Assembly: GCA_018667855.1 (NCBI GenBank)
Contig: JABIRL010000243.1
Coordinates: forward strand, 3,464-67,463
Direction: 5' to 3'
Source of the DNA: Rhodospirillaceae bacterium
GTDB lineage: Bacteria; Pseudomonadota; Alphaproteobacteria; GCA-2731375
Length of the DNA: 64,000 nucleotides
Shown here: piece by piece, positions 1-64,000 of the stretch
Position numbering within the stretch: the first letter of the stretch is position 1
Layout of the letters: each line of letters begins with the position of its first letter
Notes under the pieces: generated by a model
Seen by the model: only the letters and a program-made list of their open reading frames with translations
Told to the model about the DNA's origin: nothing
Database searches by the model: none
Made by a program: the position numbers and the translations under genes

Positions 1-640
1 GCAGATATGTGTGCATCGCGGGAAACGGATAGGCCTCGCTGGAATAGCCCGGCGCACCCGTCGCCTTGACCGCCACATTGGGATATTTCGCCAGCGCCAG
101 AAGCTCCGGTATGTGGGTCATGGCGGCGGCATCCTTAAGGGTGGTCAACCCGCCCCGGCCGCCCAGATGATCGATGGTCAGACGTAGCCCGGGATGGCGC
201 TCGGCAATCCGGCCCAGGACGGCCAGCGAATCCGTCGCCAGCGCGGCGATGGGAACGCCAGCATTTTCGGCCGCCGCAAACAGCCAATCAAGTTCACCAT
301 CGTGCAGCATTTGTCGGGCGGGATCACTCAGGAAGGTATAGCGCAGGCCCAGCATGCCGGGTTGGTCCTTCCAGTTCGCAATCAGGTCTCGGGAGTCCGG
401 CTGATCAAGAGGCAAGGACCCCATGATGGCAAAGCGGCCGGGATAGTTCCGTACCGCGGCGGAGGCCATTTCTTTGGAGCCGGGGTCCCAGCTGGGCGGA
501 TGGATGACCGCGCCATGGACGCCACCCTCGTCCATCAATTTTATGGCCTCTTCCGGCGTAAAGGAGGTCACCTGCCAGTGAGACATATTGCTGGGCAGGC
601 CGCTGCCCCAAAGGTGGACTTGCGCATCAATGATCTGCAT
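1..640 (-). CDS. Amidohydrolase-family protein (PF04909-like metal-dependent hydrolase), 5'-complete, 3'-truncated by window edge
   Basis: Minus-strand reading frame open from ATG at 640 to the window start (MQIIDAQVHLWGSG...HPPSWDP...TIDHLGG). The ORF is not in the supplied track because it lacks a stop inside the window. The HxH...D metal-ligand layout is typical of the amidohydrolase_2 fold. Confidence 0.55.
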   Translation of the reverse strand, partial: MQIIDAQVHLWGSGLPSNMSHWQVTSFTPEEAIKLMDEGGVHGAVIHPPSWDPGSKEMASAAVRNYPGRFAIMGSLPLDQPDSRDLIANWKDQPGMLGLRYTFLSDPARQMLHDGELDWLFAAAENAGVPIAALATDSLAVLGRIAERHPGLRLTIDHLGGRGGLTTLKDAAAMTHIPELLALAKYPNVAVKATGAPGYSSEAYPFPAMHTYL

Positions 641-668
641 CGCGGTCTGTTCCTGTCCGTAGCTCGGC

Positions 669-1511
669 TCAATAGCTTGGTTTGGTGGGAAACGGCGTCA
701 ACTGCAGCTCGTGCGTCCAGCATGATCTATCCTGGGTGTGCAGGTAATAAAACGCCTCGGCGATCTTGACGGGGTTCATGACGATGTCAGGATTCTCCTG
801 TGCCTTGGCCAGGGCCCGGGTTCCCGGTGAATCGATAAGGCCATCGATCACCACGTTGGCCACGTGCACGCCGTGCTCGGAATATTCCTCCGTAAGCACC
901 TGGGACAGGGTGCGCATCATGCCCCGGGGATAATAAAGGGACTCGCCGGTGTTCCGCTTTTTTCCGCGCAGGGAAAAGTTGTTATTGGAGATGAGAAACG
1001 AGCCCTCGCCCTTTTCCCGCATGGCCGGCAAAACTTCCTTGGCGACCAGAAACGGCCCCCGGCTGGAAATATGCTGCGCGGTCTCGAACATTTCCAATGG
1101 GATATATTCCAGCAGTTCTTGCCCGGGCGGCAGATCACGGCCTTCCAGATAGCCGGCGTTGTAGACCAGGACTTCCGGCACGCCGGCCTCCGCCCGGATC
1201 ATGGCGAAGGCGGTGGAGATCGAGTCGCTGGAGACCAGGTCCAGCTCCACGGTCATGCACTCGCCGCCCTGCTCCCGGATGGCGCCTTCAAGGGCGGCGG
1301 CATTGGCCGCTGTGCGGGTGGTGAGCACGACGAAATATCCCTCGGCCGCGAATTTTTGCGCGATGGCGCCGCCGATACCCCAGCGCACGCCGGGCGGGAA
1401 GCTGCTGTCGTCCAATGCCTGGCCGTGGGCCAACTTGGTCATGCGGCCGTCCGCTTGCCATTTGGTGGTGGCGCCGACAACGACGGCGACCGGTTTCCTA
1501 GCTGCGTTCAT
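669..1511 (-). CDS. Short-chain dehydrogenase/reductase (SDR) family oxidoreductase
   Basis: 280 aa with an N-terminal Rossmann VVGATT motif and SDR-like length and architecture. Co-directional with the upstream phosphonate genes. Confidence 0.75.
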   Translation of the reverse strand: MNAARKPVAVVVGATTKWQADGRMTKLAHGQALDDSSFPPGVRWGIGGAIAQKFAAEGYFVVLTTRTAANAAALEGAIREQGGECMTVELDLVSSDSISTAFAMIRAEAGVPEVLVYNAGYLEGRDLPPGQELLEYIPLEMFETAQHISSRGPFLVAKEVLPAMREKGEGSFLISNNNFSLRGKKRNTGESLYYPRGMMRTLSQVLTEEYSEHGVHVANVVIDGLIDSPGTRALAKAQENPDIVMNPVKIAEAFYYLHTQDRSCWTHELQLTPFPTKPSY

Positions 1512-1534
1512 TTTGTCATACCTAAGATTTGCAT

Positions 1535-2563
1535 TTACGAAGTGCCGAAACTGAGCAGGTTCTCCACGGGTTTGTAAAGTTCCTCCAGATAGGCGATGTC
1601 GGCCTCTTCCAGGGTGATCTCGGTCGCGGCGACCAGTTGATCCAGCTGGCTGATTTTCGAGACCCCCACGACAGGTGCCGTTATCTCATCCTTGCTCAAC
1701 AGCCAGGCGACGGCGATTTGCGCCGGGGTGTGGCCCAGCTTCTCGGCCACTTCAACAACGCGGTCCGCGATCTGGAAATCCATCTCGCCCAGATACAGCC
1801 CCTCCGTGCGCTTGCGGTCCGCCCCCTGGGAGCGCGCCGTGCTGCCGCCATCAAGACTGCCTTTGTAGGACCCGGTCAGAATGCCGCGGGCCAGGGGCGA
1901 CCAGGGTGTCAGGGCCACGCCAGTTGAGGCGCAATAGGGGTTCATCTCGCGCTCTTCTTCCCGGTAGATGAGATTGTAGTGGTTCTGCATGGAGATGAAG
2001 CGGGTCCAGCCATTGCGCTCCGCCGTCATCTGCAGTTGGACGAATTGCCAGGCAAACATCGAGGATCCGCCGATGTACAGCGCCTTGCCTGCCTTCACCA
2101 CGTCGTGCAGCGCCTCCATGGTTTCTTCGATCGGCGTCTTGGCAAGACCAAGACGGCCGTGGGGGTGGCGATGGATGATCAGCTGGTCCACGTAATCCAG
2201 ACCCAGACGCTGAAGGCAGGCATCCACGCCCTCCATCACATGTTTGCGCGACAGGCCGCCCTGGTTTGGGTTCTTGCCCATGGGCGCCGAGATCTTCGTC
2301 GACAGCACATATTGATCACGCGGCACCAGCTCCCGCAGCAGCTGGCCGACCACCCGCTCGCAGGCGCCCAGCCCATAGATATCAGCGCAATCGAAATAGA
2401 ACAGACCGTGGTCCAGCGCCGCCTTGAAGATCGGCCGCGCCTCGTCAATGGGCAGGGTCCAATCCCCCTGATGGCCGCGCCCCGGCTCGCCGAAATTCAT
2501 CGTGCCCAGACACAGTTTCGAAACACTGAGCCCGCTATTGCCGAGTTGCACCGTCTCCAACAT
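1535..2563 (-). CDS. Aldo/keto reductase (Tas/Kv-beta-like AKR)
   Basis: 342 aa with LGTMNFG, DxAxxYG and IGxSS motifs characteristic of the AKR superfamily. Confidence 0.85.
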   Translation of the reverse strand: MLETVQLGNSGLSVSKLCLGTMNFGEPGRGHQGDWTLPIDEARPIFKAALDHGLFYFDCADIYGLGACERVVGQLLRELVPRDQYVLSTKISAPMGKNPNQGGLSRKHVMEGVDACLQRLGLDYVDQLIIHRHPHGRLGLAKTPIEETMEALHDVVKAGKALYIGGSSMFAWQFVQLQMTAERNGWTRFISMQNHYNLIYREEEREMNPYCASTGVALTPWSPLARGILTGSYKGSLDGGSTARSQGADRKRTEGLYLGEMDFQIADRVVEVAEKLGHTPAQIAVAWLLSKDEITAPVVGVSKISQLDQLVAATEITLEEADIAYLEELYKPVENLLSFGTS

Positions 2564-2857
2564 GGATATTCCTCCTGACCAAACCGACAGCGACGTTAAG
2601 GCGCATGCCCGGTGGGCGCAACGCCAAAGTCCATGGCCGGGGTGGATTCAAGTTCATATGCCCGTCCGCCCAACCTGCACGGGACATGGGCTGCGGATCA
2701 CTTTGCGCCAGCTATATTGCCCGTCGCCTAGGGAACATCGAGCATGTAGCGGCCCTGCTCGTCCTTCCAGCATTTCGCCCCGCAGCTTAGCCTCGGGCGA
2801 GGTGAGCTTGGCGGCGCGGGTCTTGTCGCTGGAATTACTGCCCGGCGCAAGTTGAAC

Positions 2858-4012
2858 TTAGCCGGTAGTGCTATTCGGTTCGGCCAGGAACGCCTTGAAG
2901 CGATCAGCCACCTCTCTTGGCGACAGTGTCGGTCTGCCGAGGCTATCTAGGGAGCCGGGACGAATACGTACATGAATAAGGTGGGGCCCTGGTTTTTCCA
3001 GCGCCGCCACGAAGGCTTTTTCGAAGCCATCGGGATCGTTGGCGAGGGCGGCGCCGGCATAGCCGCAGGACAGAGCGGCACCGGCGAAATCGACGCTTGG
3101 CGATACGGTCGGCTGGCCCCCCGTCGAGTCATGAACGCCATTGTCGAGAATAATGTGGACCAGATTGTCCGGGCCCATCGCGCCGATCGTGGCGAAGGCG
3201 CCCAGCTTCATCAGGGCGGCGCCGTCACCGTCGAGCACGACCACGGGCCGGTCCGAATTCAATGCCACCCCCAGGCCCATCGGTCCCGCGCAGCCCATGG
3301 AGCCGACCTGATAGAGGTGCTGCGGCCGATCGGCGAGGGTGAACAATTCGCGCCCGCACTTGCCGGTGCTCGCCACTATCGCGGCATTATCGGGGACGGC
3401 GGCGAGCACGCGTTCTAAAATCGCGTAGCGGGTCGGCAGCTCCGCCGAGACGGAAAGGTCGGTACGTGTACCGCTCGGTCGCACGGGAGGCGTTGTTTCG
3501 CTCAAGCCGTCATCGTGAACGCTGCCCTTTTCCATGATGAAGGCGAAGGGCAGACGGGTTTCGTTCAGGCTCGCCGACATCGCCGCGATCGCCGGGCCGA
3601 TTTCGTCCGCCGTGGCCGGAAAGGCCATATGGGGGATACGCAGAGTGTCGAGCAGGGCCGGCGTGATCTGACCCATCAGCTCGTGCTGCGGCTCGTCCGC
3701 CAAGCCAGGCTGGCCGCGCCAGGTAACCACCAGCAAGGTTGGAATTTGAAATGGTGCGTTGAGGGAAGTGAGCGGGTTCACCGCGTTGCCGAGACCGGAA
3801 TTTTGGCACATCACCACGGTCTGCCGGCCGGCCAGCCAGGCGCCCGCCGCGATGCCGACCGCCTCGCCCTCGCTCGCCGCCCCGACATAGCGGTTGGCGG
3901 GATCATTGATTACCCGGTTGATCAACGGCGTCAGGTAGGAGCAGGGCACGCCAGTGTAAAAATCAAAACCCTCTTGCCGCGCGGGTCCAAGAAAATCGTC
4001 GGCATTGATCAT
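2858..4012 (-). CDS. ppd: Phosphonopyruvate decarboxylase (TPP-dependent)
   Basis: 384 aa with a split TPP-binding fold (GDG...N motifs) and the length typical of Ppd/AepY. It lies 42 bp downstream of a PEP mutase gene in the same orientation. Confidence 0.8.
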   Translation of the reverse strand: MINADDFLGPARQEGFDFYTGVPCSYLTPLINRVINDPANRYVGAASEGEAVGIAAGAWLAGRQTVVMCQNSGLGNAVNPLTSLNAPFQIPTLLVVTWRGQPGLADEPQHELMGQITPALLDTLRIPHMAFPATADEIGPAIAAMSASLNETRLPFAFIMEKGSVHDDGLSETTPPVRPSGTRTDLSVSAELPTRYAILERVLAAVPDNAAIVASTGKCGRELFTLADRPQHLYQVGSMGCAGPMGLGVALNSDRPVVVLDGDGAALMKLGAFATIGAMGPDNLVHIILDNGVHDSTGGQPTVSPSVDFAGAALSCGYAGAALANDPDGFEKAFVAALEKPGPHLIHVRIRPGSLDSLGRPTLSPREVADRFKAFLAEPNSTTG

Positions 4013-4054
4013 ATTTGAGTTCCGTTTAGGTGACTAAATTTTAGGTGACCAAAT

Positions 4055-5680
4055 TTAGGCATTGAAATTTCCCGCCACGACAACATCCTGTACCGTGTCA
4101 ATATCGAGCCAATGCCCGGTGGTGTAGATGACGCGGATCGTATTGCCATCCTCAACCAACATATTGATCAGATCGGGCATCTTGAATTGCTGCTGCTCCG
4201 GGTTTGACAATAATTCATTCAAGGCGGATTTCATGATCGGAAATCCCTTGGCCGAAACCTTCAAGAATCCCATCCATTCACCGTGAATTTTGGCCTCTGG
4301 AAAATCGTCGCCGAGGCGCTTCAAACTGACATGCGTGGAAAATGTATCTCTTGAGTTCGGATGACTGCAGATGGCCCAATCGGCCTCTCGCCCGGCATTG
4401 CGGCTATTGACCCAATCCGCATCCACGGTGACGACGAAATCTTCCCCGGGTTCTTCCAGCAACGACAAAATATACTTGTTGAAAAGCACATCGCCGTAGG
4501 AAACAACCATGTCCGTACCTAAGTCGCCGAGATGGTCAACCGCCTGCTTTAGCGAGACCAGTTCGCCGGTGCTTTCATGGCGATCATTGTCCACATAGTC
4601 CAGGCCCGGCACATCGACCGCGTGCTTCATGTAACCGCGCACGACGACGAGCTTTTTTATGCCGGCCAAATTGTAGGTTTCGGCGATGTGGGCTAGCAAG
4701 GGCTTGCCGCGAATATCGATCATGACCTTGGGTTTGTCCTCCGTGAGGGCGCCCAGCTCCTTGCCTCTCGAGGCCGCAAGGATCACCGCGCAGGGTGCCT
4801 TTTCCGCCGATGGAAGATATCGCTTTTCAGCTTCCTTGAGCTCTGCTGCCCCTTGCAGGCGGAAAACCTCGTCAACGCCTGCGACATTGTCCTCGATCGA
4901 CAGCAGGTTCCGTTCGGCGTGGATTTGTTTGGCCGTGCGTTGCATGGCCGTAATGGACGCGCGCAGCAAATGATTGGCCCAAATAGCCAAAGAGAAGCCG
5001 GCATCCTCGAATACCTCCGTGGCCGTGGCGTAATATTTGGTCGGCACGATGACCACGGGGCAGCGGTCAGCCCATTCCGTCTTGAAGGCCAGCACTTCGT
5101 CGGCTACCGCCAGGGCGCTGTGGATCAAAATCGCATCGGCGCCTGCCTCATGATAGGCTTCGGCCCGGCGGAGCGCTTCGCCAAGGCCCCAGCCGGCAAT
5201 GAATGCCTCGACGCGCGCGACAATGCTGAAATCGTCATCCAGCTGGGCATCCTTGCCGGCCTTGATCTTGCCGCAAAATTCGTGGATGTCGGCCAGCGGC
5301 TGTGTGTCGCCCGAAATAAAGCTATTGGTTTTCGGAAAAATCTTGTCTTCGATACAGACCGCCGCAATGCCACGCTGCTCCAGCTTGTGGATCAACCGGC
5401 GGAAGTTGTTAAAACTGCCATAGCCGGTATCACCGTCCAGCATGATCGGCACGCTGCTGGCATCCGACATGAATTCCAATGTTTCCAGGACCTGGGTCCA
5501 GGAAGTCTCGTTGTTGTCGCGCACGCCATACTGCGCGGAAATTGTCAGGCCGCTGCCCCAGATGCCCTTGAAGCCCGCTTCCTCGACAATTTTGGCGCTC
5601 AATCCATTGTGTGCCTCACAAATGAATTCAAGCTCTCCCGAGGTTAGTAGCCCGCGAAAAGCGGTGGTCTTTTTCATCAT
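4055..5680 (-). CDS. pepM: Phosphoenolpyruvate phosphomutase (N-terminal) fused to a LicC-like nucleotidyl(cytidylyl)transferase domain (C-terminal)
   Basis: The N-terminal ~290 aa have the ICL/PEPM fold with the PEP-mutase-specific EDK-x5-NS motif ([13 protein letters not shown]). The C-terminal ~240 aa have an NTP-transferase fold ([13 protein letters not shown]...). The gene is ATGA-coupled to phnW upstream. Confidence 0.85.
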
Positions 5681-6852
5681 GTTCCCGTTCTGTTTAAGCT
5701 GCTTGTTTGATTGGTTGCCTTTGATGCCAGATCGTCGATGCCCATCGCTTCCAGCGTTGCCTTGACGGCAGCCAACGCTGCCCGCATTTCCAGCGCGCCC
5801 AGGGCGCCGATACAGCCGATCCGGAAGCTGTCCGCGAGGGCGAGCTTGCCCGGATAGATGACGAAACCGCGGGCGCTTAAATCGTCGTAGAAACGGGTAA
5901 ACTCGAAGCGGCTGTCGGCCGGCATCAGAAAGGTGACGATAATTGGCGCCTGGACGCTATCGGCCAGCAGGGTTTCAAAGCCGAGCTCGCGCATGCCCTG
6001 GACGAGAATATCGCGATTGCCGCCATAGCGGCGATGACGCGCGGCTACGCCGCCTTCCTCCCGGTGTTCGGCGAGGGCCTGGTCGAACGCCGCCAGTACA
6101 TGGGTCGGCGGCGTGAAGCGCCACTGTCCATTGGCTTCCAGACCGCGCCACTGCTCATAAAGATCCAGGGCCAACGAATGGGCATTGCCCTCGGCCAACT
6201 CCAGCCATTGCCTGGCGATCAGCGCGAAGGCGATGCCCGGAACACCTTCGAAGCATTTGTTGGAGGAGGCAATCAGGGCATCGAAGGGCACGCTGTCGCC
6301 ATCGATCGGAATGGCGCCGAAGGCGCTCATCCCGTCAATGATCAGGCGACGCTTATGGGCCTTCGTGACACGGCCAATCGCCACCATGTCGTTCAATATG
6401 CCGGTGGTGGTTTCGCAATGCACGACCACGACATGCTCGATCGCCGCGTCCTCACGCAAGGCCGCGTCCAGGGCCGTTGGATCGACCTGTTGATCCTCCG
6501 GCCAGCGCAACACCGAAACCTGGTGGCCGATCCGCTCCAGTATCGTCACGATGCGCTTGCCATAGGCGCCGTTTTCCAGAACCAGGGTCCGCTGTCCGGG
6601 CGCGATCAGCGTGCCCAGCGTGGCCTCCACGCCAAAAGTGCCACTGCCCTGCACCGGCACCGCGACATGGCTGTCCGCTACCCTTGCGATGTTCAACAAT
6701 CGATCTTGGATGCGCCTGGTGATGGCGATGAAGTCCGTGTCCCTGGAACCCCAATCGCGCAGCATCGCCTGCTTGGTCGCAAGCGATGTCGTCAACGGGC
6801 CCGGGGTCAGGAGATAATTGTCATTTCCACTATCGTTCATGATCAACCGCAT
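5677..6852 (-). CDS. phnW: 2-aminoethylphosphonate:pyruvate aminotransferase
   Basis: 391 aa class V aminotransferase with the PhnW-typical N-terminus ([11 protein letters not shown]). Its 4-bp overlap with the pepM start indicates translational coupling. Confidence 0.85.
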
Positions 6853-7419
6853 GGCGATTGTCAGATCGAGTGTCCATATTCAATACCTCCCCAAAAGGTT
6901 TGTTGTTTTGCCGGGGCGAAATCACGGCTTGAGCACATGAACCGAGCCGACATTTAAATGTCATCAAGGTCTCGCCGTGACTATTGATCACGGCAACGAC
7001 AGAAACATCGAAGTATCCAAGGCAATGGCCACAGAAGACGTAAAGACCATTGTCGTTGACGACGAGTTTGGCGGCGTATTCGGCGATGGTTTGGGCTAAC
7101 TCTTCAACCGCCGAATGAAGGCAGTACGACCCATGGCTCATCCTGCCAACTCTAAGCTGGCAATGGTCATAATGACGACATCGCCAGAAACGCTCGACAA
7201 TCTCAAATTGAATATTTCCCAGCCTATCGGAATACTACCGGCCACGAAATTTCAGGTAACATTTACGTCGAGGGCGATCCTATCCGATTTCCAATAACAT
7301 AGAAACCTTTATCCCGATACTGGCGGTCCAACAGCCGGATACTGGCAACTTTACTGTGTTCGAAAGACCGCCAATTGATGGATTCTATTGAATTTCTATT
7401 CCGCGACAATTTCTTTTCT

Positions 7420-8988
7420 TCACCGCCTTGGCGGACGTTGTTCGACCACGCCGTCTGGCCCGAGCCGTGTGTTGGCCAGGGTCCGTTCATCGTGGTTCAT
7501 GCGCCAGCTGAGCATTTTTTGCGCATAATCAAGGACCAGTCGGTGATAGGCGGGATCGTCGGCGAGATTGTGAAACTCGTGCGGATCGTTTTCCAGATCG
7601 AAAAATAGCGGCGGCAGACCGGTAAAATGGACGTATTTGTAGCGTTTGTCCCAGAGCAGATTGGCGCTGCACTGATCTGGTGTCAGGCCCAGCGTCCGCC
7701 CGCCGTCAAGCCCCGGAAAATGCCGAAAATCGAACGCCGCATGCGCTTCCTCGCGCCAATCTCGGACGTCGGCGCCGTGGCAGAAAGGCAGCAACGAGGC
7801 GCCGTCACAGGCGGCGGGAACCTCAAGACCCAGCCACTCCAGGATCGTCGGCATGAGATCGACATTCTCGCTGAAGGCCTCGATCGCCGTGCCGCGCGCC
7901 TGGTCGGAGGCGGCGCGCGGGTCACGGATGATCAAAGGGATATGGTAGGTCTGTTGGTAGTAGCTGAATTTCGACATCATCCAATGATCGCCCAACTGCT
8001 CGCCATGATCGGAGGTAAAGACGATTAGGGTCCGCTCCCAAGCGCCCGTCTCTTTCAGATGTGCGATCAGGCGTCCGATTTGGTCATCGATCTCCGTTAT
8101 CATGGCGTAGTAGGTCGCCCTGATTTGCCGTATTTCGGCTTCGCCGATGTCAAGGTAATCCTTCAGCAAAGCGCCATGGGTATAGGCTGCATCCAGCTGG
8201 TTCGAGAGATAAAATCGGGTCCATGGATGCTGCTTGGCTTCTTCCTCGGCGCTGGCACGGCGAACGGGCAGCGGCACGTCCGCCGGATCATAGAGGGCAT
8301 GATAGGGTTCGGGCGCGATATACGGGGGATGCGGCGCGTGATAGGAGATGTGGGCGAACCAGGGTGTCGAGGGGCGGTCCGAGATGTAGGCCAACACCTC
8401 ATCGGTTAGAAAGGCCGCGCCGCTGTCTTCCGCCCGGTACCACGTCGGCGCGTAGGTGCGGCCCCGGCTTGGATCGATACCTTCCCGGTTAGGGCGAAAA
8501 AGCGCGCGTGGATCGTCATCGACCTGATACCCCCGCTGTCGCAACGCATTTTTCCATGCCTGGTAGCTGGCATCCATACGGACCACCGGCGTCAACCCCG
8601 GCAACAGTCCGGCCCGCGTCCTGAGCTCGGGGTCTTCCGGGTCCCGGCCGCGCGGGTCGGCGGCGATATCGGTATATCCGAACAGGGCGGGATCATGGCC
8701 CCCCTTGCGGGCCTCGAGCGCGACATTGGCATGGCGGTCGTCCAGCGGCGTGCCGTTCGTCACCGTGCGGTGATTATGCTGATAGAGGCCCGTGTAGAGG
8801 CTGGCGCGTGCCGGCCCACAGGGCGTGGACTGGGAATAGTGGTGGCGAAACAGGGTGCCCATCGCCGCCAGCGCGTCCAGATGCGGCGTCTTCACGATCG
8901 CATGGCCCTGGGCGGAGAGGCATTCGCCCCGCCACTGATCCGCTGTGATAAAAAGTACGTTTTCCACCGTCTTGCCCGTCGTTGTCAT
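7420..8988 (-). CDS. Sulfatase-family (alkaline-phosphatase superfamily) hydrolase, Cys-type formylglycine motif, no signal peptide; arylsulfatase / phosphonate-monoester-hydrolase-like
   Basis: 522 aa. Residues 10-20 (LFITADQ) begin the sulfatase fold directly, with no signal peptide or TM. The C-x-P-x-R signature (TPCGPARASLYTG) and downstream SDHG metal ligands are present. Confidence 0.8.
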   Translation of the reverse strand: MTTTGKTVENVLFITADQWRGECLSAQGHAIVKTPHLDALAAMGTLFRHHYSQSTPCGPARASLYTGLYQHNHRTVTNGTPLDDRHANVALEARKGGHDPALFGYTDIAADPRGRDPEDPELRTRAGLLPGLTPVVRMDASYQAWKNALRQRGYQVDDDPRALFRPNREGIDPSRGRTYAPTWYRAEDSGAAFLTDEVLAYISDRPSTPWFAHISYHAPHPPYIAPEPYHALYDPADVPLPVRRASAEEEAKQHPWTRFYLSNQLDAAYTHGALLKDYLDIGEAEIRQIRATYYAMITEIDDQIGRLIAHLKETGAWERTLIVFTSDHGEQLGDHWMMSKFSYYQQTYHIPLIIRDPRAASDQARGTAIEAFSENVDLMPTILEWLGLEVPAACDGASLLPFCHGADVRDWREEAHAAFDFRHFPGLDGGRTLGLTPDQCSANLLWDKRYKYVHFTGLPPLFFDLENDPHEFHNLADDPAYHRLVLDYAQKMLSWRMNHDERTLANTRLGPDGVVEQRPPRR

Positions 8989-9008
8989 ATCGGCACCGCG
9001 TTAAACCA

Positions 9009-10307
9009 CTACTGTAGGTCGGCTTGCTGTCTGGTTTCAGCCGCCGCCGGGTCGAGGTAGGTATATTCAACGTCTTTAAATTCACCATAAAGGACACGCA
9101 AATATGCCTCTGGATCATGGGGACAGTCGAAGGTGCCGCCGAGGAAGTCAATTGTCGATGTCGGCAGGACGATCTCTTGCGGCACACCATAGCCGCCGCT
9201 TTCTGTCACTGCCATGGCACCCTTGTGGCTTTGCCTTTCCAGCACCGTTTCACCGTGACTGATAGCCTTTCGGTAAAGTGCCACATCAACCCGGATTTCG
9301 CCGCGAAGACGATAGCGCTCCCAGCGAAAGAGCCATGATTTCGGCGCATCGAAGGAGATCGATATGAGATTTTTCCGTTCGAAAAGATCAATGAAGAAGC
9401 CATCCCGCCTACAGCGTTTGCTGAGCCCGGCGGACAACCTATCCCAACTCATCTCGGCGTCCAGCAGAACCGATATATCGATATCGTCCTTCCAGTCCAG
9501 AAGCGTGCCATTCTCCCGTACGGCACCAAGCAGGCTGCCGCCCTCCAACCAGTACACCGCCCCCATATCGCGCAGGCGGTCGGCGACGTAGTGGCAGATT
9601 TCCCGCATATGTTCGCGGCAGCAGGGCGCGGTGTTGAGGCCAAGACGGTTGACGTAAAGGTTGAAGGGACAGGGCGGCGTATTTTTGCTGCAGCCCCTCC
9701 AACTGACGTTGTCCCCGGACAGCACCAGTTCGCGGATGCCGTGGCGCCGACGGAAGGCCTCTAGATCACCGCCCGCCTGGGTCTCCAGGACCGCCAAATC
9801 GCTATCGTTGAAGGAATGGAGCCGCCGTCGCCGGCCGGCCAAGTGCTGGCGCAAGGACCACGACATTTCAATCATCATGGCGGCCGCCAGCATCGCCTGC
9901 AGCTTGAGGTTCGGCACCGCCAAGCCGGCTGCCAGCGCTGGTGCGAGCAACCACAAGCCTGCATGCTCGGCGTGTTTGGCCAGGAATTCCACCCCTCGAT
10001 TGGCCGGACGGAAGGCAATTCCCGGGGCCGCGACAATGGCAAATATGACAATGATGAAGGCAGCCGATACCGCCAGGCCGATTATGTCCAGACCGATTGT
10101 GTCCAGATCATGGCCCGACAGCGACACCCAGGCCAGGGTAAGGGCCACGAGAAACCCTGTCGTTGCCACGGCAGAGGGGCCAAGCGCGACCCAGTTCCGC
10201 GGAAAGCGCAGGAGGCGAACGAAGGATAGATATGCCGCCACGTAAAGGCCGGCGGCAATCAGCCCGGCGAAAAACTGGGTGACTGCTGAGGCTTCAAAAC
10301 CGGTCAT
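9009..10307 (-). CDS. licD: LicD-family phosphotransferase with N-terminal polytopic membrane domain
   Basis: The C-terminal domain carries the LicD/fukutin motif (VYWLEGGSLLGAVRENGTLLDWKDDIDISV). The N-terminal ~150 aa form 4-6 predicted hydrophobic helices. I prefer the start MTGFEAS at 10307, ATGA-coupled to the upstream NTase. The longer track ORF, which would begin at 10472, has a basic low-complexity 55-aa extension that overlaps the upstream gene. Confidence 0.7.
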   Translation of the reverse strand: MTGFEASAVTQFFAGLIAAGLYVAAYLSFVRLLRFPRNWVALGPSAVATTGFLVALTLAWVSLSGHDLDTIGLDIIGLAVSAAFIIVIFAIVAAPGIAFRPANRGVEFLAKHAEHAGLWLLAPALAAGLAVPNLKLQAMLAAAMMIEMSWSLRQHLAGRRRRLHSFNDSDLAVLETQAGGDLEAFRRRHGIRELVLSGDNVSWRGCSKNTPPCPFNLYVNRLGLNTAPCCREHMREICHYVADRLRDMGAVYWLEGGSLLGAVRENGTLLDWKDDIDISVLLDAEMSWDRLSAGLSKRCRRDGFFIDLFERKNLISISFDAPKSWLFRWERYRLRGEIRVDVALYRKAISHGETVLERQSHKGAMAVTESGGYGVPQEIVLPTSTIDFLGGTFDCPHDPEAYLRVLYGEFKDVEYTYLDPAAAETRQQADLQ

Positions 10308-11143
10308 AAGTCTTGTGCCGCACCTTTGTTGATGTCCTTTGTGCTCACGGTTGTATCGCGGCTTTTCGTTGCCGCCGGTGCGTCGTGCCGGCGACCCGCG
10401 TTCAGCGCGATACGCGGCAGGATTTCGGTTTCGGCGCGCGCGACATCGGCGGCGAAATCGATCTCGATCCAAGGCAACCCGGTGATGTCCTCAAAAGCGA
10501 ATGCGCCCCGTGGTGAGGTCAGCAGCACATCGCGGATCGTCTCCTCGTAGGGCTCGTGGCGGCGGCCTTGGTCCAGATAGAGAGCGGTCTGGGCGATAAT
10601 CAACTGGGCCGCATCGCTGGATAACTTGAACATACCCACGGATTCACCGCAGAAATCGAACCCGGTGCTCAACCATTTGCGGAATTCGACAATCTCGCCG
10701 TCCCGCACACATATCTTGACAGGTTCATCGCCCGGCTCGAAGTCACGATCGAGGAGCAGGCAGTTCCGATGGGGCGAGTTCATCAGACGTTGCAGCAGCT
10801 CTTGGTCATAGAGAATATCGGCATCCATGAGCAGCACCGGGCCGTCGCAACGCAGTTCGTCGCGCACTGTCCACAAGGTGACGATATTGCCCTCCCGATA
10901 ATCCTCATTGAATACCACCCGCACGAAATCCTGCGCGCCCAGGGCCATGATCTCTCGCTCGATTTCCTGGTATTTGTAACCGACGCCCAGCACCAATTCA
11001 TCGATGCCCTGTTGCCTGAGAATTTCGAGGTGATATTCCAGCAACGATTTACCACCGAAGCGCAATAGAACCTTCGGCGGTGGTTCCGTGATACTGGATC
11101 CGAGCCGGGCGCCGATCCCGGCCGCCAACATGACTGCCTTCAT
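10304..11143 (-). CDS. LicC-like sugar-phosphate/phospho-base cytidylyltransferase (stand-alone)
   Basis: 279 aa with an N-terminal MKAVMLAAGIGARLG P-loop-like NTP-transferase signature and overall LicC/PntC-like architecture. Confidence 0.8.
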   Translation of the reverse strand: MKAVMLAAGIGARLGSSITEPPPKVLLRFGGKSLLEYHLEILRQQGIDELVLGVGYKYQEIEREIMALGAQDFVRVVFNEDYREGNIVTLWTVRDELRCDGPVLLMDADILYDQELLQRLMNSPHRNCLLLDRDFEPGDEPVKICVRDGEIVEFRKWLSTGFDFCGESVGMFKLSSDAAQLIIAQTALYLDQGRRHEPYEETIRDVLLTSPRGAFAFEDITGLPWIEIDFAADVARAETEILPRIALNAGRRHDAPAATKSRDTTVSTKDINKGAAQDL

Positions 11144-11234
11144 TTGTGACTATTTTCCTCCAACCTGACTTGCGCCAGGATACTACCAATTTTGCCCGCT
11201 ATTCCCAAGCTTAGCGCGGCGCAGGCTAGCGGAA

Positions 11235-12104
11235 CTAGACTGGTGACCAACTCGCATGGCGCGCCAGGTTGCGCAGAATTTCGGCTTCAGGGCCAAGCCG
11301 GTCGAGACAGGACAGCGCCATCTCCTGATACCGCTGGGCCTGGATTTTCGTATCCCCGACACCAAAGAAATGGATGGCGGTACGCTTGCCGACATCGTTA
11401 CCCGGTAGCTTGCCGACTTCACCAAGACCCGCTTCCACGTCAGCGACATCATCGAGATACTGGTACGACAGCCCGAGGTTCATGCAGGCTTCATAGACGG
11501 CCGTGCGATCTTCCTCGCCGGCGCCGCAAAAAGTCGCGCCGACCCGCGCGGCCGAGGCGTAGAGGGCGCCGCTTTTCCGTCGGTAGCATTCAAGCATCGT
11601 CGCTTGTTCGTCACCACTTGTCGGCTGAGATAAATCGATCTCCTGACCCTCGATCATCAATAGAGCGGCGTTGCTCATCTCGATCGCCCCTGCCAGCCGC
11701 CGCTCGGGCGTCACGGATGGATTGTCGAGCACCGCTCGATAAGCCGTATTGATCAGGTACATCGGCGCCAGATGGACGGCCCATGCCGGGTAAACAATGT
11801 GGGCGCTGGGCTTCCCGCGCCGGTAGTCTGCATCATCCATCGACGGCAAATCGTCCAGTATCAATGACGCCCCGTGCGCCATCTCGACCCCGCAGGCAAG
11901 CGACATACAAATCGTCACGGCATCCCGGTCAAAGATGTTTCCCGCCGCGATGGCCACCATGGCGCGCCAGCGGTGTCCGCCTCCCAACACACCGTATTTG
12001 GCGGTGCGGCAGACTTCCGTGTCGTCCTGCGCCGAGAGAATCTCATCAAGGCGCTGCTCAACGGATTGTCGTACGCGCGTCTTGAAGTCCTCGAATGTGT
12101 TCAT
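11235..12104 (-). CDS. trans-Polyprenyl diphosphate synthase (FPP/GGPP synthase family)
   Basis: 289 aa with the first (LILDDLPSMDDADYRRGKP) and second (YQYLDDVADV) aspartate-rich motifs. Confidence 0.8.
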   Translation of the reverse strand: MNTFEDFKTRVRQSVEQRLDEILSAQDDTEVCRTAKYGVLGGGHRWRAMVAIAAGNIFDRDAVTICMSLACGVEMAHGASLILDDLPSMDDADYRRGKPSAHIVYPAWAVHLAPMYLINTAYRAVLDNPSVTPERRLAGAIEMSNAALLMIEGQEIDLSQPTSGDEQATMLECYRRKSGALYASAARVGATFCGAGEEDRTAVYEACMNLGLSYQYLDDVADVEAGLGEVGKLPGNDVGKRTAIHFFGVGDTKIQAQRYQEMALSCLDRLGPEAEILRNLARHASWSPV

Positions 12105-12556
12105 CAGAATTCCTAATTAAACCGATCCATGGCCTGTCAGTGAAGCTGATCTGTGAGTTCTTTTCAACCGACACCGCAACTCTATCTATTGGGTCGCGAT
12201 CAGCAGCCCCTTCGGACAGTCCGACATCATTCACGGATTGCCCTCCCATCATTTTCCATTTCGCGGTGAGATTCTCGGTCAATTCCGGCAAGGGCCCTGT
12301 CGTCGGTCATCGACCACGCACTGGATGCGAAAGCGCCGGCTGTCCGTAAAGGCATCCGAAACGAAATCCAATGACCCGCTGCTTGGTGCTCCTTCTGGTT
12401 CAGCCGCCACCGTCGGGATTCTTGAACCATGCCTGCCAAAGCGGCCTCATATTACGACGGTAAAGAACGACCTCGGCGTCTCTAAAATGATGAATATCTC
12501 CGTCCATGGCAAATCTCGCGTGCTATCGATTTGCTACGCATGATCCAAAAGGCAGA

Positions 12557-12588
12557 ATGGGTTACGTGATACATCACGTAACCCATTG
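12557..12588 (-). terminator. Perfect 15-bp-arm hairpin followed (minus strand) by a T-tract; likely rho-independent terminator of tRNA-Leu
   Basis: AATGGGTTACGTGAT-AC-ATCACGTAACCCATT sits 19 bp beyond the tRNA 3' end. The minus-strand continuation reads CTGCCTTTTGG. Confidence 0.45.
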
Positions 12589-12606
12589 AATGTCTTGAGA
12601 ATTTGT

Positions 12607-12692
12607 TGGTGCCCCTGCCCCGACTCGAACGGGGACGTCCTAAGGACAATAGATTTTGAATCTATCGCGTCTGCCAATTCCGCCACAGGGGC
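12607..12692 (-). tRNA. tRNA-Leu (anticodon CAA), type II with long variable arm, CCA encoded
   Basis: The reverse complement folds as a cloverleaf: acceptor GCCCCTG/CAGGGGC, anticodon stem ATAGA/TCTAT with loop TTCAAAA, a long variable arm and a 3' ACCA. Confidence 0.85.
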
Positions 12693-12745
12693 CCGGCCGG
12701 CATAATAGCGCCGACGGGGTTTGGGTCAATAACAAGTACCTGGTC

Positions 12746-12783
12746 TAGAGCAACCCGCGGTCAATTGGGTTCAATTGACCGCG
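12746..12783. repeat. Palindromic repeat TAGAGCAAC-CCGCGGTCAATTG-GGTT-CAATTGACCGCG (copy 1), immediately 3' of leuB
   Basis: Read directly from the sequence. A near-identical copy lies at 39625..39676. Confidence 0.6.
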
Positions 12784-12790
12784 ACATGCG

Positions 12791-13903
12791 CTAGGCCGCC
12801 AATTTATCCAATTCCCGCAGCAGGCTTTCGCCCATCACGGAGGTGGAAACCTTGGCCTTGCCGGGCTGCATGATATCCGCCGTGCGCAGGCCGCCGGCGA
12901 GGACATTTTCAACCGCTTGTTCGATCAAATCGGCATCTTCACCCAAATCAAAGGAATAGCGCAGGCCCATGGCGAAACTCAACAGGGTCGCGATGGGATT
13001 GGCCAGTTCCTGACCGGCGATATCGGGGGCGGTGCCGTGGACCGGTTCGTACAGCGCCTTGCGGCCACCGGTGGGATCCATGGCGCCCAACGAGGCCGAG
13101 GGCAGCATGCCCAGGGAGCCGGTCAGCATGGCCGCGGTATCCGACAGCATATCGCCGAACAGATTGTCGGTGACGATGACATCGAACTGCTTGGGATCGC
13201 GCACCAATTGCATGGAGCAATTGTCGGCATACATGTGGCTCAGTTCCACGTCCTGGAAAGATTCGTCCTGCAGTTTGGTGACTTCGTCGCGCCAAAGAAC
13301 GCCGGATTCCATGACATTGGCTTTTTCCACCGAACAAACCTTGCGGCCCCGTAGGCGCGCCAGCTCGAACGCCAGCACTGCTACGCGGCGAATTTCGGAG
13401 GTGGTATAGCTTTGCGTATTGATGCCCCGGCGCTGGCCGTCGGGTAGCGTTTCGATGCCGCGCGGTTCGCCGAAATATACCCCGGCGGTCAGCTCGCGGA
13501 TGATCAGAATGTCCAAACCCGAGACGACCTCCGGCTTCAGGGTCGAGGCATCGACCAAGGCGTCAAAGCAAATGGCTGGGCGCAGGTTGGCGAACAAATC
13601 CATTTCCTTGCGCAGACGCAGCAGGCCGCGTTCGGGTTTTTGTTCGAACGGCAGATCATCCCATTTCGGACCACCGACCGCGCCTAGCAGGGTTGCATCC
13701 GCCGACATGGCATCGGCCATGGTTTCATCCGTCAGGGGCGTGCCGTCGGCATCGATGGCGGCGCCGCCGACCTTGCCCTCGGAAACATCAAAGGTGACGG
13801 CACGGCGTTTGTCCATCCAGTCGATCACCCGGCGTACTTCACGCATTACTTCTGGTCCAATGCCGTCGCCCGGCAGCATCAATAAGGTTTTGTTCGAGGC
13901 CAT
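12791..13903 (-). CDS. leuB: 3-isopropylmalate dehydrogenase
   Basis: 370 aa with conserved LeuB blocks ([22 protein letters not shown]). Confidence 0.9.
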
Positions 13904-13935
13904 ATCTTATGTGCTCACTCTATCTGGTTCGGTTC

Positions 13936-14559
13936 TTATTCAGCCGCGGCGCTGTATAGCCAGGGCTGGCCGGCCTTTTGCCGCTCTTCGAAATCGTCGA
14001 TACGGCCCTTGCGCTGCAGGGTCTGGCCGATGTCGTCCAACCCCTCCAACAGACATTGCTTGCGGAAGGGATCCATCTCGAAATTGATCACGCCGCCATC
14101 GGGCCCCGTAATCTCCTGGCTCTCCAGATTGACGGTCAGGGTAGCGTTGGAGCCGCGATCGGCATCGTCGAACAGTAATTCCAGCTGCTCCGGCGTCACC
14201 TTGATGGGCAGGATGCCGTTCTTAAAGCAGTTATTGTAGAAGATGTCCGCGAACGACGTGGAGATCACGCATTTAATGCCGAAATCAAGAATGGCCCAGG
14301 GCGCATGCTCGCGGGAGGAGCCGCAGCCGAAATTATCCCCGGCAACCAGGATCTGGGCCTCACGATAGGCCGGTTTGTTCAGCACGAAATCTTCTTTTTC
14401 GCTGCCGTCCTCGTTAAAACGCTGCTCCGCGAACAAATTCTTGCCCAGGCCGGCCCGCTGAATGGTTTTCAGATACTGCTTGGGGATGATCTTGTCCGTA
14501 TCGATATTGATGCCACGCATGGGCGCGGCGACACCGCTGACGGTTTTGAATTTTTCCAT
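13936..14559 (-). CDS. leuD: 3-isopropylmalate dehydratase small subunit
   Basis: 207 aa aconitase swivel domain ([13 protein letters not shown]). Confidence 0.9.
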
Positions 14560-14573
14560 TTTTCAGTTCTCCC

Positions 14574-15977
14574 CTAGGTAAAATCGCGCACGTCGGTCAG
14601 ATGACCGGCGATGGCGGCGGCGGCGGCCATGGCGGGGCTGACCAGGTGAGTACGTCCGCCAAAACCCTGCCGGCCTTCAAAATTCCGGTTCGAGGTAGAG
14701 GCGCAGCGTTCGCCCGGCTCCAACCTATCGGCGTTCATGGCCAGGCACATGGAACAGCCCGCATCGCGCCAATCAAAGCCGGCCTCGATCAGGATCTTAT
14801 CCAGGCCCTCTTCCTCCGCCTGATGCTTGACAAGGCCCGAACCCGGAACCACCAAAGCATGCACCCCATCGGCAACCTTGCGGCCCTTGGCGACGGCGGC
14901 GGCGGCACGGATATCCTCGATCCGGCCATTGGTGCAGGAGCCGATGAAGGCCTTGTCGATCGTCACGTCCTGCATGGGCGTGCCGGCCTCCAGCCCCATA
15001 TATTCCAAAGAGCGCTCCCAGGCGGCACGCTGGTCATCGTCGCGGGCCTGATCCAGGGTCGGTACGCTGCCGGTTATGTCGGCGACGTTTTCCGGACTTG
15101 TGCCCCAGGTAACCTGGGGGATCAATTCCGATACATCCAACGAAACATCGATATCAAAAACCGCGTCGGCATCGGTGTGGAAGGTTTTCCAATAATTCAC
15201 CGCCGCCTCGTACTGGCCCGCCTTGGGGCCCATGGCGCGGCCTTTCATGTATTCAAAGGTGGTCTCGTCGGCAGCGACAAGGCCGCCGCGGGCGCCGCCC
15301 TCGATGGACATGTTGCAGACCGTCATGCGCCCTTCCATGGACAGGGCGCGGATGGCATCGCCGGTATATTCGACCACACAGCCGGTGCCCCCCGCCGTTC
15401 CGATCTTGCGGATAATAGCCAGGATCAGGTCCTTGCCGGTGCAGCCCACGGGCAGATCGCCATTGACGTCGATCCGCATGTTCTTGGAACGCTGTTGGAT
15501 CAGGGTCTGGGTCGCCAGTACGTGTTCCACCTCCGAGGTGCCAATACCGAAGGCCAGGGCGCCAAAAGCACCGTGGGTGGCGGTGTGGCTGTCGCCGCAG
15601 ACGATCACCATGCCGGGCTGGGTAAAACCCTGTTCCGGTCCGATAATGTGGACAATGCCCTGGCGGGGATCGTCGATCTGAAAATACGGCACGTTGAATT
15701 CGGCGATGTTGGCTTCCAGGGTTTCCACCTGCAGCTTGCTCTCGGGCTCCTTGATACCCTGGTCCCGGTTGATGGTGGGAATATTGTGGTCGGCCACGGC
15801 CAGGGTGGCATCCAAGCGGTGCACCTTTCGACCGGCGGCCCGCAGACCTTCAAAGGCTTGCGGCGAGGTGACTTCATGGACCAGATGACGATCCACATAA
15901 ATCACGCAGGCGCCGTCGTCCTGCTGGTCAACCAGATGCGCGTCCCAGATTTTGTCGTAAAGCGTTTTGCCGGCCAT
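14574..15977 (-). CDS. leuC: 3-isopropylmalate dehydratase large subunit
   Basis: 467 aa aconitase family with Cys ligands (GSCTNGR, CSMCL). Confidence 0.9.
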
Positions 15978-16115
15978 TGCTCAGCAGCCCCCCTGTTAAA
16001 TCCGCCCAATTTGTCCAAACCGTCTGGACGTGGACGTCACCAACATCAGGCACGCCCGACAGATCAAAAATAGAAGAGGCGCGAGTGGCCTTGCCAATCC
16101 GCCTCGCCCGAATAT

Positions 16116-16511
16116 CTATGCGTTTTTTGCTTTGCCCTTGGCCAGGCGGCGATGATCGATTTTTTCGGCGATGCGGGCTCTCTTGCCCCTCAGGCCGCGC
16201 AGGTAGTACAGCTTGGCCCGGCGGACCCGACCGCGGCGTATCACGTCGATGCTGTCGATGCGCGGCGAATGCATGGGAAAGACCCGCTCCACGCCCTCGC
16301 CATAGGAGATCTTGCGCACGGTGAAGGAGGAGTTGATGCCGGCCTGCTTTATCGCGATGCAGACACCTTCAAAGGCCTGCACCCGCTCGCGCGTACCCTC
16401 GATCACCTTGACGTTGACGCGCACGCTGTCGCCGGGGGCGAAATCGGGCACTTCATATTCGGACTTCCGGGCCTGTAGTTGGCCGTTTTCAAACTTCTGC
16501 AATAAATTCAT
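16116..16511 (-). CDS. rplS: 50S ribosomal protein L19
   Basis: [12 protein letters not shown]... L19 signature. ATG at 16511 is preceded by GAGG. The track ORF extends to a GTG at 16538. Confidence 0.85.
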
Positions 16512-16534
16512 TGCCCTAGCCTCACGATCTAGCT

Positions 16535-17328
16535 TCACGATTTACGGGAACGAAGGTACCGGTCCCAAAGGTCCGGCCGCCGCGCCCTGGTCAATTCCTC
16601 GGCCCGCTCTAAACGCCAGGCCTTGATCTTCTCATGGTGACCGGAGGTCAAAACCTCCGGCACCTCCCGCCCTTCCCAAATCTGGGGCCGGGTATATTGG
16701 GGATATTCCAATAACCCGTGGGCAAAACTTTCTTCCTCCAGCGCCGCGCTGTCACCGATTACGCCGGGTAACAGCCGCACCACCGCATCCAACAATACCA
16801 GCGCCGCGGTTTCGCCTCCCGACAGCACATAATCGCCGATGCTGACTTCCTCGATCCCGCGCCCCTCCAGGGCCCGTTGATCGACCCCTTCGAAACGCCC
16901 GCAAACCAGAACAAGGCCGTCCTGTTCCGACAATTCCCGCGCCAAAGCCTGGTCCAACCGTCGCCCCCGGGGGCTCAGGTAAATGACCCGATTATTCGTC
17001 GCGTCCGTTCCCGTCGTGCCCGCAACCGTCGTGCCCGCAACCGTCGCGCCCGCAACCGTCGCGCCGGCACTGACATGATCCACTGCATCGGCCAAGATAT
17101 CGGGCCGCATGACCATGCCGGGGCCGCCGCCAAATGGGGCATCGTCCACGGAGCGGTGTTTATCGCGCGCAAAGTTGCGAATGTCTACCGTTTCCAGCCG
17201 CCAAATGCCGTTTTTTAGGGCTTTTCCGGCCAAACTTTGCCCCAAGGGGCCCGGAAACATCTCCGGAAACAGTGTCAGGACCGTCGCAACCCAGGTTTTC
17301 TCCTCATTTGTTCCTGGCATGGTCGCCA
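16535..17328 (-). CDS. trmD: tRNA (guanine37-N1)-methyltransferase, with in-frame ATVAG pentapeptide-repeat insertion
   Basis: The TLFPEMF N-terminal block and SPOUT C-terminal blocks ([20 protein letters not shown]) are present. Start is either 17320 or 17328. The track ORF start at 17389 would run 86 bp into rimM. Confidence 0.8.
17012..17071. repeat. 15-bp x4 tandem repeat (CGTCGTGCCCGCAAC) inside trmD, in frame (ATVAG x4)
   Basis: Read directly from the sequence. Confidence 0.7.
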
Positions 17329-17888
17329 TCTTCTTCGCCGTCATCGTCGCCGTCATCGTCGCCGTCATCGTCGCCGTCATCGTCGTCATTGCCGGGATCG
17401 TTTATCACAATGCGTCCGTTTGCCATGTCGACTTGCGGTACCGCTTCCCGATCAAACGGCACCATGATGGTTTCGTTTGAGGCGCCCAGTTGAATTTCCA
17501 ACAAGTCGCCGGCGCCGAAATCGTGCATCGCCTTGATCCGGCCAAAGGCCGTACCATCGGGTAATTCAACCGCCAGACCGATCAGATCGGCATGGTAATA
17601 TTCGTCTTCCTCCGCAGGCAATTCAGGCAGGACACCGCGTTCAACGTAAAGCTTGGTGCCTCTCAAATTCTCCGCGTCATTACGATTACCGATACCGGGC
17701 ACCGCCGCCAATATTCCGCCCTTTGTCGGCCCCCGCAAGGATAGCTCCACCACTTTACCGGTTCCGTCGCGCAACGAACCGTAGGCGATGATATCTTCCG
17801 GCGCCTCGGTGAAACTACGTATCTTCACCAGGCCCTTGATGCCGTGGGCGGCGACAATCTCGCCCAGTAACAGGCGTTCGTCAGCCAT
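17304..17888 (-). CDS. rimM: Ribosome maturation factor RimM, with acidic DDDG-repeat C-terminal tail
   Basis: RimM N-terminal ([18 protein letters not shown]) and PRC barrel. The tail is encoded by a 12-bp x4 tandem repeat at about 17335..17390. Confidence 0.85.
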
Positions 17889-17915
17889 GCCCCCGCACCT
17901 TGCCCGACGGCGGGC

Positions 17916-18443
17916 CTAGTCTTTCGCCGCGTCTTCGGGGGTGTCTTCAGCGGCATCTTCGGCTGCGGCTTCCTCGGCCGGTGCCTCTTCAGCTGTTTCT
18001 TCGGCAGGGGCTTCTTCTACGGCTTCTTCTATTGCAGCTTCTTCGACAGGCGCTTCCTCGGCCGGTGCTTCCTCGGCCGGAGCCTCGGCTTCAGCCTTCG
18101 CAGATTCCGCGGCTTCCGCGGCGGCGGCCATACGTTCCTGGGCCTTGGCCTTGGGTTTGGCTTTTTCCGGATTGTTGCGCTGCGCCGGCATGGGGATGAT
18201 TTCCGCCGTGCCGAGGAACCGCGCCACCCGGTCCGTGGGCTTGGCGCCCTTGTCCAGCCAATAGCGGATGCGCTCTTCCTTCAGATCGACCCGGTTTTCG
18301 TTGTCCTTGGCCAGCAAGGGATCATAGGTGCCCAGACGCTCGATATAGCGGCCGTCCCGGGGCATGCGGCTGTCCGCCACCACAATACGATAGTGCGGCC
18401 GCTTTTTTGCCCCGCCGCGGGCCAGTCTGATTTTCAATGACAT
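17916..18443 (-). CDS. rpsP: 30S ribosomal protein S16 with long Ala/Glu-rich C-terminal extension
   Basis: [33 protein letters not shown]16 core, followed by about 75 aa of (A/E/P)-rich low complexity. Confidence 0.85.
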
Positions 18444-18504
18444 ATGTCTGTTCCTGTTTCCTGCTTATTGCGTAATTTCGTTGATAAGTTGAATTTCGTT
18501 GGTC

Positions 18505-19887
18505 CTAGCGTCGCGGCAGCATGCCCTGCATGCCCGGCATTTGCTGCCCGCCCAGTCCCGGCAGGCCGCGCATCATGCCTTTTTTGCCCATTTTGGAGAC
18601 CTTTTTCATCATCCCCGACATCTGCTTGAACTGTTTTAGCAGCTTGTTGACTTCCTGCACCGAGGTGCCGGCACCGGCGGCAATGCGTTTTTTGCGCGAG
18701 GCGTGGATCACCTTGGGCTTCAGCCGTTCTTCCGTCGTCATGGACAGAATGATGGCTTCCTGACGCTTGATCAGTTTGGGGTCGATATTGGCCTCGGCCA
18801 TCTGCTTTTTCATCTTGCCGACACCGGGCAGCATGGCCATCAGGCCGTCCAGGCCGCCCATCTTGGAGATCTGGCGCAATTGATCCAGCAGGTCGTTCAT
18901 GTCGAACTGACCCTTCTGGATTTTTTTCGCCAGCTTGTCTGCTTCCTGTTCGTCAATATTCTCGGTGGCTTTCTCCACCAGTGAAACAACATCGCCCATA
19001 CCAAGGATGCGGGAGGCGATGCGGTCGGGATGGAAGGTCTCGATCTCGTCAAGTTTTTCGCCGACGCCCAGCAATTTGATGGGGCAACCGGTGACCGCGC
19101 GCATGGACAGCGCCGCGCCGCCGCGACCGTCGCCGTCAACGCGGGTCAGCACGATGCCGGTCAGGTTCAGTCGCTTACCGAATTGTTCGGCCACGTTGAC
19201 CGCGTCCTGGCCGGTCAGACTGTCGACCACCAGCAGGGTTTCCACCGGTTTCGCCACGCCATGAATGGCCTGCACCTCGGCCATCAAGGCCTCGTCCACA
19301 TGCATGCGGCCGGCGGTGTCCAGCAGTATAATGTCAAAGCCCTGCAGCTTGGCGGCCTGCATGGCCCGTTTGGCGATGTCGTTGGGGTTCTGCCCCTCGA
19401 CAATGGGCAGGGTGGGCACATCGATCTGTTCGCCGAGTACCTTAAGCTGTTCCATGGCAGCCGGGCGGCGGGTATCGAGAGAGGCCATCATGACCTTCTT
19501 CTTGTCCCGCTCCACCAGCCGTTTGGCCAGCTTGGCCGTGGTCGTGGTTTTGCCCGAACCCTGCAGGCCGACCAGCATGATCGGCGCGGGCGGCACGGCA
19601 TTCAGGTTGATTTCGACCGCTTCCGAACCCAGGGTCTCGACCAGGGTGTCGTTGACGATCTTGACCACCATCTGGCCCGGCGTGACGCTTTTGACGACTT
19701 CCTCGCCGACCGCGCGTTCGCGCACCTGGGCAATAAAATCACGGGCCACGGGCAGGGCGACATCGGCCTCCAGCAGCGCCTGGCGCACTTCGCGCAGGGC
19801 CGCATCGACGTCGCTTTCACTCAGCGCGCCGCGCCGGGTGAGTTTGTCGAAGACCGTACCAAGCCGGTCTGTCAGGCTATCGAACAT
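18505..19887 (-). CDS. ffh: Signal recognition particle protein Ffh
   Basis: 460 aa with NG domain GLQGSGKTTT, DTAGR, and a C-terminal Met-rich M domain. Confidence 0.9.
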   Translation of the reverse strand: MFDSLTDRLGTVFDKLTRRGALSESDVDAALREVRQALLEADVALPVARDFIAQVRERAVGEEVVKSVTPGQMVVKIVNDTLVETLGSEAVEINLNAVPPAPIMLVGLQGSGKTTTTAKLAKRLVERDKKKVMMASLDTRRPAAMEQLKVLGEQIDVPTLPIVEGQNPNDIAKRAMQAAKLQGFDIILLDTAGRMHVDEALMAEVQAIHGVAKPVETLLVVDSLTGQDAVNVAEQFGKRLNLTGIVLTRVDGDGRGGAALSMRAVTGCPIKLLGVGEKLDEIETFHPDRIASRILGMGDVVSLVEKATENIDEQEADKLAKKIQKGQFDMNDLLDQLRQISKMGGLDGLMAMLPGVGKMKKQMAEANIDPKLIKRQEAIILSMTTEERLKPKVIHASRKKRIAAGAGTSVQEVNKLLKQFKQMSGMMKKVSKMGKKGMMRGLPGLGGQQMPGMQGMLPRR

Positions 19888-20047
19888 CAGCCGTTACCGT
19901 TCCATCAAATGCCGTGATTGGGCCCACGGGTTAAGAATCTTCAATGCGAATTTGACCGGGCCGCACGCCCAATATATGCGCAAGCCTCGATCGCGGCGGT
20001 TTTTAGGCGCAACGGCGGTGGGTGTCAAGCGGTCGCGGCGGCCGCAA

Positions 20048-20974
20048 TCAGCCATCCACCATTGGCCGGACTTGCTCCATGAAAACCGTCATGGACTCCT
20101 CAAGCTGCTCGAGGCTGCCGCAGCCGTTGAAGTTCAGTTGGAACTGATCCAGGTCGGCGTCATCGCGGTATTTTCGGATGTCGGCGGCGATGTCGTCGAC
20201 ACTGCCGTGGCCTGCCAATCTGTCGCCATTCGGGCCGTGGGGGTCCTTGCCGGTGATGTCCGAAACATTGATCCGGAAACTCATGCGGATTTCGGGAGGT
20301 ATCTTGCGTCCGATTTTCTCGCAAGCCACCAGCAATTTGGCCTTGTTGGCGATCAGATCGTCCAGAGGCGTGGGCACGGGTTGCCAGACGGCGGCGAATT
20401 CGGCGGCCCGGCGCAGGGCGGCCTTGGACGAGCCGCCGATCCAGATGGGAGGATGCGGCTGTTGCACGGGTTTTGGTGAACAATGCATATCATCGAACTG
20501 GTGATAGGCGCCCTGGAACGAAATCGGGTCGGAAGCCCAGCAAGCCTGACAGACCTTTAGATATTCGTCCGTGCGCGCCCCCCGATCGCCGTGACTGACG
20601 GCAAGGGCGGCGAACTCGCTTTCCAGCCATCCGGCGCCAACGCCAAGGATAATGCGGCCATTGGAAAATTGATCCAGTGTCGCCACGGTCTTGGCGGTCA
20701 GAATGGGGTTGCGGTGGGGCAGGATCAGCACCGAGGTGGCCAACTTAATCCGTTCCGTCCGCGCGGCCAGATAGGCCATGGTCGTCAGGGGTTCGTATAC
20801 ATTACCCCACGATGCCACCATTTCCGGCGGGCCTTTGACGATCAGGTGGTCATTTAGCAAGATGGCGTCAAACCCTAGCGCCTCGGCCCGCTGGGCAGCC
20901 GTGACGATGGCCTCTGGCGTGGCGGGAAAGCCAAGATAGTCGGCGTTGGGGATGCGGAACGAAAATTGCATCAT
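20048..20974 (-). CDS. LLM-class (luciferase-like) flavin/F420-dependent oxidoreductase
   Basis: 308 aa bacterial-luciferase-like TIM barrel (ILGVGAGW). Confidence 0.7.
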   Translation of the reverse strand: MMQFSFRIPNADYLGFPATPEAIVTAAQRAEALGFDAILLNDHLIVKGPPEMVASWGNVYEPLTTMAYLAARTERIKLATSVLILPHRNPILTAKTVATLDQFSNGRIILGVGAGWLESEFAALAVSHGDRGARTDEYLKVCQACWASDPISFQGAYHQFDDMHCSPKPVQQPHPPIWIGGSSKAALRRAAEFAAVWQPVPTPLDDLIANKAKLLVACEKIGRKIPPEIRMSFRINVSDITGKDPHGPNGDRLAGHGSVDDIAADIRKYRDDADLDQFQLNFNGCGSLEQLEESMTVFMEQVRPMVDG

Positions 20975-20984
20975 TTACCTCGAA

Positions 20985-21782
20985 TTACTTATCTTCGAAT
21001 TTCGGGGCCGAGGCGCTGCCGCCGCCGTCCACGGCGATGCGCTGGCCGTTGACGTAGCTGTTGGCTTCCGAGACCAGGAAACAGACCACGTTGGCGATAT
21101 CGTCGGGCTGGCAGACATGGCCGAACGGCATGTGCGCATCCGGTTGGCGCAGATCCTCAATGCCTGATCTCGCCTTGACAAGGCGGCGGCCCATGTCCGT
21201 CTCAACCAGGGGCGGCGCCACGATGTTGGTGCGGATGTTGTTCTTTTGCTCTTCCTTGGCCAGGGTGAAAGCTAATCCTTCCATGGCCGCCTTGCCCATA
21301 TTATAGGGCGCGCCGAACGCGCCGTAGCTGTCCGTCGCGACGGAGGAGATCATGACGATGTCGCCCCGGTCCTGGTCCCGCATCATGGGAATGACCAGTT
21401 TGGAAAGATAATGCGGGCCAAAGGCATGGACCCGGACCACCCGCTCCATCTCCGCCGGCTCGGTGTCGGCGACCGATTGCCCCCGGCTGGCGATGCCGGC
21501 GTTGTTGACCAAAATCCCGACCGGACCCATCTCGCGGCCGATATCGGCCACCATCGCGGTGGCCTGCTCCAGATCCTCGATGGACGCCTGGAATGCCTGC
21601 GCCTTGCGGCCCAAGGCCTGAATTTCCGCTACCGCTTCCGCCGCCGAGGCCTCGTCGCGGCGGTAGTTGACGGCGATATCGGCGCCGTCCTTGGCCAGAG
21701 CCACGGCAATGGCCCGGCCGATCCCTCTGCCCGCACCGGTTACCAGGGCAATGCGTCCGTTTAATGACATGTCGATCTCCAA
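20985..21782 (-). CDS. SDR family oxidoreductase (FabG-like)
   Basis: GRIALVTGAGRGIGRA Rossmann motif, NNAG, and a Y-x3-K catalytic layout. Confidence 0.8.
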   Translation of the reverse strand: MEIDMSLNGRIALVTGAGRGIGRAIAVALAKDGADIAVNYRRDEASAAEAVAEIQALGRKAQAFQASIEDLEQATAMVADIGREMGPVGILVNNAGIASRGQSVADTEPAEMERVVRVHAFGPHYLSKLVIPMMRDQDRGDIVMISSVATDSYGAFGAPYNMGKAAMEGLAFTLAKEEQKNNIRTNIVAPPLVETDMGRRLVKARSGIEDLRQPDAHMPFGHVCQPDDIANVVCFLVSEANSYVNGQRIAVDGGGSASAPKFEDK

Positions 21783-21882
21783 ATGACTGAATTTACTTTG
21801 TTGCGCGGCAAGATATCAGGCTGCTCGATCTTTGAGTAGGAAACATGTGCTATGATTTTCCATGATCAGTGGGGAGGCCGCT

Positions 21883-22839
21883 ATGGGCAACAACGCTATA
21901 GGGATCGAACGGCTGGGCCGCAGCCTTTGTGCCCAGGTGCATGGCGCGGATTTGTCGAAGCCGTTGTCGGATGCCGATTTCGCGGCCATTCACGATGGCC
22001 TGGCGGAACACGAAATGCTGCTGTTTCGCGATCAGGATATCACCGCCTCGTCGCAGCTTGAATTCGGCCGCCGCTTCGGACCGCCCTCGGTGCATCCGTT
22101 CTCACCCAACCTGGCGGATATGCCGGAATTGATCGTGCTGGATAATCACCAGGACAACCCGCCGCGCCTCACGGATATCTGGCACAGCGACGAGACCTTC
22201 CGGGCGGAGCCGCCCATGGCGACAATTCTGCGTTCGACCATTACGCCGAAACTGGGCGGCGATACCATGTTTGCCTCAATGTCGGCAGCTTACGATGATC
22301 TCAGTGATCACTTGCAGCACTTCCTCTCGGGCCTGGAGGCGGTGCACGATTTCAAGCCGTTCCGCACCCTGCTGGCCAACGACGAAGATGGGCACCGCCG
22401 ACTGCGCGAACTGGAAGCGAAATTCCCCCTGCAACACCATCCCGTCGTCCGGCTGCATCCCGTCAGCGGCCGCAAGGTGATTTTCGTCAATCCGCAATTC
22501 ACCATCGGCATCAAGGGCATGGACGAACGGGAAGCCCAGCCGCTGCTGGCCATGCTGTTTGATTTGGCCAAGGTGCCGGAATATCAATACCGCCTGCAAT
22601 GGCAGCCGAATACTTTGGCGATCTGGGACAATCGCTCGGTACTGCATTACGCCATTCATGACTACCAACCGCAGCGCCGTCGCATGGAGCGGATCACCAT
22701 TTGCGGCGACCGGCCCTTTGGCGTTCAGGACGGCCGGCAGGTGCCGTTAATCGCGCGTCAGCCCATCGCGGCCGAGACGCCATCGGCCGTCGAGGCGGAG
22801 CCGGTGCGCGAAGTCTATCGAGGGGGGCGCAACGCATGA
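21883..22839 (+). CDS. tauD: Taurine dioxygenase-like Fe(II)/2-oxoglutarate dioxygenase (TauD/TfdA family)
   Basis: Long collinear blocks match E. coli TauD as I recall it from memory (LSKPLSD, FLRDQ, WHSDETF HxD motif, HPVVRLHPVSG, AIWDNRSVLHYA). Start is either 21862 or 21883. Confidence 0.8.
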   Translation: MGNNAIGIERLGRSLCAQVHGADLSKPLSDADFAAIHDGLAEHEMLLFRDQDITASSQLEFGRRFGPPSVHPFSPNLADMPELIVLDNHQDNPPRLTDIWHSDETFRAEPPMATILRSTITPKLGGDTMFASMSAAYDDLSDHLQHFLSGLEAVHDFKPFRTLLANDEDGHRRLRELEAKFPLQHHPVVRLHPVSGRKVIFVNPQFTIGIKGMDEREAQPLLAMLFDLAKVPEYQYRLQWQPNTLAIWDNRSVLHYAIHDYQPQRRRMERITICGDRPFGVQDGRQVPLIARQPIAAETPSAVEAEPVREVYRGGRNA

Positions 22840-23678
22840 TACTGGTGCAAATATCGGACACCCATATCGATGAGCCTGATACGTTGGTTTACGGCCATTT
22901 CGATACATCCCTGGCTTTGGCCCAGGCAGTCGCGGCGATCAATGCCATGGACCCCGCGCCAGATCTGGTGCTGCACACAGGTGACATCGCCTCCCATGGC
23001 AGCGTGCCCCGGTACGAAGCCTTCAAGGCCATCGTCGACGAACTAAAGGCGCCCTTGGCGCTTATGCCTGGCAATCACGATGACCGGGATGCGCTGCGGG
23101 AAGTCTTCGGCGGTACGCAACGACTGCCGGCGACCGGCGATTTCCTGCATTTCGTCATCGACGACCAGACGGTGCGGATTATCTGTTGCGATAGCGTGAT
23201 CGCCGGCGATACGCCGGGCGAGATGTGCGCGGAGCGACTGGCCTGGCTGGATGAACAATTGGGCGCGGCAACGGACCGTCCCACCATTGTCGCCCTGCAT
23301 CATCCACCCTTCTATTCGGGCATGACCGGCAGCTCAGCCAAGGGATTGAAAAATGGCGGCGGTGAACTGGATGCCCTGCTGCGCCGCCACCCCCAGGTCG
23401 TACGCGTCCTGGCCGGCCATTCACACCGGCCCATGACCACGGCCTTTGGCGGCACTATTGCCTTTGCCGGACCCACCACCTGCTATCCCTTCGGCCTGGA
23501 TACCGGGCCGGAGCGGGTCCTGAACGTCACCTACGAGCCGCCGGCATATGCCGTACATTTATGGCTGGGAGACGCATCGCCCGCCGGCGCCGATCTGGTT
23601 ACACACACTGTGCCGATAGGCGACTGGCCGGCGCCCATGGCTCTCTTGAAGGCCGGCGTAAAAGTATTGGACGTTTAA
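22836..23678 (+). CDS. Calcineurin-like metallophosphoesterase, GpdQ/CpdA class (phosphodiesterase)
   Basis: MILVQISDTHID...HTGDI...PGNHDD motifs I-III and the GHSHR motif. The ATG overlaps the tauD stop (ATGA). Confidence 0.75.
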   Translation: MILVQISDTHIDEPDTLVYGHFDTSLALAQAVAAINAMDPAPDLVLHTGDIASHGSVPRYEAFKAIVDELKAPLALMPGNHDDRDALREVFGGTQRLPATGDFLHFVIDDQTVRIICCDSVIAGDTPGEMCAERLAWLDEQLGAATDRPTIVALHHPPFYSGMTGSSAKGLKNGGGELDALLRRHPQVVRVLAGHSHRPMTTAFGGTIAFAGPTTCYPFGLDTGPERVLNVTYEPPAYAVHLWLGDASPAGADLVTHTVPIGDWPAPMALLKAGVKVLDV

Positions 23679-23729
23679 CGCCATCGTCGTTGAAGTTTGA
23701 TAGGGCTGTCGGCGGGTGAACTGATCAAC

Positions 23730-24524
23730 CTAAACCGTGGCGGTGACCATGAATTGCGGCAGTATGAAAAGATAGCTGCCGTCGGCAATTGCGGCGTCGA
23801 CCTCGGCCATCACTGCGTCAATCTCGGCCTCCGGCAAGCTGCCACCGGCGCGAGCATACGAGGCAATATTGCGGATCACTCCGGCGAATTGACCATCAGT
23901 ATCAATCGTGGGCAGGATGCCCAAGTCGATTGTAGAATAACCGGCGGTTTGGCATAGGCCGTAAAGCTTGCGGCCAAGCAAAGGTGATTTGTAGGCGTGA
24001 CTGGCCGCCGATATCAAAGCCGCGGTCCGCGCCTGCGACAACGGCTCGAAAACATAAAAACCCCAATCGTTGTCGGTAACATGCAGGCGTCCGCCAGGCG
24101 CTAACACCCGGTGGCAGTCCTGTATGCTGGCCAATGGGTCATCGACATATTTCAGGACGTTCTTGCACAAGATCCGATCAATCGAGCCGTCCTCGAAGGG
24201 CAACCGGTCGTCGCTCATGTGATGCACGGTGATCCTGTCCGTCAGCCCTTCGGCTTGCGCCCGTTCACGTGTGCGCCGGACGAATTTTTCATTGATATCC
24301 ATGGCATGAACGTGGCCGCCCGGCCCGACCCGTTTGGCCAGTTCGACGCACATTTGACCCGGCCCACAACCATAATCTACTACGACTTGATCCGGCCCAA
24401 AACCCGCCGGGGCAATCAGGGGTTCCAACTCTGGCGACCATGCAAATACCTGCTCGTATACTTCGTGCCGCTCTTCCGCCACTTCGACCCAGTGGTCCCG
24501 GTAAAAGGTATCCAACGGCACCAT
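23730..24524 (-). CDS. Class I SAM-dependent methyltransferase
   Basis: VDYGCGPG motif I and a Methyltransf_11-like fold. Confidence 0.75.
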   Translation of the reverse strand: MVPLDTFYRDHWVEVAEERHEVYEQVFAWSPELEPLIAPAGFGPDQVVVDYGCGPGQMCVELAKRVGPGGHVHAMDINEKFVRRTRERAQAEGLTDRITVHHMSDDRLPFEDGSIDRILCKNVLKYVDDPLASIQDCHRVLAPGGRLHVTDNDWGFYVFEPLSQARTAALISAASHAYKSPLLGRKLYGLCQTAGYSTIDLGILPTIDTDGQFAGVIRNIASYARAGGSLPEAEIDAVMAEVDAAIADGSYLFILPQFMVTATV

Positions 24525-24616
24525 GAAATCGCCTCCTTTAAGTGACGCTAGTTTGAAGAATTCGCAATCGAACTACCGCCCTCGGCAACCGCGACAAACC
24601 CAAGTAACAGGAAATC

Positions 24617-25609
24617 TCAGAAGGTGAGGGTCGATAATACCGCCGGCAGGCCGGTGGCCAGGGCGCTCCACTGCGCATCGTTGCTGACCCGCCATACCTC
24701 ACCGGTATCGGTGCCAATGACAACGCCGCCGGGATTTTCCCTATCCGGCGCCAGACCGTGGATATTGGCCGCGGAGGGTGAGTGGGCCTCGTCACAGAGG
24801 GAGCGCCAGCTCTCGCCGCCGTCTTCCGAACGCAGCAGCATCGCCTCCGCGCCGCCCTCGTCCTTGAAGCTTGAAAACGCTGTCGGCGCACTGGCCACGG
24901 TCAGGCCATGGGGCGTGGCCGGGTCAATGCACATGGGGCGGGAGTATCTGGGCGTGATGCCTTTCCAGGCATACTGCCAACTGCCGCCACCATCGTCGGA
25001 GCGGAACACGCCCGCGTTGCCCTCGATCATTTCAGCCACGCCATCCAGACGTCCATAGCCGGTGGAAGCATATATGACGTCCGGATTATCAGGCTGGGCG
25101 CACATCATATGCAGATCCGGATTTTCGCCGGGCAGACTAAATTCCCAGGTTTCGCCGCCGTCCGTGGTGGCCATGATGCCGCCGACTTCCACGCCGACCC
25201 AGATACGGCGCGGGTCGTTTCGGTCGATCACCAGGGCACGGGAGCGGCCGGGCAGCCTGGGCTTGACCGGGACGCACCAATCATCGGCGCCCGGTATTTT
25301 GGTAAACGCTTCATTCTCGATCCAGCTTTTGCCGCCATCGGTGCTTTTGAACAATCCGGCCGGCTGCGTGCCCGCATAAATGGCGCCGTCACCGGCGGCG
25401 CGGACCTGCCAGACTTCGTAGTCGGCCATACCGGACAGCGACCAGGTTTCGCCGCCGTCGTCCGAACTGTACAGCCCCGCACCGGTGCCCGCGAACACGC
25501 GGCCATCGATCGTGACAAGGTCACGAACGCCACGGCCTTCTAGGACCTGCCGCCCCGCGCCATCAGCGATCAAATAAACGCCTTTCGAAGTGCCCGCCAG
25601 AATGCTCAT
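24617..25609 (-). CDS. BNR/Asp-box repeat beta-propeller protein (sialidase-like or Ycf48-like)
   Basis: At least 5 S-x-D-G-G-x-(S/T)-W Asp-box motifs. Confidence 0.6.
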   Translation of the reverse strand: MSILAGTSKGVYLIADGAGRQVLEGRGVRDLVTIDGRVFAGTGAGLYSSDDGGETWSLSGMADYEVWQVRAAGDGAIYAGTQPAGLFKSTDGGKSWIENEAFTKIPGADDWCVPVKPRLPGRSRALVIDRNDPRRIWVGVEVGGIMATTDGGETWEFSLPGENPDLHMMCAQPDNPDVIYASTGYGRLDGVAEMIEGNAGVFRSDDGGGSWQYAWKGITPRYSRPMCIDPATPHGLTVASAPTAFSSFKDEGGAEAMLLRSEDGGESWRSLCDEAHSPSAANIHGLAPDRENPGGVVIGTDTGEVWRVSNDAQWSALATGLPAVLSTLTF

Positions 25610-25715
25610 CTCGATATCCGCCCCTGTTCGTCAATTGTTCGTCAATCCGTTGACATATTGTCCGCCTGTCCGGACATATGTGCAAGGCGCGGATTATTCC
25701 GTTCCTGGCGGTCGG

Positions 25716-26138
25716 CTAACCTTTTTGAATTTCAATCTGCCGTTTCGAGGCTTCGGCCTCCTTCCATTTCGGCAGGCGCAGGGTCAGGACACCGTCCTTG
25801 GCCGAGGCCTCGATATGGTCCTCGTCAACATCGGCCGGCAATCGGAAGACCCGCTGAAAGGCACCGAAGGTGCGTTCCGCGTAATAATAAGTCTTGTCCT
25901 TTTCCTCCCGGGACGAATGCTTTTGACCTTTCACGGTCAGCAGATTGCCGTGGTGCTCGACCTGGATGTCTTCCTCCTTGACGCCGGGTAGTTCGACCTC
26001 GACCACATAGGCATCATCCATGGCCGCGGCGTCCGTGGCCGGTGAGAAGAATTCCGAAATCTTGCCGCCGAACTTGCGCAGGGGATCGGCAATATTCGGC
26101 CACCAATCAGATTGTTTTTGCAGATTTGCTTGAACCAT
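25716..26138 (-). CDS. Hsp20/alpha-crystallin small heat-shock protein
   Basis: 140 aa alpha-crystallin domain (AYVVEVELPGV...GVLTLRLPK). Confidence 0.85.
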   Translation of the reverse strand: MVQANLQKQSDWWPNIADPLRKFGGKISEFFSPATDAAAMDDAYVVEVELPGVKEEDIQVEHHGNLLTVKGQKHSSREEKDKTYYYAERTFGAFQRVFRLPADVDEDHIEASAKDGVLTLRLPKWKEAEASKRQIEIQKG

Positions 26139-26308
26139 TTTCCGTCTCCTTCATGGTTCGTGTTGTCCGTCTATTGTAGATGAGCGCTCGCGCGGCGTGC
26201 GGCAACGGTCTGGGGCGCTTTGTCGCAAGGGGCGTGGTGTCGGCTTGCCAAACAGGCGCGATTGGCCAAAAATGAGGCCGCGAACTTGCCCGGAGCACAG
26301 AAAACAAC

Positions 26309-27472
26309 ATGACAAATTCAGAAACCAGCGGCCCCATATCCGCCTTGGAACATTCCGAAACCATGGCGGCCTATATTCGCCAGGGTGAACAACGGGCCCA
26401 TGCCCTGAGCAATCGCGGTCCCATCAAGCTGGACGGTTCCGGCAATTTGGATGCCGCCATTTTGGAAGCTTATTGGCGACACGGCTTCTACGTTTTTGAG
26501 AATGTCATTGGCGAAGAGGAACTGGCCGAGCTTCGCGCCGACGTGGCGCGGGTTCTGGCGGGGGCACCCACGGCGCCGGATGGCGGATATGATGCCCAGG
26601 GAAATCCGGCCATCGGCGGCGAATTTGCCCTGCCTCCCTATGGCTGGGCCAAACCGTTGAGCGATCCCTTGGGCGGCACGTCCAAGAACAAGGGCCGCCA
26701 TCCGGTCAAGATGCAGGATCCGACGCCGCCCGCCGACGGACCGGATTGGACCATCGAACGCTTGCGGGGAAACCTGCAATTGATGGAGTCCTGTGTTCGT
26801 TTGTATGGACATCCCGGCCTGTTGGCTGTGGCGGCGGCGGTCAACGGCGATGATTTCGTGCCGTACAACGAAGTGGTTTTCATCAAGGAACCGGGCCTGG
26901 GGCCGTCGGTCGCCTGGCACCAGGACGGCACCACCCATTGGGATGCGCCCGATTGGGATCAGGGGGCGCATGGCTTCAATTTCATGGCGCAGCTTTATCC
27001 CTCCACCGCCGGCAACGGCGTCTGGGTGCTGCCCGGCAGTCACAAGCTGGGTAAGGTTGATATCAAGAAACTGGTGGCGGACAGTGGATCCGAACGTATC
27101 GAAGGCGCGGTGCCTTTGTTGTGCCAGGCCGGTGATGTCTTCATCACTAACCGCCAGGCGGTGCATGGCTCCTTCGCCAATTCATCGCCCGATAGGCGCG
27201 TTACATTGAATGAGGGCTTTTTCCCGCGAAATCGCGTGCTGGATGTCTCCACCAGCAAACTGGACGGCACCGCCGTGTCCTATGACGCGGAACAGATCCA
27301 AGAACGCAGCCGTCTGATCGCCGTCGCCACCGACGCCCGGCGCCAGCGTTTTCCCGATGAAGCGCAATATCGGTATCGCCCGCTGATCGGCCAGGAAGAC
27401 GATAACAGATGGAATGCCGAAACCCGCGAGACCCTGGTGAAAGATTACAACATCAAGGACTTCTACATTTAA
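26309..27472 (+). CDS. Phytanoyl-CoA dioxygenase (PhyH) family Fe(II)/2OG oxygenase
   Basis: WHQDGTTHW HxD motif, a distal H, and a PhyH-like length. Confidence 0.7.
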   Translation: MTNSETSGPISALEHSETMAAYIRQGEQRAHALSNRGPIKLDGSGNLDAAILEAYWRHGFYVFENVIGEEELAELRADVARVLAGAPTAPDGGYDAQGNPAIGGEFALPPYGWAKPLSDPLGGTSKNKGRHPVKMQDPTPPADGPDWTIERLRGNLQLMESCVRLYGHPGLLAVAAAVNGDDFVPYNEVVFIKEPGLGPSVAWHQDGTTHWDAPDWDQGAHGFNFMAQLYPSTAGNGVWVLPGSHKLGKVDIKKLVADSGSERIEGAVPLLCQAGDVFITNRQAVHGSFANSSPDRRVTLNEGFFPRNRVLDVSTSKLDGTAVSYDAEQIQERSRLIAVATDARRQRFPDEAQYRYRPLIGQEDDNRWNAETRETLVKDYNIKDFYI

Positions 27473-28008
27473 GATTGTTCCGACGGTCCAAGTCGGCACT
27501 CTTTTATGACCCTTACGGGATAGAATTCGGCGCAATCGGCGACGTCGAAGACGACCTCGAATGGTGAGATCGTTTCCTTTGTGAGCCTTATGGCGGCCGC
27601 CTTGTTGGATGGCGTGACGGACATCGCTAATGTCGCGTGGGGCACCCAGTTTTCCGGCCGGTAGTGCGGCGCGCACAACGCCGGATCAATCCGCCTGTTT
27701 ATTTCCGCCTGTGTATTTTTTAGTTCGGTGGAAAACACAGGCGCTGCCCAAATGACAAGGCTTGGTTCCTCGAAGTAGTTCAATGCCTCGAACCTCAACG
27801 TAAAGGGATCGATCTTTTCGAAGCTCGATTGCATCGTCTCAGACAAAAGACCTTCGTCGATGGCATCGTACCGCGCCAGGGTAATGTGCGGCGGGTAGTT
27901 CAGGGCAGCCATGGAGCCTTCCGCTTCGAGCGCGCCAAAACGCGTCCAAAAACCGGAAATCGCTTTCGCCGTTTTGTTCTGCGATTTAATTGAAATCGCA
28001 TAGGGCAT
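27469..28008 (-). CDS. 2H phosphoesterase superfamily protein (LigT / 2'-5' RNA ligase-like)
   Basis: Two H-x-T-x motifs (PPHITLARY, VPHATLAMS) about 90 aa apart. Confidence 0.65.
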   Translation of the reverse strand: MPYAISIKSQNKTAKAISGFWTRFGALEAEGSMAALNYPPHITLARYDAIDEGLLSETMQSSFEKIDPFTLRFEALNYFEEPSLVIWAAPVFSTELKNTQAEINRRIDPALCAPHYRPENWVPHATLAMSVTPSNKAAAIRLTKETISPFEVVFDVADCAEFYPVRVIKECRLGPSEQS

Positions 28009-29094
28009 CTAGTCGGTGAAACCCTGCAGCCGGGCGGCCTCCGCGCGGACCCGTTCGGGGCTGCCCAGGTAGGCGCGGTTCACACCCAGGCGCTTGAACC
28101 AATAGTGCAGGCCCATCAGGTCGGTGAAACCCATGCCGCCGTGTACCTCTGTCGCGGTGCGGGCGACGAAGCGGCCGACCTCGTCCACATGGGATTTGGC
28201 GAAGGCGGCTGCCAATGACAATTCCGCCGGTTCGTGCTGCATTGTATAGGCCCCATGCCAGACCAGAGCGCGGCAGGGCTGTAGTTCCGAGGCCATTTCC
28301 GCGCACATGTGCTTCACGGCCTGGAAGGAGGCGATGGGACGGCCGAACTGTTTGCGGTCGGCGGCGTAATCGACCGCCTGTTGCAGCATGACTTCGCCCG
28401 CGCCAAGGCTGTCGGCCGCGAGCATGACCCGGCCCGCATCAATAATTGTCTGCAACACGCCTTCGCCCTGGCGCAGGGGTTCGGCCGGAGTATTTTCAAA
28501 GCTTAGTTCGCTGATGGCGCGGGTCCGGTCGATGGTTTTCAGGCCGATCTGCTCCAGACCACCCGCATCGGCCTTGACCAGGTGCATCCCGCCGCTGTTG
28601 TCGGCGACCACATAGCCCTGGGCGCCAGCGGCATCCAGCACGAACAAGGCCCGTCCGCTCAGCACACCGTTACCGGCCGTCACGCCCGCGTCCTCACGAG
28701 CGCCGGCGGCGATCTCGGATACCGCGACGCCGACGCGCAGGGAGCCATCCGCCATGCCCGGCAGCCAGTCCCGGCGCTGGTCTTCGTCCCCGCCCAGACC
28801 GATAGCCAGCGGCGCCATGACGGCACTGGCGACGAACGGAACGGGCGCCACCCGGCGGCCCAGCTCCTCCGCCACCACGGCTGCTTCCAATAATCCAAGC
28901 CCGGCACCGCCGTAATCTTCGTCGATCAGCAAGCCGGCCATGCCGAGCTGACACAGCTCGCCCCAGACGTTTTCATCCAGGGGGGCGCCTGCCTCGGCCG
29001 TTTGGCGCACAACATCCAATTCGCAAATGCGCGACAAGGTGCCTTGAAAGCTGTCGCGGATCAGTTCCTGTTCTTCGGAAAGTCCAAAATCCAT
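28009..29094 (-). CDS. Acyl-CoA dehydrogenase family protein (short form, 361 aa)
   Basis: ACAD N-, middle- and C-domains. Confidence 0.75.
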   Translation of the reverse strand: MDFGLSEEQELIRDSFQGTLSRICELDVVRQTAEAGAPLDENVWGELCQLGMAGLLIDEDYGGAGLGLLEAAVVAEELGRRVAPVPFVASAVMAPLAIGLGGDEDQRRDWLPGMADGSLRVGVAVSEIAAGAREDAGVTAGNGVLSGRALFVLDAAGAQGYVVADNSGGMHLVKADAGGLEQIGLKTIDRTRAISELSFENTPAEPLRQGEGVLQTIIDAGRVMLAADSLGAGEVMLQQAVDYAADRKQFGRPIASFQAVKHMCAEMASELQPCRALVWHGAYTMQHEPAELSLAAAFAKSHVDEVGRFVARTATEVHGGMGFTDLMGLHYWFKRLGVNRAYLGSPERVRAEAARLQGFTD

Positions 29095-29108
29095 CTGTCC
29101 GCTCCACC

Positions 29109-30332
29109 TTACGCCCGTGCTGCTTTTGGTGCTACCTTCGGCTCACGGGGCATGCCCAGGCCCCGTTCCGAAATGATGTTTTTCTGAATCTGCGCCGTAC
29201 CACCGCCGATAATCAGGCCCAGATCGAACATGAAGTTCGCCTGCCAGGCGCCGCCGTCCCGCAACATGGGGCTTTCATCATACAGCACGCCAATCTCGCC
29301 CATGATGTCGATGCCCAGGCCGTCCAACTGATGGTTCAATTCGCAGCCCAGCAACTTGACCACCATGTCGCCCAACCCGCGCTCCTTGCCCTTTCCGGCA
29401 TCGGTGATCATGCGCATCTCGTGCAGGCGCATGGCCTGGACGCGGGCCTGCAAACGAATAAACCGGTCCCGGAACAAAGAATTTTCCATCAGCGGCCGGC
29501 CATCCAGACTCTCGTTTTGCAGCAGCTTTTTGACCCGCAGCAGGCTGTCCAGGGATCGATTGGCATCCCCCAGCAAACCCCGTTCGTGTTTCAGGGTGGA
29601 GTTGGCGACGACCCAGCCCTGGCCCCGGTTGCCCACCACGTTGGCCATGGGCACGCGGACGTCGGTGAAGAAAACCTCGTTGAAGGACGGCGTGCCGGTC
29701 ATGGTCTGCAACGGCCGCACTTCGATCCCCGGCGTGTCCATGGGAAAGACGATATAGCTGATGCCCTCGTGTTTCGGCGCATCCGGTTCCGTGCGCACCA
29801 GGCAAAAGATCATGTCGGCGATATGGGCGCCGGAGGTCCAGATTTTTTGCCCGTTGATGATGAAATCGTCGCCATCCTCCCTCGCCGCCGTTTGCAGGCT
29901 GGCCAGATCAGAACCTGAATTTGGTTCGGAATAGCCCTGGCACCAGACAATCTCGCTGCGGATTGTGGGCCGGATATAACGTTGCTTTTGCTCTTCCGTG
30001 CCATGTTCCAGCATGGTCGGCACCAGCATGGAGATGCCCTGGTTGCCCAGTCCCTGGATGACACTGGCGGCGAAAAATTCGTCGGCGATGATGCGGGATT
30101 TCAGGATATCTACTTCGGCGCCATATCCGCCGTATTCTTTCGGAATGGTGCGCGAGGTAAAGCCATGATCCACCAGCAAACCCTGCCAGGTGCGGACCTC
30201 CTCGGCCAGATTACGCGGCCGCATGCGGAAGGAAAATGCTGACTCGCCCGGCGCGAGATGCTTGTTCTCGTCCAAAAACACCCGAACTTCTTCGCGAAAG
30301 ACTTTATGTTCCGCCCGGTCATTAAGATCCAT
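29109..30332 (-). CDS. Acyl-CoA dehydrogenase family protein (407 aa)
   Basis: ACAD fold (YSEPNSGSD, QIFGGxG-like C-terminus). Confidence 0.8.
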   Translation of the reverse strand: MDLNDRAEHKVFREEVRVFLDENKHLAPGESAFSFRMRPRNLAEEVRTWQGLLVDHGFTSRTIPKEYGGYGAEVDILKSRIIADEFFAASVIQGLGNQGISMLVPTMLEHGTEEQKQRYIRPTIRSEIVWCQGYSEPNSGSDLASLQTAAREDGDDFIINGQKIWTSGAHIADMIFCLVRTEPDAPKHEGISYIVFPMDTPGIEVRPLQTMTGTPSFNEVFFTDVRVPMANVVGNRGQGWVVANSTLKHERGLLGDANRSLDSLLRVKKLLQNESLDGRPLMENSLFRDRFIRLQARVQAMRLHEMRMITDAGKGKERGLGDMVVKLLGCELNHQLDGLGIDIMGEIGVLYDESPMLRDGGAWQANFMFDLGLIIGGGTAQIQKNIISERGLGMPREPKVAPKAARA

Positions 30333-30417
30333 GTTTCCCGCCTTTGACTTTTATGTCGTTTCTTGTCTCGAACGCAGGAACTGATTATGTCTCACTGTCG
30401 GCGTCTCGAAAAGCCCA

Positions 30418-31302
30418 TCATTCAGGTGTATTTTTCGGCCAACGATTATGCGGCCAAAGCCATTGCTCCGGGCGCGCCCTGATCCAGTCTTCCATCAAAT
30501 CATTGACCTGTCCCATCAGGGCCGTGATATCGGCGGTTTGATCGTTGCCGGTGGCATAGACCATGGGTTCGTGGATGGTGACACGGAAAGCAGCTCCCCC
30601 GAGTCGTTCGCAACGTACTGGAATGACGGGCAAATTACGACGCAAGGCCAATTGCGCCAGGGCTGGCGCGGTCATGGCGGGGTGGCCGAAAAACGTTACC
30701 TCGATGCCGTCATTCATTTTCTGGTCGACCAGCATGCCGACAGTTTCGCCCTTATTGAGGGCGGCGAGGATGCCCCGCGCGGCGGAAGCCCCCTTGGCCA
30801 GAGCGCCGAGGGATGAACCTTCCCGCACATGCCACAGCCATTGGTCGATCAGCGGATTGTTTGCGGCGCGATAGACCACATGCATGGGCCGGCCCAGCTT
30901 GGCCGTAACCAGATACATCAATTCCCAATTGGCCAGGTGGCCGCCAAACAGCAGCGAACCCTCCCGGCCTTCCAGATTGGCGGTGCCGATAACCTGTATT
31001 TGGCCCGCCCGCGGGGGCTGGTCGGTCAAGGTGAAATCCGGCAGATGCGGCAGTTCGGCGATTGTGCGGCCCAAATTCCGCCAGACACCGGCCCTGATGG
31101 CGGCGCGTTCACGGGGTTTCAGATCGGGCATGGCCAGGATCAGATTTCGTTCAACCCGGCGCGCCAAAATCGGCAAAAGGCCGATCGCCGTACCCAGGGC
31201 TGCCCCCACGTTCGAGGCGGCGGCTATGGGCAGAGCCGTCAACAAGGCCCAAAAGCACCGTGCCAGACAATATTCCAGGCGATAGCGGATCGGATGCTTC
31301 AT
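30418..31302 (-). CDS. Lipid A biosynthesis (Kdo)2-lipid IVA acyltransferase (LpxL/HtrB family)
   Basis: 294 aa with one N-terminal TM and an LPLAT fold. It sits immediately downstream of lpxK and waaA. Confidence 0.7.
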   Translation of the reverse strand: MKHPIRYRLEYCLARCFWALLTALPIAAASNVGAALGTAIGLLPILARRVERNLILAMPDLKPRERAAIRAGVWRNLGRTIAELPHLPDFTLTDQPPRAGQIQVIGTANLEGREGSLLFGGHLANWELMYLVTAKLGRPMHVVYRAANNPLIDQWLWHVREGSSLGALAKGASAARGILAALNKGETVGMLVDQKMNDGIEVTFFGHPAMTAPALAQLALRRNLPVIPVRCERLGGAAFRVTIHEPMVYATGNDQTADITALMGQVNDLMEDWIRARPEQWLWPHNRWPKNTPE

Positions 31303-32300
31303 GGCGCCTTATTCGCACCCCTGTCCGCAAGGACCATGTCCAACAGTTTGTCTAGTCTCTCCTCGTCATCGAATTCCAAAGTGACGTCGATCACCGTCAC
31401 CATATCCCTGGCACCGGGGGGCAGGCGCACCGCATCCTTGGCCGTGGTCACGGCAATGGCATTCCGCTCGCGGGCCGCCTCGATCACCGCCCAGATTTCG
31501 TCCTCGCGGAAAGGATGATGATCGGGAAATGCTTGTTGGCCTACCAGTTCCGCGCCCAGTTCCCGCACGGTATGAAAAAAGCGCTCCGGTCGACCGATCC
31601 CGGCGAAGGCGACAACGGGCTGTCCCCGCAAAGCCAGGGCGTCCGGGCCCGGTATCAAACGAGCCGTCAAGGGCGCCGCCGCCATATGGGGCAAGGGTGC
31701 CGGTGCCTCGCCCGATTGCAGGATGATCACGGCATCGGCCCGAGCCAGACCGGTGGCGGCGGTTTCGCGCAAGGGGCCGGCGGGATGCACCCGGCCGTTG
31801 CCCAGGCCATAGGCGCCGTCGATCACCAGCAGGGAGAGATCCTTGGCCAGGCCCGGATTTTGAAAGCCATCATCCATGATGATGGCCTGGGCGCCGGCAG
31901 CGATGGCGGCACGGGCGCCCCGGACGCGGTCACGGGCAATCCAGGCCGGCGCGGCGGCGGCCAGCAACAGGGGTTCGTCGCCCACATCGCCGGCATCATG
32001 TACCTTACCGTCGACCCGTATCGGGCCCGATAGGCGGCCGCCATGGCCTCGACTAAGGAAATGCGCCGCGATCCCCCGCCGCGCCAAGGCCCGACCGATG
32101 GCCAGCGCGGTCGGCGTCTTGCCGGCACCGCCGGCGACCAGATTGCCGACACAGATCACCGGCACCGGCCCCTGCCAAGGTTGGCTCAGCGCCCAGCGCA
32201 GACGGCCCAGGCCCGCGTAAAGCCAGGCCATGGGTTGCAGAACCCGGGCCAGGACGCCATCCTGGTGCCAGAATTCAGGCGTTCGCATCGCCCGACCCAT
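31299..32300 (-). CDS. lpxK: Tetraacyldisaccharide 4'-kinase
   Basis: PVICVGNLVAGGAGKTP P-loop typical of LpxK. Confidence 0.8.
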   Translation of the reverse strand: MGRAMRTPEFWHQDGVLARVLQPMAWLYAGLGRLRWALSQPWQGPVPVICVGNLVAGGAGKTPTALAIGRALARRGIAAHFLSRGHGGRLSGPIRVDGKVHDAGDVGDEPLLLAAAAPAWIARDRVRGARAAIAAGAQAIIMDDGFQNPGLAKDLSLLVIDGAYGLGNGRVHPAGPLRETAATGLARADAVIILQSGEAPAPLPHMAAAPLTARLIPGPDALALRGQPVVAFAGIGRPERFFHTVRELGAELVGQQAFPDHHPFREDEIWAVIEAARERNAIAVTTAKDAVRLPPGARDMVTVIDVTLEFDDEERLDKLLDMVLADRGANKAP

Positions 32301-33606
32301 GTTCCATCGGCGGCTGATCCGTCGGCGGCTGATCCGGCGGCGGTTGACCCGGCAGCAGGGGTGCGAGCTGCTTCAAAACAGCCCTGACCACATCGTGGCC
32401 ATCATCGGCTGCCAACACAGCAGCCTTGGCCCGGCGCGCAACCTCCGCTTCATCGCGCAACAACAGGGCGATCTGGTTACCCAGACTGTTCCCGTCGGTG
32501 ACCAGGGCGGCGCCACCGGTCATGGTCATGGCCGCCGCCTGTTCGGTAAAATTGAACATATGCGGTCCGAACAACAGCGCCGAGTCCAGGCGCGCGGCTT
32601 CAAGGGGGTTTTGCCCGCCATGTTCAACCAATGACCCGCCGATAAAAACAATGGACGCCAGGCGATAGTACAAGCCCATTTCGCCCATGCTGTCGCCCAG
32701 ATAGATATCCGTCTCCGCGCCGATCGGCTGATCCAGGCTGCGCCGGGCCACGGTAAGCCCCAGACCCGCCAATTCCGCCGCGATGGCCTCTCCGCGTTCG
32801 GCATGGCGGGGCACCAACAGCGTGACAAGACCGGGGAATTGCTTGGCCAGCCGTCGGTGGACCACACCGACCGTGATTTCCTCGCCGGGATGGGTGGACG
32901 CCGCCAGCCACCGGGGCCGCCGGGCCATGGCGGTGTTCAATATATGCAAATCCCTGGGATCAACCGGCAATGGCGCCGATGCGGCCTTCAGATTACCATG
33001 GAAGGCCACGTTATGGGCGCCCAAGGTCGCCAGGCGGCCGGCGTCGGGTGCGCTCTGTGCAATGCAGAATTGAAACGACTGCAGCAAGGGTTTTATCACC
33101 GAGGGCAGGCGCCGCCAGCGTCGGAAAGATTTTTCAGACATGCGGGCGTTGATCAACGCCATGGGGGTGCCGCGCCCCTTTGATTGGTGGATCAGGTTGG
33201 GCCAAAGTTCGGATTCCACCCAAAGGGCAAGGTTCGGCCGCCAGTGTTCCAGAAAGGCCGCTACGGCGGCGGGTTGGTCAATGGGGATATATTGATGCAG
33301 GGCCCGGGCCGGCATTCGGTCGGCAATGATCCGAGCCGATGTCACGGTGCCCGAGGTCAGCAATACGTGCAATTCCGGATCCTGATGCAAAAGCCGCTCA
33401 ACCAATGGCAGCACGGATATCATTTCACCGACCGAGGCGCCATGCACCCATATCAGCATGCCTTGCGGGCGCTCCCGCCCCGGCTGGCCCAGCCGCTCGC
33501 CAAATCGCAGGGGATCTTCCTTGCCCCGGCGCAGACGGCGCCGCAGAAACCAGACCAGCAATGGCCCGAATAGGGTCGTCAAGCCGCGATACAGCCGATA
33601 AGTCAT
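32275..33606 (-). CDS. waaA: 3-deoxy-D-manno-octulosonic acid (Kdo) transferase
   Basis: WVHGASVGE N-terminal motif and a GT30 fold. The C-terminal tail carries P/Q/D-rich imperfect repeats. Confidence 0.8.
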   Translation of the reverse strand: MTYRLYRGLTTLFGPLLVWFLRRRLRRGKEDPLRFGERLGQPGRERPQGMLIWVHGASVGEMISVLPLVERLLHQDPELHVLLTSGTVTSARIIADRMPARALHQYIPIDQPAAVAAFLEHWRPNLALWVESELWPNLIHQSKGRGTPMALINARMSEKSFRRWRRLPSVIKPLLQSFQFCIAQSAPDAGRLATLGAHNVAFHGNLKAASAPLPVDPRDLHILNTAMARRPRWLAASTHPGEEITVGVVHRRLAKQFPGLVTLLVPRHAERGEAIAAELAGLGLTVARRSLDQPIGAETDIYLGDSMGEMGLYYRLASIVFIGGSLVEHGGQNPLEAARLDSALLFGPHMFNFTEQAAAMTMTGGAALVTDGNSLGNQIALLLRDEAEVARRAKAAVLAADDGHDVVRAVLKQLAPLLPGQPPPDQPPTDQPPMEHGSGDANA

Positions 33607-34319
33607 GGCGCCGCCCCGGCCAGTTGATCGGCCTGCTCGGTAACCCTATCCAGCGCGGCCTCGACCTGGAGGCGGGCGGCCTCTTGCCCTTGGTCATCAA
33701 GCTTGCGTTGGATATTGATCGGCTCGCCGAATATCATCGCGCCCCTGGAAAACGGCAGGGCAAAACGAAAACTGTCCCAGCTTCGAAACAGTCGAAATCG
33801 TGCCGTGCAGATTGTCACCGGTATGATCGGCGCGCCGGACAATCGTGCCAAGGTTATGACCCCGGCGCTGAGCTGCCGGGCCGGGCCGCGCGGACCATCG
33901 GGGGTCAGGCCAATGGTATGCCCCGCCTTTAACAGCGTCAGCATCTGACGCAGGGCAGCGGCCCCACCCTTGTCGCGATCTCGATCCTGGCGGTGGGTCG
34001 ACCCGCGCACCATGATCATGCCGAAATGAGCCAATGTGCGCGCCACTAACTCACCATCCCCGTGCCGGGATACCAGCAAATGCAAAGGTTTCCGGCCGGT
34101 CCAGCCGGCCGGGATCATCATCAAGCTGCTGTGCCAGGTAATCGTGATGACGCCGCGCCCTTGGGCCAGGGTGTCGGGAATGATCCGGCCGTTGGAAACC
34201 TGCCATCGGGTGGTTCGGATAACCAGGCGGATATAGTGGGCTATCAGATAACCAATGATGGCCTGACCACGAGAGCTGCCCAGAATTCGTTTGCTCCACG
34301 ACCGTCTGTCCACAGCCAC
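33603..34319 (-). CDS. DUF374 / lysophospholipid-acyltransferase-like protein commonly linked to waaA
   Basis: 238 aa. Its 4-bp overlap with the waaA start indicates translational coupling. Confidence 0.55.
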   Translation of the reverse strand: MAVDRRSWSKRILGSSRGQAIIGYLIAHYIRLVIRTTRWQVSNGRIIPDTLAQGRGVITITWHSSLMMIPAGWTGRKPLHLLVSRHGDGELVARTLAHFGMIMVRGSTHRQDRDRDKGGAAALRQMLTLLKAGHTIGLTPDGPRGPARQLSAGVITLARLSGAPIIPVTICTARFRLFRSWDSFRFALPFSRGAMIFGEPINIQRKLDDQGQEAARLQVEAALDRVTEQADQLAGAAP

Positions 34320-34324
34320 CGATG

Positions 34325-36244
34325 TCAGCTCCCAAGCCGTGCGGCGACTTCGTTTTCCGGGTTTTCGCGGTCGGCATCCCGTTCAAGATCGGCGAACTGC
34401 AGCTTGTACAGGTGGGCGTAACTGCCGCCCTCAGCCAAAAGACTGTCGTGATTGCCACTTTCCACGATACGACCGTTGTCCAGCACATATATCCGGTCCG
34501 CCGACATGACGGTGGATAAACGATGGGCAATAACAAGGGTGGTGCGGCCCGCCTTCAAGGCATCCAGCGCGGCCTGGACCTCTCGCTCGGCCTCGCTGTC
34601 CAGGGCCGAGGTTGCCTCGTCCAACAGCAGGATCGGGGCATTTTTCAGCATGGCTCGGGCGATGGCGATACGCTGGCGCTGGCCGCCCGACAGGCGGACG
34701 CCATTTTCCCCAACCATTGTGTCATAGCCTTGGGGCAGGGCGGTAATGAAGGTATCGGCCGCCGCCACCCGGGCCGCGGCGGTAATTTCGTCCCGGCTGG
34801 CGCCGGGCCTGCCATAGGCGATATTGGCCGCCACCGTGTCGTCGAACAATGTGATGTCCTGGCTGACCAGGGCCGTGGCGGCGCGTAGAGACGCCATGGT
34901 GACATCGCGGATATCCTGGCCATCGATCTCGATCCGGCCGCCGGTCGGGTCATAGAACCGGGGCAGCAGGTTCATCAACGTGGTCTTGCCTGATCCCGAC
35001 GGTCCCACAAGGGCGACGGTCGTGCCGGGTTCCACTTGCAGGTCGACGCCATGCAAGGCGGCTGTTTCCTTATCGTATGAAAATTTTACGTCAGAATAGG
35101 AAATGCCGCCGCGATCCGCTTGCAAAGCCACCGCCTCCGGATGATCAACAATGGTGGGCGCCACATCCAGTATGGCGAATATCCGCTGGGCCGCCGCCAG
35201 GCCTTCCTGTAGGGCTGTGTTCAGGTTGGCCAGCCCCTTCAGCGGTTGATAGGCCATTAACAGCGCCGCCAGGAATGACATGAATTCACCCAGGGATAAA
35301 GCGCCGGTCTGGGCCCGCCAGCCGCCATAGAAAATCGCCGCCGCTATGGCAACTCCGCCCAGGGCCTCGGTCAACGGCGTGGCGGCGGAGCGGGTTCGGA
35401 TGCCGCGCATGATTTCGGCTAGGCGCCGTTCTATGCGGGCCCGGATGCGTTCGGTTTCGCCCGCCTCCATGCCATAGGCCTTGACCAGGCGCACCCCTTC
35501 CAGAGTTTCGCTCAACTGGCTGGCCAGCTTGCCTGTTTCCTCCTGTGTGGCGGTGGAAACATTGCGCATGCGCTTGCCGAGTTTGCGGATCAGGACGCCG
35601 ACCAGGGGAAAAATCAACACCACAACCAGGGCCAGCTGCCAGTCCTGTATGAACATTACCGCGCCCAATGCCAACGCGGTCAGGGCATCCTTGGCGATAC
35701 CCGTGATGGCGCGCCCAACGGCATCACGCAGCAAATTGGCGTCGTACAGGAATGACGACAGCAGCTCGCCCGAATGGATCGACTGCAGGTAGGCAAGGTC
35801 GGCGCCAATCAGATGGCGATACATCTTAACCTGGGTCTCGGCGATAATGCGCTGGCCGACACCGTGCATGAGGATACTTTGCAGATAGGTCGCGCCGCCG
35901 CGCAGACAGGCGACCACCACCAGCACCACAGGTACCAGGATCAACATGCCCGGTACCTGATCGACAAAGACCTTATCGATGGCCGGTTCCAGCAACCAGG
36001 CGTTCAGGCCCGTGGTCGCGGCGACAAGGGCCATGAACAATGCGGCCCAGGCAAGCCGTCCGGCGTGCGGCCGGACGTACTCCCGCAACAGCCGCAGCAT
36101 CAGCCGATGGCTCTGTTGCGCCGCGGGCGCACCAATAGCTTCTGCCGCAGGCGCACCAATAGCTTCTGCCGCAGGCGCACCCGCCTGTTGCGCCGCTGCT
36201 GCGTCAGCCTGTCGGTCCACTTGGTTGGTTGCGGTCAAATCCAT
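34325..36244 (-). CDS. msbA: ABC transporter permease/ATPase, MsbA-like lipid A flippase
   Basis: 6-TM domain plus NBD (GPSGSGKTT, LSGGQRQRIAIARA, LLDEATSALD). The N-terminal extension contains a 24-bp x2 tandem duplication (APAAEAIG x2). The true start may be the internal MLRLLREY. Confidence 0.8.
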   Translation of the reverse strand: MDLTATNQVDRQADAAAAQQAGAPAAEAIGAPAAEAIGAPAAQQSHRLMLRLLREYVRPHAGRLAWAALFMALVAATTGLNAWLLEPAIDKVFVDQVPGMLILVPVVLVVVACLRGGATYLQSILMHGVGQRIIAETQVKMYRHLIGADLAYLQSIHSGELLSSFLYDANLLRDAVGRAITGIAKDALTALALGAVMFIQDWQLALVVVLIFPLVGVLIRKLGKRMRNVSTATQEETGKLASQLSETLEGVRLVKAYGMEAGETERIRARIERRLAEIMRGIRTRSAATPLTEALGGVAIAAAIFYGGWRAQTGALSLGEFMSFLAALLMAYQPLKGLANLNTALQEGLAAAQRIFAILDVAPTIVDHPEAVALQADRGGISYSDVKFSYDKETAALHGVDLQVEPGTTVALVGPSGSGKTTLMNLLPRFYDPTGGRIEIDGQDIRDVTMASLRAATALVSQDITLFDDTVAANIAYGRPGASRDEITAAARVAAADTFITALPQGYDTMVGENGVRLSGGQRQRIAIARAMLKNAPILLLDEATSALDSEAEREVQAALDALKAGRTTLVIAHRLSTVMSADRIYVLDNGRIVESGNHDSLLAEGGSYAHLYKLQFADLERDADRENPENEVAARLGS

Positions 36245-36322
36245 TCTCGCGCGTGGAGATTCAGAAGAGATTCACCGCTGCATCCTAACATGACGGCTGG
36301 CCACGACCAATCCGGTTACGGT

Positions 36323-37438
36323 CTATTCCGCCGCCTGGATGGTTTGCGTGACGTGCGCCTTGGCGTCAAACTCCTCGGCCACCTTTTCATCCGCCGCCAG
36401 CAGCGCATCCACATCCAGGTTCGGGTCGCAGAATTCCAGCAGGCCCATCTTCTCGAACGCCGCCTGTACGTTATCCGACCACATACCGATATCGCGCACG
36501 ATGGGGACGATGCGGCTGAATAGGCGGGTACGGAACAAACGCATGCTTTCCGAGGCCTCGACCCATTCGATGCATTCCTTGGCCGGCAGACCAACCACCT
36601 CCCACAGTTCATTGGAGGTGAAGCGGTCCCGCATATGCCAGCACCCTTCGATCAGGAACTCTTCCCGCTCGGCCATTTCCGAAGCGCTGAGGTGCGGGTA
36701 GTAGTCCCGCAGGGCCAGGCGGCCAAAGGCCACGTGGCGGGCCTCATCCTGCATGACATAGGCGTTGACCGATGCCGACAGGGGATTCTTGGACATGTCG
36801 CGCAGGCCGTGAAAGGCGGCCAGGGCCAGCCCCTCGATCAGCACCTGCATGCCCAGATAATTGAAGTCCCAGCGTTTGTCGTGCAGGACATCCTCCAACA
36901 GCGAAGCCAAGGGCGGCGTGATCGGGTAAGCCAGCTCAAACTTGTCATGCAACAGACGGGAATAGGCCTCAACATGGCGCGCTTCGTCCATGACTTGGGT
37001 CGCGGCGTAGAATTTGGCATTGATGTCGGGCACGGTTTCGACGATCCGGGCCGAGACCATCAAGGCGCCCTGTTCGCCGTGCAAAAACTGCGAGATCTGC
37101 CAGGCTTGGCCGTGGCGGCGCAGATTGATGCGCTCCTTCTTCGTCATCTTATCCCAGATGGGCGAGCCGTAGATGCGGATCATTTCATCGGGCATTTCCA
37201 TGGGATTTTCCGGGTCCAGGTCCAGATCCCAATCGATCCGTTCCTTGGCATCCCACTGTTGCTGCTTGCCCTTGTCGTACAGCTTCAACAGATCGTCATT
37301 GCCGTCCTCATATTCCCAAACGAAGGTGACATCGTTTTGGCTGTTCACTTTCCATTCGGTTTCTTCGACCGGCAACTGATAGCGATACATCGAAGTCATG
37401 GCTGTTTCCCTGTTATTGTTTTCCCAAGCGCGTTGCAT
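36323..37438 (-). CDS. Ferritin-like diiron-carboxylate protein (acyl-ACP-desaturase / R2-like fold)
   Basis: Two DEARH (E-x-x-H) motifs about 90 aa apart, with upstream Glu residues. 371 aa. Confidence 0.55.
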   Translation of the reverse strand: MQRAWENNNRETAMTSMYRYQLPVEETEWKVNSQNDVTFVWEYEDGNDDLLKLYDKGKQQQWDAKERIDWDLDLDPENPMEMPDEMIRIYGSPIWDKMTKKERINLRRHGQAWQISQFLHGEQGALMVSARIVETVPDINAKFYAATQVMDEARHVEAYSRLLHDKFELAYPITPPLASLLEDVLHDKRWDFNYLGMQVLIEGLALAAFHGLRDMSKNPLSASVNAYVMQDEARHVAFGRLALRDYYPHLSASEMAEREEFLIEGCWHMRDRFTSNELWEVVGLPAKECIEWVEASESMRLFRTRLFSRIVPIVRDIGMWSDNVQAAFEKMGLLEFCDPNLDVDALLAADEKVAEEFDAKAHVTQTIQAAE

Positions 37439-37549
37439 CCGGCGCTAGCTGCGTTCCGAATTTAGTCATAATCGGTGCGCTACTTCGCGGCAAGGGCCCA
37501 GTGTGGTTAACGATTTGTTGTCGACGATCGAGTGCGTTCGGAATATCCG

Positions 37550-38083
37550 CTAGGTCGGTCGCGCGAGGCTATAAATCGCAAGATTTTCGCCGTAGTATCG
37601 GTCCGTTTCGCTTTGGAACGACATTCCGGCCTTTTCCATGACCCGGCGGGAGGCGATGTGGTCCGGACGGGTGAAGGCCAGAATCTCGCGCACCGTCAAA
37701 TTGTCAATACCCCATTCCAGGACGGCCCGGGCCGCCTCGGTGGCGAAGCCCTGGCCCCAATGGCCTTGCCCCAGGGCGTAAACCAATTCGACCGCACTAA
37801 TTCGATCGGGAAGTTGGCGCAGACCGCAAAATCCGATGGCTTCCACCTCACCATCGCCACTGCGCGGCACGACGGATAAAACGCCGCAACCTCCCTCGCG
37901 CCATTCATCATGGCTGTTTCTGATGAACGTTGCGGCAAATTCCCGCGCGCCGCTCGGTCCCATTGGCCCGACCGCCAAATGCTGTTGTACGGCCCCATCG
38001 GCGAATAAATCCGCCAGGGCCGGCAAATCCTCGTCGAGAAATGACCTTAATGAAAGCCGAGCGGTAACAATTTCCATGTCCAT
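37550..38083 (-). CDS. GNAT family N-acetyltransferase (RimJ/RimL-like)
   Basis: Acetyltransf_3-like motif A (HWGQGFATEAARAVLEWG). Confidence 0.75.
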   Translation of the reverse strand: MDMEIVTARLSLRSFLDEDLPALADLFADGAVQQHLAVGPMGPSGAREFAATFIRNSHDEWREGGCGVLSVVPRSGDGEVEAIGFCGLRQLPDRISAVELVYALGQGHWGQGFATEAARAVLEWGIDNLTVREILAFTRPDHIASRRVMEKAGMSFQSETDRYYGENLAIYSLARPT

Positions 38084-38352
38084 TGCCAGAAAAGGTTAAC
38101 GCATTTCGCCGATTTTCACGATGTTTTGAGGAATAAAAACACCTCCAGGCCTTTTAAATTCGCATCGACCGCCCCATATTATGTCTAATTCCCTCCGTCA
38201 CCATGCCGAGGACCGTAGGTGCCGGTTGGGATGGTGCCCTTACACAAGGCATCTAGGGTCTGGTTGCCGCCGTTAGCAATGCCCCCTCCTCTCCGGCAGC
38301 GGCGACCGGGCCCTTTCCTCTTTTCTTGGGACAGGCTTTTCCCCCGCATACA

Positions 38353-38426
38353 ATTGGCATTCCACTTGGCATTCCAGGCAGCATTCCAGGCCATGAATTT
38401 GGTCAGCGAATTTGGCCAGCGAATTT
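38353..38426. repeat. Tandem 12-13-bp direct repeats (TTGGCATTCCAG x3; GGYCAGCGAATTT x2) in the fnr upstream region
   Basis: Read directly from the sequence. Confidence 0.6.
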
Positions 38427-38625
38427 AGTCAGCCGTTTGTGGTTTCGGCTAATCCATTCCTGCGGCGTTTTGGCGCGGCTTTGGACGCTATAACGCGGTG
38501 ATAAAATATGCTTAACTAAATCAACATGTTTTTGACGCTATGATTTTTGCGTCAATCAACGAAATCGCCGACCAGTTTGTATGTGGGGGTCCTGGTTCGC
38601 GATTAGGGGTTCAAGGGGATCCAGG

Positions 38626-39381
38626 ATGAATCTTTCGCGTAGTCAAACCGAACCGGTGAACGGCATGGTATGCCGGCGCTCAGAGGCATCAACTGCGGGC
38701 AGTTTCTGTCAAAACTGCGTGGTCCGCACCAGGGCGTTTTGCGCTGTTCTGGACGATGATGCCTTGGCGCGGCTGGATCAAAGTCACACCATCGTCAATC
38801 TGGACAGCGAGGACGGCCTGTTCATGGAGGGCGATGACGCCACGTCGTTTTTCACGGTTCTGTCAGGCGCTTTGCGGCTGTCAAAACTTTTGCCTGACGG
38901 CCGGCGGCAAATTACCGGCTTTGTCCTGCCGGGTGAATTTGTCGGCCTGTCGGCCGGGGACACTTATGTCGATAACGCGGAAGCATTGACCGAGGCCAGC
39001 CTTTGCCGTTTCACGGTTTCCGATCTGAAGCGAATAGGGCAGGATAATCCGGAAATGGACAGCCAGATGCTGGCCATGACAAACAACACCCTGACACAGG
39101 CGCGGGATCATATGCTGTTGTTGGGCCGGATGAAGGCGCCGGAAAAAATCGCCAGCTTCCTCACCAGTCTGCTTGATCGGGCGTCGGCGGCGGATCAACC
39201 GACCGACCCCCTGGCCCTGCCCATGAGCCGGGCGGACATCGCGGACTATCTTGGATTGACCATCGAGACGGTCAGCCGCACATTTACCCGGTTGAAGGCG
39301 GACAAGATCATTGCCCTGCCGGAGCATAATCGGGTCAGCGTCAATAATATGGAAGCACTGGTCCAGTTGGCCGAAGGCTGA
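38626..39381 (+). CDS. fnr: Crp/Fnr family transcriptional regulator, FnrN/FnrL-type (C-x2-C-x7-C N-terminal cluster)
   Basis: cNMP-binding domain, a C-terminal HTH (ADIADYLGLTIETVSRTFTRL), an N-terminal FCQNCVVRTRAFC cluster and a fourth Cys in the beta-roll. Confidence 0.8.
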   Translation: MNLSRSQTEPVNGMVCRRSEASTAGSFCQNCVVRTRAFCAVLDDDALARLDQSHTIVNLDSEDGLFMEGDDATSFFTVLSGALRLSKLLPDGRRQITGFVLPGEFVGLSAGDTYVDNAEALTEASLCRFTVSDLKRIGQDNPEMDSQMLAMTNNTLTQARDHMLLLGRMKAPEKIASFLTSLLDRASAADQPTDPLALPMSRADIADYLGLTIETVSRTFTRLKADKIIALPEHNRVSVNNMEALVQLAEG

Positions 39382-39457
39382 TCGACACGCTATACAGTCC
39401 GAGAACGATCGCGACCCGAGGCGCAACTGGGGCCATTGCGTTGGCTGCCGCGTCGGC

Positions 39458-39574
39458 CTAGAGCATTTCCGAATTGGAAATGCTCCGATCTTTAAGAATA
39501 GAGCAATTTTCTCCAATCACTTAGAATCGCCCCGGTTGGTTTGGGCGATTCACAATTATTCGGAAATGCTCTAG
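39458..39574. repeat. MITE-like nested-hairpin element: 16-bp terminal inverted repeats CTAGAGCATTTCCGAA / TTCGGAAATGCTCTAG enclosing further perfect hairpins
   Basis: The left TIR itself is part of a perfect 10-bp palindrome GAGCATTTCC-gaatt-GGAAATGCTC. An internal 9-bp stem is GAATCGCCC / GGGCGATTC. A CTTTAAGA(A)TAGAGCAA direct repeat occurs at 39489 and 39616. Confidence 0.5.
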
Positions 39575-39624
39575 CGCAAGTCGCGTTCAATTGAACGCGC
39601 GGCCATGCGCTAAAACCTTTAAGA

Positions 39625-39676
39625 TAGAGCAACTTATCCGCGGTCAATTGAATCCAATTGACCGCGGGTTGCTCTA
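39625..39676. repeat. Palindromic repeat TAGAGCAAC-ttat-CCGCGGTCAATTG-aatc-CAATTGACCGCGG-g-TTGCTCTA (copy 2)
   Basis: Same family as the copy at 12746..12783. A smaller CGCGTTCAATTGAACGCG palindrome lies at 39582..39599. Confidence 0.6.
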
Positions 39677-39695
39677 GGTGAGGGATGGGCGATAG

Positions 39696-40409
39696 GTGCG
39701 AATTCGATCCGCGGACAATATCCTGCCGGCCTGGGCTTGGTTGTGGCTGCCCATTGCGGTACTGGCGGTCGAGCTTGGCTTTCGCATAATCAACGAACCG
39801 CTCTATCGCCAACTGTGGCAAAGCGAGCTGGGGCCGGTGGAAACCGGTACGGTCGCGGTCCTGTTGCCTGGTATTCTGGCCGGCCTTGCGGCACTGCGCC
39901 AGTCGAACCGCCTGCCGGCCCGGTGGTTGACCGGCTGGCTGGTGCTAATTATTACCGGCAGCGTCTATTTCGGCGGTGAGGAAGCATCCTGGGGCCAGCA
40001 TTGGTTGGGCTGGAATACGCCAGAGGCCCTGTCCAAACTGAATGATCAGGGCGAAACCAATCTGCACAACACCTCTTCCTGGCTGGACCAAAAACCCCGC
40101 CTGTTGTTGGAGCTGGGGGTTTTGGTCGGCGGTCTGCTGTATCCGTTGTTTATGGGCCTTAAACGATGGAACCGGCCGTCCGATCCGCAGGAAGTTCATT
40201 ACTGGCTATGGCCGGGCGGTCAATTGCTGCCGACCGCCTTTCTTGCCATCGCCATTGGCCTGCCGCAGCGATTTGAAAAATTCTTCGGCTGGCCGATCCC
40301 CTATCCCTTGGATATTCGTGCCAGCGAGACCCAGGAACTCTATTTCGCCTTGTTTCTGGCCCTCTATCTTTGGTCATTTCAAAGGCGCCTGAATGCGCGC
40401 AGATACTGA
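39696..40409 (+). CDS. Hypothetical polytopic membrane protein (Trp-rich)
   Basis: 237 aa with about 6 hydrophobic segments. No recognisable family. Confidence 0.45.
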   Translation: MRIRSADNILPAWAWLWLPIAVLAVELGFRIINEPLYRQLWQSELGPVETGTVAVLLPGILAGLAALRQSNRLPARWLTGWLVLIITGSVYFGGEEASWGQHWLGWNTPEALSKLNDQGETNLHNTSSWLDQKPRLLLELGVLVGGLLYPLFMGLKRWNRPSDPQEVHYWLWPGGQLLPTAFLAIAIGLPQRFEKFFGWPIPYPLDIRASETQELYFALFLALYLWSFQRRLNARRY

Positions 40410-40947
40410 CGTACTGGCTTTGATCGGCACGGACCAATGGATGATGGCTGTGTTGGAAGCCGTGCGCGGACTTGATTTGCCGGACTGTTGGGTTGGGGCC
40501 GGGTTCGTGCGCCGCAAAATTTGGGACCACCTGCATGGCTATACTCGGGCGACACCGCTGGACGATATCGATGTCCTGTACTTTCAACCCGATGATCCGA
40601 GCGTGGCCGCGGAACAACGCATCGAAGCGTTGCTGCATGCCGCCATGCCCGGACAACCCTGGTCAGCCAAGAATCAGGCCCGCATGCATCTGCGAAATGG
40701 TGATCAGCCCTATCGCGGCACTGGGGATGCCATGCGTTATTGGCTGGAAACCCCGACATGCGTCGCCGTGCGCATGGATAAGTCCGGGGTATTGGAGTTG
40801 ATCGCCCCGTACGGGCTGGACGACTTGGTCAATATGATTGTTCGCCCCACGCCAGCGGGACAGCGCCGCGACGAGGCTTATCGGGCCCGGCTGGAAAGCA
40901 AGAATTGGCTACAAAACTGGCCCCGGACCCAGGTCATCTGGCCTTAG
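40393..40947 (+). CDS. Putative nucleotidyltransferase-fold protein (NTP_transf_6 / DUF-type)
   Basis: G-x-G-F-x-R ... DDIDVLYF pattern resembling a minimal polymerase-beta-like NTase. It overlaps the preceding ORF by 17 bp. Confidence 0.45.
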   Translation: MRADTDVLALIGTDQWMMAVLEAVRGLDLPDCWVGAGFVRRKIWDHLHGYTRATPLDDIDVLYFQPDDPSVAAEQRIEALLHAAMPGQPWSAKNQARMHLRNGDQPYRGTGDAMRYWLETPTCVAVRMDKSGVLELIAPYGLDDLVNMIVRPTPAGQRRDEAYRARLESKNWLQNWPRTQVIWP

Positions 40948-41270
40948 AGGCATGTCAACTGAAGGCGCGGCCGCCAATGCAGGACAGGCAGGCAAGGTCA
41001 CAGGCGCCTTCTTTTTGTAGAGGGCAATGCGCAACCGCCGTCCGCTGGGAAAACAGGCCCGAAGACGTCTCAAACGTGACATTCGCCACCTGGCCATGTC
41101 GGGGACAGTGGGTTGTTTCCACGACCAAATGGCCGGCGGTTTGTTCCGTTGCTGGTATTTTGTGCTGCTCTTGCATGGCGGCAACTCCTTGTTCCACAGT
41201 CCATGTTTGTCATAATGCTACGACGTTGTCCCAACAACGCATTGAGGTGGATCAAATAGCAGATAGAATT

Positions 41271-41879
41271 TTATTTAGGTTTCGGAATGTGTACCGTAAA
41301 TAGCTCCGGATCATCGGCGCTCGGAAACTTCAAATAGAGCTCAATCTTGAAGGGCCGGCTGACGCTATCCCCAATATGCGCTTCCAATGTCGCCCGCACT
41401 TTATTGGGTGCCAGGAACCGGATGACCTCCGCCTCGTCCTCGCTATCGGGAATGGCCTTGATGAATGCCTGGTATCCGCCGACTTGTATGGGTTTGGTAA
41501 AGGCATTGTATAAAAACAGCTGAAATCCGCATTCGGGTGAATAAACCGCCTCCAAGTGATTGATTTTGTTCGGCGCCATGAAAAACGCGCCGCCATGCCT
41601 GGCCGCATGGTCCAAATGCGCGCCTTTCATATCCTTGGCATGGGTCATGGGTTTTGCCCGGTATTCCGGTTTTTTCTTCCCGTGGTGCATTGGGGCGGCG
41701 CCTTTATAAAGTGCCCCGCCCGGCTGACGTTCGGCTTCTTCGGTGATGGTAACCCGTGCATGGCACGATGCGGCCATGTGTTCTCCGCCGTGTTTATGCT
41801 GGGCATCTCCAAGCGCGGAAACAGGTCCTAGCAGGAAACCCAGAAACACCAAAAAAAGGGACAGGGAGTTAGACTTCAT
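41271..41879 (-). CDS. Secreted His-rich hypothetical protein (signal peptide)
   Basis: MKSNSLSLFLVFLGFLLGPVSALG signal peptide, then a His/Lys-rich segment. The start at 41879 is preferred over the track's 41987. Confidence 0.5.
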   Translation of the reverse strand: MKSNSLSLFLVFLGFLLGPVSALGDAQHKHGGEHMAASCHARVTITEEAERQPGGALYKGAAPMHHGKKKPEYRAKPMTHAKDMKGAHLDHAARHGGAFFMAPNKINHLEAVYSPECGFQLFLYNAFTKPIQVGGYQAFIKAIPDSEDEAEVIRFLAPNKVRATLEAHIGDSVSRPFKIELYLKFPSADDPELFTVHIPKPK

Positions 41880-41959
41880 ACTTGTCTCCAATGCCACGGC
41901 GTCGAGCGCAACCACCAGTGAGCATTTAACAAATATCGGTCGCGGATATCGATGCCGCG

Positions 41960-43558
41960 TTATGTCGCACCCAGCAGGTCGGCGCATTTTTCGCCGACCA
42001 TGATGCTGGGCGCGTTGGTATTGCCCGAAGGCATGGTCGGGAAGATCGAGGCATCCGCGATGCGCAAACCGTCCAGGCCACGAACCTTCAATTGCTCATC
42101 CACCACGGTGTTGGGGCCCTGTCCCATGCGGCAGGTGCCGATGGGATGATAGGCGGTTTCCGAATTTTCCCGGATCCATTGTTCAATGGCCTCGTCGCTG
42201 TCAACAGAGGCCCCCGGTGAATATTCCTCGCCCCGGTAGGGATCCATGGGCCCGGCCTGGACGATGCGGCGCATCATCTTGAAACCTTCCACCATCGTGT
42301 CCCGATCGATGCTGTCGCCCATGAAATTAAAACGTATAGCCGGCTGGGCGGACGGATCGGCGGAACGGATATGGATGGAGCCCAGGCTTTCCGGGCGCAG
42401 CTGATAACAGGCGACCGTCATGCCGGGGAAGGGGTGCAGTTTGCGCCGTTTGGGATCTTTCACAGCATAGGGCACCAGATGCATTTGCACATCCGGTGTC
42501 TCCAGATCCTGACGGGTTTTCAAAAACGCCAGCAGCGGCGCCGACGGCAGACTAAGAAAGCCGCCGCCCGTGGTCAGGTATTTCAGTACCTGTCCAAACA
42601 GATTGATGCCCTGGGCCCGTTCGTTGAACGAGACGCCCGGCGCCGTCACCTTCCATTGAATGCGGGCATTGATATGGTCGCGGAAATTTTCGCCCACCGC
42701 CGCCAGTTCGTGGTTCACGTCTATGCCATGCTGCCGCAGCACCTCCGGCTTGCCGATGCCCGAAAGTTCCAGGATCTGTGGCGAGCCGATCGCCCCGGCG
42801 GACAGGATAATTTCGCGCCCCGCCCGCGCCTCATTCTTTTGACTGTTATGAAAATAGCGAACGCCGACGCAGCGCTTGCCGTCCAGGATCAGGCCCAGGG
42901 TCAATGCCTCGGTCACAACATGCAGATTGCTGCGCTTCATGGCGGGCCGCAAATAGCAATGCGCCGCGCTCATGCGCCGCCCGCCCGAAATGGTAGCCTG
43001 GGTCTTGACGATACCTTCCTGATCCGGGCCATTGTAGTCGTCATTGCGCTTATGGCCGGCTTCCACCGCCGCATCGAACAGGGCGTCGTACAAGGGGTTC
43101 TGGTCCGGCACCTCCGTGACGCTGAGCGGCCCGCCGCTGCCGCGCACGCCGTCACCGCCCTTTTCATAGTTTTCCATACGCCGGAACAGCGGTTCCACGT
43201 CGGACCAGCTCCAGCCGCGATTGCCCAGTTGCGCCCAGGTGTCGTAATCCAGGGTCTGCCCCCGTACATAGACCAGACCGTTGATGGACGACGAGCCGCC
43301 CAGCAATTTACCTCTCGGTACGGGAATTTCGCGATTTGCGGTGCCCTCTTCGGGCTCCGAGGAAAATCGCCAGTTGGCGCCGGGATGATCGATCAGCAGG
43401 CCAAAGCTGACCGGCAGGCGGGAATAGGGGTGGGAGGCCTTGCCGGCTTCCAGCAACAAAACCTTGTTGGCCGGGTTTTCGCTCAAGCGATAGGCCAAGG
43501 CAGAGCCGGCGGACCCGGCCCCAACAATGATGTAGTCGTATCGTGCATCTGTGTTCAT
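41960..43558 (-). CDS. GMC family FAD-dependent oxidoreductase (choline dehydrogenase-like)
   Basis: YDYIIVGAGSAGSALAYRLSE ADP-binding motif and a GMC C-terminal H-N active-site region. Confidence 0.85.
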   Translation of the reverse strand: MNTDARYDYIIVGAGSAGSALAYRLSENPANKVLLLEAGKASHPYSRLPVSFGLLIDHPGANWRFSSEPEEGTANREIPVPRGKLLGGSSSINGLVYVRGQTLDYDTWAQLGNRGWSWSDVEPLFRRMENYEKGGDGVRGSGGPLSVTEVPDQNPLYDALFDAAVEAGHKRNDDYNGPDQEGIVKTQATISGGRRMSAAHCYLRPAMKRSNLHVVTEALTLGLILDGKRCVGVRYFHNSQKNEARAGREIILSAGAIGSPQILELSGIGKPEVLRQHGIDVNHELAAVGENFRDHINARIQWKVTAPGVSFNERAQGINLFGQVLKYLTTGGGFLSLPSAPLLAFLKTRQDLETPDVQMHLVPYAVKDPKRRKLHPFPGMTVACYQLRPESLGSIHIRSADPSAQPAIRFNFMGDSIDRDTMVEGFKMMRRIVQAGPMDPYRGEEYSPGASVDSDEAIEQWIRENSETAYHPIGTCRMGQGPNTVVDEQLKVRGLDGLRIADASIFPTMPSGNTNAPSIMVGEKCADLLGAT

Positions 43559-44057
43559 CAGCCAATCCTCCGCCGGCGTATGGTTCCCTATGTTACCAGG
43601 GCGGTATGGTTTGGCCAGCTTCGGGAACGAGTCTTGTGCTTGATCCGCAATTCAGCCATCGCACACATGAATCCATCATTGTCGCAAAATACATCAAAAT
43701 CGCCCCTTATTCGCCTTAACGAACCCTTAACCTCCTGTTAATAAGGTTAACGAGCTTGACGGCAATCGAAACGAAAGATAGTTTCCCGACACTATGACGC
43801 GGTCATTTCATATACAGGGTCTCGCCCTGCGACTTAGCGACCCGGGCCTTGAGGGGCACCGGGATGCCGCACCTATTGCGCGCACGCTAAGGGACCACGC
43901 GTCAAATGTTACAGACAACGATTAATACATCAGCATTTCAAATCCATGTATCCGACCGCTGGACCGTGCGGCGGCGCCGTTTTGCCTTTAGGCATCACAG
44001 GCGCGCCATGGGGGTCCTGATCCGGCGGGCCGGTACGACACGAGAGGATTTTTCGTC

Positions 44058-45737
44058 ATGAACAAGATGGCTTTTCACAAATATCAGCCTTTCCCCCCTA
44101 TCGATCTGCCGAACCGTCAATGGCCCGGAGGGGTCATCGACAAAGCGCCGATCTGGTGCTCCGTCGACCTGCGGGACGGCAATCAGGCCCTGGTCGAACC
44201 CATGGGCCGGCAGAAAAAGCTGCATTTCTTCAACCATTTAATCAAATTGGGCTTCAAGGAGATTGAAATCGGTTTCCCGGCAGCCTCCGACACCGACTTT
44301 GATTTCGCCCGCCATATCATTGAAAACGATCTGATCCCCGACGATGTCGCTATTCAGGTCCTGACCCAATCGCGCCCGGAATTGATCGAAAAGACCTTCG
44401 AGGCGCTGGAAGGCTCCAAGAACGCCATCATCCATCTGTACAACTCCACCTCCGAGTTGCAGCGCCGGGTGGTTTTTGGCCAGGACCGGGACGGTGTCAA
44501 AAAGATCGCCACGGATGGTGCCGGCTGGATTAAGGAAAAAATTCCGGCGCTGGAGGCCGGCGGCACCAAGGTGCGACTGGAATATTCGCCGGAAAGCTTT
44601 ACCGGGACCGAATTGGATTACGCCCTGGACGTCTGCCATTCGATCATGGATATCTGGCAGCCGACAGCTGAAAACCCGGTTATTTTCAATCTGCCGGCGA
44701 CGGTGGAAATGGCCTCGCCCAACTATTGCGCTGATCAGATCGAATGGATGCATCGCAATTTCAAGGATCGGGATACGGTTATCCTGTCATTGCACCCCCA
44801 TAACGACCGGGGCACGGCGGTGGCGGCGACGGAATTGTGCCTGATGGCCGGCGCCCAGCGGGTTGAAGGCACCTTGTTCGGTAATGGCGAACGTACGGGC
44901 AATGTTGACGTTATCACCATGGCGCTGAATATCTTCAGCCAGGGCGTGGATCCCAAACTGGACTTTACCGCCATTCAGGAATCCATCGACGTATCCCAAC
45001 ACTGCACGCAATTGCCCGTACATGAACGCCATCCTTATGCGGGCGAACTGGTCTACACGGCATTTTCCGGCTCCCACCAGGACGCCATCAAAAAGGGCAT
45101 GGCGGCGAACAAGTCATCCAACGATCCCCATTGGGAGGTGCCTTATCTGCCGATAGATCCCATGGACGTGGGCCGCAGTTACGAGGCCATTATTCGCGTC
45201 AACAGCCAGTCCGGCAAGGGTGGCGTGGCCTATATCATGGACACCGAATACGGCATCGACATGCCCCGGGACATGCAGGTGGAATTTTCCAAGGTAATCC
45301 AGAATATCTCCGACCAGACGGGCAAGGAGATCACCCCGGTGCAAATCTGGCAGACCTTCAAGGAAACCTATCTGGACACGAAGGAGCCGTTCGAGCTGAT
45401 CGACTACCGCATGAACTCCACGGCTGAATCGGCCGAGGTCATCATGTGCACCGCCACCATTCGCGCCTATGACGAGGTGCGCGATATCGTCGGTCGCGGC
45501 GACGGCCCCATCGATGCCTTTTTCGGCGCGCTAAAAGAGTCCTGCGGCGTCGAGGCGACGTTCCAGGACTATGCCCAGCGGGCCATGGGCGCCGGCTCGG
45601 ATGTCGAGGCGGTCTGCTTCGTTAAGTTGGAAGGCGGCGACGGACAAACGGCCCACGGCGTCGGCGTTCACCCCAACACCAACAGCGCCTCCCTGCAGGC
45701 CATCATCTCCGCCGTCAACCGCCTGGCGACGCAATAG
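44058..45737 (+). CDS. leuA: 2-isopropylmalate synthase (long, LeuA type 2)
   Basis: 559 aa with DLRDGNQA, HxH motifs and a C-terminal LeuA dimerisation/regulatory domain. Confidence 0.9.
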   Translation: MNKMAFHKYQPFPPIDLPNRQWPGGVIDKAPIWCSVDLRDGNQALVEPMGRQKKLHFFNHLIKLGFKEIEIGFPAASDTDFDFARHIIENDLIPDDVAIQVLTQSRPELIEKTFEALEGSKNAIIHLYNSTSELQRRVVFGQDRDGVKKIATDGAGWIKEKIPALEAGGTKVRLEYSPESFTGTELDYALDVCHSIMDIWQPTAENPVIFNLPATVEMASPNYCADQIEWMHRNFKDRDTVILSLHPHNDRGTAVAATELCLMAGAQRVEGTLFGNGERTGNVDVITMALNIFSQGVDPKLDFTAIQESIDVSQHCTQLPVHERHPYAGELVYTAFSGSHQDAIKKGMAANKSSNDPHWEVPYLPIDPMDVGRSYEAIIRVNSQSGKGGVAYIMDTEYGIDMPRDMQVEFSKVIQNISDQTGKEITPVQIWQTFKETYLDTKEPFELIDYRMNSTAESAEVIMCTATIRAYDEVRDIVGRGDGPIDAFFGALKESCGVEATFQDYAQRAMGAGSDVEAVCFVKLEGGDGQTAHGVGVHPNTNSASLQAIISAVNRLATQ

Positions 45738-45898
45738 GGGCGGGGCATAATATTAGTTAGCCGGTGACCGGGCGGATGCCATGACGTTCCGCCCGCATTG
45801 CCGGCGGGCACGATGTGCGATTAATATCACCCTCAGTGGCCGGGACAGTATGCGAACCGCATCAAATGCGGCCTCGGCTTGGCAGAGGGAGACGCATC

Positions 45899-47050
45899 GT
45901 GACAGACAGCCAGACAGACCGGTCCGGATATGCCGCTACCCGCACGGCGCTAAGCCGATCCCATCACGCGCCGGGAGAAATTTATACTTCGCCTGAGATT
46001 TTCCGCCGCGAGGCGGAGGTCTATTTTATGCGCGAATGGCTGTTCGTGGCTCGGGTGGAGGAACTGCCCAATCCCGGCGACTACCACACCCTGCGCGTGG
46101 TCGGGGAACCGATCATCATTGCCCGCGACAAGGGCGGGGAATTGCATGCCTGCTACAACATGTGTGTTCATCGCGGGGTCGAGGTCGCCTATGGCAGCGG
46201 CAACACACGATCATTCAAATGCCCCTATCACGGCTGGGTTTATGATCTGGACGGTTCCTTGACCGGGGCCGCCTATATGGGAGACACGGAAGGCTTTGAC
46301 CTCAAGGCCTGCCGCATGCGGCCCCTGCGTCTGGATGTCTGGCGCGGCAATATATTCGTCAATTTCGACGCCGATGCCCGGCCCCTGGCCGAAGCGGTCG
46401 CGGATTTCGAGACGGACTTTGCCTTTCTGGGCATGGAGAAATGCCGCCTGGGCAACCGCATCGTCATGGAGCTGGACTGCAATTGGAAGTTCGTGCACGA
46501 AAACCTGATGGATTTCTATCATGTGGGCGTCCTGCATGCGAACACCTTCGGGGCCAAGTTCGCGTGGGAGGATGAAAATGTCCACGCCCGGTCTGATGGC
46601 GGGCTGAGCATATTCTATGACGCCGGGCCGCCAACGCCGGGGGCCGAGCCGCTGCTGGGCAAGATGCCGTGGCTGGAGGACCGCCCCCACAGCTTCGCCT
46701 GTACTGGTTATCTGCCGCCCAACCTGACTATTTTTGGCCGCATCGACTGCATCCGCCCCATGGTCGCCTGGCCCATCGACGAGTCCCATACCCAGGTCAT
46801 CATCTATCATTTGTTTCCGGAAAGCTTTTTCGAACGCGCGGATATCGAGGAGACACTGAAGATCTATCACGACTACCAGCTGACGGTGCTGGAGGAAGAC
46901 CGCTCCATGCTCATATCCATGCAAAGCGCCATGAGCTCTCCGGCCTACAAACCGGGGCGCTTGAGCGTGCTGGAGCGGCCCTTGCATAATTTCCTCAACG
47001 GCTATTTGGACCGCATTATCGGTGACGATGGCCGAGAGGCGGCAGAATGA
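45899..47050 (+). CDS. Rieske [2Fe-2S] non-heme iron oxygenase alpha subunit
   Basis: C-x-H-x16-C-x2-H (CVHRGVEV...CPYHGW) plus a D-x2-H-x4-H mononuclear Fe site. A GTG start with a GAGGGAG SD is preferred. Confidence 0.75.
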   Translation: MTDSQTDRSGYAATRTALSRSHHAPGEIYTSPEIFRREAEVYFMREWLFVARVEELPNPGDYHTLRVVGEPIIIARDKGGELHACYNMCVHRGVEVAYGSGNTRSFKCPYHGWVYDLDGSLTGAAYMGDTEGFDLKACRMRPLRLDVWRGNIFVNFDADARPLAEAVADFETDFAFLGMEKCRLGNRIVMELDCNWKFVHENLMDFYHVGVLHANTFGAKFAWEDENVHARSDGGLSIFYDAGPPTPGAEPLLGKMPWLEDRPHSFACTGYLPPNLTIFGRIDCIRPMVAWPIDESHTQVIIYHLFPESFFERADIEETLKIYHDYQLTVLEEDRSMLISMQSAMSSPAYKPGRLSVLERPLHNFLNGYLDRIIGDDGREAAE

Positions 47051-48087
47051 CGAATGGCATGGGCACCGCCGGGCTGACGGGAGCGGCCGAAGTATTGGTG
47101 CGCGACTATATGGCCGTTCAGCCCGGTGAGAACGTGCTGATCACCACGGATACGGCGGGCGACAGTGCCGTACCGAACGCCGTTCTGACGGCCGCCCTGG
47201 GAGCGGAGGCCAAGGCAGCAGTATTGTTGATGCCGCCGCTGCCGTTTCAGGGCCGCCTGGCCGATCCCTATATTACCGAAACCCTCAGCGCCGCGGCGTT
47301 GGCCTGCGATGTGTGGATCGATCTGACCTTTCCCTATCTTGCCGGCTCCAGCCTGTTTGACGAGGCCATGCAGTCGGAACGTATACGTTATCTGCTGGGC
47401 GGCGACATGAACGCTGGCGGCCTGGAGCGGCTGTTCGGCCAGGCCGATCTGGACAGCTGTTATGGAGTGCACAAACGCTTCGATGAATTGATCAACGAGG
47501 CCATCGGCAAGACCGTTCGGATCACCGACGGCGGCGGTACGAATGTGTCCTTCCGCCTGGGCCAGCGCGGCATCGAAAAACCCCGGCGCGGCGACAAACC
47601 CGGTTTCTATCTGGTGCCGGGCGCCTGTACCATGTTCCCGGACGTGGACAGTGTGCAGGGCACCATCCAGGTGGGTTCTGTGTTCCATGAATATTACACC
47701 CCCCTGGCCACACCGATGATCCTGGAAGTGGACGGCAAGATCCAGGCAATCCGGGGCGGCGGCAACGAACGCGCCGTCGCCGATCGGGCCTTGCGCCGGG
47801 CGGCGGGCGGCGAATACGGCTACATCATTCATTTTACCCACGGTATTCATCCCGCCGCCCGCGCCACCGGCCGGTCGTTCATCGAGGAGATGCGCACCAT
47901 GGGCAACGACGCCATCGGCATGGGCCTGCCCTGGTGGCAGCCCGGCGGCGGTGAGAACCACCCGGATGCCGTTTTGTATATGCAAACCATCGAACTGGAC
48001 GGCCGGCGCATCGTCGAAGACGGCGCTATCGTGGCGCCCCCCGATCTGGCCGAACTGGCCACGGCGCTGACGCCGATCTATCGATAA
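47047..48087 (+). CDS. M29 (AmpS/PepS-like) aminopeptidase-family protein
   Basis: N-terminal VQPGENVLITTD resembles the M29 family. The gene is ATGA-coupled to the Rieske gene. The family assignment is from memory. Confidence 0.45.
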   Translation: MTNGMGTAGLTGAAEVLVRDYMAVQPGENVLITTDTAGDSAVPNAVLTAALGAEAKAAVLLMPPLPFQGRLADPYITETLSAAALACDVWIDLTFPYLAGSSLFDEAMQSERIRYLLGGDMNAGGLERLFGQADLDSCYGVHKRFDELINEAIGKTVRITDGGGTNVSFRLGQRGIEKPRRGDKPGFYLVPGACTMFPDVDSVQGTIQVGSVFHEYYTPLATPMILEVDGKIQAIRGGGNERAVADRALRRAAGGEYGYIIHFTHGIHPAARATGRSFIEEMRTMGNDAIGMGLPWWQPGGGENHPDAVLYMQTIELDGRRIVEDGAIVAPPDLAELATALTPIYR

Positions 48088-48131
48088 AGAGAACCACTCG
48101 GCGCTTGGCCGATCATCAAGGAGATTAGTTC

Positions 48132-49211
48132 ATGCAACTCGGCCTGTTCACCATGCCCCTGCATCCGCCGGGGGCCAATTTCACCGAGACCTTGCAATCG
48201 GACCTGGCGCAGATCGTCGCCCTGGACGAACTTGGCTATACCGAAGCCTGGATCGGCGAACATTTCACCTCCGAGTGGGAGAATATCCCCTCGCCGGAGC
48301 TGTTCATCGCCCAAGCCTTGGCGCTGACCAAGCAGATCCGTTTGGGCACCGGCGTCAGCTGCATGCCGAACCATAATCCCTTCGTCCTCGCCTCCCGCAT
48401 CGCGCAGCTGGATCATATGGCCCAGGGGCGCTTCAACTGGGGCATCGGAACAGGCAGTTTCCCCGGCGACATGCAGGTCTTCGGCTATTGGGGCGAGGAA
48501 GCCACGGTGGACAACGCGGCTTATACACGGGCTTCGTTGGACACCATTTTGCAATTATGGGCCGATCCCAAGCCGGGGGTTTACGAAACTGAATGGTGGA
48601 AATTCACCATCCCCGAAACCGAGGATGATATTGGCCTGCGGGCCCATGTACGGCCCTACCAGACACCCCATCCACCCATCGCATTGGCTGGTGTGTCGCC
48701 CCATTCAACGACACTAAGGATGGCTGGCGCCAGAGGCTGGATCCCCATGTCCATCAACCTGATTCCGCCAAACTTGTTGCAGACCCACTGGCAGGCCATC
48801 GAGGAAGGCGCCCGTGAGGCTGGGCGCGCTCCCGATCGCGGCGTTTGGCGCGTGGCGCGGGAGATCTTCGTAGCCGAAAGCGCTGCCGAGGCCCGTAAGG
48901 AGGCCCTGGAAGGAGTCATGGCGCGGGATTTCCAGGACTATTTCCTGCGTCTGCTGCCCAAGGTGGGCATGTTGGGATTGTTGAAAAATGATCCGGATAT
49001 GGCCGATAGCGACGTGACCATGGAGTATCTGGTCGACAATGTTTTTATCGTCGGCAGTGTCGACGAGGTCGCCCAGAAGCTCAACGACCTGAAAGGCCAG
49101 ATCGGCGATTTCGGCACACTGATGGCGATGGGCCACGAGTGGGAGCCCTATGGGGCCTGGCATCAGTCGATGTCGCTGCTGAAGAACGAGGTTTTGGCGA
49201 AGGTTGACTAG
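48132..49211 (+). CDS. LLM-class flavin-dependent oxidoreductase
   Basis: Luciferase-like TIM barrel (LGYTEAWIGEHF). Confidence 0.8.
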   Translation: MQLGLFTMPLHPPGANFTETLQSDLAQIVALDELGYTEAWIGEHFTSEWENIPSPELFIAQALALTKQIRLGTGVSCMPNHNPFVLASRIAQLDHMAQGRFNWGIGTGSFPGDMQVFGYWGEEATVDNAAYTRASLDTILQLWADPKPGVYETEWWKFTIPETEDDIGLRAHVRPYQTPHPPIALAGVSPHSTTLRMAGARGWIPMSINLIPPNLLQTHWQAIEEGAREAGRAPDRGVWRVAREIFVAESAAEARKEALEGVMARDFQDYFLRLLPKVGMLGLLKNDPDMADSDVTMEYLVDNVFIVGSVDEVAQKLNDLKGQIGDFGTLMAMGHEWEPYGAWHQSMSLLKNEVLAKVD

Positions 49212-49221
49212 GCCCGGCGTC

Positions 49222-50355
49222 ATGGATCGGAACCCTCGTATCGCCATCATCGGCGCCGGCATGGGCGGCTTGGCGGCAGCGGCGGCGCTGCGGGGCGTCG
49301 GCTTTCAGGTTCACGTTTATGAGCAGGCGGAACAGTTCGCGCGGGTGGGCGCCGGTATTCAGATGAGCCCCAACGCCATGCGGGCGCTGCGCGGCCTGGG
49401 GCTTGAGGAAACGATACGCCGCACGGCCTTTCAACCCGAAACCTGGAACAACCGGGAATGGGACAGCGGGGCGGAAAAGTTTGAACTTACCCTGGGCCGC
49501 AGGGCGGAGGCGCAATTCGGCGCGCCTTACCTGCAGATGCATCGCGGTGATCTGCATGCGGCACTTCTATCGGCGGTGCCGGCGACGGACATATCGCTGA
49601 ACAAGCGGTTGGTTGATGTGGCGCCACTGCCGAACGGGTGTGGGCTGTCATTCGCCGACGGCACCGAGGGGGAGGCAGACCTGATCGTTGGCGCGGATGG
49701 CGTGCATTCCCGTATCCGCGAAATCCTGCACGGCGCGGAACGGCCCACGGCGACGGGCCGCGTTGCCTATCGCGCGACGTTTCCGGCCTCCCGCCTGCGC
49801 CAACCGGTCGGCGAGTGCACCAAATGGTGGGGCCCGGACCGCCATATCGTCATCTATTACGTTACGGCGGCCAGGGACGAGGTCTATTTCGTGACCAGTT
49901 TGCCGGATCCGGACTGGGCGCATGAATCCTGGTCCGCCACGGGCGATATGGCTGTCGTCCGTGATGCCTTTGCCGGATTTCATGACGAAGTGCGCGAGGT
50001 TCTGCGCGCCTGTGAAACGGTGCATCGCTGGGCGATCCTGGATAGGGAGCCTCTGGAAAACTGGTTCGGGAACGGCAGTGTTCTGCTCGGCGATGCAGCC
50101 CACCCCATGACGCCCTATATGGCGCAAGGCGCGGCCATGGCAATCGAGGACGGCGTTATGTTAGCGCGGGCATTGCAACAGTCAGCCGATATCAATGGCG
50201 CGTTGGAAGTTTTCGAAGCGACCCGAAAGGCGCGTACGGCCCAGGTTCAGGCTGTTTCTCATGCCAATACCTGGATGCGCCAGGAGACGGATCCCACCTG
50301 GTGCTACGGCTATGACCCCTGGACAGAACCGCTTAGCGCAACCGGCGTTCAATAG
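49222..50355 (+). CDS. FAD-dependent aromatic-ring monooxygenase (salicylate/3-hydroxybenzoate hydroxylase class)
   Basis: RIAIIGAGMGGLAAA dinucleotide motif, a GADG motif, and C-terminal G-D-A-x-H. Confidence 0.8.
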   Translation: MDRNPRIAIIGAGMGGLAAAAALRGVGFQVHVYEQAEQFARVGAGIQMSPNAMRALRGLGLEETIRRTAFQPETWNNREWDSGAEKFELTLGRRAEAQFGAPYLQMHRGDLHAALLSAVPATDISLNKRLVDVAPLPNGCGLSFADGTEGEADLIVGADGVHSRIREILHGAERPTATGRVAYRATFPASRLRQPVGECTKWWGPDRHIVIYYVTAARDEVYFVTSLPDPDWAHESWSATGDMAVVRDAFAGFHDEVREVLRACETVHRWAILDREPLENWFGNGSVLLGDAAHPMTPYMAQGAAMAIEDGVMLARALQQSADINGALEVFEATRKARTAQVQAVSHANTWMRQETDPTWCYGYDPWTEPLSATGVQ

Positions 50356-50431
50356 AACCCATGTTGCGCTAAACCTTTGAAAAAGATCAAATTATCAGCC
50401 AAAAAACGATTCCGTTCTTGGGCTGTTTGAT

Positions 50432-52459
50432 CTACGTCGTAGCCACCCCTGACTGTCGGCCGCCGCCGCGGTTAATCATCCAAGTCAGGGCCACGGCCGG
50501 AATGCCTATGAAGGCAGCGGTAACGTTCAGCTCCAGGTGCGTGAAACCGACGATTTCGCCGCCCGGAAGGGCCAGCATCATGCCGGAGGCGAACAGAGCC
50601 AAACGCAACAGCCAATGCAAGGGATTGGTGCCACTGCCCAATGTTCCAGCACCGATCAAATAGCCCTGCAAGCCGGCCGATACCAGAATAATGCCGGCCA
50701 GGGCTGCAAAGAACACGATGATCACTTCCATTGGCTCGCCAATGCCGAGCAGTGCTGGATTCAGGACAAAGAAGAACGGCACGAAGTAAATGATCGTACC
50801 CAGGCGCATGGCCTCCAACCCGGTCTTCAGGGGGTTCGATTGCGCAATGCCGGCGGCGGCATAGGCGCCAATGGCCACCGGTGGCGTGATAAAGGAAATC
50901 ATTGCCCAATAAAGGATGAACATATGGATCGCCAGATCGTTCAGGCCCGATTTTGCCAGGCCCGGTGCCAAGGTAATGGCCAGGAACAAATAGGCAGCCG
51001 TGATGGTCATGCCGATGCCGAGAACGAAACAGGTCACCGCCCCCATGATCAGCAGCAATATGGTATTGCCGCCCGCGAAGGCGACCAGTTCATAGGCAAT
51101 GGTGCCGACTTTGCCGGTCAGGGACAAAGAGCCGATGATCAGGCCGATTCCCGCCAAGATAGCCGCCAGTTCGGTAAATAACTTGCCGACGCCAACGACG
51201 AAATCCGACAGCTCCCGCCAGCCCCAGCGATGCTGCTTGGCGATCTGGTTGATCACCAGAAGCATGGCCGTGGCATAAAACGGTGCCTGCGCCTCCTGCT
51301 GCATGTACAGCAGCATGTAAATCAGAACCAGAAATACCACAACGAAATACCAGCCGTCGCGCAACACCTCGCGCAAGGTGGGCAGTTCCGACAGCGGCAG
51401 CCCGGATAGGTCATAGCGGGCGGAATAGGCGTCGATCTGCATGAACAGGGCGAAGAAATACAACAGCGAGGGAATGATGGCGGCGATGGCGATGTCGGAA
51501 TAGGGGATCTCCAGGAACACCGCCATAACGAAGGCGGTGGCGCCCATGATGGGGGGCATCAACACACCGCCGGTCGAGGCGCAGGCTTCCACGCCGCCGG
51601 CATAGGCGGGGCGGAAGCCAACCCGCTTCATGGCCGGGATGGACATCACGCCTGTGGTCAAGACGTTGGTGATGACGCTGCCTGACATGGAGCCCATCAA
51701 ACCGGAAGAGAAAATCGCAACCTTGGCCGGGCCGCCCCGGCGCTTGCCCAACAGGGCGAACGCCAGGTTGAGGAAAAACGTGCCGCCGCCCGTGAATTGC
51801 AGGGCGACGCCGAAGATCAGGAAGCCGACCACCAAATTGGCGAAGGCTTCCATCGGTACCCCGATCAGGCTTTCGGTGCCGAACACATGATAAGTCGCCG
51901 TGTCGGCCCAATCATTGGGCTCCCCCTCGAGAAAGCCCGGCGCGTAGGGTGCCAGAATGGGGTAGAGGGAAAACAAAAGGCAGATCAGAAAAATCACCAA
52001 ACCCCCGGCCCGCCGCGCTGCTTCCAACCCGATTATCCAGAAAATGAAGGTCATATAGACCGCATGTTGCGGCGCATCATACTCCCAGCCTTCATCGATA
52101 ATGCTTTCACCGGTAAAGACGAAATAGACCGGGATGGAGAAGGCGAAGGCCGCCAGGATGATGTCATACCACGGCACCCGGTCCTGCGGACCGATGCCGG
52201 GCCAAACTGGATAGAGCAAGAATACCAGGGGCAAAAGGGCCGCCAACATGGCGTAAAAATACTGCGTGTCCAAGGGCACGATGCCGACGTGGATGCCCAG
52301 GTTGAAAATAACATAGACTGCCATAAACACCGAGCTCATGGCCGAGGTTACTAACAGAGCCATCCAGACAGGCGATAAACTACGGTGCCGGTTGGTCGCT
52401 TCCGCTGCCTGTTCCTGCGCCTGCTCGGCGGTAATACTTCCCGATTGCGGATCCGTCAT
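50432..52459 (-). CDS. TRAP transporter, TAXI-type fused 4TM/12TM permease
   Basis: 675 aa highly hydrophobic protein with a DctQ-like N-terminus fused to a DctM-like domain. Confidence 0.8.
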   Translation of the reverse strand: MTDPQSGSITAEQAQEQAAEATNRHRSLSPVWMALLVTSAMSSVFMAVYVIFNLGIHVGIVPLDTQYFYAMLAALLPLVFLLYPVWPGIGPQDRVPWYDIILAAFAFSIPVYFVFTGESIIDEGWEYDAPQHAVYMTFIFWIIGLEAARRAGGLVIFLICLLFSLYPILAPYAPGFLEGEPNDWADTATYHVFGTESLIGVPMEAFANLVVGFLIFGVALQFTGGGTFFLNLAFALLGKRRGGPAKVAIFSSGLMGSMSGSVITNVLTTGVMSIPAMKRVGFRPAYAGGVEACASTGGVLMPPIMGATAFVMAVFLEIPYSDIAIAAIIPSLLYFFALFMQIDAYSARYDLSGLPLSELPTLREVLRDGWYFVVVFLVLIYMLLYMQQEAQAPFYATAMLLVINQIAKQHRWGWRELSDFVVGVGKLFTELAAILAGIGLIIGSLSLTGKVGTIAYELVAFAGGNTILLLIMGAVTCFVLGIGMTITAAYLFLAITLAPGLAKSGLNDLAIHMFILYWAMISFITPPVAIGAYAAAGIAQSNPLKTGLEAMRLGTIIYFVPFFFVLNPALLGIGEPMEVIIVFFAALAGIILVSAGLQGYLIGAGTLGSGTNPLHWLLRLALFASGMMLALPGGEIVGFTHLELNVTAAFIGIPAVALTWMINRGGGRQSGVATT

Positions 52460-52565
52460 GGGTCCGGCACCCCTACAATATGAACTTGAATTGAGACTAA
52501 ATGTGAATTCGTCGAAATGCGGCGGCCGGATCAGTCCGGCCGCCGCAAATCATGATGACGACTTC

Positions 52566-53726
52566 CTACTTGAACGGTACGTTCATGCCGGCCGCTTCAA
52601 GCGAGGCAGCGCGGATTTCCGCCCATTTCTTCAAATGCGCATCGCCTTCAAGACCCAAAGCCTTGACCTTTGTCCAGGCCGCCGCCAGGACATCCTGACG
52701 CTTCAGCAAGGCGGTGTTATGGGCATCATGGTCCGCAGTCCAAGCGCCGATTTCCTTGTAGTATTTGATCGAGCCCGGATGGTAGGGCATGACCCATTTC
52801 AGAATTTGACGGTCGATGCCATAGCCGTCGGCGTTCTTCAAGGCTTCCGTAATCTCGGCGTGATGGGAGACAACCGCCTTGGTCAGCGCATAAATGAAAT
52901 CTTCCGAACGATCACCGTAAGTCACATAAATCGGATACGGGAAGCCGGCGCCATCATAAGGGGTTGAACCCTGCATATTATCTTTAAGCGCGATGCCAAC
53001 CGATACCTTGCGGGGGTTCCAGATCGGCATTTCCGCCTTTGCACGTTCCCAGGCTGCCTTGTCGCCATGAGGATAGGCCGGATGCATTTGCCCCCGGGGA
53101 GAGGCCGCCAGACGTTGAATATGGGGTGAATTGGTGGAGGCGATAACCGCGTCCGCCTGCCCGCCGATCACGCCATCGACAGCCTGTTTCCAACCGGGGA
53201 AATCAACTCGTTTCACATCATTCCAAGTCAGTCCGCCAAAGGCCAGACCCGCCGCCATATTGGCATTCAATGCCGGTGCGCCGCGCACGAAAGCGATCCG
53301 CTTGCCTTTCAAATCCGACATGGATTTTACGCCGATGTCGCCGGCCAGCGCCATGGTGACACCATTGCGGCCCTTGGCATTATTGAAAATATTAAAGACC
53401 CGTTGCGGGCCCCATTTCGGTTTGGCGAAATCAAACACGCCTTCCTGAAGCAGAATGGCCGCCGCGCCGCAGGCGCACAGGTCGGCCTTGCCCTTGAGGA
53501 CCGGGATCATCCGGGAGACATCGTTCTTGCCGGGAATAAGGCGCACTTCGGTGCCGTAGTTTTTCTTCAACACGTTACCGATGGCAACGCCGTTGGCATA
53601 GCCGGACGAGGTCGTGCCATAGGCCGTCCATGATACGCGTTTCGGCAAGTCCGCCGCCGATGCCGAATAACTCAGCACCGAGGCCGCCATGCCTACAGCG
53701 ATTGAGGCAGCTAATAATCTCTTCAT
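52566..53726 (-). CDS. TRAP transporter TAXI-family periplasmic solute receptor
   Basis: Signal peptide MKRLLAASIAVGMAASVLS...A followed by a TAXI-like fold. Confidence 0.8.
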   Translation of the reverse strand: MKRLLAASIAVGMAASVLSYSASAADLPKRVSWTAYGTTSSGYANGVAIGNVLKKNYGTEVRLIPGKNDVSRMIPVLKGKADLCACGAAAILLQEGVFDFAKPKWGPQRVFNIFNNAKGRNGVTMALAGDIGVKSMSDLKGKRIAFVRGAPALNANMAAGLAFGGLTWNDVKRVDFPGWKQAVDGVIGGQADAVIASTNSPHIQRLAASPRGQMHPAYPHGDKAAWERAKAEMPIWNPRKVSVGIALKDNMQGSTPYDGAGFPYPIYVTYGDRSEDFIYALTKAVVSHHAEITEALKNADGYGIDRQILKWVMPYHPGSIKYYKEIGAWTADHDAHNTALLKRQDVLAAAWTKVKALGLEGDAHLKKWAEIRAASLEAAGMNVPFK

Positions 53727-53858
53727 TGTACTCCCCTGAATTTTCAATGCGGCGTAGATGCCGCTGTCACCGATGATTTTTGTTTTTCAAAGGAATTCTG
53801 GAGCAATTCGGTGCCGCTGACAATAGAAGAGCCGAAAAGGGCAATCGCGGCGTCGAAA

Positions 53859-55808
53859 TCAATTTCGGGCCAAGCGGCAGAGAAGGAGCGCCGGCAGAAA
53901 TAATCCCAGGGCGGCCAGTAACAAGACCCAGCCGGACAGTCCCAGCGTGCCGGCGGGCGCCACCAACGACAAACCTGCGCCAACCATCAAAAATCGACCA
54001 ACCAAGGCGAAAGCGCCGCGACCCAAGCCGCCGAACAGCACCAGATGGCCCTGAAGGCCACTGGCGACAACCACCACGCCAAGCAGCGCCGTCAGGGTCA
54101 CCGACATCACTTCCTCGACGTTGCCCATGCCCAGCAGGGCCGGATTGAAGACAAAGAAAAACGGAATGAAATAAATCACCGTGCCAAGGCGCATGGCTTC
54201 CACCGCCGTGCGCATGGGCGGGGCATTGGCCAGGCCGGCGGCGGCGAAGGCCCCGATCGCCACGGGCGGCGTGATATAGGACAGCATGCCCCAATACAGA
54301 ATAAACATGTGTGCCGCCATGGGCTCAATTCCAACCGCGATCAGGGTTGGCGCCAAAGTGATGGCGAGGAACAGATAGGCTGCGGCGACCGTCATGCCGA
54401 TGCCAAGAATAAAACTGGTCACCGCACCCAAAATCAACAGAATAAGTACGTTGTCGCCCGCCACCGACAACATATCGTAGGTGAAGTTTCCGATCATCCC
54501 GGTCATCATCAACGCGCCGATGATCAACCCCACCGGCGCCAGCAATCCCGCCAAGGTCACCAACTGTTCCCCTGTGCCCAGGATGAACACCTGAAAGTCC
54601 CGCCACCGGTATTTTGTTTTTTGCGCCCAGGCTTGGCTGATCAGCAGCACCAATGTGGCCCAATACGGGGCCGATTGCTGCCATCCCAACACCAGCAACA
54701 GCAGCATTAGTACAATGAAAGAGAACAGGTAATGCCAGCCCCCGCGCAAGGTATTGCCAATTCTCGGCAGCAGATCCGGTGCCAGGCCGGCCATGTTGTG
54801 GCGGGCGGCATAACTGTCGATCTGTACGAATAGGCCGAAAAAATACAACAGCGACGGAATGACGGCGGCGGCGGCGATATCGGCATACCTGACGCCCATG
54901 ATGGAGGCCATGACGAAGGCGGCCGCGCCCATGACCGGGGGCATCAATACCCCGCCGGTCGAGGCGGCGGCCTCCACCCCGCCGGCATATGCGGCGTGGA
55001 AACCGGTACGCCGCATGACGGGCACGGTGACCGATCCGGTGGTCAGGACATTGGATACCACACTGCCGCTCATGGAGCCCATCAGGCCGCTGGCCACCAC
55101 CGCGACTTTCGCCGGACCGCCGCGCACCTTGCCCAGCAAGGCATAGGCGAGATCCAGGAAGAATCGCCCGCCGCCCGAATGCTGCAGCGCGGCACCAAAA
55201 ATCAGATAGCCGAAGGCAAGTTCCCCATAGGCCCGCATGGTCGGTCCCAGGAAGCTCTCGACGCTGTAGATATGAAAACTGATGGCGCCCGCGAAATCGT
55301 AGGTGTGGCCATCGATCAGCGCGGGCAGGTCGTCGGCGATCAGGGGGTAGAGGGAAACCACCCCGGTGATGAGGAATATCGGCAGGCCGCCCGCACGGCG
55401 GCCAATTTCCAATAACAGCAGCCAACCCAGGATGGCCGCGCCCAGCGCAAACCCAGGTGGGTCAAAATCCCAACCGTCAACATGGATGTGATGGGCGTTC
55501 CAGAGATAGAAGAACATACAAACAAATGTCAGGACAAAAAGCGATAGATCGTACCAGGGCACGCGATCGCGCGGACCGTCTTTCCGCGCGGGCAGAAACA
55601 GGAATACCGGCGGCAACATCAACATCGCCAACAGGTAGAAGAAATGCGTCGCCTCCAGCAGACCGCCCAGTTTGATATAGGGATGAAACAAACGAAGCAC
55701 CGACAATATGATGGCGGCACCGGTCACGACGATGACGAGGGCCGTCATGACCCCCGGCGTAATGCGGGGCGGAATTCTGGTGTGCTCACCCTGTCCCGCT
55801 TCGTCCAC
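53859..55808 (-). CDS. TRAP transporter, TAXI-type fused permease (second copy)
   Basis: 649 aa paralogue of 50432..52459. Confidence 0.8.
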   Translation of the reverse strand: MDEAGQGEHTRIPPRITPGVMTALVIVVTGAAIILSVLRLFHPYIKLGGLLEATHFFYLLAMLMLPPVFLFLPARKDGPRDRVPWYDLSLFVLTFVCMFFYLWNAHHIHVDGWDFDPPGFALGAAILGWLLLLEIGRRAGGLPIFLITGVVSLYPLIADDLPALIDGHTYDFAGAISFHIYSVESFLGPTMRAYGELAFGYLIFGAALQHSGGGRFFLDLAYALLGKVRGGPAKVAVVASGLMGSMSGSVVSNVLTTGSVTVPVMRRTGFHAAYAGGVEAAASTGGVLMPPVMGAAAFVMASIMGVRYADIAAAAVIPSLLYFFGLFVQIDSYAARHNMAGLAPDLLPRIGNTLRGGWHYLFSFIVLMLLLLVLGWQQSAPYWATLVLLISQAWAQKTKYRWRDFQVFILGTGEQLVTLAGLLAPVGLIIGALMMTGMIGNFTYDMLSVAGDNVLILLILGAVTSFILGIGMTVAAAYLFLAITLAPTLIAVGIEPMAAHMFILYWGMLSYITPPVAIGAFAAAGLANAPPMRTAVEAMRLGTVIYFIPFFFVFNPALLGMGNVEEVMSVTLTALLGVVVVASGLQGHLVLFGGLGRGAFALVGRFLMVGAGLSLVAPAGTLGLSGWVLLLAALGLFLPALLLCRLARN

Positions 55809-55858
55809 TGCTCAACCTCTCGTATTTTTCAGCACCGAAATGGCGCCATGGTCGCCGA

Positions 55859-56857
55859 TTAGCCCAGGTTGGCCACGCGTTCGATCAGCAGATCGAAAAA
55901 ACCATCGGCGTCCACATCTCCCAGCACCAGTGCGTTTTTCCGGCGTTTCGTGACGCCCCACCAGTCGACCACGGTGGCCCCGCGCGTGAGCTTGGATGTC
56001 GTCTCGATCTCGACGTTGCACATACGGCCCTGGAACAGCTCCGGCCGCAGCAACCAGGCGATTGTCGTTGGATCATGCAGCGGGCCCCCGTCCGTGCCGT
56101 ATTTTTCCTCGTCGAAGCGTTCATAGAACACCAACATCTCCACCAGGGCCCGGGCCGCCGGATTGTCGATGTCGCGAATTCTGTCCACCCGTGATTTGGT
56201 TGTCATCACCTTGTGGGTGACGTCCAGGGGCATCATGACCAGGGGCGCGCCGCAGGCGAACACCTCGGCGGCGGCTTCTGGATCGACAAAAATGTTAAAT
56301 TCCGCCGATGGCGTAATATTGCCTTGGGCAAAATAGCCGCCGCCCATCAATACGATCTGTTGAATACGGCCCGCGATGGCGGGTTCTTTTTGCAGCGCCA
56401 GGGCTATGTTGGTCAGCGGCCCGATGGGACACAGCGACACCGTTTCGGGGGCTTCGTTCATTAATGTGTCGACAATGAAATCCACGGCATGCCCGTCCTG
56501 AAGCTGGAACGACGGCTCGAACAGGTTGGGGCCGTCCAGGCCGGTTTTGCCATGCACATGTTCGGCCGTGACCAGGGGGCGGCTCAACGGTCTGTCGGCT
56601 CCCGCGAAGACTTTGATATCGGTTCGCCCGGACATCTCGCAGATGATACGCGCATTGCGTTCGGTCAGGGCCAAGGGCACGTTGCCGGCGACGGCCGTTA
56701 TGCCCAGCAAATCAATTTCCGGACTGCCCAAGGCCAGCATGATCGCGGCGGCGTCATCCTGCCCCGGATCGGTGTCTATGATGACCTTCAATATTGTTCT
56801 CCCTGAATTGTCCCGGGTCCGGCCAATTGAGTTTCCCGACGGGTTCGACAATGACAT
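55859..56857 (-). CDS. Inosine-uridine-preferring nucleoside hydrolase family
   Basis: DTDPGQDDAAAI aspartate cluster. Confidence 0.8.
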   Translation of the reverse strand: MSLSNPSGNSIGRTRDNSGRTILKVIIDTDPGQDDAAAIMLALGSPEIDLLGITAVAGNVPLALTERNARIICEMSGRTDIKVFAGADRPLSRPLVTAEHVHGKTGLDGPNLFEPSFQLQDGHAVDFIVDTLMNEAPETVSLCPIGPLTNIALALQKEPAIAGRIQQIVLMGGGYFAQGNITPSAEFNIFVDPEAAAEVFACGAPLVMMPLDVTHKVMTTKSRVDRIRDIDNPAARALVEMLVFYERFDEEKYGTDGGPLHDPTTIAWLLRPELFQGRMCNVEIETTSKLTRGATVVDWWGVTKRRKNALVLGDVDADGFFDLLIERVANLG

Positions 56858-56952
56858 TTTTCCTAGTCGATTGCCGAGTTGATTTTCGCCTTATGCAAAG
56901 TCCGTGACGCGGATATAATTTCCAGGCCGTCAATGCAATTCGAGGGGCGATC

Positions 56953-58503
56953 ATGTATCCGGGCAAACACGCAATTCAACATCCTGACAAACCGGCTTTC
57001 ATCATGGCGGAAAGCGGCGAAGTCGTTAGCTATGGCGAATATGAAGCGCGTTGCAATCGACTGGCGCATCTGCTTCGGGACCTGGGGCTGAGGCGTCTGG
57101 ACCACTACGCCATCTTCATGGAGAACAATTCCCGCTATCTGGAAAGTTGCGGCGCCGGCGAGCGCGCGGGGCTGTATTTCACCTGCGTCAATTCATACCT
57201 GACCGCCGACGAGCTGGCCTACATCATCAACAACAGCGAAAGCCAGATCCTGATCACCTCCGAAGCGTGCCGCGAGGTGGCTCTAGCCGCCGTGGCGCAA
57301 TGTCCGCAACTGCGCCTTTGCCTGGTTGTTGACGGCCCCGGCGCGGGCGAAGCGATCGTCAATCTGGACGAGGCTGTTGCCCCGTTCCCCGACGGCCCCA
57401 TCGCCGACGAATGTCTGGGCATGGCGATGCTGTATTCGTCCGGCACCACGGGCCAGCCCAAGGGCATTCTGCGGCCCATGCCCGACGAAGCTCCTGATCA
57501 CAACACCTTGCTGTTTAACTTCCTGCAAAACATTTGGCGCTATCGGGAAGGCATGATCTATCTGTCGCCGGCCCCGCTTTACCATTCCGCGCCCCACGCG
57601 GCGGTCAATTTTACCTTCCGCTTCGGCGGCACCGTCATCGTGATGGAGCGGTTCGACCCGGAAAAATATCTGGCTCTGATCGGCAAGTATCAGGTGACCC
57701 ATAGCCAACTGGTGCCGACCATGTTTTCCCGCATGTTGAAATTGCCCGACCAGGTGCGTAACAGCTACGACATTTCATCGCTGGAAACAGCCGTGCATGC
57801 GGCCGCGCCCTGTCCGGTGCAGGTCAAGGAGAAGATGATTGAGTGGTGGGGTCCGATCGTGCTGGAATATTACGGCGCCACCGAAGCGCAGGGACTGACC
57901 GCCTGCGATAGCGAGGAATGGCTGGCCCATCCCGGTACCGTGGGTCGCGTGCTGCTGGGCGATATGCACATTTTGGATGATGACATGCAGCCCTGCCCAA
58001 CGGGGACCGCGGGCATGATCTGGTTTACCAACGCAACCGAGTTCGAATATTTCAATGACCCCGAACGTACGGCGGAAGCAAGTTCCGAAGACGGCAGTAT
58101 GAGCACGGTCGGCGACATGGGCTATGTGGACGAGGACGGCTATCTGTACCTGACCGATCGGGCCACCTTCATGATTGTCTCGGGCGGGGTGAACATCTAT
58201 CCCCAGGAATGCGAGAACCTGCTGATTGTCCATGCAAAGGTGGCTGATGCCGCCGTGTTCGGTATCCCGAACGAGGATTTTGGCGAGGAGGTCAAGGCGG
58301 TCGTCCAGCCCATGCCCGATCATCCACCGGGCGATGAGTTGGCGGAAGAACTGATGATCTATTGCCGGGAGCATCTGTCGTCGCAGAAATGCCCGCGATC
58401 CATCGACTTCGAAGTGGAACTGCCCCGCCTGCCGACCGGCAAGTTATACAAGCGCGTATTGCGTGACCGCTATTGGGGCGATCGTAAGAGCCGCATTCTG
58501 TAA
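56953..58503 (+). CDS. AMP-dependent acyl-CoA synthetase/ligase
   Basis: YSSGTTGQPKG AMP-binding motif and a TGD motif. Confidence 0.85.
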   Translation: MYPGKHAIQHPDKPAFIMAESGEVVSYGEYEARCNRLAHLLRDLGLRRLDHYAIFMENNSRYLESCGAGERAGLYFTCVNSYLTADELAYIINNSESQILITSEACREVALAAVAQCPQLRLCLVVDGPGAGEAIVNLDEAVAPFPDGPIADECLGMAMLYSSGTTGQPKGILRPMPDEAPDHNTLLFNFLQNIWRYREGMIYLSPAPLYHSAPHAAVNFTFRFGGTVIVMERFDPEKYLALIGKYQVTHSQLVPTMFSRMLKLPDQVRNSYDISSLETAVHAAAPCPVQVKEKMIEWWGPIVLEYYGATEAQGLTACDSEEWLAHPGTVGRVLLGDMHILDDDMQPCPTGTAGMIWFTNATEFEYFNDPERTAEASSEDGSMSTVGDMGYVDEDGYLYLTDRATFMIVSGGVNIYPQECENLLIVHAKVADAAVFGIPNEDFGEEVKAVVQPMPDHPPGDELAEELMIYCREHLSSQKCPRSIDFEVELPRLPTGKLYKRVLRDRYWGDRKSRIL

Positions 58504-58542
58504 TGACGTAGTAGTTTATGAAAAAATGTTAGGAATGAGTAA

Positions 58543-59331
58543 GTGGTAGATTTGTTTCAAACCCTGGCCGAGGCGCCGGCCGGCGTGTTGGAGATGGTGG
58601 GGGATTCTCTGGAAAATCGTGCCAAGGATCCGGCGCAGCAGGCTATTCTGGAAAGATACATAGGCGATCTTGATATTAATCCGGGCGCCGTGGTGGTTGA
58701 GATCGGCTGCGGAACGGGGCCGGTCTGTCGCCGCTTTGCCGAAATAGAAAACGTCGCGCGGGTTGTCGGTGTTGAACCGGCTTCCGCGTTGGTTGAGCGG
58801 GCCGGGACGTTGGCGGACAGCGATAAGCTTGAATTCCGGGTAGGCAGGGGAGAGGAAACTGGCCTTGCCGATGGTTCCGCGGATATCGTCGTCCTGCATA
58901 CATTGTTGAGCCATGTGCCGGACCAGAGCGCGATCCTGGACGAGGCGCTGCGACTGCTCCGGCCGGAAGGACAGTTGGTCGTTTGTGATGCGGATTTTTC
59001 CAAGACCTCCGTCGCCATCGGCGATGCCGATCCATTGCAGGCCTGTGTCGAAGGCAATGTCACCGACCGCTGGCTCTGCCCGCGATTGCCGGGACTGTTG
59101 AAGTCAAAAGATCTGGAAATCTCGGCGTTCAAGGGCCACAACCGAGTTGATGTCGCGGGCATAAGTACGGGCCCGGGATGGGTCAGGATGGGCGCTGACG
59201 CCTTGGTTGCCAGCGGCAGAATAAGCGAAACGGCGGGCGCGGCGCTGAAGGCGGAGTGCGAGGCGCGAATAGCGGCCGGACAGTTTTACGCCGCACTGCC
59301 GTTCGTCAGCGCCGTCGCCAGACGTTCCTAG
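58543..59331 (+). CDS. Class I SAM-dependent methyltransferase
   Basis: VVEIGCGTG motif I. Confidence 0.7.
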   Translation: MVDLFQTLAEAPAGVLEMVGDSLENRAKDPAQQAILERYIGDLDINPGAVVVEIGCGTGPVCRRFAEIENVARVVGVEPASALVERAGTLADSDKLEFRVGRGEETGLADGSADIVVLHTLLSHVPDQSAILDEALRLLRPEGQLVVCDADFSKTSVAIGDADPLQACVEGNVTDRWLCPRLPGLLKSKDLEISAFKGHNRVDVAGISTGPGWVRMGADALVASGRISETAGAALKAECEARIAAGQFYAALPFVSAVARRS

Positions 59332-59538
59332 AAATTTCGCCGTAACAGCGACGGCGTGGTCAATTCCGCTGGTCTGGCATGTTGGACAGTGTAGGCGCAA
59401 GGCGCACAGAAACCCCTTACCGGCCCTGTTGCCGATTTCGAAGGTAACCCGGCCATTGACGCCAATGCTCGAACCAGCCACAGCGGTTTGAAAAGCGTCT
59501 TCATCTGAAAAGACTGTCACGGCCGAATTAGCAACTGA

Positions 59539-60404
59539 CTAACCATCGTACTTGTCATCGAAATTCCGAAACAGCGCGGTGTTCACACGTTCGACCCAAT
59601 CGAAAATATTCTGAAAGTTCTCGTCGTACGCGTCTATTCGCTGGAGCCAAAGACGGAAAGGCTTGTTGGCGAATTTCAATGTCGGAGTGACGTAACGGAT
59701 GTCCGCCGGATGATGAAACGGGAAGGGTAAGAATGTTCCATCGTCGTTTCTGTCGAGGCACCAATCCATCGATTCGTTCCATGATCCATGTATTGACTCG
59801 GACATCATTCCATATGTGGCTGCGTAGAGATCGACATGTTCCACTTCTGCAAAGATGTCATAGAAGGGTTTTCCCTGAAGTCGCCACCGGTTTTTTTCTG
59901 TACATCGAAGTCTTGTGGGGTCAATTCCTCGAACTTCATTTTGTCGATCACGGATTTATGTAGCCTCTTTCCCGCCTTCGTTTCGAAAAATGGTGAGCCG
60001 TTCTCAATATCGCGCAAGATACGCAGTCGGTCTTTATAAGAACATTTCCGATAGTCTTCGATTACGTTTCCGTTATTTGTCATCAAAAATGTGGCAACGA
60101 CCGATGCCTCAATGAGAGGGCGTTCGAGGATGCTGATGATCTCCGCGTTGTCCTGTTCATAATACCTGATGATTTCCTTCAGGAGCTTCCAGACGCGGAC
60201 CAGCAAGCCAAGGATTGGTGCATCGTCGAGAGAGAATCCTGTAGGATTGCGCTCAATATTCTTTATTCTAGTTACGCAGTCATAAATCTCGGCTGCATCC
60301 TTATAGAAGTTGAGCGCAAACTCATTAAGCCCTTCTAGGGAATCCAGCTGATCTTGCACATATTCGGCGTCGTATTTTTCTGTAATTTTGCGAATCTCAT
60401 CCAT
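59539..60404 (-). pseudogene. Low-GC hypothetical gene split into two overlapping frames (199 aa + 101 aa); possible frameshifted horizontally acquired gene
   Basis: The two ORFs overlap by 40 bp in different frames (59805..59844). Composition is AT-rich relative to the rest of the window. No family recognised. Confidence 0.35.
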
Positions 60405-60627
60405 TCGGAATTATGTCACGGTCGCAAAGATACTTAGAATTTGAAATGCAAACGTTGCATCTATCTTACGCACTTTGTTGCTATTCGATTGCGAAGTGGA
60501 GGCCCGTAATATTTTAAATTGGGATGTCACTGCGTTGGAATCATTCCTTCAATTCAGAATCAGAAATGGTGGCTAGGCGCTCATCGTGTTTTAGTCTTCT
60601 GACTCGAAAAACCCTGGACCGCAACGT

Positions 60628-62367
60628 TCAGGCGCTGGCTGCCAGCGCTCCCTTGATCACCTGGCCGGGGAAATTGCCGGTGCTGTTGCCATCCTCGAAA
60701 GCGACCTGGCCGTTGACGATGGTGGCGTGGATGCCCTCGGCCTTTTGCACCAGGCGTCGGGCGCCACCGGGCAGGTCCTCTTCCACCGTGGGCAGGCAGG
60801 GCCTGACGTTGGCCTCGTCAAAAATCACCAGATCGGCGATATAACCGGTGCGGATCAGGCCCCGGTCCCTCATTTCCCAGGCCGAGGCATTGTCGAAGGT
60901 CAACATCCGCACCGCCTGTTCCAGGGTGAATTCCTGTCGCTGACGGACCCAGTAACTCAGCATATGGGTCTGTAGCGAGGAGCCCATTTCCTGGCAGACA
61001 TGGGCGCCGGAATCCGAGAATGTGGCCAGGGTCAACGGGTGCTTCAACATGCCCAGAACATCGTCCGGCATTTCGTTGACCAGGGGCTGGATGAAGATCT
61101 GGTCTTCGTTTTCCAGCACCAGATCGATCATGGTTTCCACCGGATGGTAATTGCCCGCCGCCGATAGTTCGGCCACCGTGGGATCGTTCCAATCGACCCC
61201 CTGCATGACGAAGATATTTTCGTAATCGGGCTTCAAGGGATTGGTCGTGGCGGCGCCGCCGCCCTGGAATTCATCCCCCCGGGGCTTCATCCCGGCCTCT
61301 GCCGCGACCAGCTCGCGGCGCACCTCCGGATCGCGGAGGCGTTGTTTCTGCTCGTCCAAGGGCAGGGCGCGCACGTCACGCCAACCGGGCAGATAGTCGA
61401 ACGGCAGGTAGGATTTGAGCGAGAACAGGGCGTTGATGGAGCGGGTGGTGGTCTGCCCGAACATGCGCCCGCCCATGGCCACGGTCTCCGCCATGTGGTC
61501 CAACTGGTATTGCCAATGGTTCGGCTCGGCGCCCTGGCGGGTCGAGATGGTGCCGAACATGACCGGCCGTCTGCTCTCCAACGCCACTTGCCGCAAACGG
61601 TCCAGAAAGACCCGCTGGGCGCCGCCGCTGGAAACATCAGGGCCAATCTGAAACACCCCGGCATTCAAATCCGCCATCTGGGCGGCGAGGTAATCGATCT
61701 CCTCCCATTCAGCGATACGGCTGGCGACGGGTCGTCCGTCCGGTGTGATGTGAGTGTTCGCGCGTGAGGTGGAAAATCCCACCGCGCCGGCTTCCAACGC
61801 TTCCCGCACTGCTGCGCCCATACGCTTCAGATCGTCCTCGTTCGCCGTTTCCTCCAACGCGCGAGACCCCATGGCGTACATGCGCAAGGCGGAATGGCCG
61901 ATATAGGAGCCATAATTCATGGCCTTGGGCAGGCGTTCCACGTTGGCCAGATATTCCGGGAAGGTCTCCCAGTTCCAGTCGATACCGGCCAGCATGGCCT
62001 CGGTCGGGATATCCTCCACCGCTTCCAGGCAGCGGGCGAACCATTCCCGCTCCTCTTCCTTGCAGGGCGCCAGGGCGAAGCCGCAATTGCCCATCAATAC
62101 GGATGTCACCCCGTGCCAGCAGGAACAACTGCCGATGGGGTCCCAGGCGATCTGGGCATCCATATGGGTATGGCCGTCAATGAAACCGGGCGCGACGATC
62201 AAGCCGTCCGCATCGATGGTTCGGGCCGCCGGCGTCCGGATCCGCCCGATTTCGACAATACGTCCGCCCAGGACACCCACATCGGCGCGAAACCGCGCCA
62301 TGCCGGAACCATCAACAATCGTGCCATTCCGAATAAGCAGATCCAAAGCCATGATATTTTTCCTCAA
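60628..62367 (-). CDS. N-acyl-D-amino-acid deacylase (D-aminoacylase) family amidohydrolase
   Basis: GFIDGHTHMD metal site and a D-aminoacylase-like length and architecture. Confidence 0.75.
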   Translation of the reverse strand: MRKNIMALDLLIRNGTIVDGSGMARFRADVGVLGGRIVEIGRIRTPAARTIDADGLIVAPGFIDGHTHMDAQIAWDPIGSCSCWHGVTSVLMGNCGFALAPCKEEEREWFARCLEAVEDIPTEAMLAGIDWNWETFPEYLANVERLPKAMNYGSYIGHSALRMYAMGSRALEETANEDDLKRMGAAVREALEAGAVGFSTSRANTHITPDGRPVASRIAEWEEIDYLAAQMADLNAGVFQIGPDVSSGGAQRVFLDRLRQVALESRRPVMFGTISTRQGAEPNHWQYQLDHMAETVAMGGRMFGQTTTRSINALFSLKSYLPFDYLPGWRDVRALPLDEQKQRLRDPEVRRELVAAEAGMKPRGDEFQGGGAATTNPLKPDYENIFVMQGVDWNDPTVAELSAAGNYHPVETMIDLVLENEDQIFIQPLVNEMPDDVLGMLKHPLTLATFSDSGAHVCQEMGSSLQTHMLSYWVRQRQEFTLEQAVRMLTFDNASAWEMRDRGLIRTGYIADLVIFDEANVRPCLPTVEEDLPGGARRLVQKAEGIHATIVNGQVAFEDGNSTGNFPGQVIKGALAASA

Positions 62368-62467
62368 ATGAAATCTATGCCGCAGCCATTAACAGCCTGG
62401 CGCGGCCCGTTTGTAAGAGTATGGAGGTCTGAAATTGGCGGCACAAGACAGCAATTCTCCCGAACCA

Positions 62468-63088
62468 TCAATCCGCCGCGACCTTGCGCATGGTCACGCG
62501 CGGAATCCAATTGCGGGGCACGCCTGACAGCGGTTCCCTGACAACCCGAAAACCAGCCCGGCGGAACAACGGTTCTGTGCCGAAATAGGCATTGTCTTCG
62601 CCCGTGCGGGCATCTCCGGCGCGCGGGTAAGCTTCGACAGCCGGCGCGCCCTGCTCAAAAGCATAGGCCGCAGCTGCCTGGATCAAGGCGACCGCGATGC
62701 CCTGGCCGCGGACCGTCTTGGCGACGGTGATGCAGGGAATGACCCACACGTCCGTGTCGTCTACGCGCGGCGTGGCCCGGCTGGCATCGACACGGCCAAA
62801 TTCGCCCCGGGGCGCGATGGCGACCCAGCCCACCGGTGCTTCGTCAACAAATGCCAGCAGGCCCGGCGCGCGCCGGCGGCGGGCCAGTTTCGTCATCGCG
62901 GCGCGCCGACGGAGGTTCATGGCGCCCTCGCCCGGCAGCTCGCGCATCTGTTTTTCGCTCAGGCGTGGATGCAGGCACCAGCAACTGCTGCCCCAACTGC
63001 CGCGCAGGATCGCGCCCAATTGATCCATTAGGCGCGGTGTCAAGGGCCGGATGATGGGGGTGGTGGATTTCGCGGCGTCGCTGCCCAT
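62468..63088 (-). CDS. GNAT family N-acetyltransferase
   Basis: RGQGIAVALIQAA acetyl-CoA-binding motif A. Confidence 0.7.
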   Translation of the reverse strand: MGSDAAKSTTPIIRPLTPRLMDQLGAILRGSWGSSCWCLHPRLSEKQMRELPGEGAMNLRRRAAMTKLARRRRAPGLLAFVDEAPVGWVAIAPRGEFGRVDASRATPRVDDTDVWVIPCITVAKTVRGQGIAVALIQAAAAYAFEQGAPAVEAYPRAGDARTGEDNAYFGTEPLFRRAGFRVVREPLSGVPRNWIPRVTMRKVAAD

Positions 63089-63102
63089 GGGCGAGCGGGC
63101 CG

Positions 63103-64000
63103 TCAGGCCATGCCCTCGAACAGTGCCGTGGACAGATAGCGTTCGGCGAAGGATGGCACGATGACCACGATGGTCTTGCCGTCGTTCTCGGGCCGCTCGG
63201 CAATCTCGACCGCCGCCGCCAGGGCCGCGCCGGATGATATACCCACCGGCAACCCCTCCAGTGCGGCGACCCGGCGGGCGGTATCGAAGGCTGTTTCGTT
63301 GCCGATGGTCAGGACCTCGTCGATGATATCCTGGTTCAGTACCGCTGGTATGATACCGGCGCCGATACCCTGAATTTTATGGGGTCCCGCTTCACCGCCC
63401 GACAGCACGGGGCTGTCCTCGGGCTCCACCGCGACCATCAGTATATCCGGCTTCAGCGCCTTCAAGGTTTCACCGATACCCGTGATGGTGCCTCCGGTGC
63501 CGACGCCGGCGACAACGATATCCACATTGCCGCCTGTGTCGTTCCAGATTTCCTGGGCTGTCGTATGGCGATGAATATCGGGATTGGCGGGATGCTCGAA
63601 TTGCTGCGGAATGGCCGCGTTCGGCAATTCGGCGGCCAGTTCCTCGGCCTTGCGGATGGCGCCGCCGATGGCTTCCTCGGCCGGCGTCAGGACCAACTCC
63701 GCGCCCAACAGGGTCAGCATGCGGCGGCGTTCAATAGACATGGAATCCGGCATGGTTAGAATAATGCGGTAACCCTTGGCGGCGGCGACAAAGGCCAGGG
63801 CAATGCCGGTATTGCCCGAAGTCGGTTCGACCAACACCGTATCCTGGTCGATCACGCCGGCGCGCTCCATGGCTTCGATCATGGCGACGCCGATCCGGTC
63901 CTTGACCGAGGCCAGGGGATTGAAAAATTCCAACTTGGCGAGAATTTCCGCCTTGACGCCGGCATCCTGTTGCAGGCGGGAGAGGCGGACCAGGGGCGTG
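63103..64000 (-). CDS. cysK: Cysteine synthase A (O-acetylserine sulfhydrylase), N-terminus beyond window
   Basis: PLP-fold blocks ([21 protein letters not shown]). The ORF is open through to the window end. Confidence 0.85.

Follow-up and report, generated by a model that had tools for sequence, protein, structure and literature searches.

Seven minus-strand genes of a marine alphaproteobacterium form a 9.4-kb block that, with reasonable probability, is a transferable system for making 2-aminoethylphosphonate (AEP), activating it with CMP, and esterifying it by means of a LicD enzyme onto a lipid or lipid-linked acceptor, with a PMH homolog that would hydrolyze AEP esters. The gene content is most economically explained by an AEP-type head group on an envelope acceptor, and the block would equip such cells with an AEP-modified, membrane-proximal acceptor. 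The features that we discuss (Table 1) lie in a stretch of 64,000 nucleotides, which is referred to below as the window.

Table 1. Features of the block and its flank, by position in the window
Feature	Position	Strand	Basis
Ppd, phosphonopyruvate decarboxylase, 384 aa, last gene of block	2858..4012	-	TIGR03297
PepM-NTase, PEP mutase with C-terminal PF12804 NTase domain, 541 aa	4055..5680	-	TIGR02320, PF13714, PF12804
AEPT, AEP:pyruvate transaminase (PhnW-AepZ)	5677..6852	-	NF010006, TIGR02326, TIGR03301
Conserved non-coding spacer/leader 5' of AEPT	6853..7419	-	Nucleotide conservation across loci
PMH/PehA-like formylglycine-type hydrolase, 522 aa, predicted cytoplasmic	7420..8988	-	PF00884, NF045661
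Polytopic membrane LicD/FKRP-type phosphotransferase, 432 aa	9009..10307	-	PF04991
NT2, stand-alone LicC/PntC-like cytidylyltransferase, 279 aa	10304..11143	-	PF12804
IPPS, short-chain trans-prenyl diphosphate synthase, CrtE/IspA-like, 289 aa	11235..12104	-	PF00348
Region 5' of IPPS, still inside conserved block	12105..12299	-	Window/L097 blastn HSP ends at 12299
IS3-family transposase relic touching block edge (flank, outside pathway)	12300..12390	-	Translated match
tRNA-Leu(CAA), flank	12607..12692	-	ARAGORN

Organization and probable mobility of the block

The first-pass annotation had described seven minus-strand genes at 2858-12104 beside a tRNA-Leu. All seven open reading frames were found at the positions it gave, the families that it named were recovered by profile searches, and the adjacent tRNA is tRNA-Leu(CAA). 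Its labels phnW and ppd had been interchanged, however, as 2858-4012 encodes Ppd and 5677-6852 the AEP transaminase. Direct reading of the sequence found both of the ATGA overlaps that it reported, one between the AEPT stop and the PepM start and the other between the NT2 stop and the LicD start. The accompanying description of tight spacing is apt for these overlaps but not for PMH and AEPT, which are separated by 567 nt.

This conserved, non-coding spacer divides the array, which is probably transcribed in two parts, IPPS-NT2-LicD-PMH and leader-AEPT-PepM/NT-Ppd. The spacer is 67-88% identical at the nucleotide level across eight loci, two of which have no PMH upstream. An Rfam search of it gave zero matches, and no covariation support for an RNA structure was found. 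One open reading frame that reaches into the spacer (6830-7141) was rejected as spurious: stops, a frameshift, or a deletion interrupt it in L012, L013, L097, and L007, and no codon-phase bias was seen in it.

Window positions 2854-12299 align with a second genome, L097, as a single blastn HSP (9509 columns, 85% nucleotide identity), with unrelated flanks. Because the seven genes recur there in identical order and in one piece, their arrangement exceeds what chance would produce. The edge on the tRNA-Leu side is touched by an IS3 relic, whose translation, LDFVSDAFTDSRRFRIQCVVDD, has matches in 516 plasmid records to regions that carry an IS3 transposase or integrase annotation, with E values down to 3e-5; a Pfam search of this short fragment gave zero matches. 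The tRNA-Leu is followed by a terminator with a 15-bp perfect hairpin at 12556-12587 (terminator scan, inverted repeat I18). Given the one-piece match with unrelated flanks and the relic at its edge, the array is a discrete block and probably a mobile one. Transposases also occur near the block in L097, and L100 contains an integrase, a tRNA-Pro, and a TrwC relaxase.

A six-gene core (PntC-like NTase, membrane LicD, PMH-like hydrolase, AEPT, PepM-NTase, and Ppd) occurs in four flanking contexts, namely the window, L097, L007/L100, and L012/L101. In L022 and L099, NT2-LicD is instead convergent to AEPT-PepM-Ppd. Occurrence of the accessory genes in the absence of pepM had been named beforehand as evidence against a joint pathway. 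NT2-LicD, with or without PMH, does often lack pepM within 6-10 kb, but the link is retained in three different arrangements, which argues for a real coupling.

A complete route to AEP

By family membership, the block encodes the complete Ppm-Ppd-AEPT route to AEP: PepM would convert PEP to phosphonopyruvate, Ppd would decarboxylate phosphonopyruvate to phosphonoacetaldehyde, and AEPT would transaminate the latter to AEP. Profile scores were above cutoff for PepM (TIGR02320, 380 bits versus 319.6), for Ppd (TIGR03297, 445 versus 312.5), and for AEPT with each of three models (NF010006, 512 bits; TIGR02326, 457 versus 401; TIGR03301, 449 versus 361). Ppd contains TPP_enzyme_N and TPP_enzyme_C domains and is 63% identical to the aepY product of Roseomonas. 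PepM has the Ppm-specific motif at residue 111 and also matches PF13714 and PF12804, which bears out its earlier description as a fusion to an NTase; the fused protein shares 51-55% identity from end to end with aepX of Roseomonas, Mycetohabitans, and Burkholderia. The NTase domain of this fusion may add to AEP activation, but its nucleotide-binding signature is degenerate (LAASRGKEL instead of LAAGxGxRL).

Proposed activation and transfer of the head group

NT2 retains the canonical LAAGIGARL signature (GxGxRL), whereas the fused NTase domains show SxGxEL or a deletion there. Its identity to the stand-alone PntC enzymes of Roseomonas and Mycetohabitans AEP clusters is 47-48%, and by this orthology NT2 would form CMP-AEP from CTP and AEP. 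In addition to PF12804, it matches LicC (1JYK) and PntC Tde1415 (6PD1) about equally well in the PDB. The first-pass annotation had considered a second cytidylyltransferase unusual, which does not hold. Clusters with a Ppm-fused NTase, a separate NTase, and LicD-like genes have been described (Rice et al. 2019, PMC6697681), and the most abundant Ppm neighborhood family has two PntCs among its seven core genes (Li and Horsman 2022, PMC8942020). A second cytidylyltransferase is a core gene in the described Burkholderiales phosphonolipid family, which, within the plasmid collection, holds the closest annotated relatives of both PepM-NT and NT2.

LicD is a polytopic membrane protein, as proposed earlier, with a PF04991 match (34.8 bits versus a cutoff of 22.6) and an N-terminal domain of five transmembrane helices, a domain modeled at low confidence (pLDDT 43-55). 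From positively charged loops at residues 30-45, 95-112, and 150-175, its catalytic domain is predicted to lie on the cytoplasmic face. Its invariant motifs are C206, C213, C229-C230, and D274-D275-x-D277 (DDxD). An ORF finder start at TTG 10472 was rejected in favor of the ATG at 10307, as homologs all start with MTG or MIG. FKRP is the sole sequence match of LicD in the PDB and its sole significant fold match (E = 3e-10). FKRP works with a CDP-activated donor, from which it frees CMP. For LicD, the donor of the aminoethylphosphonyl group would be CMP-AEP and the acceptor a hydroxyl of a lipid or of a lipid-linked glycan; the transfer would free CMP and leave a phosphonate monoester. The earlier proposal that the locus installs a C-P head group is supported by a full AEP route, two LicC/PntC-type NTases, and LicD.

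The NT2-LicD pair is the most conserved unit, often without pepM nearby. Of 62 loci, 42 have NT2 immediately upstream of LicD and the other 20 have no NT2; among the eight LicD loci with 6 kb or more on each side, just one contains pepM. Since most LicD loci have no pepM within reach, the family may not be phosphonate specific, or the genes that it needs may be located elsewhere in the genome. An argument can therefore be made that the juxtaposition is coincidental, with PepM-Ppd-AEPT alone being phosphonate related, NT2-LicD handling another head group such as phosphocholine, PMH scavenging phosphodiesters or sulfate esters in general, and IPPS serving housekeeping. The resemblance of NT2 to LicC would fit, as would the LicD family's occurrence mostly away from pepM, in unrelated surroundings such as hut genes, glmS/glmU, and a multicopper oxidase. 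We nevertheless regard this account as improbable. The six genes co-travel in four contexts, in two of them as one 9.5-kb HSP; the closest annotated relatives of NT2 found in the plasmid collection are all within AEP clusters; the annotated loci showed neither a choline kinase nor a choline transporter (licA/licB); and the phosphonate catabolic genes PhnA and PhnX repeatedly adjoin the NT2-LicD-PMH module.

A hydrolase in a biosynthetic setting

The claim of a soluble Cys-type sulfatase-family enzyme was confirmed by a PF00884 match (E = 3.8e-48), a C57-G-P-A-R motif (CxPxR), and an N terminus with neither a signal peptide nor a hydrophobic stretch. Its top profile, NF045661 (PehA), scored 603 bits, under the cutoff of 900. 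Full-length matches were obtained to RlPMH (2VQR, E = 3e-149, 46% identity) and BcPMH (2W8S, E = 3e-144). Phosphonate monoesters are the substrate class of PMH, and PMH enzymes such as RlPMH and BcPMH are multiply promiscuous, so that the sequence does not reveal the substrate; such promiscuity would also suit the coincidental account above. The annotation of window positions 1-59 kb includes no formylglycine-generating enzyme.

Where PMH copies occur (74-90% identity), they adjoin NT2-LicD in every such locus except L094 and L095, one of which keeps an NT2 relic. A divergent copy in L027 (54%) also adjoins the pair, and PMH is absent from L022, L098, and L099. PMH lies beside PhnX in L096 and near Ugp-type ABC and GDPD scavenging genes in L034, and PhnA, divergent from NT2, flanks the PMH-containing core in L007/L100. 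These neighbors fit a role in AEP-ester turnover, and PMH seems to serve turnover or salvage, not tailoring during biosynthesis. Specifically, the cytoplasmic enzyme would cleave AEP esters, and the freed AEP could then be reactivated or catabolized. In the literature found on phosphonate biosynthetic clusters, none places a PMH/PehA-type formylglycine hydrolase inside one, in line with the first-pass annotation, and we found no published description of a phosphonate-ester hydrolase homolog in a biosynthetic setting.

Alternatively, salvage may come first. NT2-LicD-PMH could be autonomous on scavenged AEP, with PMH freeing AEP from imported or self-derived esters, NT2 reactivating it without a kinase, and LicD installing it; PepM-Ppd-AEPT would then be an optional endogenous supply that merely happens to be joined to this module in the window lineage. 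We judge this scenario unlikely, albeit worth weighing. NT2-LicD, with or without PMH, occurs without pepM within 10 kb in L096, L034, L014, L019, and L036, and the NT2-LicD-PMH trio lies beside PhnX and an aminotransferase in L096 and beside a Ugp-like ABC transporter and GDPD in L034. Furthermore, classical pehA genes accompany Opp-type importers and phnF, and a diatom reportedly routes exogenous 2-AEP into lipids via CMP-AEP (PMC9765203). Yet, no phosphonate importer adjoins the trio in the window, and esters would need prior import to reach a cytoplasmic PMH. In addition, with about 10 kb of flank visible per side, pepM may lie elsewhere in those genomes, and three different arrangements tie NT2-LicD to pepM.

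The prenyl synthase

Among the contexts compared, IPPS is the first gene of the block in the window and L097 only. It matches PF00348 (109 bits) and, under cutoff, the NCBIfam models FPPsyn (149) and CrtE (144), and it has the motifs DDLPSMD and DDVAD. The L097 copy occupies the same position and is 90% identical in amino acids. The prenyl synthase had been called dedicated, which suits its place inside the conserved block in two of the four contexts but not its absence from the other two. It had also been thought foreign to described phosphonate loci, but links between terpenoid genes and Ppm were noted earlier for Roseomonas and Nitrosococcus (PMC8776678, PMC8942020).

If IPPS were integral to the pathway, the product would be an isoprenoid-linked phosphonate, with AEP in ester linkage to a prenol, a hopanoid, or some other isoprenoid lipid, and would serve as a membrane lipid or as a secreted metabolite. 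We give this possibility little credence. IPPS is missing from L007/L100, L012/L101, and L099, and also from each of the 42 metagenome LicD loci whose upstream sequence reaches 1.9 kb or more; at 31% identity, it gives no orthology signal with the Roseomonas synthase; cyclase, squalene synthase, and prenyltransferase are all absent from the annotated window (1-59 kb); and the B. cenocepacia cluster has no isoprenoid neighbors. On the other side, IPPS and its own upstream region belong to the block in two genomic contexts that are unrelated to each other. The NT2 ortholog of Roseomonas marmotae has a polyprenyl synthase as its neighbor, and the AEP cluster there is flanked by ispH, hpnH, and shc; the Mycetohabitans cluster is flanked by dxs and an MMPL transporter. 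Terpene-phosphonates have been the subject of published speculation for Roseomonas/Belnapia and Nitrosococcus (PMC8776678, PMC8942020). Within the block as we read it, IPPS might perhaps provide an isoprenoid-derived acceptor or carrier in the window lineage.

A discrete and probably mobile gene block

The phosphonate genes of the window lie together on the minus strand (see table). The first-pass annotation had described seven ORFs at 2858-12104, and their coordinates bear this out, as do the two ATGA overlaps (AEPT/PepM and NT2/LicD), both of which can be read in the sequence, and the neighboring tRNA-Leu, which is followed by leuB. Two details required correction. The labels ppd and phnW had been exchanged, since Pfam and NCBIfam assign 2858-4012 to Ppd and 5677-6852 to AEPT. 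In addition, the tight spacing that had been reported holds for most of the genes but not for the gap between PMH and AEPT, which measures 567 nt. The observation was confirmed, and the interpretation placed on it was supported in part.

Features of the phosphonate gene block and its immediate edge (window coordinates). AEP, 2-aminoethylphosphonate; Ppd, phosphonopyruvate decarboxylase; PepM, PEP mutase (Ppm); NTase, nucleotidyltransferase; AEPT, AEP transaminase; PMH, PehA-like formylglycine-type hydrolase; NT2, stand-alone LicC/PntC-like NTase; IPPS, prenyl synthase
Feature	Coordinates	Strand	Evidence
Ppd	2858-4012	-	TIGR03297, 445 bits (cutoff 312.5)
PepM fused to PF12804 NTase	4055-5680	-	TIGR02320, 380 bits (cutoff 319.6)
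AEPT	5677-6852	-	TIGR03301, 449 (cutoff 360.8); TIGR02326, 457 (cutoff 400.8)
PMH, sulfatase family, best model PehA	7420-8988	-	NF045661, 602.9 bits (cutoff 900)
LicD-family protein	9009-10307	-	PF04991, 34.8 (cutoff 22.6)
NT2, stand-alone PF12804 NTase	10304-11143	-	PF12804
IPPS, polyprenyl synthase	11235-12104	-	PF00348, 109 bits; two Asp-rich motifs
IS3-family transposase relic LDFVSDAFTDSRRFRIQCVVDD	~12300-12390	-	tblastn against plasmids
tRNA-Leu(CAA)	12607-12692		

The same genes recur in the same order, IPPS-NT2-LicD-PMH-AEPT-PepM/NT-Ppd, on a 1.78-Mb contig (L097). This contig matches window positions 2854-12299 in one blastn HSP of 9509 columns at 85% identity, and its flanks are unrelated. 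Furthermore, a relic of an IS3 element abuts the block edge at 12299 on its tRNA-Leu side; Pfam returned no match for it, and its identification came from tblastn against plasmids, in which 516 records have a match and the relic aligns with regions annotated as IS3 transposase. Given the single HSP, the unrelated flanks, and the relic at the edge, the block is discrete and probably mobile, and the coordinates first proposed for the array come close to its exact limits. Transposases, an integrase, a tRNA-Pro, and a TrwC relaxase are found near related loci, and we saw no convincing direct or inverted terminal repeats at the block ends. Proteins identical to those of the window occur on four NCBI assemblies and one 166-kb JGI contig.

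The gene content of related loci was examined in 80 metagenome loci at LicD homologues, two genome loci, and the results of 14 look-ups around exact protein matches, for which the queries were the window proteins together with PMH and PepM homologues. A core of six genes, arranged as NT2-LicD-PMH-leader-AEPT-PepM/NT-Ppd, was present in four flanking contexts, namely the window, L097, L007/L100, and L012/L101. Other loci carry only parts of it. In L022 and L099, NT2-LicD is convergent to AEPT-PepM-Ppd, with PMH and IPPS absent, and in L098 the AEP trio sits among glycosyltransferases, with no LicD within 10 kb. NT2 lies immediately upstream of LicD in 42 of the 62 loci with enough sequence and is absent from the other 20, where LicD is found amid unrelated genes; pepM is present in one of the eight loci that extend at least 6 kb on both sides. 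Two gene relics, a 97-aa LicD fragment between Ppd and an aminotransferase (L099, 12254-12544, minus strand) and a 63-aa NT2 remnant upstream of an aminotransferase-PMH pair (L095, 8398-8586, plus strand), are signs of repeated rearrangement of these modules. We also considered cluster counts as a proxy for co-occurrence (about 24 clusters for PepM at ≥78% identity versus more than 120 for LicD at ≥62%), and this comparison was dropped because LicD evolves faster than PepM.

The AEP operon and its possible leader

The assignment of the biosynthetic genes is straightforward. PepM carries the Ppm-specific motif EDKxxxxxNS at residue 111, and both Ppd and AEPT exceed their curated NCBIfam equivalog cutoffs and adjoin Ppm, with intergenic distances in AEPT-PepM-Ppd of -4 and 42 nt. 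The closest annotated relatives of PepM-NT that we found, in the plasmid collection, are of the Burkholderiales_CDP-OH type and share 51-55% identity with it; among Roseomonas homologues, identity is 63% for Ppd and 55% for AEPT. PepM and Ppd are separated by 42 nt, the greater part of which is a tandem 15-nt repeat, TTTAGGTGAC(T/C)AAAT, present twice (window 4025-4054).

The spacer 5' of AEPT (window 6853-7419, minus strand, about 570 nt) is kept at 67-88% nucleotide identity across eight loci, including some that lack PMH upstream. Copies occur, for example, at 8287-8837 in L097, ~7535-8085 in L012, ~7300-7861 in L099, and ~8250-8820 in L098. It may serve the AEP operon as a long leader or in its regulation. 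The spacer had no match in Rfam, RNAalifold covariation terms of about 0 and +3 gave no support for a structure, and a Pho-box search returned 4 matches against 3.4 expected, which is chance level. An overlapping reading frame, orf103 (6830-7141), was considered as an eighth gene and rejected, as its counterparts in homologous loci are broken by stops, a frameshift, or a deletion; it shows no codon-phase bias.

Two nucleotidyltransferases

The NTase domain fused to PepM spans residues 298-420, and NT2 lies four genes away, inside the five-gene distance that applies to Pnt loci. The stand-alone PntC of the AEP cluster in Roseomonas marmotae, and likewise that in Mycetohabitans rhizoxinica, shares 47-48% identity with NT2; as for PepM-NT, relatives of the Burkholderiales_CDP-OH type are the closest annotated ones that we found for NT2 in the plasmid collection. 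In addition, NT2 matches LicC and PntC structures, with a full-length alignment to PntC Tde1415 (PDB 6PD1), and the signature LAAGxGxRL is canonical in NT2, LicC, and Tde1415 alike. In the Ppm-fused copies (window domain 4055-4870, Roseomonas L092, Mycetohabitans L091, and L099) the corresponding segment reads LAASxGxE/GL or, in Roseomonas, carries a deletion. From these sequences we infer that the two NTases would be non-redundant. The degenerate signature of the fused copy suggests a possible reason why clusters keep paired PntCs, in that the Ppm-fused NTase would lack the canonical means of binding the nucleotide.

A second cytidylyltransferase had initially been taken for an unusual accessory. 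It is ordinary, given that the seven-gene core of the Burkholderiales_CDP-OH family already holds two PntCs (Li and Horsman 2022, PMC8942020) and that second NTases are described for Pnt loci (PMC6697681).

A membrane LicD-family protein

LicD scores above the PF04991 gathering threshold, yet the alignment covers only the N-terminal 30 profile positions. Among solved structures, its catalytic domain matched FKRP alone, both by sequence (3.7e-14) and by fold (3.4e-10). The residues D274, D275, and D277 are invariant in the 47 sequences compared, as are the Cys motifs. Five transmembrane helices are predicted (8-34, 44-63, 75-97, 104-129, and 134-159), and the distribution of loop charges places the catalytic domain in the cytoplasm, the compartment in which CMP-AEP would presumably be made.

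Clustering at 50% leaves only about eight full-length representatives, which makes this a narrow family, and its named members are mostly MAGs of marine Alphaproteobacteria. LicD had no match in the plasmid collection, and hence no cultured, annotated host was found. The membrane domain was compared with the LPG-synthase transmembrane protein and the CDP-OH transferase of Group 1 systems; hhalign gave a probability below 1%, and homology was rejected.

A hydrolase of the PMH clade

PMH is homologous from end to end to two crystallized enzymes, RlPMH of Rhizobium leguminosarum (pRL90232; 2VQR, residues 9-517, E ~1e-149) and BcPMH of Burkholderia caryophylli (2W8S, residues 6-515, E ~1e-144), with which it shares the alkaline-phosphatase-superfamily fold. 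It is 46% identical to them, carries the formylglycine motif CxPxR at the same position (C57-G-P-A-R), and has no signal peptide. It falls short of the NCBIfam PehA equivalog cutoff and was placed as a sister clade of PehA. This clade is tight, with identities of 72-89% that then fall to 66% or less.

The genomic setting also sets PMH apart. Classical pehA occurs with an Opp-type ABC importer in Rhizobium, Pseudoroseomonas, and Roseibium, and with phnF as well in Roseibium; neither importer nor phnF accompanies PMH in the window, L097, L007, or L012. Instead, PMH (74-90% identity) adjoins NT2-LicD in the window, L097, L007, L012, L013, L014, L034, and L096, as does a more divergent copy (54%) in L027. 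In L094 and L095, PMH is found away from the NT2-LicD pair, behind an aminotransferase. Several neighbors are genes of phosphonate catabolism or of scavenging. In L096, NT2-LicD-PMH lies beside PhnX (6049-6897, minus strand; TIGR01422, 277 bits versus 220), a class III aminotransferase, and a LysR regulator. In L034, the same trio is next to a Ugp-like ABC transporter and GDPD. In L007 (7162-8451, minus strand) and L100 (2681-3970, minus strand), PhnA (TIGR02335, 514 bits) is encoded upstream of NT2 and divergent from it. These recurring neighbors fit a role in turnover or salvage, and the most likely function of PMH would be the hydrolysis of AEP esters to that end.

The prenyl synthase

IPPS has the two Asp-rich motifs of PF00348, DDLPSMD at residue 84 and DDVAD at residue 218, and scores below the NCBIfam chain-length cutoffs (FPPsyn, 149 versus 275; CrtE, 144 versus 460). 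The small residues (A, S) ahead of the first motif suggest a resemblance to CrtE-type enzymes. The prenyl synthase had been proposed as a dedicated part of the system. IPPS is present in the window and L097, two of the four core contexts, and missing from L007/L100 and L012/L101. It is a lineage-specific passenger of uncertain relevance. It may supply an isoprenoid acceptor, by analogy with loosely parallel clusters elsewhere and in view of its co-inheritance in two contexts.

Isoprenoid genes accompany the Group 1-type AEP clusters of some cultured bacteria. In Roseomonas marmotae (plasmid p1318-3, L092 1325-17578), a polyprenyl synthase is directly beside the NT2 orthologue, and the AEP cluster is flanked by ispH, hpnH, a hopanoid-associated phosphorylase, shc, and an MMPL transporter. 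The Mycetohabitans cluster (plasmid pBRH01, L091 12012-17602) is flanked by dxs and an MMPL transporter, and no isoprenoid or hopanoid flanking genes were seen in B. cenocepacia (L093). Orthology of IPPS with the Roseomonas enzyme was considered and set aside, as an identity of only 31% is uninformative.

Relation to known systems and a possible cycle

AEP synthesis followed by CMP activation and LicD-like transfer is, in general outline, a scheme already in the literature, and the locus is not a new kind of system. It shares with the Pnt loci of Treponema denticola, Atopobium rimae, and Olsenella uli an AEP core, a Ppm that carries a fused PF12804 NTase, a further NTase, and a LicD-like phosphotransferase; in those loci the further NTase is one or two genes off, and the pathway has been modeled on the Lic phosphocholine route (Rice et al. 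2019, PMC6697681). In contrast to them, the LicD of the block combines a conserved five-helix N-terminal domain with an FKRP-like, Cys-rich catalytic domain, and the block includes an embedded PMH and no glycosyltransferases. Its hosts are free-living marine bacteria rather than oral anaerobes. The block also resembles LicA-D and the eukaryotic FKRP-fukutin systems, in which the head group is activated by an NTase as a cytidine nucleotide and then passed to a glycan or glycolipid by an enzyme of the LicD fold. Unlike Lic, however, it has a five-helix membrane anchor, its donor would be a CMP-phosphonate in place of a CDP-alcohol, and it has neither kinase nor transporter, which are not needed because the phosphonate already carries phosphorus.

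The Burkholderiales_CDP-OH, or Group 1 phosphonolipid, family was reportedly described by Yu et al. in 2013. Like that family, the block pairs a Ppm-fused PntC with a second PntC. In contrast, it lacks a CDP-alcohol phosphatidyltransferase, an LPG-synthase-type transmembrane protein, and a 2OG-Fe(II) oxygenase; tblastn with the Roseomonas and Mycetohabitans proteins recovered all three in B. cenocepacia and none in the window or the related marine loci. The membrane LicD and PMH stand where that family has those proteins. Sulfatases are mentioned by Li and Horsman (2022, PMC8942020) for Selenomonas only, and pmh has been described next to the catabolic genes phnW-phnX or phnW-phnY-phnA (2026 paper, PMC13608971), whereas the PMH of the block is located between LicD and an AEP biosynthetic operon. 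With its isoprenoid gene beside a Ppm-NT-type AEP cluster, the block recalls the terpenoid-linked clusters of Roseomonas/Belnapia (PMC8776678) and Nitrosococcus GCF 731 (PMC8942020), but it has a single short-chain synthase, confined to part of the clade, and no shc, hpn, or squalene synthase. The locus is an AEP module of the Pnt type, probably mobile, whose membrane LicD is distinct and in which a hydrolase of the PMH clade is embedded.

Family membership backs a route from PEP through phosphonopyruvate and phosphonoacetaldehyde to AEP. NT2 would then form CMP-AEP, and LicD would move the aminoethylphosphonyl group onto a lipid, or onto a glycan linked to a lipid, by way of a hydroxyl at the inner face of the membrane. 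The membrane anchor, together with the presence of LicD in place of the CDP-alcohol transferase and LPG-synthase-like proteins, points to a lipid as acceptor. The product would be a phosphonate monoester, the substrate class of PMH. More tentatively, one can imagine a cycle of making, installing, and removing AEP as the head group of an envelope lipid, in which LicD writes it onto a membrane, perhaps isoprenoid, acceptor, PMH erases it by hydrolyzing the ester, and the freed AEP is re-activated by NT2, which needs no kinase, or passed to PhnX or PhnA; we think it rather unlikely that this full scheme is right.

The steps after CMP activation are uncharacterized in bacteria, and the block offers a compact, transferable 9.4-kb unit with a candidate AEP transferase from a distinct and narrow LicD/FKRP-type family. 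Within the literature searched, which was incomplete, no earlier paper describes this LicD family or assigns a PMH homologue to a cluster for phosphonate biosynthesis, so that the block is the first such case for PMH; this is absence of evidence only. For dissolved organic matter, Sosa et al. (2017, PMC5649143) went no further than postulating a PMH-like enzyme that releases phosphonates from their esters. If the cycle were true, the PMH family, long studied only as a model of catalytic promiscuity, would have AEP esters as its physiological substrate, and the block would provide candidate enzymes to build and dismantle phosphonate esters, the dominant form of high-molecular-weight dissolved organic phosphorus in the sea. 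The main value of the locus is as a source of candidates for the missing AEP transferase and for a physiological substrate of PMH.

Other features of the window

Two further gene groups were noted. A TauD-family oxygenase and a metallophosphoesterase adjoin at 21862-23678 (plus strand), about 10 kb from the block, with ffh, rpsP, rplS, and leuCD in between; no link between this pair and phosphonate genes was seen in other loci. A row of lipid A/Kdo genes (~30418-36244, minus strand; MsbA-like ABC transporter, DUF374, WaaA, LpxK, and a lipid A acyltransferase) is some 20 kb from the block, and linkage of the two is absent in other genomes. Promoter and terminator scans stayed at chance level with a single exception, an inverted repeat at 12556-12587, just downstream of tRNA-Leu, whose 15-bp arms match perfectly around a 2-nt loop and are followed by T-rich sequence; it is probably the terminator of the tRNA.

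Follow-up and report, generated by a model that had tools for sequence, protein, structure and literature searches.

The window (the whole 64-kb stretch of DNA that was analysed) carries a phosphonate gene cluster in which a hydrolase of the sulfatase family lies between a LicD-like transferase and enzymes of 2-aminoethylphosphonate (AEP) biosynthesis. The genes are all on the minus strand and, in the direction of reading, the features are:

10304..11143, minus strand: stand-alone MobA-like nucleotidyltransferase (NT), its stop overlapping the start of the LicD-like gene (ATGA)
9009..10307, minus strand: membrane-anchored LicD/FKRP-like phospho(no)transferase, 432 aa (Pfam LicD 34.8 bits, cut-off 22.6)
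7420..8988, minus strand: predicted phosphonate monoester hydrolase (PMH)-type (D-PMH) formylglycine hydrolase, 522 aa, cytoplasmic (Pfam, NCBIfam, PDB and AF2 matches)
8788..8826, minus strand: formylglycine (fGly) signature TPCGPARASLYTG within the PMH gene, with Cys57 the predicted fGly precursor
6853..7419, minus strand: conserved non-coding leader of the AEP-biosynthesis operon (76-84% DNA identity over 460-586 nt)
5677..6852, minus strand: 2-aminoethylphosphonate-pyruvate transaminase (AEPT, PhnW type; NF010006 511.7 bits, cut-off 296)
4055..5680, minus strand: PEP mutase fused to a MobA-like nucleotidyltransferase (Ppm-PntC type; TIGR02320 380 bits, cut-off 319.55; PF12804 at residues 298-420)
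2858..4012, minus strand: phosphonopyruvate decarboxylase (Ppd; TIGR03297 445 bits, cut-off 312.5)

The PMH gene begins with an ATG that is the first start codon past a stop, so that no longer N-terminus is hidden upstream. Its N-terminus is MTTTGKTVENVLF, the peak Kyte-Doolittle hydropathy of the protein is 1.11 (19-residue window), and neither a signal peptide nor a transmembrane (TM) segment is found. The Pfam Sulfatase domain (PF00884) matches residues 10-387 (E 3.8e-48, 164.8 bits vs a cut-off of 25), which indicates that the fold does begin near residue 10, and SGSH_C follows at residues 333-494. The reading frame is real, and the original prediction of an enzyme without a signal peptide, with a fold starting at about residue 10, holds.

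The window enzyme belongs to the PMH branch of the sulfatase family and is not a generic sulfatase. In the PDB it is matched best by the four crystallised PMHs, all of them full-length homologues with 41-48% identity and E values of 1e-149 to 1e-114 (2vqr 3e-149, 2w8s 3e-144, 4uph 3e-138, 4upk 6e-114). In the same search the PMHs score 385-501 bits, and any sulfatase, arylsulfatases included, at most 249 bits. The AF2 model gives query-normalised TM values of 0.83-0.84 against the PMH crystal structures vs 0.77 against dimeric arylsulfatases, and its top six Foldseek matches are all PMH entries. The best NCBIfam model is PehA (NF045661; 602.9 bits over positions 3-505 of 506), whose equivalog cut-off of 900 bits is not reached; by this measure the protein is a homologue of PehA, not an equivalog.

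The active site leads to the same assignment. Residues D17, Q18, C57, R61, N78, Y105, D107, H220, D327, H328, and K340 align with the active site of RlPMH, the PMH of Rhizobium leguminosarum (D17, Q18, N78, H220, D327, H328, and K340 being its D12, Q13, N78, H218, D324, H325, and K337). All the catalytic residues are present in this alignment, on a residue list that is reportedly, in part, that of Jonas 2008 and van Loo 2010. Two positions discriminate PMHs from arylsulfatases: PMHs have Tyr at the LysA position and Asp or Thr at the HisA position (PMC5488252), and arylsulfatases of the PAS or dimeric SpAS1/2 type have the HisA His and LysA Lys beside fGly. The window protein has Tyr105 and Asp107, which make it a 'D-PMH', and its predicted SulfAtlas placement is S1_0, 'D-PMH' subtype. 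The preference for PMHs over true sulfatases in the original prediction agrees with these residues and with the PDB matches. A true sulfatase, hydrolysing aryl- or alkyl-sulfate esters and present in the locus by chance, would account for the Sulfatase and SGSH_C matches, the CxPxR motif and the public annotation of relatives as 'arylsulfatase A-like enzyme', and PMHs do have weak promiscuous sulfatase activity (PMC5488252). Such an identity is nevertheless highly improbable, given the replacement of both residues that arylsulfatases require, the gap in bit scores, and the NCBIfam arylsulfatase (246 bits vs a cut-off of 481) and choline-sulfatase models, both of which stay far under their cut-offs.

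Comparison with characterised PMHs places the protein further. The 'T-PMHs' RlPMH (2vqr/9gve) and PehA of Burkholderia caryophylli (2w8s) are like it in length and fold, and align with it end to end at 45-48% identity. Common to all three are the fGly motif, the metal ligands, Gln18, Asn78, Tyr105, His220, and Lys340, and the lack of a signal peptide. A C-terminal beta-hairpin tail, the element that mediates tetramerisation of PMHs (PMC5870055), is a putative further likeness: the window sequence aligns with the RlPMH tail up to residue 517, and the AF2 model has strands at 507-510 and 513-516, with pLDDT <50 there. The T-PMHs differ from the window protein in having Thr instead of Asp at position 107, and a 4+1-residue insertion after the first strand. 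The 'D-PMHs' of Agrobacterium radiobacter (4uph) and Silicibacter pomeroyi (4upk), 41-44% identical, resemble the window protein on both counts, with Asp at the HisA position and an N-terminal architecture that lacks the insertion. D-type PMHs are reported to be less proficient than T-type PMHs on model phosphonate esters (PMC5488252). Unlike 4uph and 4upk, the window protein falls in a separate marine alphaproteobacterial clade (100% bootstrap in a neighbour-joining tree); the same tree gives the placement of the characterised PMHs relative to the marine radiation only 13% support.

The Cys-type signature noted in the original prediction is confirmed at residues 55-67 (nt 8788-8826), where Cys57 lies within C-x-P-x-R and aligns with C57-x-P-x-R61 of RlPMH. 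The maturation motif, C/S-x-P-x-R with a downstream L-T-G, is represented by C57-G-P-A-R61-A-S-L-Y-T-G67. Equally in line with the prediction, the window holds no maturation gene: a Pfam scan of its ~60 ORFs gave no match to FGE-sulfatase (PF03781) or to radical SAM. A motif search for FGE near the PMH genes of 160 related loci was also negative; its regular expression was a heuristic, and the result is therefore weak negative evidence only. Other PMHs have been produced in E. coli together with the FGE of M. tuberculosis (PMC5870055).

The phosphonate locus, which the prediction had recognised around the hydrolase, is well defined, with NT and the LicD-like gene upstream of PMH, and AEPT, Ppm-PntC and Ppd downstream. 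The marks of an AEP cluster (PMC6697681) are all found in the window: an EDKxxxxxNS-type Ppm motif (residues 111-120 of the fusion protein, itself of a type described in PMC6697681), Ppd and AEPT above their cut-offs, a nucleotidyltransferase, and a LicD-family transferase. The Pnt AEP clusters (Rice et al. 2019, PMC6697681; Li et al. 2022, PMC8942020) share with the window locus this core of an EDKxxxxxNS Ppm fused to PF12804, Ppd, AEPT, a second nucleotidyltransferase and a LicD-family transferase. They differ from it in two respects. No soluble PMH-type hydrolase is among the cluster members that the surveys describe; 'sulfatases' are noted without further description in Selenomonas clusters (PMC8942020). 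The window LicD-like enzyme is also distinct in its N-terminal multi-TM anchor and FKRP-like zinc-finger catalytic domain. At least three TM segments at its N-terminus precede an RRRR cluster, and it matches Fukutin-related protein 6kaj (3.7e-14) over the CC zinc-finger region and the GGSLLGAVR...DxD motif, its start having been set by alignment with 6 orthologues. Only 20 nt separate its stop from the PMH start. The stand-alone NT, found upstream of LicD in 56 of 65 metagenome loci, shares just 29% identity with the Ppm-fused NT domain. The setting of the window PMH differs from that of the T-PMHs, and we know of no reported link of RlPMH or PehA to ppm or LicD genes. In the literature searched, no paper named both phosphonate monoester hydrolase and phosphoenolpyruvate mutase, and searches around LicD, PntC, CMP-AEP and sulfatase returned only the two surveys of the Horsman group. 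The window gene is a member of a known PMH family in a new genomic context.

The cassette, NT-LicD-PMH-(leader)-AEPT-Ppm-Ppd, recurs in at least eight species of uncultured marine Alphaproteobacteria. The full order is kept in loci L001, L003, L004, and L007, to the end of the contig in L002, L005, L006, and L012, and is found in nine more metagenome contigs; the flanking genes are unrelated from locus to locus. With so many species and such different flanks, the link of PMH to the phosphonate locus goes beyond chance. Within the cassette, PMH is conserved as well as the core enzymes (amino-acid identity 81-91%, vs 63-84% for LicD). PMH also adjoins LicD in three further arrangements: divergent from NT-LicD (L139), divergent from a 41%-identical LicD paralogue (L008) and, as a 54%-identical PMH, convergent with LicD (L122). 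LicD-linked PMH genes occur in both subclades of the marine PMH clade (100% bootstrap, neighbour-joining). PMH is partnered most tightly and most often with the NT-LicD/FKRP-like transferase pair rather than with Ppm.

PMH is present in just 9 of the 53 NT-LicD loci with room downstream, and is absent from the other 44 as well as from L109 and L141, where NT-LicD adjoins Ppd-Ppm-AEPT; PMH is therefore dispensable for the pathway. Downstream of LicD in the PMH-less loci the neighbours are variable, and no replacement hydrolase is conserved there. PMH is an accessory part of the NT-LicD module, and since most NT-LicD loci lack it, AEP tailoring does not require it.

We tentatively favour a model in which the window PMH, a cytoplasmic fGly-dependent hydrolase, hydrolyses or recycles AEP esters together with NT and the LicD/FKRP-like transferase; we give it a substantial chance, if somewhat less than an even one. 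By analogy with its family, Cys57 would be oxidised to fGly by a maturase whose gene lies outside the window, and the hydrated aldehyde would be held beside a divalent metal that has Asp17, Asp327, and His328 as its ligands. Hydrated fGly would attack phosphorus, either in a phosphonate monoester, R-O-P(O)(O-)-C, or in a phosphodiester; R-OH would depart as the alcohol with the aid of His220 and Lys340, and collapse of the hemiacetal intermediate would release the phosphonate. Because of this hemiacetal chemistry PMH would be an obligate hydrolase, not a transferase. From the gene context, PMH would act alongside NT and the membrane-anchored transferase, with which it is putatively co-transcribed. 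AEP made by the products of the adjacent AEPT, Ppm-PntC and Ppd genes would be activated as CMP-AEP, and NT and the LicD-like enzyme are expected to attach it to a membrane-associated hydroxyl at the cytoplasmic face. PMH might then cleave the AEP esters or their breakdown fragments, either freeing AEP for re-activation (salvage or turnover) or removing the decoration.

Several observations favour this reading: the full-length similarity to PMHs, the short spacing from LicD, the recurrence of the cassette, and a relative (L072) that lies 3 kb from the AEP catabolic genes LysR-PhnW-PhnX. BcPMH was reportedly discovered, by Dotson et al. in 1996, through its hydrolysis of a glycerol phosphonate ester. 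As a functional analogy only, the phosphorylcholine esterase Pce/CbpE of Streptococcus pneumoniae strips the head group placed by LicD-type transferases and so remodels the decoration. Pce/CbpE is not a family relative; it is an extracellular enzyme of the unrelated metallo-beta-lactamase fold, acting on phosphocholine diesters. Against the AEP-ester reading, a single bond would be made and broken within one compartment by a transferase and a hydrolase of the same operon, which is a futile cycle if the two act on the same substrates. The PMH-less NT-LicD loci, the PehA score (603 vs 900 bits), the lower proficiency of D-type PMHs and the lack of a maturase in the window count against it as well, as do the neighbours of other PMH genes, which we consider now.

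In 9 of the 19 marine-clade genome loci, neither LicD nor a phosphonate gene lies within 10 kb of PMH. Among the relatives with 50-59% identity, about half are beside ABC importers of the Opp or Pot type, and in 12 the next gene downstream is a Na/Pi cotransporter-PhoU gene; these neighbours point to general organophosphorus scavenging. Cytoplasmic cleavage of organophosphorus esters delivered by an adjacent ABC importer is the role of the glycerophosphodiester phosphodiesterases UgpQ and GlpQ, which provide a functional analogy for the wider PMH family, although their fold and chemistry are different and no importer adjoins the window PMH. The window enzyme could likewise be a general phosphorus-scavenging esterase, feeding imported or internal phosphodiesters and phosphonate esters into phosphorus metabolism, with no specific relation to the LicD product and with a place in the cassette owed to shared regulation or hitch-hiking. 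The unlinked marine-clade genes and the many NT-LicD loci without PMH fit this possibility. It is made rather unlikely by the 20-nt gap to the LicD-like gene, the maintenance of the cassette as a unit across different genomic locations, the adjacency of PMH and LicD in four different arrangements, one of them with a different PMH lineage, and the absence of any importer or Pho-type gene next to PMH in the window.

Two further roles would tie the hydrolase to the biosynthetic steps themselves. In one, NT makes CDP-X, LicD moves P-X to an acceptor, and PMH removes X or trims the diester intermediate, acting as an 'uncovering' phosphodiesterase in the installation of a modified phosphoryl group. 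PMHs do cut phosphodiesters besides phosphonate monoesters (PMC5488252), the low identity of the stand-alone NT to the Ppm-fused PntC domain leaves room for a different substrate, and most NT-LicD pairs have no ppm nearby. This role is improbable, however: most NT-LicD modules lack the hydrolase, which thus cannot be an obligatory step, an AEP ester offers one P-O ester bond only, and the literature searched gave no bacterial precedent.

In the other, PMH hydrolyses a nucleotide-activated donor, CMP-AEP or a CDP-alcohol, so as to control the donor pool or remove wrongly activated compounds. Its co-location with two nucleotidyltransferases, the inclusion of nucleotide pyrophosphatases in the alkaline phosphatase superfamily, and a weak Pfam Phosphodiest match (2.1e-12) are consistent with such an activity, which the original prediction had proposed from sequence alone, listing CMP-AEP as a phosphonate (di)ester. 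That part of the prediction needs correcting: CMP-AEP is no ester but a phosphonate-phosphate anhydride, and none of the evidence singles it out as the substrate. We know of no fGly enzyme with a preference for anhydrides of this kind, and the nearest relatives of the window protein are PMHs, not NPPs. Hydrolysis of a donor is accordingly very unlikely.

The AEP-ester reading can be extended from the window gene to the module. NT, the membrane LicD/FKRP-like transferase and PMH may form a portable 'attach and detach/salvage' phosphonate-ester module of marine Alphaproteobacteria, with natural AEP esters as the physiological substrates of PMHs (S1_0); this wider proposal is possible but doubtful. 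In vitro work since 1996/2008 has made PMHs a textbook case of enzyme promiscuity, with no established natural substrate or role. A PMH beside a putatively co-transcribed LicD-type transferase and AEP biosynthesis genes offers a testable candidate for both: AEP esters, and the recycling or remodelling of phosphonate decorations. A large share of phosphonate is ester-linked (PMC5649143). The enzyme that breaks these ester bonds is not known, so that a natural phosphonate esterase, once confirmed, would be of consequence for phosphorus cycling in the sea. Were the portable module real, AEP esters in phosphonoglycan and phosphonolipid head groups, and their fragments, would be the long-sought substrates of PMHs, and the enzyme class that frees ester-linked phosphonates in marine organic matter, ahead of C-P cleavage, would be named. 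Were the link circumstantial, the window gene would be nothing out of the ordinary in a large family whose annotation is poor and which databases mislabel 'arylsulfatase A-like'.

The remaining sequence around the cassette was also considered. The leader between PMH and AEPT has in-frame stops in its homologues, lacks codon periodicity, and is conserved above synonymous sites. A 103-aa 'ORF' at 6830-7141 is rejected as a gene on the same grounds, with stops in the homologous stretches and no Pfam match. The leader has no Rfam match to a structured RNA or riboswitch even at E<=1, and the RNAalifold covariation term, +1.6 from six close sequences only, gives no covariation support. Promoter and terminator scans gave no more matches than shuffled expectation and are not used as evidence. 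The polyprenyl synthase at 11235-12104 and the AKR/SDR genes at 669-2563 have no homologue beside the cassette in any related locus, and are excluded from the cluster. No relic of a class-III aminotransferase is found in the window; a gene for such an enzyme lies between PMH and AEPT in L003, L085, and L086.

The gene for a phosphonate monoester hydrolase (PMH) stands in the window among six genes read throughout on the minus strand, which include those for the synthesis of 2-aminoethylphosphonate (AEP):

10304-11143, minus, stand-alone MobA-like nucleotidyltransferase (NT), by profile matches
9009-10307, minus, LicD-like gene, its start overlapping the NT stop (ATGA)
7420-8988, minus, PMH gene, 522 residues, its ATG the first start codon after the upstream stop
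6853-7419, minus-strand sense, AT-rich gap of 567 nt, GC 0.47 against 0.60 for the window
5677-6852, minus, AEP transaminase (AEPT), 512 bits, cut-off 296
4055-5680, minus, PEP mutase fused to a PF12804 nucleotidyltransferase domain (Ppm-PntC), 380 bits, cut-off 320, Ppm motif present
2858-4012, minus, phosphonopyruvate decarboxylase (Ppd), 445 bits, cut-off 312

Only 20 nt separate the LicD-like stop from the PMH start. Ppm-PntC, Ppd, AEPT and the LicD-like protein together make up the architecture described as 'phosphonyl tailoring' by Rice et al. 2019 (PMC6697681). Near its N-terminus the LicD-like protein carries three or more TM segments, after which comes an RRRR cluster, and its catalytic domain matches the CDP-ribitol phosphotransferase fukutin-related protein (3.7e-14), over a region that takes in the Cys-Cys zinc-finger region and the GGSLLGAVR...DxD motif. 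Since its donor would be a cytoplasmic nucleotide conjugate, this domain should lie on the cytoplasmic side, in the same compartment as PMH. Upstream of NT, at a distance of 91 nt and on the same strand, is a short-chain polyprenyl diphosphate synthase of the FPP/GGPP type (11235-12104), whose NCBIfam scores fall under the equivalog cut-offs; it adjoins the cassette only in the window, no homologue being found there in the related loci. About 20 kb from the cassette is a lipid A/Kdo cluster (30418-36244: lipid A acyltransferase, lpxK, Kdo transferase, DUF374 and an msbA-like ABC exporter).

The original prediction of a cytoplasmic, Cys-type enzyme was right on all points checkable here. Pfam places Sulfatase at residues 10-387 (E 3.8e-48) and SGSH_C at 333-494, so that the fold does start near residue 10, and the formylglycine signature is present as TPCGPARASLYTG (residues 55-67), with Cys57 within C-x-P-x-R. 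No stretch of the N-terminus, MTTTGKTVENVLF..., is hydrophobic, and the top 19-residue hydropathy of the whole protein is 1.11; the protein thus has neither signal peptide nor membrane anchor and is cytoplasmic.

Within the sulfatase family the protein belongs to the PMH branch. Its top four matches in a PDB search are the four crystallised PMHs, those of Rhizobium leguminosarum (RlPMH; 2vqr, E 3e-149), B. caryophylli (2w8s, E 3e-144), A. radiobacter (4uph, E 3e-138) and S. pomeroyi (4upk, E 6e-114), followed by dimeric arylsulfatases (1e-73) and every other sulfatase (1e-43 or worse). An AlphaFold2 model (pLDDT 75, pTM 0.83) has a query-normalised TM of 0.83-0.84 to the PMH crystal structures versus 0.77 to the dimeric arylsulfatases. 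Among NCBIfam models PehA, 'phosphoric/sulfuric ester hydrolase', fits best, matched end to end at 603 bits, under its equivalog cut-off of 900 bits; the models for arylsulfatase and choline-sulfatase come far behind. Alignment to RlPMH places D17, Q18, C57, R61, N78, Y105, H220, D327, H328 and K340 at catalytic positions. PMHs differ from related arylsulfatases at exactly two active-site positions, where Lys is replaced by Tyr, and the general-base His by Asp in most PMHs or by Thr in the most proficient ones (PMC5488252). RlPMH has Thr107, whereas the window protein has Asp107; with Tyr105 and Asp107 it is, judged by these residues, a 'D-PMH', of PMH and not arylsulfatase type at both positions. 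A true sulfatase, as the name of the Pfam domain might suggest, is accordingly very improbable. SulfAtlas classes PMHs in subfamily S1_0, and the public labels on close relatives ('arylsulfatase A-like enzyme' or 'alkaline phosphatase family protein') are uninformative.

It had also been noted that no maturation gene is visible, and a Pfam scan of about 60 ORFs spanning the whole window agrees, with no match to FGE-sulfatase (PF03781) or radical SAM; a heuristic screen of the 160 related loci found no FGE either. In E. coli, formylglycine in PMHs is formed by an unidentified endogenous enzyme, often incompletely, and FGE co-expression is a means to improve it (PMC5870055). That no FGE gene adjoins a PMH gene is therefore usual in this family and, taken alone, tells little.

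Species-representative genomes, when scanned, yielded 80 loci. In 19 of these, all from uncultured marine Alphaproteobacteria, the PMH gene shares 72-91% identity with that of the window. The full order NT, LicD, PMH, AEPT, Ppm-NT, Ppd recurs in L001, L003, L004 and L007, and is kept up to the contig end in L002, L005, L006 and L012. The flanks, in contrast, hold different genes in every species, which indicates that the cassette moves as a unit and that the link of PMH to the phosphonate locus exceeds chance. Cassette PMHs are 81-91% identical in amino acids (codon positions 1 and 2, about 94-95%), conserved to the same degree as the core enzymes; the LicD-like protein is only 63-84% identical. 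With the LicD-like protein as seed, a metagenome scan added 80 loci. What stays constant is the NT-LicD pair, found in 56 of the 65 loci that have upstream room, and PMH directly follows LicD in only 9 of the 53 with downstream room; in L109 and L141, Ppd-Ppm-AEPT adjoin NT-LicD and no PMH is present. PMH stands beside LicD in three further geometries: divergent from NT-LicD (L139, 79% identical), divergent from a 41%-identical LicD paralogue (L008, 81%), and, from another lineage, convergent with LicD (L122, 54%). Neighbour-joining with bootstrapping unites the marine PMHs in one clade (100% support), both subclades of which contain LicD-linked genes. PMH thus truly belongs to the NT-LicD module, though as an accessory; in the window lineage this module is joined to AEP biosynthesis genes.

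Two other genes recur near the module. A UgpC-type ABC ATPase (NF008653, 538 bits, cut-off 432) lies a few kb from NT-LicD in L101, L127, L136, L138 and L139, in the last (L139:2779-3939) as part of the run of genes that lies upstream of the divergently oriented PMH. A class-III aminotransferase heads or accompanies the AEP operon (L003:12096-13364, L085:13409-14677, L086:4778-6124) and also adjoins NT-LicD (L108, L114, L137, L141, L144), seven loci by our count; it has no NCBIfam equivalog, is weakly similar to PbfA among many others, and is absent from the window, where no relic was found either.

Among 61 more distant genome loci (50-59% identity), an Opp-type or Pot-type ABC importer adjoins the PMH gene in about half, and a Na/Pi cotransporter-PhoU gene lies directly downstream in 12. 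Neighbours lie about 70-800 nt after PMH in L022, L025, L026, L029, L031, L037, L039, L040, L042, L044, L050 and L052, and upstream in L021, L024, L030, L032, L048, L067, L076 and L078. This recurrent 'import, hydrolyse, handle phosphate' layout hints at a scavenging role of the wider family. In an Acetobacteraceae MAG (L072:2202-8744) a PMH-like gene of 53% identity has the AEP catabolic genes LysR-PhnW-PhnX at a distance of 3 kb; PhnW is 61% identical to the window AEPT, a HAD hydrolase occupies the PhnX position, and a choline/ethanolamine-kinase-like gene intervenes. The importer, Na/Pi-PhoU and PhnW-PhnX neighbours suggest that the general role of the family is cytoplasmic cleavage of organophosphorus esters, imported in the importer-linked loci and, in the window lineage, made or recycled by its own tailoring pathway.

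For a PMH of established family, catalytic residues, cytoplasmic location and operon position, family knowledge would have Cys57 converted to formylglycine, whose hydrate would attack phosphorus beside a divalent metal; the alcohol would depart and hemiacetal collapse would free the phosphonate, chemistry by which PMH could hydrolyse only, not transfer. From its context, the substrate may be an AEP ester made by the LicD-like transferase or derived from its product, and the nucleotidyltransferases could then re-activate the freed AEP (salvage), or the decoration could be stripped (remodelling). We tentatively favour such cleavage of AEP esters tied to the LicD product. The main rival, an esterase that scavenges P in general and is not specifically tied to that product, has the importer-linked layouts on its side and the repeated LicD linkage to account for; we consider it rather unlikely. 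Less likely than either are a processing phosphodiesterase, which is improbable, a hydrolase of the nucleotide-activated donor, more improbable still, and the true sulfatase.

Phosphonate-cluster surveys report LicD-like transferases (PMC6697681; PMC8942020) and mention 'sulfatases' in Selenomonas clusters, not a PMH-type hydrolase (PMC8942020), and none of the papers searched contains both 'phosphonate monoester hydrolase' and 'phosphoenolpyruvate mutase'. The association of this known family with phosphonate loci thus appears unreported. Sosa et al. 2017 speculated that a PEH might release phosphonates from marine polysaccharides; that PEH is a much more distant protein than the window PMH.

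The 567-nt PMH-AEPT gap is not a gene. A 103-codon ORF (6830-7141) was rejected on in-frame stops in homologues and substitutions without codon periodicity. The gap corresponds to a conserved non-coding stretch of 460-586 nt, 76-84% identical across loci where synonymous sites are only 46-80% identical, which is also retained ahead of the AEP operon in loci that lack PMH. Copies are:

6853-7419, minus-strand sense, window
L001:4515-5131, related locus
L003:11555-12138, related locus
L141:17596-18107, related locus

The stretch matched no Rfam family, and six sequences gave no support for covariation; its role may be that of a long 5' leader or of a regulatory region for the AEP operon.

Elsewhere in the window, an NMT1/TAXI-type binding protein between two large DctM-family permeases (675 and 649 aa; 50432-55808) looks like a duplicated TAXI-TRAP transporter. 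Housekeeping genes carry in-frame tandem repeats of period 12, 15 and 30 (16997-17069, 17318-17385, 17950-18080): trmD starts with an MTATMTAT... run at the N-terminal end and repeats AGATV internally, the rimM tail is Asp-rich, and the C-terminal extension of rpsP is Ala/Glu-rich.

What the first reader, a model, noticed from the sequence alone, without database searches (positions are those of the whole stretch)
9009..10472. LicD with an N-terminal polytopic membrane domain; start codon ambiguous and ATGA-coupled to the upstream cytidylyltransferase
Most LicD proteins are soluble or single-pass. Here about 150 aa of hydrophobic helices precede the LicD catalytic domain. That suggests transfer onto a membrane-embedded acceptor, such as a lipid-linked glycan or a lipid. 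The ATG at 10307 overlaps the NTase stop, so donor synthesis and transfer are translationally coupled. The longer 487-aa reading would begin at 10472, is Arg-rich low complexity, and overlaps the NTase gene. It is probably not translated.
Basis: partly seen in the sequence, partly recalled or inferred. Interest (0 to 1): 0.55.

Follow-up and report, generated by a model that had tools for sequence, protein, structure and literature searches.

The report
Membrane-anchored FKRP-like LicD phosphotransferase
This gene encodes a five-helix membrane protein fused to a zinc-finger LicD/FKRP-type transferase, coupled to a cytidylyltransferase inside a 2-aminoethylphosphonate gene cluster, so it is a good candidate for the uncharacterised enzyme that attaches phosphonate to a membrane-bound acceptor, although this copy has a lysine at an invariant catalytic acid.

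Summary
The gene lies on the - strand at 9009-10307 and encodes 432 aa. Its ATG sits in an ATGA overlap with the stop of the upstream LicC/PntC-like cytidylyltransferase. The 487-aa TTG reading is not real: 120 homologues start at M-T/I-G-F/I-E-A-S, and 10 of 12 related loci have stops in the extension frame. Residues 8-157 form five hydrophobic helices, and loop charges predict N-out/C-in with a cytoplasmic catalytic domain. That domain is FKRP-like. Human FKRP is the only significant match among solved structures, and its four zinc-finger cysteines are invariant here. The NTase-LicD pair is conserved in marine Alphaproteobacteria. In this window it heads a cluster with a phosphonate-monoester-hydrolase homologue, AEP transaminase, a Ppm-NTase fusion and Ppd. 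The likeliest function is transfer of aminoethylphosphonyl from CMP-AEP to a membrane-embedded acceptor. Neither donor nor acceptor is proven, and about half of the long related loci lack Ppm nearby. I rate it an uncharacterised variant of a known kind, of moderate interest.

The parts
9009..10307 (-). CDS of the TM-LicD protein (432 aa; ATG start at 10307, stop codon included)
   Evidence: ORF. Start fixed by the homologue N-termini and by stops in the upstream frame of relatives. More than 700 homologues found; the best 120 are 62-86% identical and mostly 419-446 aa long.
9837..10286 (-). N-terminal membrane domain, residues 8-157: five TM helices (8-32, 44-62, 75-97, 113-130, 134-157) plus a short cytoplasmic helix at 104-111. 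Predicted N-out/C-in.
   Evidence: Hydropathy, AF2 helices, positive-inside loop counts. Invariant Y22, Y26, R37, W39, P95 and E147, and near-invariant F84, F99, E107, W119 and W150 (115-118 of the 120). No Pfam family matches it.
10073..10107 (-). 15-nt tandem duplication (TCTGGACAnAATCGG, two copies) that adds 5 aa (DLDTI) in periplasmic loop 2. Unique to this window.
   Evidence: TRF: period 15, 2.3 copies, 90% match. All other family members have a gap here.
9609..9701 (-). C4 zinc-finger loop, residues 203-233 (W-x-G-C206-x6-C213 ... P-C229-C230-R-x-H)
   Evidence: Aligns to FKRP C289/C296/C317/C318 (PMC6965139 read). C206, C229 and C230 are present in all 120 homologues and C213 in 119. 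Most conserved segment of the family, 90% mean pairwise identity.
9273..9557 (-). Nucleotidyltransferase-fold catalytic core, residues 251-345: W-L-E-G-G-S-L-L-G-A-x-R, W272-K273-D274-D275-I-D277, and R-V-D341
   Evidence: Pfam LicD match at 251-280, FKRP alignment, Foldseek FKRP E 5e-7, invariant columns.
9489..9491 (-). Codon 273, AAG (Lys) where the family has GAG (Glu). It aligns to FKRP Asp360 (metal site I).
   Evidence: E in 120 of 120 homologues. An independent 1100-nt metagenome contig (L087) is identical to the window except for this one base. FKRP D360A has no detectable activity (PMC6965139).
10304..10307 (-). ATGA: the LicD start overlaps the NTase stop
   Evidence: ATGA or GTGA occurs at this junction in 48 of 61 distinct loci. 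Longest-ORF calling gives a 4-nt overlap in 47 of 58 loci.
10308..10472 (-). Arg-rich upstream extension of the LicD frame. Not translated as LicD; this DNA codes for the NTase C-terminus.
   Evidence: The LicD frame has 1-4 stops in 10 of 12 relatives. The NTase frame is open in 12 of 12, with a conserved ...FEDITGLPWIEIDFAADVARAETEILPRI....
10304..11143 (-). LicC/PntC-like cytidylyltransferase (279 aa)
   Evidence: PF12804. Best solved relatives are S. pneumoniae LicC (E 3.8e-13) and the T. denticola PntC domain (E 2.1e-12, full length). Found immediately upstream of LicD in 61 of 86 loci, many of the rest being truncated contigs.
7420..8988 (-). Phosphonate-monoester-hydrolase (PehA/PMH)-like enzyme of the sulfatase family, with no signal peptide evident
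   Evidence: PF00884. NF045661 PehA 603 bits, below its 900-bit cut-off. PDB: R. leguminosarum PMH 2vqr E 3e-149 and B. caryophylli PMH 2w8s E 3e-144. CGPAR formylglycine motif at residue 57. Directly downstream of LicD in 12 loci.
6853..7419 (-). Conserved AT-rich (47% GC) non-coding spacer between the PMH-like gene and the AEP transaminase gene. Possible promoter or leader of the AEP genes.
   Evidence: 84% nucleotide identity to L004, against 68-77% at third codon positions of flanking genes. No codon periodicity, so the 103-aa ORF at 6830-7141 is not coding. No Rfam match. No net covariation.
5677..6852 (-). 2-aminoethylphosphonate-pyruvate transaminase (AEPT)
   Evidence: NF010006 511.7 bits (cut-off 296) and TIGR02326 457.5 bits.
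4055..5680 (-). PEP mutase (Ppm) fused to a C-terminal MobA-like nucleotidyltransferase domain
   Evidence: PF13714 at residues 8-253 plus PF12804 at 298-420. TIGR02320 380 bits (cut-off 319.55). [10 protein letters not shown] motif at residue 111.
2858..4012 (-). Phosphonopyruvate decarboxylase (Ppd)
   Evidence: TIGR03297 445 bits (cut-off 312.5).
11235..12104 (-). FPP/GGPP-synthase-like polyprenyl synthase, 91 nt upstream of the NTase. Adjacent, but probably not part of the system.
   Evidence: PF00348. No homologue near LicD in any of 86 related loci.

Best explanation
The gene encodes an inner-membrane enzyme with five N-terminal transmembrane helices (N-terminus periplasmic). These hold a cytoplasmic LicD/FKRP-type phosphotransferase domain, which carries a C4 zinc-finger loop, against the inner face of the membrane. 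It is made by coupled translation right after a LicC/PntC-like cytidylyltransferase. In this window the same operon encodes Ppm (fused to a second NTase), Ppd and AEPT, which together make 2-aminoethylphosphonate (AEP), and a PMH-like hydrolase. The proposed mechanism has four steps. (1) PEP is converted through phosphonopyruvate and phosphonoacetaldehyde to AEP. (2) An NTase converts AEP and CTP to CMP-AEP. (3) The TM-LicD uses its two-metal Asp site to transfer the aminoethylphosphonyl group from CMP-AEP to a hydroxyl of an acceptor in the cytoplasmic leaflet, either a lipid or a lipid-linked glycan, releasing CMP. (4) The product is then exported. The membrane domain replaces the FKRP stem domain and probably provides the acceptor site. 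Shown here: the architecture, predicted topology, start codon, coupling, FKRP-type motifs and gene context. Inferred: the donor, the acceptor and the chemistry. This copy carries E273K at the metal-site-I acid, so it may be weakly active or inactive.
For: Architecture and topology. Family conservation and start. Coupling. FKRP is the only significant PDB match by sequence (E 3.7e-14) and by fold (E 5e-7). The four Zn cysteines and D275, D277 and D341 are effectively invariant across the 120 homologues (one exception, at C213). The NTase resembles LicC and PntC. Ppm, Ppd and AEPT score above the curated equivalog cut-offs, and Ppm has the EDKxxxxxNS motif. The order NTase-LicD-PMH-(aminotransferase)-AEPT-Ppm/NTase-Ppd recurs on one strand in L002, L004-L012, L015-L017 and L028. 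L035 and L067 hold the same genes with the AEP block inverted. The only recurrent neighbours of the NTase-LicD pair are AEP-pathway genes and the PMH-like gene. Rice et al. 2019 (PMC6697681) proposed PntC plus LicD-like transferases as the phosphonyl-tailoring logic, and state that the steps after CMP-AEP are uncharacterised. Clusters with two PntCs, one of them fused to Ppm, are already described for predicted phosphonolipid clusters (PMC8942020). The membrane domain has invariant polar residues on its predicted cytoplasmic face and within TM5 (R37, W39, E147) plus E107 in 118 of the 120. E147 is also kept in distant protist homologues.
Against: No donor or acceptor was tested. Among roughly ten independent loci with at least 6 kb on both sides, only four have Ppm nearby, one has only the PMH-like gene, and five have neither. 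NTase active-site motifs are the same in Ppm-linked and unlinked loci. Close relatives of this Ppm form only about 22 clusters, against more than 120 for LicD, and none shares a contig length with the large LicD-bearing contigs. The pair may therefore use a non-phosphonate donor, or AEP from elsewhere. The best solved relative of the NTase is a phosphocholine enzyme. At the two residues Rice et al. discuss it is mixed: Asp at Tde-PntC Glu104 and Glu at Glu196. The Ppm-fused NTase could be the real AEP activator. The AF2 model is of moderate confidence only (pLDDT 74.7; the segments at 36-41 and 257-274 are below 50). K273 in this copy argues against full activity.
Confidence: 0.55

Rival explanations
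1. The NTase-LicD pair is a general phospho-alcohol decoration module that uses CDP-choline, CDP-ethanolamine, CDP-glycerol or CDP-ribitol. It only happens to sit beside, or is only sometimes recruited by, the AEP cluster, whose Ppm-fused NTase serves a different transferase or purpose.
For: About half of the long related loci have no Ppm within 10 kb. NTase active-site motifs do not differ between linked and unlinked loci. The closest solved relative of the NTase is LicC, a phosphocholine cytidylyltransferase. Ppm carries its own NTase domain. The nearest relative of the catalytic domain, FKRP, uses CDP-ribitol. The close Ppm family is much smaller than the LicD family.
Against: The only recurrent neighbours besides the NTase are AEP-pathway genes and a phosphonate-monoester-hydrolase homologue, in a fixed co-directional order with short gaps. 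No choline kinase, choline transporter, IspD/TarI-type ribitol gene or glycerol-3-phosphate cytidylyltransferase gene recurs near the pair. Two PntCs per cluster is a known pattern. PntC enzymes resemble LicC closely, and one characterised PntC keeps LicC's aromatic box.
Confidence: 0.3
2. In this genome the gene is a crippled allele. E273K removes the metal-site-I carboxylate, so the protein is made but transfers little or nothing, for example as a loss-of-decoration variant.
For: Glu in 120 of 120 homologues and Lys only here. An otherwise identical 1100-nt environmental contig has G where the window has A. The aligned FKRP Asp360 is indispensable, with D360A showing no detectable activity. 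The same copy also has a unique 15-nt duplication. LicD is the fastest-evolving gene of the cluster, 73% identical to L004 against 88-92% for its neighbours.
Against: The frame is intact and all other invariant residues are kept. The change could be a sequencing or consensus error, since no read data are available. A Lys at this site has not been tested in any LicD enzyme. The neighbouring genes look intact.
Confidence: 0.4
3. The membrane domain is only an anchor or oligomerisation module, and the acceptor is a soluble or protein substrate at the membrane surface rather than a lipid-embedded one.
For: FKRP and fukutin are membrane-anchored but act on a glycoprotein glycan. The TM domain is the least conserved part of the protein, 63% mean identity. 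No structural or family match assigns it a lipid-binding function.
Against: A single helix would be enough for anchoring. Five helices with invariant Y22, Y26, R37, W39, P95 and E147 (and E107 and W150 kept in nearly all) persist from Alphaproteobacteria to protists. The conserved motifs lie on the face that meets the catalytic domain.
Confidence: 0.15
4. The 487-aa protein starting at the TTG at 10472 is the real product.
For: The frame is open in this window and in a few relatives.
Against: Homologue N-termini coincide with the ATG. There are stops in this frame in 10 of 12 relatives. The DNA encodes the conserved NTase C-terminus in another frame.
Confidence: 0.02

Closest known systems
Human fukutin-related protein (FKRP), PDB 6KAJ and related entries (PMC6965139)
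   Same: It is the only significant solved relative by sequence and by fold. It shares the NTase-fold catalytic domain, the hG[GS]-type LEGGSLLGA motif, the D-x-D and third Asp, and the C4 zinc-finger loop with the same spacing logic: G-C-x6-C ... P-C-C.
   Different: FKRP is a type II single-pass Golgi protein with a luminal stem domain. This protein has five TM helices, no stem domain, and a predicted cytoplasmic catalytic domain. FKRP Arg295, which binds the acceptor phosphate, is a near-invariant Pro212 here (118 of 120, two Ala), and the Cys-Cys loop is 5 residues shorter. The partner NTase is LicC/PntC-like, not an ISPD/TarI-type CDP-ribitol synthase. Identity is about 40% over 105 residues and undetectable elsewhere.
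LicC/LicD phosphocholine system of Streptococcus pneumoniae and Haemophilus influenzae
   Same: An NTase of the LicC type is followed by a LicD-family transferase in one operon: the donor is activated with CTP, then transferred to a surface polymer precursor (PMC6697681).
   Different: From my own knowledge, classical LicD proteins are about 270 aa with no polytopic domain and no zinc finger; that was not checked here beyond the sample. There is no choline kinase or transporter here. The context is phosphonate biosynthesis.
Phosphonyl-tailoring (Pnt) clusters: PntC plus LicD-like transferase (Rice et al. 2019, PMC6697681)
   Same: Ppm, Ppd, AEPT, a PF12804 NTase (stand-alone and Ppm-fused) and a LicD-family gene sit together, which is the logic the authors proposed.
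   Different: The described examples are from oral Actinobacteria and spirochaetes, and their LicD-like proteins were not characterised. A five-TM, zinc-finger LicD is not mentioned in the two papers read. My literature search for LicD with aminoethylphosphonate found only that one paper.
Predicted 'Group 1' phosphonolipid clusters of Burkholderiales (PMC8942020)
   Same: An AEP core, two PntCs (one fused to Ppm) and a membrane-embedded transferase presumed to act on a lipid.
   Different: The transferase there belongs to the CDP-alcohol phosphatidyltransferase family, not LicD. Those clusters also encode a dioxygenase, which is absent here.
Mycoplasma fermentans Mf1 (NCBIfam NF045866, named 'diacylglycerol cholinephosphotransferase Mf1')
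   Same: A LicD-family enzyme whose NCBIfam name indicates a lipid acceptor, so there is precedent for LicD chemistry on lipids. It is the only NCBIfam hit of this protein.
   Different: The match is very weak, 21 bits against a 225-bit cut-off and over 30 residues only. Mf1 is 240 aa with no TM domain or zinc finger in the model.

Membership tests
LicD family (Pfam PF04991) | Score above Pfam's gathering threshold | tested here: met
   35.2 bits against 22.6, E 1.8e-8. Only residues 251-280 align to profile positions 7-35 of 227.
LicD family (Pfam PF04991) | Nucleotidyltransferase (pol-beta-like) fold | tested here: met
   Foldseek with the AF2 model: FKRP chains at E 5e-7, about 250 aligned columns, TM-score 0.35 normalised on the full length. 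Next come pol-beta and Cid1 at E about 0.05. Model confidence is moderate.
LicD family (Pfam PF04991) | hG[GS] motif and the three catalytic Asp residues (FKRP D362, D364, D416) | tested here: met
   L-E-G-G257, D275, D277 and D341 are present and invariant in 120 homologues. D341 is assigned by motif ([RH]-V-D-[VIL]), not by a residue-level alignment.
LicD family (Pfam PF04991) | Acidic residue directly after the conserved Trp (FKRP D360, metal site I) | tested here: not met
   The window has K273 and 120 of 120 homologues have E. It is a single-base difference from an otherwise identical contig. The family meets this feature; this copy does not.
LicD family (Pfam PF04991) | Transfer of a phospho-alcohol or phosphonyl group from a CDP/CMP-activated donor | not testable with these tools
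   Needs an enzyme assay.
FKRP orthologues | C4 zinc-finger loop (C289, C296, C317, C318) | tested here: met
   C206, C213, C229 and C230 align to the FKRP cysteines and are conserved in 119-120 of the 120 homologues. Zinc binding itself was not tested.
FKRP orthologues | N-terminal signal anchor plus stem domain used for dimerisation and acceptor binding | tested here: not met
   No similarity upstream of residue 183. The N-terminus is five TM helices.
FKRP orthologues | Arg295 in the zinc-finger loop, contacting the acceptor ribitol-phosphate | tested here: not met
   The aligned residue is Pro212 (Pro in 118 of 120 homologues, Ala in 2).
FKRP orthologues | CDP-ribitol donor | not tested
   No IspD/TarI-type gene in the neighbourhood. 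The partner NTase is LicC/PntC-like. This is indirect evidence only.
Phosphonyl-tailoring (Pnt) pathway cluster (Rice et al. 2019) | Genuine Ppm (EDKxxxxxNS) with Ppd and AEPT | tested here: met
   [10 protein letters not shown] at residue 111. TIGR02320, TIGR03297 and NF010006 all score above their cut-offs.
Phosphonyl-tailoring (Pnt) pathway cluster (Rice et al. 2019) | PF12804 nucleotidyltransferase fused to Ppm or within a few genes of it | tested here: met
   One is fused to Ppm. One stands alone, three genes away, and aligns over its full length to Tde-PntC (E 2e-12).
Phosphonyl-tailoring (Pnt) pathway cluster (Rice et al. 2019) | AEP preference of the NTase | tested here: inconclusive
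   At the two discussed positions it has Asp (LicC-like) and Glu (PntC-like). The authors say specificity is mainly steric, so sequence cannot decide.
Phosphonyl-tailoring (Pnt) pathway cluster (Rice et al. 2019) | Consistent co-occurrence of the transferase with Ppm across relatives | tested here: inconclusive
   Adjacent in 4 of about 10 independent long loci, and absent within 10 kb in 5. Whole-genome presence could not be checked.
Phosphonate monoester hydrolase (PehA/PMH), for the downstream gene | Close similarity to characterised PMHs, and the formylglycine C-x-P-x-R motif | tested here: met
   2vqr E 3e-149, 2w8s E 3e-144. CGPAR at residue 57.
Phosphonate monoester hydrolase (PehA/PMH), for the downstream gene | NCBIfam equivalog cut-off for PehA | tested here: not met
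   602.9 bits against a cut-off of 900. It is a family member, not an equivalog.

The most novel reading that the evidence does not exclude
This protein family, the bacterial members together with the protist proteins of the same architecture (Thecamonas, Pygsuia, Lenisia, Diplonema), is the long-missing membrane-embedded aminoethylphosphonyl transferase. It would build phosphonolipids or AEP-decorated lipid-linked glycans directly at the cytoplasmic leaflet, with the five-helix domain forming the lipid-acceptor site. On this reading the FKRP zinc-finger catalytic module, so far described as specific to FKRP orthologues, is an ancient module shared between Alphaproteobacteria and eukaryotes.
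Probability: 0.2. Interest if true: 0.75.

Novelty: new variant of a known kind. Interest (0 to 1): 0.5.

Why it matters
Roughly half of microbial phosphonate gene clusters are thought to make phosphonolipids or phosphonoglycans, yet the step that attaches the activated phosphonate to its acceptor has not been characterised (PMC6697681, PMC8942020). This family is abundant in marine Alphaproteobacteria, compact, and tightly coupled to its NTase. That makes it a practical candidate for reconstituting the attachment step. The natural pair of alleles, E273 and K273, provides a built-in active-site control. It also shows that the zinc-finger loop described as conserved only in FKRP orthologues exists in a large bacterial family and in protists, joined to a membrane domain instead of a stem domain. 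That bears on the origin of the dystroglycan-modifying enzyme FKRP. Finally, it places a phosphonate-monoester-hydrolase homologue in a phosphonate-biosynthesis operon, which hints at a native substrate for that much-studied promiscuous enzyme class.

Tried and rejected
1. The long 487-aa reading is rejected.
2. The polyprenyl synthase as part of the system is rejected. It has no homologue near LicD in any of 86 loci.
3. The AKR and SDR genes downstream of Ppd are not conserved neighbours.
4. The 103-aa ORF at 6830-7141 is rejected as a gene. Substitutions are spread evenly over codon positions (21/18/19 against L004), and amino-acid identity (65%) is lower than nucleotide identity (84%).
5. 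A structured RNA in the 6853-7419 spacer has no Rfam match. The RNAalifold covariation term is +1.44, so there is no net support. One hairpin (alignment columns 430-461) is kept with two compensatory changes.
6. The AF2 model of the membrane domain alone had pLDDT 61 and pTM 0.35. That is too poor for a fold search, so none was run.
7. The genome-contig scan returned only two loci, because the peptide patterns were too specific.
8. The profile search with nine protist sequences returned only 15 proteins, limited by the word index. It did show that the bacterial 433-aa family is their nearest relative (E about 1e-68).
9. I tried to detect Ppm elsewhere in LicD-bearing genomes by matching contig lengths between the two hit lists. 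This was inconclusive, with only the L067 contig matching.
10. Donor specificity cannot be decided from the NTase sequence.
11. The promoter and terminator scan found no more sites than shuffled sequence.


Full report
**Observation.** The gene lies on the - strand. The longest ORF runs from a TTG at 10472 to 9009 (487 aa). An internal ATG at 10307 gives 432 aa. The sequence ...gacttATGAccgg shows that this ATG overlaps the TGA stop (10306-10304) of the upstream 279-aa ORF at 10304-11143. Pfam assigns that upstream ORF to the MobA-like NTP transferases. It assigns the gene itself to LicD: 35.2 bits against a threshold of 22.6, but over residues 251-280 only. Hydropathy shows hydrophobic windows only within the first 134 residues.

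**Start codon.** A search of 5.8 billion proteins found more than 700 relatives. The best 120 are 62-86% identical and mostly 419-446 aa long. Aligned, they all begin at the position of the window's ATG, with a conserved M-[TI]-G-[FI]-[ED]-A-S. Only one has an N-terminal extension, and it is unrelated in sequence. In 12 related loci the 165 nt upstream of the start contain one to four stops in the LicD frame in 10 cases. The NTase frame is open in all 12 and encodes a conserved ...FEDITGLPWIEIDFAADVARAETEILPRI.... The start is the ATG at 10307. An ATGA or GTGA junction occurs in 48 of 61 distinct loci, and longest-ORF calling gives a 4-nt overlap in 47 of 58. The translational coupling is therefore a conserved feature of the family.

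**Membrane domain.** AlphaFold2 with a 34-sequence alignment gave mean pLDDT 74.7 and pTM 0.69. It places helices at 8-32, 44-62, 75-97, 104-111 (short), 113-130 and 134-157. Family-wide loop charges follow the positive-inside rule. Mean K+R is 0, 0.06 and 0 in the N-terminus, loop 2 and loop 4, against 2.1, 2.6 and 4.0 in loop 1, loop 3 and the segment after TM5. The predicted topology is N-out/C-in with five TM helices. That puts the catalytic domain in the cytoplasm, where CTP-activated donors are made. The domain is the least conserved part of the protein (63% mean identity). It still keeps invariant Y22, Y26, R37, W39, P95 and E147, with F84, F99, E107, W119 and W150 conserved in 115-118 of the 120. 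No Pfam family matches it. A model of the domain alone was too poor to use. In a sample of other LicD relatives, hydrophobic segments before the LicD motif numbered 0-2, against 3-5 in this clade.

**Catalytic domain.** Among all PDB sequences, human FKRP is the only match (E 3.7e-14, residues 183-291 against chain positions 226-338 of 6kaj_A). Foldseek with the model again returns only FKRP chains as significant (E 5e-7), followed distantly by pol-beta-type nucleotidyltransferases. The alignment covers the FKRP zinc-finger loop. By the FKRP paper's residue numbering, FKRP G288-C289...C296...P316-C317-C318 corresponds to window G205-C206...C213...P228-C229-C230. Three of these cysteines are present in all 120 homologues and C213 in 119, and this segment is the most conserved in the family (90%). 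The FKRP structure paper states that the four Cys bind Zn. It also reports that D360, D362, D364 and D416 are needed for activity, that R295 in the loop contacts the acceptor phosphate, and that the loop is conserved only in FKRP orthologues and is absent from fukutin (PMC6965139). Here D275, D277 and D341 match D362, D364 and D416 (D341 by motif only). R295 is replaced by Pro212, which is Pro in 118 of the 120 homologues. There is no similarity to the FKRP stem domain. The protein works like an FKRP/LicD phosphotransferase but is not an FKRP orthologue. The five-helix domain occupies the place of the stem domain, which in FKRP helps bind the acceptor.

**An active-site change in this copy.** The residue after the conserved Trp, which aligns to FKRP D360, is Glu in 120 of 120 homologues and Lys in the window (codon AAG, 9489-9491). 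It is one of only two positions where the window departs from a consensus held by at least 95% of homologues, and the only one at a fully invariant residue (the other is L326, where four homologues also have Leu). A 1100-nt contig from an independent metagenome (L087) is identical to the window at 1099 positions. The one difference is this base, G there and A here on the - strand. FKRP D360A has no detectable activity. This is either a real allele with an impaired metal site I or an error in the source assembly, and I cannot tell which. The same copy also has a unique 15-nt tandem duplication (10073-10107) that adds five residues to periplasmic loop 2. The partner NTase shows no deviation at any of its 64 invariant columns.

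**Genomic context.** All of the following lie on the - strand, reading downstream from LicD.
- A sulfatase-family gene (7420-8988). Its best solved relatives are the phosphonate monoester hydrolases of R. leguminosarum (E 3e-149) and B. caryophylli (E 3e-144), and it has a CGPAR formylglycine motif.
- A 567-nt spacer.
- AEP-pyruvate transaminase (5677-6852).
- PEP mutase with the [10 protein letters not shown] signature, fused to a second NTase domain (4055-5680).
- Phosphonopyruvate decarboxylase (2858-4012).

The three AEP enzymes score above the curated equivalog cut-offs. Upstream of the NTase is a polyprenyl synthase (11235-12104).

**Related loci.** I collected 86 related loci and clustered their ORFs. 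The NTase is next to LicD in 61 loci. The PMH-like gene is present in 12, Ppm-NTase in 10, a class-III aminotransferase in 10, AEPT in 10 and Ppd in 8. No other gene recurs except in near-duplicate contigs, and the polyprenyl synthase never does. The order NTase-LicD-PMH-(aminotransferase)-AEPT-Ppm/NTase-Ppd is kept in most of the linked loci (the AEP block is inverted in L035 and L067).

**What the donor is.** The stand-alone NTase is closest to S. pneumoniae LicC (E 3.8e-13). It aligns over its full length to the PntC domain of T. denticola Tde1415 (E 2.1e-12). The Ppm-fused domain is more distant from both. Rice et al. showed that PntC enzymes make CMP-AEP and proposed LicD-like enzymes as the next step, which remains uncharacterised (PMC6697681). 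Clusters with two PntCs, one fused to Ppm, are described for predicted phosphonolipid clusters (PMC8942020). For this window CMP-AEP is the most economical donor, but the evidence is not clean.
- Among about ten independent loci with at least 6 kb on both sides, four have Ppm, one has only the PMH-like gene and five have neither.
- The NTase active-site motifs are the same in linked and unlinked loci.
- The close Ppm family has about 22 clusters, against more than 120 for LicD.
- At the two specificity positions discussed by Rice et al., the NTase is mixed, Asp and Glu.

A phospho-alcohol donor therefore stays a serious rival.

**What the acceptor is.** This is inference only. The catalytic domain is held at the cytoplasmic face by a conserved polytopic domain. 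The invariant residues of that domain lie in the cytoplasmic loops and in TM5. FKRP's acceptor-binding elements (the stem domain and R295) are replaced here. A lipid or lipid-linked glycan in the inner leaflet fits best. The weak NCBIfam hit to the LicD-family lipid cholinephosphotransferase Mf1 shows that such chemistry exists, but says nothing about this protein.

**Distribution.** Named relatives are marine Alphaproteobacteria MAGs, including Hyphomicrobiales and Paracoccaceae. A sensitive search of 1.8 billion cluster representatives found 889 hits, of which only 28 were below 1e-30. Full-length bacterial relatives go down to 34% identity. The next tier consists of eukaryotic proteins of 29-38% identity with the same layout: hydrophobic N-terminal domain including the TM glutamate, zinc finger, and LicD domain. 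By name these come from Thecamonas trahens, Pygsuia biforma, Lenisia limosa and Diplonema ambulator. A profile of these protist proteins finds the bacterial 433-aa family as its nearest relative (E about 1e-68). Animal-type FKRPs with a stem domain follow, along with short zinc-finger LicD proteins without membrane domains.

**Comparison and verdict.** It is a member of the LicD superfamily and of its zinc-finger (FKRP-like) branch. It is not an FKRP orthologue. It sits in a cluster that fits the proposed phosphonyl-tailoring logic. What appears to be new is the fusion to a conserved five-helix domain, the bacterial occurrence of the FKRP-type zinc finger, and the protist counterparts. None of these is mentioned in the papers I read, and my search for LicD with aminoethylphosphonate found only Rice et al.. 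I rate it a new variant of a known kind. Interest is moderate (0.5), because the kind of enzyme was anticipated and neither donor nor acceptor could be established here.

Noticed in passing
window 9489-9491 (- strand, codon 273): Lys replaces a Glu that is invariant in 120 of 120 homologues and aligns to FKRP Asp360. An independent 1100-nt metagenome contig (L087) differs from the window at this single base only.
   Followed up: yes
window 10073-10107: A 15-nt tandem duplication (period 15, 2.3 copies) inserts DLDTI into periplasmic loop 2 of the membrane domain. No other family member has it.
   Followed up: partly
window 7420-8988: A close homologue of the promiscuous phosphonate monoester hydrolases (2vqr, 2w8s) sits directly after LicD in 12 loci, inside a phosphonate-biosynthesis operon. 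I saw no signal peptide. This may point to the native substrate of that enzyme class, which to my knowledge is unknown; I did not verify that here.
   Followed up: partly
window 6853-7419: A 567-nt, 47% GC spacer between the PMH-like gene and AEPT is 84% identical to L004, more than the third codon positions of flanking genes (68-77%). The 103-aa ORF inside it (6830-7141) shows no coding signature. One hairpin is kept with compensatory changes, but overall covariation support is nil and there is no Rfam match.
   Followed up: partly
window 11235-12104: An FPP/GGPP-synthase-like gene lies 91 nt upstream of the NTase on the same strand. It occurs there only in this window, not in any related locus, so a link to a prenyl acceptor is unsupported.
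   Followed up: partly
proteins P0144, P0158, P0163, P0165, P0166: Protists (Lenisia, Pygsuia, Thecamonas, Diplonema) encode proteins with the same polytopic domain, zinc finger and LicD layout, including the conserved TM glutamate. Their nearest relatives are the bacterial family.
   Followed up: partly
L004-L006, L011, L012, L034, L040, L063, L067, L070: A class-III aminotransferase (about 422 aa) recurs near the pair. In the Ppm-linked loci L004-L006, L011 and L012 it lies between the PMH-like gene and AEPT. It also occurs in four loci that show no Ppm in the stretch held, and it is absent from the window.
   Followed up: no
L003 (6931-bp Paracoccaceae contig), positions 5-565 and 6618-6929: The NTase gene is split across the two contig ends with overlapping residues (60-246 at the start, 1-104 at the end). 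This suggests a circular or tandemly mis-assembled contig.
   Followed up: no
L067 12954-13244: A 53%-identical fragment covering 22% of LicD lies between the intact LicD and the inverted Ppd-Ppm-AEPT block. It is probably a remnant of a second copy left by a rearrangement.
   Followed up: no
window 9009-10307 compared with neighbours: LicD is the fastest-evolving gene of the cluster. It is 73% identical to L004 at the amino-acid level, against 88-92% for the NTase, the PMH-like gene, AEPT and Ppm, with similar third-position divergence.
   Followed up: partly
window 1-64000: No Rfam family reaches its gathering score anywhere in the window.
   Followed up: yes
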